Assembly (NCBI GenBank): GCA_035934405.1
Contig: DASYXW010000053.1
Span: forward strand, 59,938-83,937
DNA length: 24,000 nt
Origin: Terriglobia bacterium
Lineage (GTDB): Bacteria > Acidobacteriota > Terriglobia > UBA7540
Direction of reading: 5' to 3'
The position numbers and the translations under genes are program-made. Shown here one piece after another: positions 1 through 24,000 of this stretch. Under the pieces are notes generated by a model. The model was not told where the DNA came from, did no database searches, and was given only the letters and a program-made list of their open reading frames with translations. How positions within the stretch are numbered: the first letter of the stretch is position 1; the number at the start of each line of letters is the position of its first letter.

Positions 1-263
1 CGATCGTAGGTGACGTAGATGAGCAGATAGACTCCGGCGAGTCCCAGCAACACCATGAGGAGCGAGCCCAGCCAGCGCGGCAGCCGCAGCCGCTCGAGCC
101 CGCGCACGCCGGGGTCCAGCACGAAGGCAATGAGGATGGAGCAGACGAGAACGATGATGATGGAGCTGGCGTAGTAGAGGGCAAAGATCACAATGCCGAC
201 GGCGATGATCCGCAGGCTGGCGGACGAGGCGGAGGCAGGGATTTCTAACTTGCTCTCGGGCAT
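1..263 (-). CDS. AI-2E (PerM-like) family transporter, N-terminal part; the gene runs off the left edge
   Basis: Absent from the ORF track because it is truncated. Reverse-complement reading from ATG (cat at 261-263) gives MPESKLEIPASASSASLRIIAVGIVIFALYYASSIIIIVLVCSILIAFVLDPGVRGLERLRLPRWLGSLLMVLLGLAGVYLLIYVTYD, open to position 1. Two hydrophobic helices flank a P-x-V-x-x-LER-x-x-LPR loop, as I remember for AI-2E permease N-termini. Confidence 0.5.
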   Translation of the reverse strand, partial: MPESKLEIPASASSASLRIIAVGIVIFALYYASSIIIVLVCSILIAFVLDPGVRGLERLRLPRWLGSLLMVLLGLAGVYLLIYVTYD

Positions 264-335
264 CGGGTGACATCTCAGGTTTCGATCCTACGATCCACGG
301 AGCAGCGTACGCTCAACCCCATTGCTCGCAACCGG

Positions 336-992
336 CTACCTCGGGATGTAGCTCCCGAGCAAAGGAAGGATCTGGCCGGCGAAATCGGCCGCTCGCGCTT
401 GCCCGCTCGCGATCGCTTCGCCGTCACCGAGCGGGGTGATGACTCGGACGAGCGAGCCGTCCGTGCGGTTGAGCCGAATGGCGTCGGCGACGAGGTAGAA
501 CTTGGCTAGGTATTCGCTGGTCTCGGTGCGGCCGTGCGCCAAATACCAGTAAAGCGCCACCTGACGGTCCTGGCCCTTGGCAATCACGTAACGGTTCACC
601 GGGACATGCTCTCCGTCTGGCGCCTGAATCTGGATCACGTCGGACTCCTCGGGCACCCAGCCCGCGCCCGGCAGACAATGCTTGGGCGAATGAATCAAGT
701 CACCCGTCCGCTGGCTGGGGAAATAGGCGATGTAAAGGTCCAGATAGGCGCCGTCGGGGCGCTGGTAAATCCGCTCCATGAGGTCGCCGCCCGGCATGAG
801 ATCCCGCACCTCCTGCGTGATCGGCACCTGCTCCGCCTCGGTCCAGGCTCCCACTGAAGCCGGAAAAGAGTCCAGCGGCTGGCGCGGCATCTGTCTTTCA
901 GGCTGGGCGTGGGCGCGCAAGAAGGCGGCGGATATTCCAAGCAGGACGAGGACGGGAATGAATCGCGGCCACGATAAGGTTTGTTCTCGCAT
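336..992 (-). CDS. epsI: EpsI family exosortase-associated protein
   Basis: 218 aa with an N-terminal signal/anchor (FIPVLVLLGISAAFLRAHA). Contains the hallmark HSPKHCLPGAGW motif and YWY..G segment of the EpsI family. The start overlaps the stop of the upstream exosortase gene at 992. Confidence 0.85.
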   Translation of the reverse strand: MREQTLSWPRFIPVLVLLGISAAFLRAHAQPERQMPRQPLDSFPASVGAWTEAEQVPITQEVRDLMPGGDLMERIYQRPDGAYLDLYIAYFPSQRTGDLIHSPKHCLPGAGWVPEESDVIQIQAPDGEHVPVNRYVIAKGQDRQVALYWYLAHGRTETSEYLAKFYLVADAIRLNRTDGSLVRVITPLGDGEAIASGQARAADFAGQILPLLGSYIPR

Positions 993-1927
993 CAGGTCCT
1001 CCCCGGCCTTGCCGCACTCGCGGCGCGCCCGCGGCTGAACAGGGTTGCGGCCCAGCGCAGAGCGCCGTGCACCAGGATCAGAAATCCGAGCGACAGCAGG
1101 AAGATCACCCAGCCGGAAAATTCGTGAAAGAACCCTTGCGCCTTGTCGGGGCTCCAGTAGAGGCCGGTCAGGCCCGTCCCCATGATGCGCAGGCCGTTGG
1201 CGGCAACGGCAATCGGCGCCGCGGCTAGAATCAGGGCAATCCGCAGCCAGATCCGGGGCTCAAGGAAATACCCGTAGATGACGGCGAGAGTCCCCAGCGA
1301 CACCAGTGACCGGATGCCGCTGCACGCCGCCACCACTTCGAGCGACATGGTGGCGAGCTGGATCACGTTGCCTTCGCGCAGCACGGGAACGTGAAGGAAA
1401 GTGAGCAGCGACGCGGCAAGGTCCGAAGCCAGGAACTGCAGCGGCAGCGTGACCTGGTTGAGAATCAGTTCTGGGATGGGAATCATCAGAAAGAGCACCG
1501 CCCACGGAAACAGCACGGCGCGAAACCAGCGCCAGCCCTGGTAGTAAATCACCAGGCCGGCCAAAAGAAACACCAGCGACGACCGCGACAGAAAAAGTTC
1601 TGCGCCCAATACTCCCACCACCAGAATCCCCAGCGCGCCGGCAATGATGACGATTCCGAACCAGGAGGGCCTGATGGGAATGGCGCGCAAGAGTTCGCGC
1701 TCGCGCCACAAAACGTAGCCCGAAAAAAGCGGCACCAAGAAGCCGTGAGAAAAGTTTGGGTCGGTCCACCAGTCGAGCACCAGGAGGCGCAGGATACTCG
1801 TGTAGAGGTAAGCGAGCAGGATGACGAGCAACGCCCCCTGGAGCCACAGAATTGTGTGACGGCCGGCTGGCCGCACCACCGTGCCGGCCAGCGTCCCTTC
1901 TGACTGATTGTCCACGTCTGTGCTCAC
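992..1927 (-). CDS. exosortase (Xrt family transpeptidase)
   Basis: 311 aa, polytopic. Has the N-terminal W..DPNFSHGFLVP motif, the catalytic Cys in AACSGIRSL, Arg in ANGLRIMG and His in FHEFSGW. It is coupled to epsI. Confidence 0.85.
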   Translation of the reverse strand: MSTDVDNQSEGTLAGTVVRPAGRHTILWLQGALLVILLAYLYTSILRLLVLDWWTDPNFSHGFLVPLFSGYVLWRERELLRAIPIRPSWFGIVIIAGALGILVVGVLGAELFLSRSSLVFLLAGLVIYYQGWRWFRAVLFPWAVLFLMIPIPELILNQVTLPLQFLASDLAASLLTFLHVPVLREGNVIQLATMSLEVVAACSGIRSLVSLGTLAVIYGYFLEPRIWLRIALILAAAPIAVAANGLRIMGTGLTGLYWSPDKAQGFFHEFSGWVIFLLSLGFLILVHGALRWAATLFSRGRAASAARPGRT

Positions 1928-2023
1928 CTAGCCTGTGTATCCATGATCACCCTTACCACCATACCACTCTCGGCCCGCCGAGAAAAAAGCAATAAAGCCG
2001 ATCCTTCGCCCGCCGCGGCGGAC

Positions 2024-4132
2024 TCAAGATGACACGCTGGGCGTGCGGGCGCGGATCGCCTTCACGCGGCCTTCCACCACCGCGGCTTCCGTCTCGCGGC
2101 GCATCTTGCGCAGCAGCTTGGCGTAGCGCTCGAGACACGGGGCAACCCCCGGATGCTCCGGCCCCAGGGCCCCTTCCAGGACTTGCAGAGCCTGCTTGAA
2201 GTACTGCTCTGCCCGGTCATATTGGCGCTGGGCGTCAGAGAGCACCGCCAGGTTGTTGAGGCTGGTTGCGAGCGATGGATGGCGAGGGCCAAGGTTTTCC
2301 TTCTTCACCTCCAGCGCCCTCTCGAACAGGCGGCCGGCTTCGGCGTACTGGCCTTCGGTGCTGTAGAGGGCCGCAAGATTGTTGAGGCTCTGAGCCACGC
2401 TGATGTGGCCCGGGCCCAGGGCGTTTTCCTGGATTTCGAGCGCCCGCCGCAGCAACCCCTCCGCCTCCGCCTGCCGGCCGGTTGAGCTGTAAATCGCCGC
2501 CAGGCTGTTCAGGCCGGAGGCCAGCACCGGGTGTTCCGGGCCGAGGACGTTCTCCTGAATCGCGAGAGCCCTCTGCCACAGTGTGACGGCGCGGTCGTTT
2601 TCTCCCAACGAGCGCGACAGTTGGGCCAGACGGCTGAGCGTGTGGGCTACGTCGGGGTGATCGGGTCCAAGTGCCCGCTCGAATGTGGCGAGCGCCCGCT
2701 CGGTAAGCTCTCGGGCCTCGGCGTACTTGCGCTGGGCGTCACAAAGCTGGGCAAGGTGGTTCAGATCTGCCGCCACCGCGACGTGTTCCGCCCCCAGATG
2801 TTGCGTATCCATTTCGACCACCCTGCGCTCGAATCCCTCGGCTTCGCCGTATTTCCCCTGGCTGCTCAAGACCTCCGCCAGACGCCCCAGCGTGGCCAAG
2901 ACACCGGAAAGGCCGGCGGGTTGCAGAGACTCCCGAATCGCCAGGGCGCGCTGGTAAACCGGCTCCGCCTCCGCGTACCGGTGTTCGAGCGAGTAGAGCA
3001 AGCCGAGTTTGTCGAGCAGCGGAAGCAGGTCAGGATGCTCTGGCCCGAGCCGCGCTTCATCGCTTTCGAGCGAACGGCGGAGTTGGGCCTCAGCTTCGCC
3101 GTTCCGCCGCGCCCGCCCGTTGTTCTTTTCCGGAGCCGGGCTCTCGGGAGCCTGTGTAAACCTTGAGGCTCCAACCGGAGACGACTCCGTGGCCCGATCC
3201 AACGTCCGATCCGGGGGGCCGTGCGGCGCCAGATGAGCGAGACGATTCAAGGCGGCTTTTACTTCGGCCGCCAGGACGGAAGGATTCGAGCTCTCAGCTT
3301 CTGGGGCTGCCGACGGGTCGTCGAGCGGGGCCAGGGCAGCGTTCGCGCTCGTCTCCGCTCGGGCCGCCATGGCCACGATGTCTTGCGCCCGGCGCAACAC
3401 GGCTCCAGCCTCGGCGTGCCTGCCCTCGCGGCGGTACAGCTCGCCAAGGTTCTCGAGAATCACGGCGACGTCGGGATGTCCAGGTCCGAGGATCTTCTCC
3501 TTGATCGCCAGCGCCTGCTTGAAGAAGGTCTCCGCTTCGGGAAACATCCCGTGGGCATAGGAGACGGTAGCCAGATTGTTGAAGCAGGTGGCGACGTGCG
3601 AGTGCTCGAAGCCAACGGCCTGGATCCACATCGTCAAAGCGCGTGAGAGCGTGTCGAGGGCTCTTGAATAATCGCCTTCCGCCTTGTACAGCAGCGCCAG
3701 GTTGTTGAGGCTGGTGGCGACGGACGGGTGCTCGCGCCCCAACGCATACTCCTCAATCTCCATCGCCCGGCGGAAGAGCGGCTCGGCTTCCGCCCACCGT
3801 CCTTGCGTCGAGCACAGCGCGCCGAGGTTATTGAGGGTCTGCGCCACGCTCGGATCGTCATGCCCGCAGACGCTTTCCCGAAGCTCCAGGGCGTGGCGGA
3901 AGAGGGGTTCGGCGTCCGCAAACTTGCCCTGGGAGCGGAAAGCCTCCCCGAGATCGTTCAAGCTGGCCGCAAAGCGCGTGTCCTCCGGCCCGAACCGCCG
4001 CGCTTCTTCCACCGCCGCCCGGTGATGTTTCTCGGCCTCGGCATAGCGGCCCTCGTTGTAGGCGCGGTTTCCCGCCTCGCTGTGCGCCTGCCACTCGGCT
4101 GGCTGCGGAATGTCGGTCTCGGTCACTCGCAA
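2024..4132 (-). CDS. tetratricopeptide repeat protein (kinesin-light-chain-type TPR_10/TPR_12 arrays)
   Basis: 702 aa. Contains many 42-residue units of the form AEPL..RAL.I.E..LGPEHP.VA..LNNLA.LY...G.Y.EAE. Two arrays are separated by a Pro/Ala/Ser-rich linker. No signal peptide. Confidence 0.85.
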   Translation of the reverse strand: MRVTETDIPQPAEWQAHSEAGNRAYNEGRYAEAEKHHRAAVEEARRFGPEDTRFAASLNDLGEAFRSQGKFADAEPLFRHALELRESVCGHDDPSVAQTLNNLGALCSTQGRWAEAEPLFRRAMEIEEYALGREHPSVATSLNNLALLYKAEGDYSRALDTLSRALTMWIQAVGFEHSHVATCFNNLATVSYAHGMFPEAETFFKQALAIKEKILGPGHPDVAVILENLGELYRREGRHAEAGAVLRRAQDIVAMAARAETSANAALAPLDDPSAAPEAESSNPSVLAAEVKAALNRLAHLAPHGPPDRTLDRATESSPVGASRFTQAPESPAPEKNNGRARRNGEAEAQLRRSLESDEARLGPEHPDLLPLLDKLGLLYSLEHRYAEAEPVYQRALAIRESLQPAGLSGVLATLGRLAEVLSSQGKYGEAEGFERRVVEMDTQHLGAEHVAVAADLNHLAQLCDAQRKYAEARELTERALATFERALGPDHPDVAHTLSRLAQLSRSLGENDRAVTLWQRALAIQENVLGPEHPVLASGLNSLAAIYSSTGRQAEAEGLLRRALEIQENALGPGHISVAQSLNNLAALYSTEGQYAEAGRLFERALEVKKENLGPRHPSLATSLNNLAVLSDAQRQYDRAEQYFKQALQVLEGALGPEHPGVAPCLERYAKLLRKMRRETEAAVVEGRVKAIRARTPSVSS

Positions 4133-4268
4133 CGCTCCAGAGCGAACGCGGGCTCGCTCGCCTCACCCCTACAACCTAATCCCAATTGTCGCAGAGTTCA
4201 ACTTGTTGGCGCCAACCGGCGGCAAGGCCGCTGGAAAACGCGCGGAAAAGCAAAAACGAGGGAAATAG

Positions 4269-4294
4269 CCCTCTCCCGCCGCGGCGGGAGAGGG
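4269..4294. repeat. perfect 26-bp GC-rich palindrome in a divergent intergenic region
   Basis: CCCTCTCCCGCCG/CGGCGGGAGAGGG. Each half is the exact reverse complement of the other. It lies between the TPR gene start (4132) and the tRNA. Confidence 0.6.
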
Positions 4295-4501
4295 TGGCCG
4301 GTAGGCCGGGTGAGGGGTCACGTTTCGAGTGTCGCGATCGGTCGTCCCTGCCTTCTTTCTAACGCGCATTGATGTCACCAGGCACAGCCAGCCTATGATG
4401 GCCAGCTTATTGTAGAAAGCCTGCGAGTTTTCGAGTACAATTTGTGAACGCTGCGGGTGCTGGCCGCGCTGTACTCGACTGGCTTCCTGCTGGCGGACCG
4501 C

Positions 4502-4594
<93 letters not shown>

Positions 4595-4609
4595 GCCAGT
4601 TCCCCCAAC

Positions 4610-4639
4610 CGGCCGCCGACCACCGATCGGCGACGGCCG
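4610..4639 (+). terminator. imperfect GC-rich hairpin just downstream of the tRNA (possible terminator)
   Basis: CGGCCGCCGA...TCGGCGACGGCCG inverted repeat. It is followed by a T-containing stretch holding a tandem TCTGTAATCT(T)GAA duplication (4651-4680). There is no clean U-tract. Confidence 0.3.
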
Positions 4640-4736
4640 TCGAGCCTGATTCTGTAATCTTGAATCTGTAATCTGAAATCCCGCCGCGCTCGCGTCACCC
4701 ACCCCGCAACCGACCACCGGTTTACCAGCTTGGCAC

Positions 4737-4764
4737 TTGACAGCGCCGCTTTCCGTGCTATACA
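4737..4764 (+). promoter_or_regulatory. candidate sigma70-type promoter for the 4816 gene
   Basis: TTGACA (4737-4742), a 16-nt spacer, then TATACA (4759-4764), about 50 nt upstream of the ATG at 4816. Confidence 0.4.
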
Positions 4765-4815
4765 TGATGGCACTCGCTAGGCGGTGGTTTCTTGCTGACA
4801 CGACGGAGGTGGACG

Positions 4816-7407
4816 ATGATGACGCGCCGGTTTACCGCGCTCTGCGCCCTAGCTGGAGTTGGTGCTCTCGCTCTCTACCTAACCTTCTCCACGCCGAGCC
4901 GCGCTCAGGCGCCGGACGGCCTTCCTACGCCAACGATTGACATCACCAAGTACGGCGCGAAGGCGGACGCTCAGATTCAAAGTTCCTGCTCCGTAAACAA
5001 GGCGGGGGTGGGCACGGTAAACGCCGTTTACGGTTGCACAACCACGATGCCGTTCACAACTGCCGACATCGGCAAGACCATCGAAATCGTCGGCGCAGGC
5101 TCTTCGGGGGCGACACTGGTGACGACGATCGTAGCTCTAATCAACGACGATACTGGAGCCGCATGCACCATGGCGACATGCGCGGCGGTCCAAATCTTCG
5201 CCACGCCACCCGCCAGCACGTCTGGATTGGTCGTCTGGGGTACGGACAACGGCCCGGCGCTAACGGCGGCTGGCAACGCCTGCCCTGCCCCATCGAGCGG
5301 GTCGATTCCCCTGCCTGGCCCGTTTACTTCCAGGGGCTGCGTCTTACTGGTACCGAGCCCCGGAAGCAACGGAACCTCTGACTACATGTTCGCAACCGGA
5401 GCCGTGCTTGCCACGCAGGATAGCTTCGAAATCCGGGGCATGGGCAATTCGGGCAAGCCCGAGGGGAGCATCAATTCAGAATCCGGTGTTCGGTTCATTA
5501 CGGCCGCGCAAATTACGATCCTGACTGTAGGACAGTTCAGTACCGCAGCAAACAATCTTGGCGGCTTTCAGATTAGCAACATCACCTTCAGAGATGTGAG
5601 TGGCAACGGCTCGGCGCTCGGCGGGCTGGACATGATCCAGATGAGCGAGGCCGTCGTCGCCTACTGCGATTTCGAAGGCTTCGACGGCTCGATTCCTGAC
5701 CCGGCAAACCCCAACGCCACATTTCCACTTCTTGCCTACGGCATGAAGAGCGATCCCGGAACTCAGACTAACGGCATGCAGGAGGTGGGCTTCACGAACA
5801 ACATCGTACTCCTCCACGACAAGGGCCAGGACAACGCAGTTTTCTATGACTCATCAAATCCTGACGCCGACGGCCCCATCGTTCTCGGGGGAGACATCTT
5901 TCCCACCGACAATCTGAACCACGTGGGCGTCACGTTTTCTTGCTATGGAATCATTAGCGGCGGAACCATTCGGATGTACGGCACGCATTTCGACGTGGGA
6001 AGCGACACGACGCTGACGCCCAACCTATGCACCGGCGTTAAGCTGCTTACCGGCGGCATTATCAGCGCCAAGTTCGAGTCTACGGCCGCCCACCCGGGCA
6101 ACGGCATCCTTCTTCAGGGCGGCAACTCCGCTCCAAACTCCCTGCCGATGAATACGGGTGTTGTGCGAACGACCGGCGGTGGCGCAAACTACGTTACGCT
6201 CGCATTTTCCTCGCCACCGAATCCAGCCTTTATGGCCGGACAGTTGGTGAGCGTCAGTTGCGCGAATTCAAGTGATTTCAGTTTCAACGGTGTATTTGTG
6301 GTAGCGAGCGTGAACACGGGCACCAACACACTCACCTACGATCAAGTCCCCGGGGCGGCGGGGGAGACCAACAACAGCCATGGAGGTTGTACCGCTACCG
6401 GCAGAGCGGCAAACTTGGCCAAAATTGACGCCAGCATGATTAAGCTTAACATCGGGCTTACCATTCAAACCCACGCCAACAACAATCAGGCGACACTTCT
6501 GAGTTCGCAAACAACCACACCTTACAGCGACTCCGGAACCGCGGACATTATCCAGCTCTTAGGCACCTCGGGCAGCCAGACCATCTTCAACTATGGCGCG
6601 GCTACCGGAGCTAATGTGAACATGTTTTCACTGGCCGACGCGGCCATGAATACCGGAACGGGTTCTCTGCTAAACATAGCCACTTCTACCTTGTCGAACG
6701 CCCTCCCGATCACGATTACTGCTCAAGGTAACGCGAACGGAGTACAAATGAGCACCACCGGTGTTCTAGCCAAATTCGGCGCGGGCAGCGTGAACGCGGA
6801 CCAATGCAACAGCACTACTTGCGGGACGGTAACCAGCGTCACGGGAACCGCGAATCAGATCGACATAGCTACGGGCACTACTACCCCAGCTCTATCACTC
6901 GACAGCAGCCTGCATATTCCGGGGACTGTTTCGCAAATTAATGGAATCGGTACCGTAGGTCCAAACGGAGTTGCCGTTCCGTTGACCAACACCCCGTCAG
7001 GCACCCTGCGGGCGGCGTTGGCTGCGACCACTCTGATTACCACTCCAAACAACGGAATCAACGGAGATTACAAGCTCGACATAACCATAGTCCAGGTCGA
7101 TGTCGGATCAGGTTGCACCGGCTCGGCAGTCGTAAAGGTAAATGTCGTTTATGACGATCCTTTTCCCGGCGTGACGCAACCGGCGACCCTCAACATTCCG
7201 CTGGCGACCGGCGGCGGAACCGTGGTTCCCGGGTTGACCCTGACGAACGGCACGCCAGCCCAGGTCAATCAAGGCTCAGGTAGTTGGAACATTACGGCAA
7301 AGCCAAACACTGCCATTCAGTACGCGACCGCATATACCAACTGCTCAGGGAGCCCTACCTCAGAACCTGGGTACAACATTACAGCGAAACTCAAGGCCGC
7401 GGACTAG
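4816..7407 (+). CDS. large secreted protein with a probable tailspike/pectate-lyase-3-like beta-helix N-terminal region
   Basis: The ORF track starts at TTG 4792. I prefer ATG 4816, which has GGAGG at 4805-4809. Signal peptide MMTRRFTALCALAGVGALALYLTFSTPSRAQA. DITKYGAKADA resembles the (N)V.DFGA.GDG opening of Pectate_lyase_3/tailspike domains. The body is Gly/Thr/Asn/Ser-rich and the C-terminal region is beta-rich. Confidence 0.7.
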   Translation: MMTRRFTALCALAGVGALALYLTFSTPSRAQAPDGLPTPTIDITKYGAKADAQIQSSCSVNKAGVGTVNAVYGCTTTMPFTTADIGKTIEIVGAGSSGATLVTTIVALINDDTGAACTMATCAAVQIFATPPASTSGLVVWGTDNGPALTAAGNACPAPSSGSIPLPGPFTSRGCVLLVPSPGSNGTSDYMFATGAVLATQDSFEIRGMGNSGKPEGSINSESGVRFITAAQITILTVGQFSTAANNLGGFQISNITFRDVSGNGSALGGLDMIQMSEAVVAYCDFEGFDGSIPDPANPNATFPLLAYGMKSDPGTQTNGMQEVGFTNNIVLLHDKGQDNAVFYDSSNPDADGPIVLGGDIFPTDNLNHVGVTFSCYGIISGGTIRMYGTHFDVGSDTTLTPNLCTGVKLLTGGIISAKFESTAAHPGNGILLQGGNSAPNSLPMNTGVVRTTGGGANYVTLAFSSPPNPAFMAGQLVSVSCANSSDFSFNGVFVVASVNTGTNTLTYDQVPGAAGETNNSHGGCTATGRAANLAKIDASMIKLNIGLTIQTHANNNQATLLSSQTTTPYSDSGTADIIQLLGTSGSQTIFNYGAATGANVNMFSLADAAMNTGTGSLLNIATSTLSNALPITITAQGNANGVQMSTTGVLAKFGAGSVNADQCNSTTCGTVTSVTGTANQIDIATGTTTPALSLDSSLHIPGTVSQINGIGTVGPNGVAVPLTNTPSGTLRAALAATTLITTPNNGINGDYKLDITIVQVDVGSGCTGSAVVKVNVVYDDPFPGVTQPATLNIPLATGGGTVVPGLTLTNGTPAQVNQGSGSWNITAKPNTAIQYATAYTNCSGSPTSEPGYNITAKLKAAD

Positions 7408-7472
7408 CGAACAGACTGTTTTGGGAGCAATAAGCTCATTCAACACGAACAATCGAAGAGGAGAATAACAAC

Positions 7473-9575
7473 ATGAGAAATAAAAAGGAGCGACTGAGTC
7501 TCGGAATCATTCTCGCGGTGATGGCGTCGATGGGCAGTCTAGGAAGAAGCCTCCAAGCGCAGACGAACGCGGTGCCTTTCGTCAACCAGCCGCTCGTGCC
7601 GGAAGCGGCGGTGCCGGGCGGAGCCGGGTTCACTCTGACCGTGAACGGCACCGGGTTCGTTGCCGGGTCCATCGTGAACTGGAAAGGCAGCCCGCGCGCC
7701 ACCACCTTTGTTTCGAATTCACAATTGACGGCCGCGATTCTCGCTTCAGACATTTCCGTCCCTGGGACGGCTTCGGTTACGGTGACCAGTCCGGCGCCGG
7801 GCGGCGGAACTTCGAACGGCGCTTATTTCCAGGTTACCTCTCCGGTGTCCCCCGTACTCTTAAACAGCACCGACTACGCGACGGGTCAAAGTCCGTACTC
7901 CGTAGCGGTGGCTGATTTCAACGGCGACGGGAAACCGGACCTCGTGGTGTCAGACGTGACCCCGAGCACGGTCTCGGTGTTCCTCGGAAATGGTGATGGA
8001 ACGTTCCAGCCCCATGTGGATTATCCCGTGGCCTCGCTTCCTGACCAGTTGATCGTGGCTGATTTCAATGGCGACGGTAAGCCCGACCTTGCTGTGACCA
8101 ACGGTGACTGCGCGACGATCCCTTGTGAGCTCGCAGCGGTTTCCATTTTGCTCGGCAACGGCGACGGCACATTTCAAGCTCATAAGGAGTACGCAACCGC
8201 ATACTCGGAATACGCTATCGCCGCCGGCGACTTCAACGGCGACGGGAAGCTCGACCTGGCGGTGACAACGACTTGCGGGAGCGATTCTACTTGCGCGAAC
8301 TTGACGGGCGCTGTCTCCATCTTGCTTGGAAATGGAGACGGAACGTTCGGCGCGCATACGGATTATCCCAGCCCCGCCCTTGAAGTCCCTGGCGCCGTCG
8401 TGGTGGGCGACTTCAACCGCGATGGAAAGCTGGACATGGCAGTAGGGATGTTTTGCCCTACCTGCTTCCCGCCAGAGAATGGATCGGTTTCCGTCTTCCT
8501 CGGAAACGGTGACGGGACTTTCCAGCCCGCAGTCAGCTATGGGCTCAATAGTGGTGGTGGCCTGACAATGGTGGCAGCGGACTTCAACGGCGATGGCATT
8601 CTTGACCTGGTCGTTGGAGACTCCTACGTTTCGCTTCTCCAAGGCAACGGGGACGGCACCTTCCGCGCGCCGGTTGATTACCCCGCCCTCGGTCCGCCCA
8701 GCGCCCTGGCGGTCGGCGATTTCAACGGAGACGGCAAACTCGACGTTGCCGCTGCTGCGTCGAATTTCGGAATCACCGGAGTTTCCCTTCTCTACGGAAA
8801 TGGAAACGGGACTTTTCAAACCCATGTTGATTTTCCCGCCAGCGAATTCGCATCCTCGCTCGCCGCGGGAGACTTCAACGCGGACGGTAACCTCGACCTC
8901 GTGACAGCGAATGAGAATGACAATACCCTCTCGGTGCTCTCGCAAGCTGTGGGGCCGGTGGTGGCGCTGTCGCCAGCCAGTCTCACCTTTCCAACCCAAA
9001 TCGAGGGAACGATGAGCGCGCTTAAGAATTCCACGCTCACCAACACCGGTAACACCAGCCTGAGCATTTCGAGTCTGTCTGCGAGCAGTAGTTTTGGCCA
9101 GAAGAACACCTGCGGTGGCAGCGTGGCGGTGGGCGCGAGTTGTACGATTAGCGTGTCCTTTGATCCGAAGACCAAGGGCACGCTTACCGGAAATGTCAGC
9201 ATTGCCGACAACGCGCCGGGCAGTCCCCAAACTATCTCTCTTACCGGCACCGGCACAGCGGTGAAGCTTTCACCCACCTTCCTTGAATTTGGCAGCGTCA
9301 AGGTGGGCACGACGAGCGCCCCACAGACCATCACGCTGACCAACGTCGCCCCCAATAGCGCCCTGAGTATCGGCCGTATTGCGCTTACGGGCCAAAACCC
9401 CGGCCAATTTGCCCAGACCAACACCTGCGGGTCAAGCGTGCCTCCCGGCGGGAGTTGCACGTTCAGCGTGACGTTTACTCCCACGAAAAAAGGGAGCAAG
9501 CTCGCAGATTTATATATCTACGACAACGGCGGCGCTAGTCCGCAGATCGTGAACCTGAGCGGAGTGGGAACGTAA
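7473..9575 (+). CDS. secreted IPT/TIG + FG-GAP/VCBS repeat + choice-of-anchor-D (HYDIN-like) domain protein
   Basis: GAGGAG SD and a signal peptide. N-terminal [10 protein letters not shown]...SQLTA...VTV segment (IPT-like). About 8 repeats of [10 protein letters not shown]......VSV(L)LGNGDGTF. Two C-terminal LTN.G...L.I......F....CG..V..G.SC...V.F.P modules. Confidence 0.85.
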
Positions 9576-9661
9576 GAAAGCAGTGGCTAGTGGCTAGGGG
9601 TTATCGGTTAGGAGCTCGGTAGGCGACAGGACGGTAGGCAGGAGGCAGGTTCAAACGGCGC
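9576..9661 (+). repeat. conserved G-rich 3' element (copy 1) directly after the stop codon
   Basis: AAGAAAGCAGTGGCTAGTGGCTAGGGGTTA...GGTAGGCGACAGGACGGTAGGCAGGAGGCAGGTTCAAACGGCGC. It aligns with 12353-12449. Confidence 0.7.
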
Positions 9662-9692
9662 GATAGCCTATGATTCGGCGGCTAACAACCCG

Positions 9693-17948: not shown

Positions 17949-19310
17949 CACAGCATCTTTCGTGGCGTTTACGATAGCCGTGCTCGCGAAGGATGGCTCC
18001 TTTTTCAGGCGTAGGCGAGTCGCCGCCGCGGTCTGAGTAGTCACTGGCGCTGATTTAATGAGTGCTTCGGCGATCAATTCGACCAGATAGGTGTTTACAC
18101 CGTTGCCTAGTGCTTTGAAAGCCTGTGTTGGAACCGCTGGCAAATGCTTAAGTTCGTCCATACACTGCAGTCGAGCGCACTCCCGAACCGTCATATAGCG
18201 CCTTTCCCACGCTATGATCGGCACCTGCGTAGTCGTCATCGCGATTAGCGACGGCGCCGTCGTTGGTCGCTTCACGCGCACGCCGGACGCGCGGAATTGA
18301 ATGACGTATTTCCAGATATTCCGCTCCTCACCCTTGCAATTCCATTCGAATTTTTGAAGGCTGGGAGGGAACTGTACGATCTCCGGCAACCACCGGTCGA
18401 TCCATTCTTTGTTCTCGCAATAAAGGTTACGGTTCTGCCTTATGAACGTCCGCTTCCATGTTGGAAACCGCTTCTCTGGCGTGCGCGCGTGCGATGGAAG
18501 CGCGCCTAGGACCTTGTATCGAGCATAGCACTTGAGAGACTCGCCATGGGATCCGCGATATTTGAAGAGATCCCGGCGCGGCGTTGCCCACGGAGTCGTA
18601 TCCTCGTACGGATAGGTCGCGCCGAACTCCATCGACCAGATCGGAAACGAAGGCAACTCGATGTTGGCTGGGTATTTCTCGATGAACTTCTGCCATACGT
18701 CCAAACACTTCAGAACCGCAGGCGTCAGCCTTCTGGCATCCTTTGGATTATGGTCAAGCGCTGAGCTCAGATTTGGCTCCGCACCCTCCGGCGGCACCGG
18801 CCACCTGAAATTGCCCAAACCGTCACGGCTCCCCACGATGAACATTCGCTCGCGAATCTGCGGGATGCCAAATTGATGAGGCGACAGGTACGCGAATGCG
18901 ACCGCGTAACCCGCATTTTGGAATTGCCGCTCAAGATCCTCCCATGTCTCACCGCCGTTGTGCCGCTTGAGATTCGGGACGTTTTCCAAAAGGATGAAGC
19001 GCGGTTTACGCGCTCGCGCTATCCGTAGCATATGACCTAGAAGGTTGCCCCACTTCGGACACTCTACCCCCTGCTGCTCGCCAGCCTTCGAGAACGGTTG
19101 GCAGGGCGAGCCCGCACACAAAATGTCGTGATCCGGTACCTCGCAGATCGGCACCGAAAGAATGTCGCCCGCCGGGCGTATCCCGTAGTTTGCCTCGTAC
19201 AGTTCTCGCAGAGTCGTGTCAATCTCACTCGCGAAGACACAATTGTTGCCCAGGCGCTTCAGCGCAAGGTGAAATCCTCCGAGCCCAGCAAACAAGTCTA
19301 TGAAGCGCAT
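17931..19310 (-). CDS. dcm: DNA (cytosine-5)-methyltransferase
   Basis: 459 aa. Motif I DLFAGLGGF, motif IV GSPCQPFS, motif VI LLENVPNL, motif VIII QIRERMFIVG, motif X ALGNGVN. A long variable region lies between VIII and X. Confidence 0.9.
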   Translation of the reverse strand: MRFIDLFAGLGGFHLALKRLGNNCVFASEIDTTLRELYEANYGIRPAGDILSVPICEVPDHDILCAGSPCQPFSKAGEQQGVECPKWGNLLGHMLRIARARKPRFILLENVPNLKRHNGGETWEDLERQFQNAGYAVAFAYLSPHQFGIPQIRERMFIVGSRDGLGNFRWPVPPEGAEPNLSSALDHNPKDARRLTPAVLKCLDVWQKFIEKYPANIELPSFPIWSMEFGATYPYEDTTPWATPRRDLFKYRGSHGESLKCYARYKVLGALPSHARTPEKRFPTWKRTFIRQNRNLYCENKEWIDRWLPEIVQFPPSLQKFEWNCKGEERNIWKYVIQFRASGVRVKRPTTAPSLIAMTTTQVPIIAWERRYMTVRECARLQCMDELKHLPAVPTQAFKALGNGVNTYLVELIAEALIKSAPVTTQTAAATRLRLKKEPSFASTAIVNATKDAVSLVEW

Positions 19311-19762
19311 CGCCTGCTGTTCCGCCGACGCAACAGGACGTTCTCGACTTGGGTCGCCGCACGCTCCGGGTCCGCTTTAATGTCACCTTCCCAAAGCCGC
19401 ATCACGCACCAGTGCTGTTTTTTTAGCAGGCGGGTCGTCTGGCGGTCCCGCAGCATATTCGCTCGAATCTTCCTCCGCCAATAGCCCGCGTTCGCCCCCT
19501 TTTGGAGGTGCTTCGAGAGCCGATGCCAACGCCGGCCATGCCAGAAATCCCCGTCACAAAAAACAGCCACCCGCCCCCTCGCGAAAACAACGTCCGGCTT
19601 GCCGGGAAGCCCGGCCAGATTCTTGCGAAATCGCAGTCCGCGCCGCCACAGCGCGCTTCGAAGAAGCCTCTCGTGCATGGTGTCGGCGCTGCGGTTCATC
19701 CGCTTTGCCAACGATGCGGCCTGCGAGGTCGCCTTCAGTCCGATGTATGAAGGGGTCTTCAT
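19298..19762 (-). CDS. vsr: very short patch repair endonuclease
   Basis: LPGKPDVVF...AVFCDGDFWHG...W..K signature. The ORF track begins at GTG 19780. I prefer ATG 19762, which is preceded by AAGGGA. The 3' end overlaps the dcm start by 13 nt. Confidence 0.85.
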   Translation of the reverse strand: MKTPSYIGLKATSQAASLAKRMNRSADTMHERLLRSALWRRGLRFRKNLAGLPGKPDVVFARGRVAVFCDGDFWHGRRWHRLSKHLQKGANAGYWRRKIRANMLRDRQTTRLLKKQHWCVMRLWEGDIKADPERAATQVENVLLRRRNSRRCAS

Positions 19763-19865
19763 CACGGAATCCCTTTTCACAGCCTGACCGGGGGTCAGTA
19801 TACGCCTGGGGAGTAGCGCTCGTCGAGATGGCAGATACTTGACCCTGCTGGCACCGAGCGCCGAT

Positions 19866-20120
19866 CGCGCCCTGAACTACCTCGCGGTGCGCTATCACGC
19901 CATCTATGCCAACGCCGCCGAAGCCTTTGCGCGCAATGCGTCGCTGACCGGCGTGTATGTGGTTCCGTCGTCTTTGAGCGGCACGCGCAAGGTGGCCGAT
20001 GTGATTTTCTCTTACACCAACCGCTCGACCGATGTGGTGGAGAAGTTTTTTACGCGCGTGGACGTGACCGAGGAGTTTCCATTCCTGGTCACGAAGCTGT
20101 CGCCGTACTACGACCGTTAA
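19866..20120 (+). pseudogene. 5'-truncated paralogous copy of the last 84 codons of the PatG-DUF-like gene (22541-23470)
   Basis: 255 nt align without gaps to 23216-23470 with 13 differences by my count. The encoded 84 aa are identical. An in-frame stop lies at 19815-19817, and weaker similarity extends back to about 19820. Confidence 0.7.
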
Positions 20121-20148
20121 ACTACGGAAGTGGCAGGAGGTCATTCCA

Positions 20149-20343
20149 ATGCGTTTAGCCGAATTCACCGCCGACGCTTCGCTCTCTGAGGGCAGCGAGG
20201 AGTATGCCATGAGGGCGTCACCTGCCTCGACGGCCGGGGCTACGGGTTTGGTGTTGCCGGCCATCGAACATTGCTGGGGTAGGTTATGCGTATGGTGCGC
20301 CTGGAATCATGGTCGTGACTGCGGGATCAAATGGAAGTTTTAA
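20149..20343 (+). CDS. precursor-like small peptide (64 aa), third member of the family at 23505/23746
   Basis: GGAGG SD 8 nt upstream. MRLAEFTADASLSEGSEEY shares F6, A8, D/E9, L12 and Y19 with the other two peptides. LVLPA hinge, then the tail IEHCWGRLCVWCAWNHGRDCGIKWKF (4 Cys, 4 Trp). Confidence 0.55.
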   Translation: MRLAEFTADASLSEGSEEYAMRASPASTAGATGLVLPAIEHCWGRLCVWCAWNHGRDCGIKWKF

Positions 20344-20356
20344 GGTCGCGGGTGGC

Positions 20357-20384
20357 GCAGACATGCGCCTTTCAGCATGTCTGC
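20357..20384 (+). terminator. perfect 10-bp stem / 8-nt loop hairpin after the peptide ORF
   Basis: GCAGACATGC-gcctttca-GCATGTCTGC, 14 nt after the TAA. No U-tract follows. Confidence 0.3.
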
Positions 20385-20396
20385 GGTTGAAACCTC

Positions 20397-20494
20397 TGAT
20401 TATCGGCGCCACGGCCTCGAAGTGCAGCGCGCAGTCGTTTGTGTTCGACGGCGTGAATGCTTATGCCGTCTCCGCCGGCCTCGCCAACATGTAG
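20397..20494 (+). pseudogene. remnant of the 3' end of a tail-fibre-like paralog
   Basis: Colinear and ungapped with 15513-15610. LIIGATASKCSAQSFVFDGVNAYAVSAGLANM* matches MIIGATASKCSAQPFIFDGISAYALSPGLSNQ*. No upstream gene body is present. Confidence 0.65.
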
Positions 20495-20527
20495 GGATCA
20501 GGGGTCGGGGGTCAGGGGGCCAGGGGT
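20495..20527 (+). repeat. G-tract run directly after the remnant stop codon
   Basis: GGATCAGGGGTCGGGGGTCAGGGGGCCAGGGGT, with five G3+ runs. Confidence 0.65.
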
Positions 20528-20645
20528 TAACCCAAACCCTTGGTAGTGAGTGTTTGCCTTTGTAGCGGCGAGTTTATCTCGGTCGCCGCGGCGACCGGCA
20601 TAAAGCCGCCTCTACGCGAAACTGACCCACCACCAAACCCTGCGG

Positions 20646-21011
20646 TTGAGAGACGCTTGCTACGGAGCTGACGGCGGTGCTAGCCTTCATGCGCCAGTGC
20701 ATTTTCTCACCGATTTCGAGGGCCGACCCATTCGCCTCACCGACGAGCGCTGGCGCCATATTTGTGAACACCCAGAAATGGGTGACATGCGGGATTCCTT
20801 GGATGAAACCCTGCGACTGCCGGATGTTGTTGTCGAGTCCGTCGGCGATCCAGACGCGTGGCTTTACTACCGCTTCTACCATCGAACGCTTGTCGGAGGA
20901 AAGTACCTGGGTGTAGTGGTAAAATTCCCGAAGGCTGATGCGTTTGTGGTGACTGCTTATGTCACCGACCGGGTGAAGAAAGGCAACGTCCTATGGCCGA
21001 GAGAATCGTGA
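20646..21011 (+). CDS. small toxin-like protein (DUF4258-like by memory)
   Basis: IRLTDERWRHICEHPEM...LPDVVVES..DP...YYRFY...GKYLGVVVKF...AFVVTAYVT pattern. The start is uncertain (TTG 20646 or GTG 20697). It overlaps the next gene by 19 nt. Confidence 0.5.
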   Translation: MRDACYGADGGASLHAPVHFLTDFEGRPIRLTDERWRHICEHPEMGDMRDSLDETLRLPDVVVESVGDPDAWLYYRFYHRTLVGGKYLGVVVKFPKADAFVVTAYVTDRVKKGNVLWPRES

Positions 21012-21196
21012 AGATGTGGTTCGATCCCGAAGCCGACTTTCTCGAAGTCACCTTCGAGCAAAAGCCGGGATATTTCCGCGAGACCGAGAACGACCTCGTG
21101 ATGGAAAAGGTTGACACCCAGGGGAACGTGATCGGATTTTCCGTGCTGCGCGTCAGCTCCTTGAAAAAGACTCCGCTCGAAGTTGCGCTCCGGTAA
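20993..21196 (+). CDS. DUF2283-family small protein (antitoxin-like partner)
   Basis: 67 aa. WFDPEADFLEVTF....G........V.EKVDTQGNVIGFSVL matches the YD.EAD.LYI......vD.d..G.vvGiEiL pattern of DUF2283. Confidence 0.6.
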   Translation: MAERIVKMWFDPEADFLEVTFEQKPGYFRETENDLVMEKVDTQGNVIGFSVLRVSSLKKTPLEVALR

Positions 21197-21354
21197 AAGC
21201 CTCGGCGTGGGGCTGTGCGGCGCCGGGCCGTGTCGAGTTGACGATAAATGGACGTGTATCTCTGTTGACTCTTGACTTCCTTCGCCGGCAGAGTTAGCTT
21301 TCCCGACGCAGTTAATAATTCCCTGGGCAAGAATCCGCTGGCGCAGGTGCAACT

Positions 21355-22251
21355 GTGAGCCCTCTGGATCTGGTCCACCTCTCACCCTTGATGGAGCGCA
21401 CGCAGGGTCGCGCTGAGCTCATCGTCGCTTTGATTGATGGGCCTGTGGCGCTCGACCATCCTGACCTCGCCGGCGCGACTGTCCGTCATGTTGGCGGCGA
21501 ACTTCCTGGAAAACTGAAAGGAGCCTGTAGCCTGGCCCAGAGCGTGGCGTGCACGCACGGCACGTTTGTGGCCGGCGTACTTTTTGCGCGGCGGGGTTCC
21601 GAGGCGCCGGCCATTTGTCCGGCGTGCACGCTGTTGCTGCGGCCAATCTTCGCGGAAACGGCGAGCAAGAACGGAGACATGCCGAGCGCGACTCCGGTAG
21701 AACTGGCCCAAGCCATTATCGAAAGCGTTGATGCGGGCGCGCGCGTCATCAACTTGAGTTCCGCCCTGGTTCAACCTTCACTGAAAGGTGAAAGAGAGAT
21801 GGAGGAGGCGCTCAACCACGCAGCGCAGCGCGGCGCCATCACGGTGGCGGCGGCGGGCAATCAGGGAACGGTGGGAAGTTCCATCATCACGCGCCATTCC
21901 TGGGTGATTCCGGTGGCCGCCTGCAATCCTCAGGGCAAACCGCTCCGCGAATCGAATCTCGGAAGCTCGATCGGCCGGCGGGGACTGAGCGCGCCGGGGG
22001 AGAACGTTACCAGCCTCGGAACCAACGGCAAGCCGCAGACTTTTGGCGGCACCAGCGCGGCGGCGCCTTTTGTGACCGGCGCGATTGCGCTCCTCTGGTC
22101 GGAGTTTCCAGGCGCCAGCGCAGGCGAGATTAAACTGGCCGTGACGCAAGCCGGTATACCACGGCGGCCCACCGTCGCTCCGCCCGTGCTCGACGCCTGG
22201 GCCGCTTATCAGGTGATGGCCTCCGCCCATAACGGGAGAAGAGTGGCATGA
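21355..22251 (+). CDS. S8 family subtilisin-like serine protease, PatA/PatG-like branch
   Basis: 298 aa, GTG start. Catalytic elements appear in canonical order: Asp in LIVALIDGPVALDHPDL, His in ACTHGTFVAGVL, Asn in AAAGNQG, Ser in GGTSAAAPFVTGAIALLW. No signal peptide. Confidence 0.85.
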   Translation: MSPLDLVHLSPLMERTQGRAELIVALIDGPVALDHPDLAGATVRHVGGELPGKLKGACSLAQSVACTHGTFVAGVLFARRGSEAPAICPACTLLLRPIFAETASKNGDMPSATPVELAQAIIESVDAGARVINLSSALVQPSLKGEREMEEALNHAAQRGAITVAAAGNQGTVGSSIITRHSWVIPVAACNPQGKPLRESNLGSSIGRRGLSAPGENVTSLGTNGKPQTFGGTSAAAPFVTGAIALLWSEFPGASAGEIKLAVTQAGIPRRPTVAPPVLDAWAAYQVMASAHNGRRVA

Positions 22252-22454
22252 GCAGAAAAGAAAGCAGCAAGAATCACGGCGGCGAACCCGAGCATCAGCC
22301 GCACCGCGTTCGTCTTCCGGGGTTCCTCATCGAGGAGGAAATCGGACTCGGAGATACCGTCAAGAAAATAACCTACGCCATGGGATTCAAGCCGTGCGGC
22401 GGATGTGAGAAGCGCGCCGCGGCGCTCAACCGGTGGATGAGTTTTACGCGATAG
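22248..22454 (+). CDS. small CxxC protein (68 aa)
   Basis: ATGA overlap with the protease stop. The GLGDTVKKITYAMGFKPCGGCEKRAAALNRW motif is one I recall as a widespread small domain of unknown function. It also carries RLPGFLIEEE. Confidence 0.6.
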   Translation: MSRKESSKNHGGEPEHQPHRVRLPGFLIEEEIGLGDTVKKITYAMGFKPCGGCEKRAAALNRWMSFTR

Positions 22455-22540
22455 CCTGGCTGTAGCGCCGCTCTATGAGCGGCGAAGGACGCCGGTCGCA
22501 GACCGGCGTTACAAATCAATCCTTTAGGAGGCGAAATCAC

Positions 22541-23470
22541 ATGGAGCAACAGGAAGCGAACGAGCAATTGGCAACTGCATCTGTCAGCGGGAATGACGCC
22601 GCGGCGATAGCGGCCTCTGCCGCGAGGCCGGCGGCATCGCTGGCGCCGCAGGCGTGTCCGACTTGCGGCACGGCGCCGGCAGCGAATGGCGGAGCCGCCG
22701 CGCCCAGCTACGTCTATGCCATCGGCAGAATTGAACCCCGCTTCCCGCGGCCGTCGGTGGAAAAGGAATTCGCCCAGGCCGTGGGGCGGGACAAGACTTC
22801 CGGCCTTACCGACCGCCAGGCGCTGCATGCGGTGCTTTCGAAGCCCGAAAATCGTTATCTCGTGCGGCACTTGTGCTGGGTGATGACGATTGAGGGCCTC
22901 GAAACCTACATCCTGGTCCCGCGTGACCCGGCGGATTTCAATCTTCTGGTCGAAGCGCTCCGTCCTACGCCGCAACCCTGGGACCTGGATTGCGTCATCG
23001 GGTTTCGCGGACCCATCGCCGGGCCGGAAGTGTGCAACGGGCTGATGGTGCCGATTGTGGCGTTTGACCAAATCTATTCCTTCGACCGCGATTCGCTGAT
23101 CAAAGCCATTCCCAAACCCGAGAAGACCACGGCCAAGGACTTTGCTCCGGCGGCGGAGGAACTGTTCGACCGCATCATGCAGATGACGGATAACGCCGGC
23201 GCGACCGATGAGAACCGCGCTTTGAATTACCTGGCGGTGCGCTATCACGCCATCTATGCCAACGCCGCCGAAGCCTTTGCGCGCAATGCCTCGCTGACCG
23301 GCGTGTATGTGGTCCCGTCGTCTTTGAGCGGCACGCGCAAGGTGGCCGATGTGATTTTCTCTTACACCAACCGCTCGACCGATGTGGTGGAGAAGTTCTT
23401 TACGCGCGTCGATGTGACCGAGGAGTTTCCGTTCCTGGTGACGAAGCTGTCGCCGTACTACGACCGCTGA
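22541..23470 (+). CDS. free-standing protein resembling the PatA/PatG C-terminal domain of unknown function
   Basis: The ORF track starts at 22475. I prefer ATG 22541, which has AGGAGG at 22526-22531. It contains CPTCG followed by SYVYAIGRIEPRFPRPSVEKEFAQAVG, which resembles from memory the YVYALG..GYDFG.EARRD opening of the PatG C-terminal domain. Confidence 0.7.
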   Translation: MEQQEANEQLATASVSGNDAAAIAASAARPAASLAPQACPTCGTAPAANGGAAAPSYVYAIGRIEPRFPRPSVEKEFAQAVGRDKTSGLTDRQALHAVLSKPENRYLVRHLCWVMTIEGLETYILVPRDPADFNLLVEALRPTPQPWDLDCVIGFRGPIAGPEVCNGLMVPIVAFDQIYSFDRDSLIKAIPKPEKTTAKDFAPAAEELFDRIMQMTDNAGATDENRALNYLAVRYHAIYANAAEAFARNASLTGVYVVPSSLSGTRKVADVIFSYTNRSTDVVEKFFTRVDVTEEFPFLVTKLSPYYDR

Positions 23471-23504
23471 AATTCGAGGAATATGGGATCAAAGGAGGTC
23501 ACAC

Positions 23505-23705
23505 ATGAGTCTCCCAGGGTTTGTTGCTGATGTTTCGCTAGCTGGCTCGCGGAGTCCTTATCAGGCGGGCGCAGAGCATGACAATTTGGCTGCCGGCGCA
23601 AAGGTTGTGCCCCAACTTTTCTATATCTCCGTAGGCCCAGGCCGCTGCGCTGTGGGCGAGTATGCCGGTGGCGCGTGCTGGTTCTACGGGATCGTGAGCT
23701 GCTAG
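23505..23705 (+). CDS. precursor-like small peptide (66 aa)
   Basis: AAGGAGG SD. MSLPGFVADVSLAGSRSPY leader-like motif and VVPQ hinge. Tail LFYISVGPGRCAVGEYAGGACWFYGIVSC (3 Cys). Confidence 0.6.
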   Translation: MSLPGFVADVSLAGSRSPYQAGAEHDNLAAGAKVVPQLFYISVGPGRCAVGEYAGGACWFYGIVSC

Positions 23706-23745
23706 ATGATTTTGAAAGCACACATCAGACGTAAAGGAGAAAAAG

Positions 23746-24000
23746 ATGAGCACACCAGGATTCACCGCCGAGGCTGCGCTCGGCAAAATGAGGGAAAGCT
23801 ACGCTCTCACCTCGGGGATCGCAGCAGAGACCGGGAGCGTTCTGCCCCAACAATGGGGGATATTACAGAACTTACAGGTCTGCCGAACCGTTTGTTTTTC
23901 AGTTCCTGGTTCCCTCGGCCCTAAGGTCGTTTGTGACACGCTCTGTCCGCCTGGGGTCGGGCATTCTCACAGAGGCGCCCAGAGCTACACGGCTTACTGA
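23746..24000 (+). CDS. precursor-like small peptide (84 aa), complete; the stop is the last codon of the window
   Basis: AAGGAG SD. MSTPGFTAEAALGKMRESY leader-like motif and VLPQ hinge. Tail QWGILQNLQVCRTVCFSVPGSLGPKVVCDTLCPPGVGHSHRGAQSYTAY (4 Cys). Confidence 0.6.
   Translation: MSTPGFTAEAALGKMRESYALTSGIAAETGSVLPQQWGILQNLQVCRTVCFSVPGSLGPKVVCDTLCPPGVGHSHRGAQSYTAY

What the first reader, a model, noticed from the sequence alone, without database searches (positions are those of the whole stretch)
19820..20343. Second, decapitated copy of the locus: 255 nt differ at 13 sites yet encode the identical 84 aa, followed by a different peptide
19866-20120 aligns ungapped with 23216-23470. I count 13 nucleotide differences: 12 are third-position or otherwise synonymous changes in sense codons, and one is TAA versus TGA at the stop. 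The 84 encoded residues are identical.

That pattern cannot come from a recent dead duplicate drifting neutrally. It indicates two paralogous loci that diverged under purifying selection (or a copy acquired from a relative), one of which later lost its 5' portion. Similarity becomes weak upstream of about 19866 and disappears by about 19820, which is 40-60 bp from the vsr start.

Downstream, both copies keep an AGGAGGTCA SD and a small ORF, but the peptide tails are unrelated. This fits enzyme conservation with peptide diversification.
Basis: seen in the sequence. Interest (0 to 1): 0.65.

Follow-up and report, generated by a model that had tools for sequence, protein, structure and literature searches.

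The report
Dead gene end with orphan peptide
The second copy is real: it is the recently cut-off tail of a peptide-maturation helper gene, still followed by its own small peptide gene, left beside a mobile anti-phage island, and similar leftover tails mark peptide-gene cassettes in many related soil bacteria.

Summary
19866-20120 aligns without gaps to 23216-23470 with 12 synonymous differences plus TAA/TGA, and the 84 residues are identical (dS 0.215, dN 0; P = 7e-8 under neutrality). Similarity stops abruptly at 19866.

The gene is a stand-alone PatG-type domain of unknown function (DUF; Pfam PatG_D + PatG_C). With a PatA-like S8 protease and a 68-aa CxxC protein it forms a three-gene module, found in 351 places in reference genomes, that precedes arrays of Cys-rich precursor peptides.

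The fragment is a pseudogene tail that was part of a working gene until recently. Its 5' part now gives way to a low-GC mobile defence island (PD-Lambda-5-like pair, Dcm, Vsr).

The downstream copy groups with an ortholog from another metagenome (21:4:2 sites). This favours juxtaposed versions from two lineages over an in-place duplication.

In 18 of 80 related loci, 25 further 3' remnants lie downstream of the DUF gene, and 16 of them directly precede peptide genes. They diverged mostly under purifying selection. The layout resembles Rhs/CDI orphan cassettes.

Interest is moderate.

The parts
19866..20120 (+). 3' fragment (last 84 codons plus TAA) of a second PatG-DUF-type gene. It is a pseudogene remnant.
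   Evidence: It is 95% identical without gaps to 23216-23470, with 12 synonymous, 0 non-synonymous and 1 stop-codon difference. It matches Pfam PatG_C profile positions 29-115 of 115 at 8e-26. No similarity exists upstream.
20134..20343 (+). SD AGGAGGTCA (20134-20142) and orphan precursor-peptide gene pep' (20149-20343, 64 aa, 4 Cys in the core).
   Evidence: It carries the leader motif M..(P/A)(G/E)F(T)A(D/E).SL shared with 112 peptides of the family. It is the only one with Ala instead of Pro at position 4. No homologue was found in two large searches.
20356..20385 (+). Perfect 11-bp hairpin (CGCAGACATGC, 8-nt loop, GCATGTCTGCG) after pep'. The junction with the next remnant follows at 20396|20397.
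   Evidence: Read directly from the sequence. Homology to the tail-fibre-like gene starts sharply at 20397.
20397..20526 (+). Displaced 3' end (33 codons plus stop) of a tail-fibre-like gene, followed by a (YYAGGGG)n heptad run.
   Evidence: It forms a repeat pair with 15513-15632. It is 92.8% identical to the 3' end of the ortholog in L089, against 73% to the window's own copy. Site patterns are 21:4:2.
15513..15632 (+). Upstream member of the repeat pair: the present 3' end of the intact tail-fibre-like gene (14030-15610) plus a heptad run.
15883..19768 (.). Mobile defence-island core. It holds a PD-Lambda-5_A-like ParB-type protein (15907-17013, +), a 311-aa partner (17013-17948, +), a Dcm methyltransferase (17931-19310, -) and Vsr (19298-19762, -).
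   Evidence: PADLOC and Pfam hits. GC is 0.52-0.58 against 0.60-0.67 in the flanks. It is 80.8% identical over 3889 nt to L093, where the flanks are unrelated. The gene pair lies in yet another context in L094/L095.
21355..22251 (+). S8 serine protease of the PatA (leader-removing cyanobactin protease) type.
   Evidence: Pfam Peptidase_S8. The best solved-structure hits are PagA 4H6W (1e-29) and PatA 4H6V (2e-28).
22248..22454 (+). 68-aa conserved protein with RLPGFL and KPCGGC motifs.
   Evidence: Present in 73 of 80 related loci. Consensus from 72 sequences.
22541..23470 (+). Intact stand-alone PatG-DUF-type gene (309 aa).
   Evidence: Pfam PatG_D 5.9e-33 and PatG_C 1.4e-33, both above the gathering scores. 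351 relatives in reference genomes; the best 80 share 65-88% aa identity with it.
23505..24000 (+). Two precursor-peptide genes of the intact locus: pep1 (23505-23705) and pep2 (23746-24000).
   Evidence: ORFs with the leader motif and Cys-rich cores.

Best explanation
The segment 19866-20120 is the non-functional tail of a second copy of a stand-alone PatG-type 'domain of unknown function' (DUF) gene. It is still followed by its own ribosome-binding site and precursor-peptide gene (20149-20343).

In the intact locus (21355-24000) this gene works with a PatA-like S8 protease and a 68-aa CxxC protein. Together they would handle ribosomal precursor peptides that have a conserved leader (M..PGFTAE.SL ... 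V(L/V)PQ) and hypervariable Cys-rich cores. The inferred steps are leader recognition and leader removal by the protease. This function is inferred from homology only.

The truncated copy was part of a working gene for essentially all of its divergence from the intact one, which explains why only synonymous changes are seen. It lost its first ~225 codons recently; a mobile, low-GC defence island now stands in their place.

The fragment, its peptide and the island lie inside a 4.9-kb block (15513-20396). The block is bounded by two diverged copies of the 3' end of a tail-fibre-like gene. The downstream copy is the allele seen in another lineage. The most likely history is therefore recombination between related lineages, with one homologous end in the tail-fibre-like gene and one illegitimate joint at 20396|20397. 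That event would place a decapitated version and an intact version of the same chromosomal interval side by side. Which side was imported cannot be told.

Across the family, similar 3' remnants lie downstream of the DUF gene, mostly in front of peptide genes. I infer that the conserved 3' end of this gene is the usual crossover point through which new peptide cassettes arrive and older ones are pushed aside.
For: Shown directly:
- 12 synonymous, 0 non-synonymous differences over 84 codons.
- The remnant covers only positions 29-115 of the PatG_C profile and has no detectable 5' homology.
- Zero changes at 187.8 non-synonymous sites gives a 95% upper bound of 0.016 substitutions per site of neutral time since truncation, against about 0.11 per lineage in total.
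- The island is compositionally distinct. It consists of defence genes. It is found with unrelated flanks in L093 and in L094/L095.
- A second repeat pair has sharp ends at 15513/20397 and 15632/20518.
- The downstream copy is 92.8% identical to L089 but 73% to the upstream copy, with site patterns 21:4:2.
- Independent unitigs confirm both copies and the left junction.

Family pattern:
- 25 further partial copies occur in 18 of 80 related loci. All are C-terminal fragments, all on the same strand and downstream of the full gene.
- 17 of the 26 partial copies, counting the window's, are followed within 19-175 nt by a leader-peptide ORF.
- Pooled pN/pS against the resident gene is 0.30, with pS 0.48 and pN 0.144 (binomial P = 3e-30 against neutrality). 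My rough calculation gives about 0.34 for pN under duplication followed by neutral decay. The functional baseline is pN 0.115 and ratio 0.17.
- For 11 of 21 remnants the resident gene ranks only 17th to 65th of 78 in similarity.
- The near-identical strains L018 and L021 differ by a whole cassette.
Against: - The remnant's closest relative among 78 genes is the resident copy (95%). This also fits an in-genome paralog.
- The block contains no integrase.
- The direction of import is undetermined.
- Identity between the window's tail-fibre-like gene and L089 shows no clean breakpoint.
- The window's remnant lies upstream of the intact module. All remnants in relatives lie downstream. The family mechanism therefore does not transfer directly.
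- Zero non-synonymous changes is low even for the family: 3.6-9 would be expected for 12 synonymous changes. Residual selection on the fragment therefore cannot be fully excluded.
- The joint at 20396|20397 is seen only in this assembly.
- The function of the module is untested.
Confidence: 0.6

Rival explanations
1. In-genome paralogs. The interval from the 3' end of the tail-fibre-like gene through the peptide gene was duplicated in tandem in this lineage. Both modules stayed functional for a long time. The defence island then replaced the 5' part of the upstream copy.
For: The order of parts is exactly that of a tandem duplication with a peptide|tail-fibre joint. The remnant is nearest to the resident copy. 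Several MAGs carry 2-3 loci of this family, and L019 has two full copies 5 kb apart. dS of the DUF tail (0.215) and divergence of the other repeat are of the same order.
Against: The downstream tail-fibre remnant would have been non-functional from birth. Yet it is 92.8% identical to a functional ortholog in another metagenome and only 73% identical to its supposed parent, with site patterns 21:4:2. Divergence jumps from 5% to unalignable exactly at the stop codon. No relative shows a tandem pair of modules in direct orientation.
Confidence: 0.25
2. The fragment is kept by selection. It could be a small PatG_C-only protein (ORF 19839-20120, TTG start, 93 aa) or a cis element needed to express the peptide gene behind it.
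For: The ORF is open. Zero non-synonymous changes is fewer than the 3.6-9 expected from family pairs with a similar number of synonymous changes. Every remnant in the family retains the extreme 3' end next to the peptide genes.
Against: The fragment lacks the first 28 positions of the PatG_C profile and all of PatG_D. No SD precedes the TTG. Remnants in relatives decay, with internal stops in L027, L046, L047, L060 and L070 and rising non-synonymous counts with distance. The candidate hairpin GTGACC..GGTCAC shows no covariation; its third-position pairs are paired in only 44-77% of 78 genes. No + strand promoter-like site was found and there is no Rfam match.
Confidence: 0.07
3. Assembly chimera. 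Two co-occurring strains, one with the island and a decapitated module and one with the intact module, were stitched into one contig.
For: The sequence comes from a metagenome-assembled genome (one search names a Terriglobia MAG protein identical to the 311-aa protein encoded at 17013-17948). The block has a two-lineage mosaic character. The interval 19914-20585 was not recovered in independent unitigs.
Against: A mis-join needs a shared repeat at the joint. At 20396|20397 a unique hairpin region meets the middle of a gene. The only shared stretch nearby is 38 nt with a mismatch, which would join tail-fibre 5' to tail-fibre 3', not peptide to tail-fibre. Unitigs from the sequencing runs behave as expected for two real copies.
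Confidence: 0.05

Closest known systems
PatA/PatG proteins of cyanobactin pathways (S8 protease fused to the C-terminal 'cyanobactin DUF', Pfam PatG_D + PatG_C; DUF structure described in PMC4259220)
   Same: The protease is most similar to the N-terminal cyanobactin proteases PagA and PatA. The 309-aa protein matches both DUF halves far above the Pfam thresholds. Precursor genes with a conserved leader and a variable core lie next to them.
   Different: Protease and DUF are separate genes with a conserved 68-aa CxxC protein between them. No heterocyclase, macrocyclase, oxidase or prenyltransferase is conserved nearby in 81 loci. Cores are long and Cys-rich. Hosts are mostly Acidobacteriota, not cyanobacteria. 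The score against the NCBIfam PatA/PatG model is far below its cut-off: 31 and 108 bits against 421.
Orphan toxin-immunity cassettes downstream of rhs and cdiA genes (PMC3967940)
   Same: Fragments of the conserved part of a 'main' gene, without start signals, precede variable modules. They form arrays on the same strand downstream of the main gene. The fragments look like displaced ends of formerly full-length genes, as that paper describes for rhs orphans. Here, remnant sequences behave like foreign alleles.
   Different: The variable part here is a separate gene with its own SD, so an orphan peptide could be made without fusing to the main gene. No immunity gene is present. The window's remnant lies upstream of the intact module, beside a defence island, rather than in the downstream array.
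Homology-facilitated illegitimate recombination, and gene-3'-end duplication at insertion sites of genomic islands (my own knowledge of the transformation and island literature; not looked up here)
   Same: The inserted block is flanked by two diverged copies of a gene's 3' end, with the gene kept intact and the old end displaced. There is a 38-nt nearly identical core at the left of both copies. The cargo is a mobile defence island.
   Different: The block contains no integrase and no tRNA target. The cargo includes a fragment homologous to a gene only 2.7 kb beyond the insertion point, which ordinary island integration does not explain.
Multi-precursor RiPP (ribosomally made, post-translationally modified peptide) loci, such as prochlorosins, where one enzyme serves many diverse precursors (my own knowledge)
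   Same: There is one conserved processing set and several precursor genes with a shared leader and unrelated cores.
   Different: I know of no report that precursor genes in such loci are separated by remnants of the neighbouring processing gene. Two full-text searches found none.

Membership tests
PatG-type cyanobactin DUF (Pfam PF18047 PatG_D + PF18065 PatG_C) | Significant match to both profile HMMs above the gathering score. | tested here: met
   Intact gene: PatG_D 114.1 bits (cut-off 27) and PatG_C 115.8 bits (cut-off 25.9). Remnant ORF: PatG_C 90.7 bits, profile positions 29-115 only.
PatG-type cyanobactin DUF | The fold of the solved PatG DUF. | not tested
   A single-sequence search of PDB sequences gave no relevant hit. 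No structure prediction was run.
Cyanobactin biosynthetic gene cluster | PatA-type leader protease. | tested here: met
   The best solved-structure matches are PagA and PatA. The NCBIfam PatA/PatG model matches only as a partial hit below its cut-off.
Cyanobactin biosynthetic gene cluster | PatG-type macrocyclase, and usually a YcaO heterocyclase or prenyltransferase, nearby. | tested here: not met
   Clustering of all ORFs of at least 70 aa within 7 kb in 81 loci gives only the S8, DUF and peptide families as recurrent. None is present in the window.
Cyanobactin biosynthetic gene cluster | PatE-like precursor with protease recognition sequences flanking short cores. | tested here: not met
   The precursors have a different leader (M..PGFTAE.SL) and single long Cys-rich cores. 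They have no Pfam or NCBIfam match.
Rhs/CDI-style orphan cassette array | Start-less fragments of the conserved main gene directly upstream of variable modules. | tested here: met
   There are 26 C-terminal fragments, and 17 are followed within 19-175 nt by a peptide ORF.
Rhs/CDI-style orphan cassette array | Orphans lie downstream of the main gene, in the same orientation. | tested here: inconclusive
   This holds for all 25 remnants in relatives. It does not hold for the window's remnant, which lies 3.1 kb upstream of the intact gene.
Rhs/CDI-style orphan cassette array | The variable module is a toxin with a cognate immunity gene. | tested here: not met
   No second conserved small gene accompanies the peptides. 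Peptide activity is unknown.
Rhs/CDI-style orphan cassette array | An orphan in one strain is the main-gene-linked module in another. | not tested
   pep' has no homologue. No systematic comparison of peptide cores across loci was made.
Site-specific integrative island | Flanking direct repeats (att) at a gene's 3' end. | tested here: met
   15513-15632 and 20397-20518, with a 38-nt core identical at 37 of 38 positions.
Site-specific integrative island | An integrase or recombinase encoded in the element. | tested here: not met
   The four genes are PD-Lambda-5_A-like, a 311-aa unknown protein, Dcm and Vsr.

The most novel reading that the evidence does not exclude
The conserved 3' end of the stand-alone PatG-DUF gene acts as the standing recombination anchor of a cassette-exchange system for secreted Cys-rich peptides. 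New [gene tail + peptide] cassettes from other lineages are recombined in. Older ones are displaced but kept as an expressible reserve, so each locus carries an ordered fossil record of past peptides. This would parallel Rhs/CDI orphan arrays, but in a RiPP-like module that is widespread in Acidobacteriota and several other phyla. The window would show the same exchange acting on the whole interval.
Probability: 0.3. Interest if true: 0.7.

Novelty: new variant of a known kind. Interest (0 to 1): 0.48.

Why it matters
The fragment by itself is a pseudogene left by a recent rearrangement next to a mobile defence island, which is a common kind of event. Its context has more value.

First, it points to an uncharacterised three-gene module: a PatA-like protease, a CxxC protein and a stand-alone cyanobactin DUF. 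The module is highly conserved (65-88% identity among the best 80 relatives, which span several phyla) and serves hypervariable Cys-rich peptides. The cyanobactin DUF has had no known role since its structure was solved (PMC4259220). A system in which it is a separate, strongly constrained gene next to its presumed substrates is a good place to test one.

Second, the remnants give a sequence-level record of how precursor-peptide cassettes are gained and displaced. That record could be used to date and order peptide turnover in soil bacteria.

Tried and rejected
- RNA element in the retained 3' end. The apparent hairpin GTGACCGAGGA..TCCTGGTCAC follows from the V-T...V-T codons. Its third-position pairs are paired in only 44-77% of 78 genes, with no compensatory pattern. 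Rfam finds only a tRNA in the window.
- Promoter or terminator scan of 19600-24000. Nothing on the + strand exceeds chance. One promoter-like site on the minus strand (19826-19797) fits vsr.
- Weak homology upstream of 19866. None was found.
- Homologues of pep'. None in a JGI metagenome scan, in 5.8 billion protein clusters or as an exact record.
- Exact-protein look-ups returned nothing for the DUF gene in both start variants, pep1, pep2, the tail-fibre-like protein and the ORF across the right junction. I therefore could not see beyond position 24000 or confirm 20396|20397.
- Flanking genes of the window (tail-fibre-like, toxin-antitoxin-like pair, island genes). None is present in the 80 related loci, so there is no shared synteny to exploit.
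- Unassigned spacers 15633-15882, 19769-19865, 20344-20396 and 20527-20645. No similarity to anything fetched.
- Literature. Full-text searches for the leader motif, the Pfam accessions and for cyanobactin-like systems in Acidobacteria found no description of this family.
- Simple tandem duplication followed by neutral decay as the general source of remnants. Rejected for the pooled set: pN is 0.144, where my rough calculation expects about 0.34.

Full report
**1. Checking the observation**

I compared the two segments codon by codon. Segment 19866-20120 and segment 23216-23470 align without gaps at an offset of 3350. They differ at 12 sense codons, all synonymously, and at the stop codon (TAA versus TGA). 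The 84 residues are identical.

Nei-Gojobori counting gives 64.2 synonymous and 187.8 non-synonymous sites, Sd = 12, Nd = 0 and dS = 0.215. The chance that 12 random changes are all synonymous is 7e-8.

Both copies are followed by AGGAGGTCA and a small ORF.

Similarity ends abruptly at 19865|19866. The nine codons before it are all different. A gapped local alignment of the upstream 96 nt scores no better than shuffled sequence.

**2. Is it an assembly artefact?**

Exact-protein look-ups returned short Logan unitigs from sequencing runs SRR12347814-18 that match the window at 100%.
- One set covers up to 7931-19913 and spans the vsr|remnant junction; these come from four runs.
- The other set covers up to 20586-23263.

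The unitigs end at 19913 and 23263, exactly 30 nt after the last copy-specific bases (19883 and 23233). They end at the start of a 56-nt stretch that the two copies share. A k=31 de Bruijn graph breaks there only if both contexts are present in the reads.

The right junction at 20396|20397 was not recovered independently. However, no repeat at that point could cause a mis-join.

**3. What the gene is**

The intact 309-aa protein (22541-23470) matches both halves of the cyanobactin 'domain of unknown function' (DUF) far above the gathering scores. These are Pfam PatG_D and PatG_C, each at about 1e-33. The truncated ORF matches PatG_C positions 29-115 only.

Upstream lies an S8 protease (21355-22251). 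Its best solved relatives are the leader-removing cyanobactin proteases PagA and PatA, at 1e-29 and 2e-28. Between the two sits a 68-aa CxxC protein (22248-22454).

Downstream are two peptide genes. The peptide behind the remnant has the same build. That build is a conserved leader, M-x-(M/I/L)-P-G-F-T-A-E-x-S-L, then later V(L/V)PQ, followed by an unrelated Cys-rich core.

**4. How widespread the module is**

A scan of one genome per species found 351 relatives, and I kept 80 loci. Most are from Acidobacteriota. Others come from Nitrolancea, Nitrosospira, Brocadia, cyanobacteria and Verrucomicrobiota. Amino-acid identity to the window's protein is 65-88%.

Only the S8 gene, the 68-aa gene, the DUF gene and the peptide arrays recur around them. 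No heterocyclase, macrocyclase or transporter is conserved.

The locus is therefore a split PatA-like module with its own class of precursors, not a cyanobactin cluster. I found no description of it in the literature.

**5. What surrounds the remnant**

To the left is a four-gene island:
- a PD-Lambda-5_A-like ParB-type protein;
- its 311-aa partner;
- a Dcm methyltransferase;
- Vsr.

Its GC content is 0.52-0.58, against 0.60-0.67 on either side. The same four genes, 80.8% identical over window 15883-19768, sit between unrelated genes in a JGI contig (L093). The first two genes lie in yet another defence and mobile region in L094/L095. None of those copies carries the DUF fragment. The island is mobile and unrelated to the peptide locus, and it now stands where the 5' part of the second DUF gene should be.

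**6. A second repeat pair**

It consists of the last 98 nt of a tail-fibre-like gene (14030-15610) plus a G-rich heptad run. It occurs at 15513-15632 and again at 20397-20518, just after the orphan peptide and a perfect hairpin (20356-20385).

The order along the window is therefore:
1. tail-fibre 3' end;
2. island;
3. DUF tail;
4. pep';
5. tail-fibre 3' end again;
6. toxin-antitoxin-like pair;
7. S8 gene;
8. 68-aa gene;
9. DUF gene;
10. pep1;
11. pep2.

This is the layout of a staggered duplication of the whole interval, with the island replacing the interior of the first copy.

**7. Where the two versions come from**

A JGI contig (L089) carries an ortholog of the tail-fibre-like gene. Over the 98 coding columns:
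- the downstream remnant (20397-20494) is 92.8% identical to L089;
- it is only 73% identical to the window's own functional 3' end;
- the functional end alone differs at 21 sites, the remnant alone at 4 and L089 alone at 2.

A fragment created by an in-place duplication should be closest to its parent, and it should have decayed. It is instead a nearly intact allele of another lineage. This favours recombination between related lineages, with one crossover in the tail-fibre-like gene and an illegitimate joint at 20396|20397.

I cannot tell which side was imported: the island-bearing block or the intact module. There is no clean identity breakpoint inside the gene and no integrase in the block. 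An old in-genome duplication therefore remains a live rival.

**8. Timing**

With no change at 187.8 non-synonymous sites, the fragment can have evolved neutrally for at most about 0.016 substitutions per site (95% bound). That is a small part of the roughly 0.11 per lineage separating the copies. Family pairs with a similar number of synonymous changes show 3.6-9 non-synonymous changes per 12 synonymous ones. The two copies were therefore unusually well conserved until the cut.

The orphan peptide shows one possible sign of relaxation. It is the only one of 112 leader peptides with Ala instead of Pro at position 4. The motif search that collected these peptides admitted only Pro, Ala or Glu at that position.

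**9. The family-wide pattern**

A sensitive tblastn search of the 80 loci found 25 further partial copies of the DUF gene in 18 loci.
- All are C-terminal fragments. They start between residues 252 and 292 and run to, or within a few residues of, the C-terminus; one stops at residue 289.
- All lie on the same strand, downstream of the full gene.
- Counting the window's copy, 17 of the 26 partial copies are followed within 19-175 nt, mostly 19-44 nt, by a leader-peptide ORF.
- L018 has five or six copies of the gene tail, depending on the method, at 150-630-nt spacing.

Pooled over the 21 remnants that could be compared, the divergence from the resident gene is pS 0.48 and pN 0.144, a ratio of 0.30 (P = 3e-30 against neutrality). 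Functional genes compared with each other give pS 0.68, pN 0.115 and a ratio of 0.17. My rough calculation for duplication followed by neutral decay predicts a pN of about 0.34.

For 11 of the 21 remnants the resident gene ranks only 17th to 65th of 78 in similarity. More distal remnants are more decayed, some with internal stops. Two strains whose loci are 93.9% identical across the shared 2.5 kb, with nearly identical DUF gene tails, differ by a whole cassette.

The remnants are therefore mostly former ends of functional genes from other alleles, left behind when a new gene tail plus peptide was recombined in.

The closest described parallel is the orphan toxin-immunity cassettes behind rhs and cdiA genes (PMC3967940). 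Here, however, the variable part is a separate gene with its own ribosome-binding site, and there is no immunity partner.

**10. Alternatives examined**

- A selected RNA hairpin in the retained tail is not supported.
- There is no Rfam match and no + strand promoter-like site.
- A functional 93-aa mini-protein is unlikely, because the domain is incomplete, there is no SD and remnants decay elsewhere.

**11. Verdict**

The object is a recently decapitated copy of a PatG-DUF-type gene with an orphan precursor gene. It lies at the edge of a block that also holds a mobile defence island, and it most likely belongs to a version of the interval that evolved in a related lineage.

It is an unusual instance (upstream position, long, undecayed) of a family-wide habit of leaving gene-tail remnants in front of peptide cassettes. 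That habit, and the module itself, appear to be undescribed, which gives the finding moderate interest.

Noticed in passing
window 9589-9600, 12367-12392, 15614-15632, 20493-20526: A heptad repeat (YYAGGGG)n, telomere-like and prone to G-quadruplex formation, sits at or within about 15 nt of the stop codons of four + strand genes or gene remnants (two FG-GAP proteins, the tail-fibre-like gene and its displaced 3' end). There are 10 matches against 0.56 expected. Its function is unknown.
   Followed up: partly
window 22248-22454 (and 72 related loci): The 68-aa protein between the protease and DUF genes has a motif RLPGFL..EE.EIGLGD that is at least 90% conserved. Its PGF core resembles the precursor leader motif M..PGFTAE. 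It is followed by KPCGGCEKRAAALNRW. It may be a leader mimic or a leader-binding partner.
   Followed up: partly
L018:2070-4330 versus L021:4400-5650: Two bog Acidobacteriaceae MAGs with nearly identical DUF gene tails, and 93.9% nt identity over the shared 2.5 kb, differ in two ways. One whole peptide cassette between two remnants is present in only one of them. In the first peptide, only the centre of the core is replaced while both flanks are kept.
   Followed up: partly
window 15907-17948; L093:8871-10912; L094:8895-10936: The PD-Lambda-5_A-like ParB-type protein and its 311-aa partner form a conserved pair that travels in different defence islands. It occurs with Dcm and Vsr here and in L093. 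In L094/L095 it occurs with Z1, HATPase and NOV_C proteins and an integrase. The 311-aa partner has no Pfam or PADLOC match.
   Followed up: partly
window 20562-20615: An imperfect 29-nt-arm palindrome lies between the displaced tail-fibre 3' end and the toxin-antitoxin-like pair (20646-21196). Independent unitigs break here.
   Followed up: no
L019:5314-6075 (-) and 10094-10924 (+); L005:6692-7775 and 10082-10923: L019 has two full DUF genes in inverted orientation 5 kb apart, each with its own peptides. In L005 the S8 gene and the DUF gene are separated by about 2.3 kb instead of about 0.3 kb, which suggests an insertion inside the module.
   Followed up: no
window 336-4594: The left end of the window holds an exosortase (EpsH) gene with a DUF3485 partner, a large TPR protein and a tRNA-Ser(GCT) at 4502-4594. 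Two paralogous FG-GAP/ASH-domain proteins follow at 7473-9575 and 10253-12352. They are 73-77% identical at the DNA level over the compared 300-nt stretches.
   Followed up: no

Follow-up and report, generated by a model that had tools for sequence, protein, structure and literature searches.

The leader-removing enzyme of the cyanobactin pathway, PatA/PagA, joins an N-terminal S8 leader protease to a C-terminal DUF. The structure of a PatG-type DUF was reportedly solved in 2014, and its role in cyanobactin biosynthesis is said to have stayed undefined since. The function of the PatA/PatG DUF is described as still open, and the PatG DUF showed no binding of PatE′ in ITC or NMR (PMC4259220); in 2025 work the domain was treated merely as a structural reference (PMC12639078). 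The cut site of PatA is G(L/V)E(A/P)S (PMC10885120).

Outside the cyanobactins, a conserved leader, unrelated cores, many precursor genes and a machinery that reads the leader only are combined in the prochlorosin-type, NHLP and Nif11-leader systems. Conotoxin- and defensin-type precursors have a conserved N-terminal region that is removed by a subtilisin-family protease, followed by a hypervariable mature part with even numbers of Cys, and in polymorphic toxin loci (CDI cdiA-CT/cdiI, Rhs) displaced orphan cassettes stand behind a 3′ remnant of the conserved upstream gene. All these traits recur, or are predicted, in the module analysed here, the likeness to conotoxins and defensins being one of analogy, not homology.

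Here, we investigated a gene module in a 24,000-nt stretch of DNA (the window) from a soil bacterium. Neither the literature nor the family libraries searched contained a description of it, in keeping with an earlier note on this DNA that could assign the gene combination to no named RiPP class; the system is unnamed but widespread. On our best reading, it is PatA-like in its working, yet not a cyanobactin pathway. We consider it fairly probable that the module is a self-contained, horizontally mobile system for the leader-guided maturation of hypervariable Cys-rich precursor peptides and proteins into disulfide-rich products or toxins.

Results

Five co-directional genes at positions 21355–24000, all on the forward strand and all present as the earlier note had described them, encode an S8 protease, a CxxC protein, a DUF protein and two leader-bearing small ORFs. 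Gene content was read up to position 24000, where the window ends, and within the window the module is surrounded by restriction-modification genes and a DUF2283 gene. The order of S8 gene, CxxC gene, DUF gene and precursor array is fixed and recurs in 81 of 85 compared loci (S8 in 79, CxxC in 76, leader ORFs in 81); the loci are related to each other, so that their counts are not independent events. These loci span Acidobacteriota, Chloroflexota, nitrifiers, anammox bacteria, cyanobacteria and others. The same organisation is found in eight further metagenome loci and beside fused S8–DUF genes. At least 351 species-level genomes, drawn from many phyla, carry the system, cultured carriers being for example Edaphobacter modestus DSM 18101 and Nitrosospira sp. 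Nl5; its components are annotated as ‘hypothetical’ or ‘S8 peptidase’ alone and many precursors are not called as genes.

The protease (21355–22251, 298 aa), a predicted leader peptidase, matches Pfam PF00082 Peptidase_S8 at 88.8 bits (cutoff 21.8; E = 5e-25) and thus belongs to the S8 family. Its catalytic set, which the earlier note took to be intact, is indeed complete, with D28, H68, N169 (the oxyanion Asn) and S234 located in IDGPV, HGT, GNQG and GTSAA motifs. The best PDB matches are the PatA/PagA structures 4h6w, 4h6v and 3zxx (1e-28 to 1e-30, catalytic residues aligned), whereas the values for subtilisins lie between 1e-11 and 1e-16 and that for the PatG macrocyclase is 1e-12, as against 1e-30 for PatA. 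The suspicion that the enzyme stands nearer to the PatA/PatG branch than to subtilisins was therefore well founded; judged by homology, the protease is PatA-type, related to the cyanobactin leader-removing enzyme PatA, which is also its closest solved relative. Unlike PatA, it has family-specific cysteines (C58, C66 and C88-P-A-C91) around the catalytic His, and it is separate from the DUF, with an additional conserved CxxC mini-protein encoded in between. Because close relatives (~55–59% identity) have protease and DUF fused in one polypeptide, as PatA does, the architecture is accurately labelled a split PatA, as had been proposed.

The CxxC mini-protein (22248–22454, 68 aa; ...HRVRLPGF..EIGLGD...KPCGGCEKRAAALNRW...) overlaps the protease stop codon through ATGA, so that the two genes are translationally coupled, an arrangement already recognised in the earlier note. 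A 4-nt overlap of the S8 and CxxC genes is found in 37 of 73 loci, and in all 76 loci with a CxxC gene the latter occupies the interval between the S8 and DUF genes. In locus L073 the CxxC protein is fused to S8, and the CxxC gene also adjoins fused S8–DUF genes. The family has 22 invariant positions and counts 1883 homologues, none of which bears a name or a Pfam domain. A likeness of its RLPGF string to the leaders described below scored no better than shuffled sequences in a profile test.

The DUF protein starts at the ATG at 22541, preceded by AGGAGG, and is 309 aa long (22541–23470). The earlier note had likened it to the C-terminal DUF of PatA/PatG and proposed profile searches as the check, and the match turned out to be strong: PF18047 PatG_D at 114 bits (cutoff 27; 6e-33) and PF18065 PatG_C at 115.7 bits (cutoff 25.9; 1.5e-33). 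The family profile also matches 4uvq among PDB entries (8.6e-12), which is the sole significant Foldseek match of the AF2 model (pLDDT 86.9) as well (E = 1.5e-14, TM 0.68/0.78). The two DUFs are homologous, yet identity with the PatG DUF is 19%. A disordered N-terminal stretch of 55 residues, with CPTC at aa 39–42, precedes a two-lobed alpha/beta fold. We retrieved at least 8000 homologues (1657 clusters at 50% identity), and among relatives there are fusions of the DUF to S8, JmjC and TIR domains; the JmjC–DUF locus L092 also has an S8 gene and a precursor with the same leader. Hydrophobic, signal and transmembrane segments were found in none of the S8, CxxC and DUF proteins, all three of which look cytoplasmic and soluble.

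Two small ORFs, both with a strong Shine-Dalgarno sequence and a common N-terminal motif, had been noted downstream of the DUF gene. The ribosome-binding sites and the motif proved real, but the window holds three such precursors, not two. Precursor B (23505–23705, 66 aa; leader profile 38.5 bits, E = 1.7e-9) begins 34 nt past the DUF stop codon with AAAGGAGG upstream, and consists of a predicted leader (23505–23615, MSLPGFVADVSL...KVVPQ) and a core with 3 Cys (23616–23702, LFYISVGPGRCAVGEYAGGACWFYGIVSC). Precursor C (23746–24000, 84 aa; 51.5 bits, E = 1.4e-13) has AAAGGAG upstream and a stop codon that ends on the last base of the window; its leader (23746–23850, MSTPGFTAEAAL...SVLPQ) is followed by a 49-aa core with 4 Cys (23851–23997). 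Precursor A (20149–20343, 64 aa; 40 bits, E = 5.5e-10), unannotated in the source record, sits upstream of the module, with GGAGG before its ATG, a leader at 20149–20262 (MRLAEFTADASL...LVLPA) and a core with 4 Cys at 20263–20340 (IEHCWGRLCVWCAWNHGRDCGIKWKF). All three are absent from the protein collection and were thus probably never called as genes.

The leader profile detects 263 ORFs in the 81 leader-bearing loci, 247 of which follow the DUF gene directly and in the same orientation, and the first precursor of a compared locus usually starts 20–35 nt past the DUF stop codon; at least 1000 leader peptides were retrieved, with several genes per locus and several loci per genome. Such recurrence indicates that the motif common to the small ORFs is not due to chance, and protease/DUF pairs in other genomes do have adjacent motif-bearing ORFs, as expected of a co-occurring family. 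The leader, of ~37 aa, comprises a [MIL]PGFTAEASLY box (P 97%, F 97% and A 96% conserved), a conserved Tyr seven residues on and, past a variable linker, a G-x-V-x-P-(Q/A) site (V/I 90%, P 75%, Q/A 90%). The predicted site has the P4-hydrophobic, P2-Pro/Ala logic of the PatA site (PMC10885120). The N-terminal box is not accounted for by the cut site alone. Differing from the leaders of prochlorosin-type, NHLP and Nif11 systems, this family has no Pfam or NCBIfam match and ends in P-Q or P-A, not Gly-Gly, and LanM, radical-SAM enzymes and C39-peptidase ABC exporters are missing from the module; the class II bacteriocin arrangement, a double-glycine leader with a PCAT exporter, does not apply either, the leaders ending in V-x-P-Q/A and no transporter family being conserved near the module in the 85 loci.

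What follows the leader is hypervariable. Of 231 cores, 228 are unique, and their median pairwise identity (0.30) hardly differs from that of shuffled cores (0.29), compared with 0.38 versus 0.22 for the leaders. Cores are rich in Cys and Gly, Cys making up 12.3% of core residues but 0.4% of leader residues, and the number of Cys is even in 220 of 228 cores; precursor B, with its odd count, is an exception. The proportion falls to 191 of 228 for full-length peptides, and even counts are found in 64% of control small ORFs; the parity rule thus begins exactly at the predicted cut. Such abundant Cys and Gly, together with the CxxC motifs of the S8, CxxC and DUF proteins and the lack of a conserved exporter, could be taken to mean that the cores stay in the cytoplasm and serve metal binding or redox buffering, like metallothioneins or bufferins, with the CxxC motifs of the trio handling metal. 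This we regard as very improbable, since strict even parity (2, 4, 6, 8, 10...) from the cut site onwards is what disulfides predict, not metal clusters, the cores have no common Cys spacing pattern, and the PLA2-like cargo described below does not fit.

A PatA-like protease and a PatG-type DUF, in a window that stops at 24000, also bring to mind an ordinary cyanobactin pathway, making N-to-C macrocyclic, heterocyclised or prenylated peptides with the help of genes past the window end. The compared loci, with flanks of up to 6–10 kb, leave this next to no credibility. Each module has one S8 gene, and neither a second S8 or PatG-type macrocyclase nor the YcaO heterocyclase PatD, the prenyltransferase PatF or an oxidase recurs in the 85 loci; PatD, PatF and the oxidase are absent from the window ORFs scanned, too. 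More broadly, no further gene family, be it exporter, membrane protein, heterocyclase or macrocyclase, recurs in the flanks, in agreement with the earlier remark that no tailoring enzyme or exporter is visible, and in this lack of a dedicated exporter the module and cyanobactin systems are alike. The peptides were said to be unlike PatE, and Pfam and NCBIfam precursor models, PatE included, give no match to the window precursors at E up to 1. The precursors have no conserved C-terminal recognition residues and, in contrast to PatE, no RSII/RSIII-type flanking recognition around short cores; their long, Cys-rich substrate regions (27–84 aa, 4–8 Cys) do not resemble cyanobactin cores, and no visible enzyme would cyclise them. 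Moreover, the curated PatA/PatG model TIGR03895 scores the protease at 108.5 bits and the DUF protein at 34.8 bits, against a cutoff of 421.

While most cores measure 27–84 aa, long cargos reach ~440 aa of core, and the cargo as a whole ranges from 25-aa peptides to 478-aa Stig1-like or PLA2-like proteins (Stig1-like match, 57 bits; PLA2-like match, 27 bits and thus below the cutoff, with the motifs YGxWCGxGxGG and HDxCY). Stig1-like and PLA2-like domains are typical of secreted, disulfide-rich proteins, and in appearance the cargo is closer to secreted peptides and proteins rich in disulfides than to heavily modified RiPPs. One might accordingly see in the leader, which lies at the extreme N-terminus, a non-classical sorting or export signal, and in the S8, CxxC and DUF proteins the processing components of a pathway that secretes Cys-rich proteins, comparable to exosortase/signal-peptidase systems, with the translocon encoded elsewhere. 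Cargo of up to 478 aa with extracellular-type domains is devoid of a Sec-type hydrophobic signal, and even Cys counts imply an oxidising destination. We nevertheless hold this to be unlikely: the leaders are hydrophilic, and all but one lack any hydrophobic run of more than five residues, the trio is free of hydrophobic segments, no membrane protein is conserved nearby in the 85 loci, and multi-copy hypervariable arrays with remnants suit the diversification of toxins better than housekeeping secretion.

The remnants point to how the arrays may change. Precursor A stands behind a 93-aa ORF (19839–20120, forward strand) that retains only the PatG_C part of the DUF (8e-26), its ATG lying 28 nt after the stop codon of this remnant. 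The repeat at 19866–20126 duplicates, over 261 nt and with 94% identity (blastn, 251 nt at 95.6%), the 3′-terminal part of the DUF gene (23216–23476). Of the compared loci, 29 contain such remnants, 34 in total, and 28 of the 34 have a leader ORF in the next 400 nt. As in CDI and Rhs loci, remnants in front of displaced cassettes imply replacement by homologous recombination; unlike there, the candidate toxin is a separate small gene, not the C-terminus of a large delivery protein, and neither paired immunity genes nor a delivery apparatus were recognised. No immunity gene was evident between the precursor genes, and none stood out in gene-family clustering of the 85 loci. The flanks differ entirely from locus to locus, and on the genomic evidence the module is mobile and very widespread.

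The restriction-modification and DUF2283 neighbours in the window and the toxin–antitoxin genes and transposases that surround the module in loci L001 and L003 would also suit a conflict or defence module, in which intracellular pro-toxins are activated by the protease upon infection or stress and the DUF and CxxC proteins act as sensors. Toxins activated by proteases are an established principle of defence, and TIR/SEFIR–DUF fusions exist in the family. Several observations make this decidedly unlikely: PADLOC 2.0 matches the protease with a generic subtilase model only and has no match for the DUF or CxxC proteins, no relatives were found on viral contigs, a reducing cytoplasm would hardly suit cores with paired Cys or cargo of the PLA2 and Stig1 types, and abortive-infection systems do not usually have so large and hypervariable a set of effectors.

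Discussion

Leader-guided maturation, the reading that we prefer, would proceed as follows. The N-terminal leader box would dock on either or both of the DUF and CxxC proteins, keeping the precursor on the protease complex, and the protease would cut after V-x-P-(Q/A) by the same logic as PatA. All Cys of the released cores would be paired in disulfides, and the products may act extracellularly as bacteriocin- or toxin-like agents. Given that no transporter is conserved and the trio looks cytoplasmic, disulfide-rich products would need an export route from elsewhere. New precursor cassettes would enter by recombination at the 3′ terminus of the DUF gene, displacing older ones. In contrast to conotoxin and defensin precursors, the system is bacterial, has no Sec signal and encodes a dedicated protease and its partners in an operon.

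More tentatively, and with less confidence than the maturation model as such, we suggest that the PatG-type DUF is the leader-docking or assembly domain of an ancient, widespread maturation platform, which acts with the CxxC mini-protein and the Cys4-decorated protease to bring PGFTAEASLY-type leaders to interchangeable catalytic partners (S8 protease, JmjC hydroxylase, TIR). The docking idea is weakened by the failure of the PatG DUF to bind PatE′ (PMC4259220). The CxxC motifs, in turn, might couple leader removal to the oxidative folding or export of disulfide-rich cargo.

Since the DUF here stands alone as a protein, and both a candidate ligand, the strongly conserved leader box, and a partner are defined, it offers a handle on the function of the PatA/PatG DUF, and binding and reconstitution experiments are straightforward. 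The module probably yields libraries of disulfide-rich secreted peptides or toxins: its hypervariable, even-Cys cores represent a natural library of probably disulfide-constrained peptides, processed by a leader-directed and apparently promiscuous protease, and are relevant to antimicrobial discovery and peptide engineering, while the cassette remnants reveal the recombination-driven turnover of such libraries. If the DUF-docking platform holds true, soil Acidobacteriota and nitrifiers would harbour bacterial ‘conotoxin-like’ peptides in very large numbers, a library as yet untapped.

Results

The ORF listing bore out the five co-directional, closely spaced genes that an earlier note had described at 21355-24000. 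The first encodes a 298-aa S8 protease (21355-22251; Pfam Peptidase_S8, 5e-25) with D28, H68, N169 and S234 within canonical motifs, and its stop codon is overlapped, as ATGA, by the ATG of the gene for a 68-aa CxxC protein (22248-22454). The 309-aa DUF protein, identical to one database entry from a Terriglobia MAG, has its true start at ATG 22541, with AGGAGG seven bases upstream, and is followed by precursors B (23505-23705) and C (23746-24000), each preceded by a strong Shine-Dalgarno sequence. The ORF of precursor C terminates on the window's last base, and related loci served in place of contig sequence past the window end (24000). Both small ORFs claimed in the note are thus present, yet there are three rather than two, because a further precursor, A (20149-20343), which shares the leader motif and has four Cys in its core, lies 28 nt past the stop of an ORF that is a remnant of the DUF gene. 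Precursors A, B and C are missing from the protein collection searched, so gene calling probably missed them. No hydrophobic segment was found in the S8, CxxC or DUF proteins or in the precursors, and a promoter and terminator scan of the window gave no signal above shuffled expectation. The window's own CxxC protein was located on Logan contigs only, of ~2-2.7 kb each, and an exact 42-nt search of metagenome contigs returned no match.

The solved structures nearest to the protease are the PagA/PatA N-terminal cyanobactin proteases (4h6w, 4h6v and 3zxx/3zxy; 1e-28 to 1e-30); thermitase and subtilisins (1e-11 to 1e-16) and the PatG macrocyclase domain (1e-12) come well behind. It is thus a PatA-type enzyme without the macrocyclase insert, in agreement with the earlier reading, which had placed it closer to the PatA/PatG branch than to housekeeping subtilisins and had considered 298 aa apparently too short for that insert. 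The curated PatA/PatG model, which covers protease plus DUF, scores the protease at 108 bits and thus below its cutoff of 421. Members of this family share a set of four cysteines, not present in the PatA structures, that flank the catalytic His (C58, C66 and C88-P-A-C91 in the window, 21526-21627): C-x5-9-C stands immediately before this His in 74 of 75 family proteases, and CPxC follows ~20 residues past it in 71 of 75. Each of the three proteins carries a CxxC motif (CPAC at C88/C91 of the protease, CGGC at C50/C53 of the mini-protein and CPTC at C39/C42 of the DUF tail), and a Zn site or a redox relay could be built from the cysteines.

The assignment of the 309-aa protein to the PatA/PatG DUF was confirmed by matches to PatG_D (6e-33) and PatG_C (1.5e-33). 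A phmmer search of the PDB with the single sequence found no true match; a profile of 57 family members matched the PatG DUF structure 4uvq (8.6e-12). The same structure is the only significant Foldseek neighbour (E 1.5e-14, TM 0.68/0.78, 19% identity) of the AlphaFold model (pLDDT 86.9), in which residues 1-55 form a disordered tail. The DUF protein has at least 8000 homologues in a set of 5.8 billion proteins, and its family spans 1657 clusters at 50% identity. Among the best 150 cluster representatives, 16 are long proteins (~560-730 aa), ~43-59% identical to the window DUF, that contain the DUF as their C-terminal part; 14 of them resemble PatA in having an S8 protease fused ahead of it. 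Two loci with such fused genes, L093 and L094, retain a stand-alone CxxC gene as well as ORFs with the leader. In other relatives, the DUF is fused to a JmjC/cupin domain (P0208 and P0220) or to a TIR/SEFIR domain (P0145 and P0258). The JmjC-DUF gene of locus L092 (2502-4634) is accompanied by a precursor with the same leader (~1513-1980), an S8 gene and a sulfotransferase-like gene. A metagenome scan for the TIR-DUF context recovered ordinary S8-CxxC-DUF modules, matched via the DUF part alone.

Small ORFs with the shared motif accompany homologous protease/DUF pairs, as the earlier note had implied: a leader profile, seeded from a regular expression and applied with heuristic ORF starts and cut position, identified 263 ORFs in 81 of the 85 compared loci, with 1 to 9 in each. 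Nearly all (247/263) share the strand of the DUF gene and come after it, and the gap between the DUF stop codon and the first of them is typically 20-35 nt. The leader, with a median length of 37 aa, opens with the box [MIL]-P(97%)-G(76%)-F(97%)-T-A(96%)-E(83%)-A-S(80%)-L(77%)-Y, which is followed seven residues later by a Tyr (74%) and then by ~14 variable residues, and ends with G-x-[V/I](90%)-x-P(75%)-[Q/A](90%). The cores (median 46 aa) are almost all different, 228 of 231 being unique, and random core pairs are no more alike than shuffled ones (0.30 vs 0.29), whereas leaders are (0.38 vs 0.22). Cysteine accounts for 12.3% of residues in the cores and 0.4% in the leaders, and its count is even in 220 of the 228 cores (binomial tail 4e-55 against 0.5), compared with 64% of control small ORFs with at least two Cys. 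In the window, where the predicted cut would follow VLPA in A, VVPQ in B and VLPQ in C, the cores of A and C contain four cysteines each and that of B three, which places B among the exceptions. Since the count is even in only 191 of 228 full-length peptides, the parity rule starts at the predicted cleavage site; it thus independently supports both the predicted cut position and a likely disulfide pairing of the mature part.

Larger cargo proteins (140-478 aa, up to 75 Cys) also bear the leader, some with Stig1-like repeats (Pfam 57 bits). Those at L014 (9173-10609), L044 (6988-8238) and similar loci are 200-478 aa long with Stig1-like repeats of the form D-P-N-N-C-G-x-C-G, and hence the leader is not limited to small peptides. 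The cargo of L093 (3154-3633) displays the phospholipase A2 signatures YGRWCGPGHGG (Ca-loop) and CMMHDLCY (catalytic His-Asp), with a Pfam PLA2_1 score of 27 bits, under the cutoff of 32. At least 1064 leader peptides are present in the protein database, every one unnamed.

The remnant upstream of precursor A is part of a direct repeat (19866-20126; 261 nt at 94% identity, or 251 nt at 95.6%) that copies the last 87 codons of the DUF gene, and the ORF at this position matches PatG_C (8e-26). Precursor arrays repeatedly contain copies of the DUF gene's final 30-130 nt, with 34 cases in 29 loci at 69-99% identity, and a leader ORF lies within 400 nt after 28 of the 34. Downstream of the fused-type module of L093, a CxxC gene is grouped with a PatG_C remnant and a precursor. 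These DUF-end copies bear the signature of recombinational replacement at the DUF 3′ end, like that of orphan cassettes in polymorphic toxin loci. The window remnant is unusually long and recent, and lies upstream of the module beside a Vsr/Dcm pair and a DUF2283 gene; an older module was probably split here by rearrangement or island insertion.

The 68-aa CxxC protein has no match in Pfam, NCBIfam or PADLOC, the last of which reported nothing specific for the module as a whole. Its ~1900 homologues, each ~68 aa and every one unnamed, share 22 invariant positions (...HRVRLPGF..E.GLGD...A.G...C.GC..RA..LN.W..F), and its AF2 model, poor when predicted alone (pLDDT 58), is a helix-loop-helix with the CxxC within the loop. 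A 4-nt overlap joins the S8 and CxxC genes in 37 of 73 loci, and in 29 more the two lie within 25 nt of each other. At L073 (3938-5002), one 354-aa ORF matches both proteins and may represent a natural fusion or a frameshifted assembly. The invariant RLPGF...E (window 22311-22325) is similar to the opening of the leader box, [MIL]-P-G-F-T-A-E. Leader mimicry by the CxxC protein was rejected as evidence, since its score with the leader profile does not exceed that of shuffled sequences; the likeness, which may be coincidence, is therefore kept as an observation only.

A scan of one genome per species yielded 351 loci, the best 80 of which are 65-88% identical. They belong to Acidobacteriota (the majority), Nitrolancea (Chloroflexota), Nitrosospira, Nitrotoga and Ca. 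Brocadia, as well as Verrucomicrobiota, Spirochaetia, Entotheonellaceae, Alphaproteobacteria and two cyanobacteria, and some genomes hold two or three copies. Cultured carriers include Edaphobacter modestus DSM 18101 (L072), Acidobacteriaceae bacterium KBS 96 (L066), Nitrosospira sp. Nl5 (L065) and Nitrolancea hollandica Lb (L034). Among 85 loci including the window, which are mutually related so that counts do not represent independent events, 79 carry the S8 protease and 76 the CxxC protein, and the order S8, CxxC, DUF on one strand is kept wherever these genes are present. A variant order is seen at L090 (8001-10841), where the DUF is followed by a leader ORF (~9110-9457), S8 (9430-10341) and a second leader ORF, with a cupin_8 gene nearby on the opposite strand. 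Clustering of flanking ORFs in the 85 loci revealed no other family common to more than a handful of them, save shadow ORFs and precursor subfamilies, and no transporter conserved with the module; cyanobactin clusters are likewise not known to contain one. The annotated flanks differ each time (kinases, sugar metabolism, toxin-antitoxin genes, transposases), which, together with the lack of a shared flanking family, indicates that the module is self-contained and mobile. It is not phage-borne, the viral contigs searched containing no relatives.

Between precursor A and the protease, the window contains two overlapping small ORFs (20646-21196) that look toxin-antitoxin-like; the one at 20993-21196 matches DUF2283, and the one at 20646-21011 has no Pfam match. 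Four short Logan contigs (L085-L088) carry the same DUF2283 gene upstream of the protease. An imperfect 28-nt palindrome (20562-20615, 82% complementary) is found in the spacer that follows precursor A. On the other side, 86 nt from the remnant, ends a block (15907-19780) that comprises minus-strand genes for a Vsr-like very-short-patch endonuclease (19298-19780) and, overlapping it, a C-5 cytosine DNA methyltransferase (17931-19310), and, beside these, two plus-strand ORFs without a Pfam match (15907-17013 and 17013-17948), possibly a restriction component. The left part of the window (336-12352) is unrelated to the module: it encodes a DUF3485/EpsI-like protein (336-992), exosortase EpsH (992-1927) and a large TPR protein (2024-4132), all on the minus strand, and a pair of paralogous FG-GAP/ASH-domain proteins (7473-9575 and 10253-12352). 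The only hit of Rfam and tRNA scans across the window was tRNA-Ser(GCT) at 4502-4594, a possible boundary of a genomic island that takes in the module.

Discussion

The S8, JmjC and TIR architectural variants indicate that the DUF stays constant beside the leader family and that it is the catalytic domain which changes. From these domain arrangements, the simplest inference is that the DUF would serve for docking or as an adaptor. Counting against a docking role, neither the unmodified nor the heterocyclised form of PatE′ was bound by the PatG DUF (PMC4259220); PatE, however, is without the leader box found here.

With its homologous parts, the module would work like the PatA step of cyanobactin biosynthesis. 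It differs from that pathway in lacking its defining features, namely a macrocyclase, a PatE-type precursor, and a heterocyclase or prenyltransferase, and in scoring under the cutoff of the curated model. It shares the 'one machinery, many cores' logic with prochlorosin- and NHLP-type systems, its substrate design with conotoxin precursors and its genome dynamics with CDI/Rhs orphan arrays. We found no name or description of it in four family libraries or in the literature covered, namely papers open without subscription.

In order of decreasing confidence, we propose the following mechanism. The S8 protease would cut the leader off after V-x-P-(Q/A), a site that resembles the G(L/V)E(A/P)S cleavage site of PatA (PMC10885120) in its hydrophobic P4 and its Pro at P2. 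The mature cores, with all cysteines in disulfides, would act outside the cytoplasm, presumably as diversifying antimicrobial or toxin-like agents. The N-terminal leader box may dock on either or both of the DUF and CxxC proteins, and the CxxC motifs of the three proteins may bind Zn at interfaces or constitute a disulfide relay. If real, the fusion at L073 suggests physical contact between the protease and the CxxC protein.

What the first reader, a model, noticed from the sequence alone, without database searches (positions are those of the whole stretch)
23505..24000. Position-locked leader-like motif and V-[VL]-P-[QA] hinge shared by three small ORFs with hypervariable tails
The three peptides (23505, 23746 and the distant copy at 20149) align from Met1 without gaps. 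F6, A8, D/E9, L12 and Y19 are invariant at identical positions:
- MSLPGFVADVSLAGSRSPY
- MSTPGFTAEAALGKMRESY
- MRLAEFTADASLSEGSEEY

A second conserved patch (AKVVPQ / GSVLPQ / GLVLPA) follows at residues 32-38. After it the sequences are unrelated in length (26-49 aa) and composition, except for 3-4 Cys and many Trp/Tyr/Phe. A conserved leader with a hinge and a hypervariable core is the classic signature of ribosomal natural-product or bacteriocin precursors. The hinge is a plausible cleavage site for the adjacent S8 protease (inference). I do not recognise the motif as a named leader family (not NHLP, Nif11, PatE or double-glycine).
Basis: seen in the sequence. Interest (0 to 1): 0.75.

Follow-up and report, generated by a model that had tools for sequence, protein, structure and literature searches.

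The report
Unnamed leader-tagged cysteine-rich peptide family
The three small genes are real members of a large, unnamed family of precursor peptides: a conserved ~37-residue N-terminal tag, probably cut off by a neighbouring cyanobactin-type protease set, followed by very diverse disulfide-rich peptides, in a mobile cassette found across many bacterial phyla.

Summary
The three ORFs (23505, 23746, 20149) share M-x-h-P-G-F-T-A-E-A-S-L…Y19 and a V-h-P-[QA] hinge. A profile trained only on peptides from other genomes hits these three ORFs and nothing else in the window.

They belong to a conserved cassette: a PatA-type S8 protease (21355-22251), a 68-aa CGGC protein (22248-22454), a stand-alone PatG 'domain of unknown function' protein (22541-23470), then 1-8 tagged peptide genes. 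The cassette is in 75 of 80 related loci, from Acidobacteriota, Proteobacteria, Cyanobacteria, Chloroflexota, Planctomycetota and Verrucomicrobiota, and also on a Streptomyces plasmid. No transporter, immunity gene or modifying enzyme is conserved with it.

- **Tag removal:** the part after the hinge has an even number of Cys in 182 of 188 peptides. The tag's occasional Cys are not counted in that parity. This implies the tag is removed near the hinge and the cores are disulfide-paired.
- **Array turnover:** arrays carry remnants of the DUF gene's 3' end in front of peptide genes, including window 19866-20126. This looks like cassette capture by recombination.
- **Prior description:** Pfam, NCBIfam, PADLOC and eight literature searches describe nothing like it.

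Cleavage, export and activity are inferred, not shown. I call it a new variant of leader-guided peptide maturation. It is tractable in cultured strains.

The parts
21355..22251 (+). PatA-type subtilase (S8), 298 aa. The catalytic Asp, His and Ser and a CPAC motif are conserved. It has no signal peptide.
   Evidence: Pfam PF00082 at E 5e-25. Best PDB relatives are the N-terminal cyanobactin proteases 4h6w and 4h6v, E 1e-29 and 2e-28, against 1.7e-12 for the PatG macrocyclase 4aks. Present in 75 of 81 sources, i.e. the 80 loci plus the window. Conservation map.
22248..22454 (+). p68, a 68-aa protein. Its disordered N-terminal arm carries an invariant RLPGF motif that resembles the start of the leader. 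The C-terminal half is a helix, CGGC loop, helix hairpin.
   Evidence: 72 of 81 sources. Consensus. hhalign places VRLPGFLIEEEI on MNMPGFTAEASL, P = 0.0011. AF2: residues 1-30 have pLDDT below 50, with helices at 34-44 and 51-67. The family has 1883 members, all 'hypothetical'. In L069 the S8 and p68 matches fall in one mechanically listed ORF, read as a fusion.
22541..23470 (+). Stand-alone PatG 'domain of unknown function' protein (PatG_D + PatG_C), 309 aa. The first ~55 residues are disordered and contain a conserved CPTC. It is the most conserved part of the cassette.
   Evidence: Pfam PF18047 at 6e-33 and PF18065 at 1.5e-33. AF2 pLDDT 89.7. The only significant PDB match is 4UVQ, E 1.1e-14, TM 0.67/0.77. 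351 relatives in GTDB genomes; the best 80 are 65-88% identical across phyla.
23505..23705 (+). Precursor peptide 1, 66 aa. N-terminal motif at residues 1-19, hinge VVPQ at residues 34-37 (23604-23615), core LFYISVGPGRCAVGEYAGGACWFYGIVSC with 3 Cys. SD at 23492-23498.
   Evidence: Leave-out HMM E 4.9e-12. Orthologues P0001, P0003 and P0004 have 90-97% identical cores.
23746..24000 (+). Precursor peptide 2, 84 aa. Hinge VLPQ at residues 32-35 (23839-23850), 49-aa core with 4 Cys. SD at 23734-23739. The stop codon is the last codon of the window, so the array may continue beyond it.
   Evidence: Leave-out HMM E 1.7e-13. Its orthologue P0002 lies directly after the S8, 66-aa and PatG_D/C genes in L081 and L082.
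20149..20343 (+). Precursor peptide 3, an 'orphan' of 64 aa. Hinge VLPA at residues 35-38 (20251-20262), 26-aa core with 4 Cys. SD at 20135-20140.
   Evidence: Leave-out HMM E 1.5e-8.
19866..20126 (+). Remnant of the 3' end of a PatG-DUF gene, covering the last ~85 codons plus the stop. It sits directly in front of peptide 3 and looks like the footprint of cassette capture or displacement.
   Evidence: A 261-nt direct repeat of 23216-23476 at 94% identity. Pfam PatG_C at 8e-26. 23 comparable remnants occur in 19 other loci, and 20 of them have a tagged gene within 187 nt.

Best explanation
The three ORFs are precursors of a large, previously unnamed family. Each has three parts:
- an N-terminal recognition motif, M-x-h-P-G-F-T-A-E-A-S-L-Y-x-T-x-x-x-Y;
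- a variable linker of about 12 residues, ending in a V-h-P-[QA] hinge;
- a cargo (core) that is Cys-rich and very diverse.

They are matured by a self-contained, horizontally mobile three-gene cassette, which amounts to a split PatA.

1. **Recognition (inferred).** The PGF-type motif is bound by the stand-alone PatG-DUF protein. The 68-aa protein carries the same RLPGF motif on a disordered arm and may occupy or regulate the same site.
2. **Cleavage (inferred from sequence statistics and homology).** The PatA-type S8 protease cuts at the hinge, most likely after the Q or A, which places Pro at P2 and V/I/L at P4.
3. **Folding (inferred).** The released core folds with all its Cys paired in disulfides, so it probably acts outside the cytoplasm as a secreted antimicrobial or effector peptide or protein. 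The export route is unknown.
4. **Diversification (shown by comparative sequence).** Arrays change by recombination at the conserved 3' end of the DUF gene. A new 'DUF-3'-end + peptide' module displaces older ones and leaves remnants, as at window 19866-20126 in front of peptide 3.
For: **Cassette and association**
- The order S8, p68, DUF, then n peptides is found in 75 of 80 loci, with no other conserved neighbour.
- 253 tagged ORFs occur in 77 of 81 sources. 248 are co-oriented with the DUF gene, and 238 of those 248 lie within 6 kb downstream.
- In the reverse test, 3 of 3 leader-only database hits on long contigs sit in the cassette.
- Independent gene calls show the same layout.

**Protease type**
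- The S8 is closest to PagA and PatA, which remove leaders, and not to the PatG macrocyclase.
- The catalytic triad is conserved.

**Boundary at the hinge**
- [VIL]xPx is present in 188 of 244 peptides, against 30% in shuffles. The spacing from the N-terminal motif is fixed. P1 is Q in 48% and A in 30%.
- PatA cuts after G(L/V)E(A/P)S (PMC10885120).
- Cys makes up 12.9% of cores and 0.3% of leaders.
- The post-hinge Cys count is even in 182 of 188 peptides, in 138 of 145 sequence clusters, and in 110 of 118 independent database proteins.
- Most peptides with an odd total carry a single Cys inside the leader.
- The commonest core Cys counts are 6, 4 and 8 in the loci and 4, 6 and 8 in the database set. 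The frequent counts of 6, 2 and 10 argue against 4-Cys Zn sites.
- Within an orthologous family, conservation starts at the hinge.

**DUF as the leader's partner**
- The same leader occurs beside stand-alone DUF, beside S8-DUF fusions (L084) and beside JmjC-DUF fusions (L083, L085). The DUF is the constant partner.
- Leader and DUF are the two most conserved elements.

**Extracellular cargo**
- Some cores carry Stig1-like Cys-rich repeats, and one carries a phospholipase-A2-like domain.

**Recombination**
- 24 remnants of the DUF C-terminus were found, 22 of them reaching residue 305-309 of 309. 21 are followed by a tagged gene within 187 nt.

**Mobility**
- The cassette is on plasmids, and beside a Tn3-family transposase and a recombinase in Streptomyces.
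Against: - No experiment supports cleavage, binding, disulfides or secretion. All mechanistic steps are inferences.
- The cassette proteins and the leaders have no Sec or Tat features, and no transporter is conserved. It is unexplained how disulfide-rich products of up to about 430 aa would leave the cell.
- The one biochemical study of a PatG DUF found no binding to its precursor PatE (PMC4259220). A leader-binding role for this fold therefore has no precedent.
- The similarity between p68 and the leader is a 12-column match with hhalign probability of only 20%.
- The first window peptide and its orthologues have 3 core Cys, an exception to the pairing rule.
- 23% of peptides lack a Pro in the hinge. 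They have V-V-[AS]-Q-type variants instead.
Confidence: 0.65

Rival explanations
1. The N-terminal tag is mainly a targeting signal for an unrecognised export or sorting route, not a RiPP-type leader. The DUF and p68 proteins act as cytoplasmic targeting factors or chaperones. The S8 acts as the dedicated 'signal peptidase'. The cargo is a polymorphic arsenal of secreted, disulfide-rich effector proteins.
For: - Cargo size runs from about 25 to about 430 aa and includes folded domains: PLA2-like and Stig1-like.
- Cys pairing implies an oxidising compartment.
- The tag is position-locked at the extreme N-terminus.
- The S8's best NCBIfam hit is the T7SS mycosin, though it is below the cut-off.
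- Array turnover with remnants resembles polymorphic toxin loci.
Against: - No membrane or transporter component is conserved with the cassette in 80 loci.
- None of the three cassette proteins has a signal peptide or a hydrophobic segment in its first 40 residues; no transmembrane prediction was run on the full-length proteins.
- No immunity genes fit between the peptide genes: the median gap is 147 nt.
- The closest solved relatives of the S8 are cytoplasmic leader proteases.

This rival overlaps with the best explanation. It differs only in what the tag is primarily for.
Confidence: 0.2
2. An intracellular pro-toxin or abortive-infection module. The tagged peptides are inactive pro-toxins, held or activated by the S8/DUF/p68 set on phage attack or stress, and they kill the producing cell.
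For: - In the window the cassette sits next to defence-type genes: a PD-Lambda-5_A-like gene, a putative DNA methyltransferase/Vsr pair (assigned from the ORF translations only), and a TA-like pair.
- PADLOC has a generic 'subtilase' model that hits the S8.
- The cassette is mobile.
Against: - The defence-gene neighbourhood is not conserved in other loci.
- Neither the DUF protein, p68 nor peptide 1, the three other parts scanned, matches any PADLOC model.
- Strict Cys pairing and extracellular-type domains argue for action outside the cytoplasm.
- Arrays of up to 8 unrelated cargos per locus are not typical of abortive-infection effectors.
Confidence: 0.05
3. A cyanobactin-type pathway: the cores are excised at both ends and macrocyclised head to tail, as with PatA plus PatG.
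For: - Both protein components are homologous to cyanobactin protease parts.
- Disulfide-rich cyclic peptides exist elsewhere, for example the plant cyclotides (my own knowledge).
Against: - There is only one S8 per cassette, and it is PatA-like, not macrocyclase-like.
- The cores have no conserved C-terminal recognition sequence. The last residues are diverse.
- No heterocyclase or prenyltransferase is present.
- NCBIfam TIGR03895 scores 108 bits against a cut-off of 421.
Confidence: 0.03
4. The ORFs are chance reading frames or decayed gene fragments with no product.
For: They are absent from curated family libraries. In the plasmid gene tables examined (PLSDB's, which are incomplete) they are not listed.
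Against: - The leave-out HMM gives E-values of 1e-8 to 1e-13.
- About 2,400 database proteins share the tag.
- All three ORFs have strong SD sites.
- Cores are conserved at 90-97% among orthologues.
- The Cys parity rule holds.
Confidence: 0.01

Closest known systems
Cyanobactin N-terminal protease PatA/PagA (S8 domain plus C-terminal DUF) and its PatE-type precursors
   Same: - The S8 is the closest sequence relative of PatA and PagA.
- The partner protein has the PatG/PatA DUF fold.
- The substrate is a ribosomal precursor whose N-terminal leader is removed at a short site with Pro or Ala at P2 and a small or polar residue at P1 (PMC10885120).
- Like the pat cluster, the cassette encodes no transporter.
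   Different: - S8 and DUF are separate genes with a 68-aa gene between them, although fused S8-DUF relatives exist.
- There is no PatG macrocyclase, heterocyclase, oxidase or prenyltransferase.
- The leader is unrelated to PatE, and there is no C-terminal recognition sequence.
- The cores are 15-430 aa and disulfide-rich, not 6-20-residue macrocycles.
- The distribution is mainly Acidobacteriota and other non-cyanobacterial phyla.
- The score is below the TIGR03895 cut-off.
Leader-dependent bacteriocins and RiPPs with multiple hypervariable precursors (e.g. Nif11/NHLP-type prochlorosin-like arrays, double-glycine class II bacteriocins)
   Same: One conserved leader is combined with many unrelated cores encoded in tandem next to one processing set. 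The leader is removed by a dedicated protease.
   Different: - There is no match to the NHLP, Nif11 or double-glycine models.
- There is no C39-ABC transporter and no LanM or other modifying enzyme.
- The only predicted 'modifications' are proteolysis and disulfides.
- Rarer variants of the cassette add a JmjC oxygenase and a sulfotransferase-like gene.
Polymorphic toxin loci with orphan modules (CDI cdiA-CT/cdiI, Rhs)
   Same: A conserved N-terminal part is combined with highly diverse C-terminal cargos. The arrays contain displaced modules, each preceded by a fragment of the conserved upstream sequence, which implies recombination-driven turnover.
   Different: - The conserved homology block is the 3' end of a separate gene (the DUF gene), not of the toxin gene itself.
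- There are no paired immunity genes.
- The cargos are small disulfide-rich peptides rather than nucleases, deaminases and the like.
- No dedicated secretion apparatus is present.

Membership tests
Cyanobactin pathway (PatA/PatG/PatE) | PatA-type S8 leader protease | tested here: inconclusive
   The closest solved relatives are PagA and PatA, at E 1e-29 and 2e-28. The curated family model TIGR03895 scores 108.5 bits against a cut-off of 421. It is therefore a homologue but not a curated member.
Cyanobactin pathway (PatA/PatG/PatE) | C-terminal DUF (PatG_D/PatG_C) domain | tested here: met
   Pfam at E 6e-33 and 1.5e-33, above the gathering scores. The AF2 model matches 4UVQ at E 1.1e-14, TM 0.67/0.77. 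Here it is a separate protein.
Cyanobactin pathway (PatA/PatG/PatE) | PatG-type macrocyclase, or another C-terminal processing enzyme | tested here: not met
   There is one S8 per cassette in the 75 sources that have an S8 (one locus has a short extra fragment), and it is of the PatA kind. No other conserved enzyme is present.
Cyanobactin pathway (PatA/PatG/PatE) | PatE-type precursor with RSII G(L/V)E(A/P)S and RSIII AYDG flanking short cores | tested here: not met
   The leader is MxhPGFTAEASLY…VhP[QA]. There is no conserved C-terminal follower. The hinge resembles RSII only in P2 = Pro and a hydrophobic P4.
NHLP / Nif11 / double-glycine leader families | Match to the curated leader models, or a GG/GA cleavage motif with a C39 peptidase-ABC transporter | tested here: not met
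   Neither the 3 window peptides nor 9 consensus-type members hit any NCBIfam or Pfam model. No ABC transporter is conserved.
RiPP (general definition) | Leader/core precursor with leader removal | tested here: inconclusive
   The architecture, the protease type and the Cys-parity boundary all fit. Cleavage has not been observed.
RiPP (general definition) | Enzymatic post-translational modification of the core beyond proteolysis | not testable with these tools
   The standard cassette has no recognisable modifying enzyme. The activity of the DUF is unknown. Variant loci carry JmjC-DUF and sulfotransferase-like genes.
Polymorphic toxin system with orphan modules | Displaced modules preceded by fragments of the conserved upstream sequence | tested here: met
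   There are 24 remnants of the DUF C-terminus, and 21 are followed by a tagged gene within 187 nt. The window copy is 261 nt at 94% identity.
Polymorphic toxin system with orphan modules | Cognate immunity gene after each toxin | tested here: not met
   137 of 171 gaps between successive tagged genes are 300 nt or less, with a median of 147 nt.
Sec/Tat-secreted proteins | N-terminal signal peptide with a hydrophobic h-region or a twin-arginine motif | tested here: not met
   The median of the maximum 10-residue hydropathy in the first 40 aa is 0.87, and only 5 of 249 reach 2.0. One of 249 has an RR motif. This was a simple hydropathy scan, not a trained predictor.

The most novel reading that the evidence does not exclude
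The long-orphan 'DUF' of the cyanobactin proteases PatA and PatG is a leader-recognition module. Here it is the core of a previously unrecognised, phylum-spanning, mobile system. That system tags hundreds of unrelated disulfide-rich peptides and proteins with one N-terminal PGF-type leader, removes the leader with a PatA-type protease, and renews its cargo arrays by capturing cassettes at the 3' end of the DUF gene. This would be a new class of ribosomal peptide/effector system. It would have its own leader family (at least 2,400 database members) and a still unknown export route.
Probability: 0.45. Interest if true: 0.85.

Novelty: new variant of a known kind. Interest (0 to 1): 0.8.

Why it matters
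- **A large unannotated family.** About 2,400 tagged peptides, about 1,900 p68 proteins and about 1,650 DUF cluster representatives are all labelled 'hypothetical' and have no family model. The family is defined here by simple, searchable rules, so it could be annotated at once.

- **A handle on an old question.** The role of the PatA/PatG DUF domain has been open since its 2014 structure, and it was still called a DUF in a 2025 paper. In this system the DUF is a separate protein, is the most conserved part, and always co-occurs with one short conserved leader, whatever enzyme it is fused to (S8 or JmjC). The binding hypothesis can be tested directly.

- **A reservoir of small disulfide-rich peptides.** The cores come from soil Acidobacteria, nitrifiers, anammox bacteria and others, with at least 145 sequence clusters in 80 loci. 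This is a likely source of stable bioactive scaffolds.

- **A new route to peptide diversity.** Cassette capture at the DUF gene's 3' end is a way of diversifying peptide arsenals not described for RiPP-like loci.

- **Experiments are feasible.** Cultured carriers exist: plasmids of Mesorhizobium sp. B2-1-1, Sinorhizobium mexicanum and Streptomyces sp. NBC_01568, and the genomes of Edaphobacter modestus DSM 18101, Nitrosospira sp. Nl5 and Nitrolancea hollandica.

Tried and rejected
**Steps that failed or added little**
- An exact look-up of the 66-aa peptide found nothing on record.
- The first profile search, with only the three window peptides, found 5 relatives because of the word index. 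A 90-leader alignment was needed.
- A wrong frame for the DUF gene start gave stop codons. The correct start is ATG 22541, which has an aggagg SD.
- phmmer of the DUF protein against PDB sequences missed 4UVQ. The relationship shows only at profile and fold level.
It was redone with database homologues.
- Looking up p68's exact sequence returned only contigs of 2-3 kb, so the array beyond position 24000 could not be read.

**Literature**
- Eight full-text searches used the leader motif strings, Pfam accessions, PatA/PatG outside cyanobacteria, disulfide-rich bacterial peptides and S8-associated precursors. None found a description of this system.
- The cyanobacterial 'group VI' bacteriocin clusters with S8 domains (PMC3140520) are a different system, based on double-glycine leaders and ABC transporters.

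**Ideas rejected**
- PGF-CTERM or exosortase sorting. An exosortase gene is in the window at 992-1927, but the tag is N-terminal, has no transmembrane helix, and the exosortase is not conserved with the cassette.
- Immunity genes between the peptide genes. The gaps are too short.
- A dedicated transporter or modifying enzyme in the neighbourhood. None is conserved.
- Zn-binding rather than disulfide cores. Counts of 2, 6 and 10 Cys are as common as multiples of 4.
- A known defence system. PADLOC gives only a generic subtilase hit.

**Artefact noted**
- Core clustering with composition correction switched off produced a false 94-member cluster. It was redone with default settings, giving 145 clusters.
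Full report
**1.

The three ORFs are at 23505-23705 (66 aa), 23746-24000 (84 aa, stop on the last window codon) and 20149-20343 (64 aa). Each has a strong Shine-Dalgarno site 6-8 nt upstream, read. They align without gaps from M1 to Y19, and all carry the V-[VL]-P-[QA] patch at residues 32-38.

Pfam and NCBIfam give no significant hit for any of them. A leader HMM trained only on 246 peptides from other genomes hits exactly these three six-frame segments, at E = 1.7e-13, 4.9e-12 and 1.5e-8. The next best of 484 segments scores 0.64.

**2. What surrounds them.**

Upstream on the same strand lie three genes.
- An S8 subtilase (21355-22251; PF00082, E 5e-25).
- A 68-aa ORF (22248-22454), here called p68.
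- A 309-aa protein (22541-23470, RBS aggagg) made only of the two Pfam domains that describe the C-terminal 'domain of unknown function' of the cyanobactin proteases: PatG_D at 6e-33 and PatG_C at 1.5e-33.

The S8 is closest to the N-terminal, leader-removing cyanobactin proteases PagA and PatA (4h6w at 1e-29, 4h6v at 2e-28). It is much further from the PatG macrocyclase (4aks, 1.7e-12). An AF2 model of the DUF protein (pLDDT 89.7) has one significant PDB match, the PatG DUF 4UVQ (E 1.1e-14, TM 0.67/0.77). The function of that domain is unknown (PMC4259220), and it was still described as a DUF in 2025 (PMC12639078). The cassette is therefore a 'split PatA' with an extra small protein.

**3. 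The cassette and the leader travel together across phyla.**

The DUF protein has 351 relatives in GTDB species genomes. The best 80 are 65-88% identical, although they come from many groups:
- Acidobacteriota (58 loci);
- Alpha-, Beta-, Gamma- and Deltaproteobacteria, including Nitrosospira and Nitrotoga;
- Nitrolancea and another Chloroflexota;
- Brocadia;
- Verrucomicrobiota, Spirochaetia, Cyanobacteria and Entotheonellaceae.

S8, p68 and DUF occur in that order in 75 of the 80 loci. Clustering every other ORF in ±10 kb found no further conserved neighbour: no transporter, no immunity protein, no modifying enzyme.

A leader HMM run on six-frame translations finds 253 tagged ORFs in 77 of 81 sources, at 1-8 per locus. 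Of these, 248 are on the DUF gene's strand, and 238 of those 248 lie within 0-6 kb downstream.

The reverse test also holds. Three leader-only database hits chosen for long contigs each start 28 nt after a PatG_D/PatG_C gene. That gene follows an S8 gene, with a 69-aa gene between them in two of the three loci. Independent gene calls show the same layout.

A profile of 90 leaders retrieves 2,420 database proteins, all 'hypothetical' and without Pfam domains. p68 has 1,883 relatives. The DUF protein matches 1,657 50%-cluster representatives.

The cassette is also on plasmids of cultured Mesorhizobium, Sinorhizobium and Streptomyces. In Streptomyces it sits beside a Tn3-family transposase and a recombinase. 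In the two plasmids examined in detail (Mesorhizobium and Streptomyces), tagged ORFs not listed in the gene tables lie right after the DUF gene.

**4. Anatomy of the precursors.**

Across 249 unique peptides the N-terminal motif is M-x-h-P-G-F-T-A-E-A-S-L-Y-x-T-x-x-x-Y. Conservation is P4 98%, F6 96%, A8 95%, E/D9 90%, S11 81%, L/I12 88% and Y19 82%.

A [VIL]-x-P-x hinge follows in 188 of 244 peptides, against 30% in shuffled sequence. Its distance from the motif is fixed (median 29 residues, IQR 28-30). The residue after Pro is Q in 48%, A in 30%, S in 6% and M in 6%. Most of the remaining peptides have V-V-[AS]-Q variants.

The leader has no Sec or Tat features.

Downstream sequences fall into at least 145 clusters. 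They range from 15 to about 430 aa. Some carry Stig1-like Cys-rich repeats, and one carries a phospholipase-A2-like domain (E 6.6e-6, below Pfam's cut-off).

Some core families recur in distant phyla. One example is the …PFCGNCDYILDRC…family, found in Pyrinomonadaceae, Verrucomicrobia, Brocadia, Chloroflexota and Alphaproteobacteria.

Within an orthologous family the core is the conserved part. For the 23505 peptide the core is 90-97% identical to its orthologues and the linker 15-54%, with conservation beginning at KVVPQ.

**5. Evidence that the leader is removed at the hinge and the cores are disulfide-paired.**

Cys makes up 12.9% of core residues and 0.3% of leader residues. The number of Cys after the hinge is even in:
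- 182 of 188 peptides;
- 138 of 145 clusters, taking one peptide per cluster (p = 1e-32);
- 110 of 118 independent database proteins (p = 5e-24).

Of the 37 whole peptides with an odd total, most have exactly one Cys inside the leader. The 36 Cys upstream of the hinge are thus left out of the pairing.

The closest unpaired leader Cys noticed lies two residues before the hinge V (L037). The first core Cys can be the second residue after the hinge. Together these bracket the cut to the hinge itself.

The commonest core Cys counts are 6, 4 and 8 in the loci and 4, 6 and 8 in the database set. The frequent counts of 6, 2 and 10 fit disulfides better than 4-Cys metal sites.

PatA-type enzymes cut after G(L/V)E(A/P)S (PMC10885120). 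The hinge has the same P2 Pro/Ala character and a hydrophobic P4. Cleavage after the Q or A by the cassette's S8 is therefore the most economical reading. It remains an inference.

**6. What the other two proteins may do (inferred).**

The DUF module occurs in three forms: stand-alone, fused to S8 (P0130, P0135, P0137, P0141) and fused to a JmjC oxygenase (P0213, P0225). Tagged genes lie beside all three (L084, L083, L085). The DUF is the constant partner of the leader, and the two are the most conserved elements. I therefore propose that the DUF protein recognises the PGF-type motif and presents the precursor to whichever enzyme accompanies it. One caveat: PatG-DUF did not bind PatE in vitro (PMC4259220).

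p68 has an invariant R-L-P-G-F followed by acidic residues, on an arm that AF2 predicts to be disordered. A helix, CGGC loop, helix hairpin follows. hhalign aligns that arm with the start of the leader (P = 0.0011, probability 20%). In one locus the S8 and p68 matches fall in a single mechanically listed ORF, which I read as a fusion (L069). p68 may be a pseudo-substrate or an adaptor. This is weakly supported.

All three proteins carry a conserved CxxC: CPAC in S8, CGGC in p68, and CPTC in the disordered N-terminus of the DUF protein. Whether these form shared Zn sites or a redox relay is unknown.

**7. How the arrays change.**

Window 19866-20126 is a 261-nt copy, 94% identical, of the last ~85 codons of the DUF gene (23216-23476). 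Peptide 3 follows it 22 nt later.

The same pattern occurs elsewhere. There are 24 remnants of the DUF C-terminus in the window and 19 other loci. 22 of them reach residue 305-309 of 309, and 21 are followed by a tagged gene within 29-187 nt.

This is the footprint expected if new 'DUF-3'-end + peptide' modules recombine into the conserved 3' end and push older modules downstream. Orphan modules of polymorphic toxin loci behave in a similar way. Unlike those loci, there is no room for immunity genes: the median gap is 147 nt, and 137 of 171 gaps are 300 nt or less.

In the window the orphan module lies upstream of the cassette. It is separated from it by a TA-like gene pair and bordered by a putative restriction-modification/Vsr island. 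An upstream cassette copy was therefore probably truncated.

**8. Comparison with known systems, and novelty.**

The system works like leader-guided peptide maturation, with cyanobactin PatA as the closest case. It is not a cyanobactin pathway, for four reasons:
- there is no macrocyclase, heterocyclase or PatE-type recognition sequence;
- the S8 scores below the TIGR03895 cut-off;
- the leader matches no curated family;
- PADLOC recognises nothing but a generic subtilase.

Eight full-text literature searches found no description. That library lacks most subscription journals, so prior description cannot be excluded.

I class it as a new variant of a known kind. The distinguishing features are a new leader family, a split PatA plus p68, disulfide-rich cargo up to protein size, and remnant-marked cassette turnover.

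**9. Open problems.**
- The export route, since there is no signal peptide and no transporter.
- Whether the DUF has catalytic activity.
- The role of the CxxC motifs.
- The 3-Cys core of peptide 1, with its conserved C-terminal Cys.
- The biological targets of the cores.

Noticed in passing
window 21355-23470; conservation maps of 73 S8 and 81 DUF homologues: All three cassette proteins carry a conserved CxxC: S8 'AICPAC', p68 'CGGC' (invariant), and the DUF protein 'CPTC', the only conserved feature of its disordered N-terminal 55 residues. Given that the substrates are disulfide-rich, this could be a shared Zn site or a redox relay.
   Followed up: partly
L083:2502-4634, L085:1649-3841 (P0213, P0225): The PatG-DUF module is also fused to a JmjC-type oxygenase. 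A separate S8 gene follows, then a sulfotransferase-like gene in L083 and an unassigned 249-aa gene in L085. Upstream genes carry the same PGF leader and a VSPQ hinge (MVEPE in the L085 peptide), but their cores are predicted to be helical and poor in Cys. This is a likely modified-peptide variant of the system.
   Followed up: partly
L084:3166-3633: One tagged protein has a phospholipase-A2-like domain with the CxxHDxCY-type motif. It hits three PLA2 Pfam models, the best at E 6.6e-6, below the gathering score. The tag is therefore also placed on enzyme-sized cargo.
   Followed up: partly
window 20646-21011 and 20993-21196: An overlapping small gene pair lies directly upstream of the S8 gene: 121 aa with a weak PBECR2 nuclease-like hit, and 67 aa DUF2283. 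It looks like a toxin-antitoxin pair. The DUF2283 gene is in the same place in near-identical short contigs (L086-L088).
   Followed up: no
window 12911-19780: A defence-island-like stretch. It includes a PD-Lambda-5_A/PDC-M38A-like protein (15907-17013), its partner (17013-17948, phrog_14650), and on the minus strand two ORFs that look from their translations like a C5 DNA methyltransferase (17931-19310) and a Vsr-type endonuclease (19298-19780); neither was scanned against a family library. It ends 86 nt before the DUF-gene remnant, so it may have truncated an upstream cassette copy.
   Followed up: partly
window 336-1927 (-), 2024-4132 (-), 7473-12352 (+): DUF3485 plus exosortase EpsH, a large TPR protein, and two paralogous ~700-aa FG-GAP/ASH-Ig proteins. 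These are unrelated to the cassette and are not conserved next to it elsewhere.
   Followed up: no
window 23505-23705 and orthologues P0001, P0003, P0004: This core family breaks the even-Cys rule. It has three conserved Cys, one of them the C-terminal residue (…GIVSC). This may mean an intermolecular disulfide or a C-terminal modification.
   Followed up: no
L067, L071, L092 (cyanobacterial loci); L020: The two named cyanobacterial versions (L067, L071), and L092, which has a phycobilisome gene nearby, have S8 directly followed by the DUF gene with no p68. L020 has the DUF gene and tagged peptides but no S8 within 10 kb. p68, and even a linked S8, are therefore not universal.
   Followed up: no
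L090 (Streptomyces sp. NBC_01568 plasmid, 3246-5600): The cassette lies between a recombinase/DUF4158 gene and a Tn3-family transposase on a 91-kb plasmid of a Gram-positive host. This is direct evidence of mobility. The tagged ORF after the DUF gene is missing from the plasmid's (incomplete PLSDB) gene table.
   Followed up: partly
window 22248-22454: The C-terminal half of p68 (residues 32-66) matches phage family phrog_32048, of unknown function, at E 8.7e-7. The helix-CxxC-helix hairpin therefore also occurs in phage proteins.
   Followed up: no
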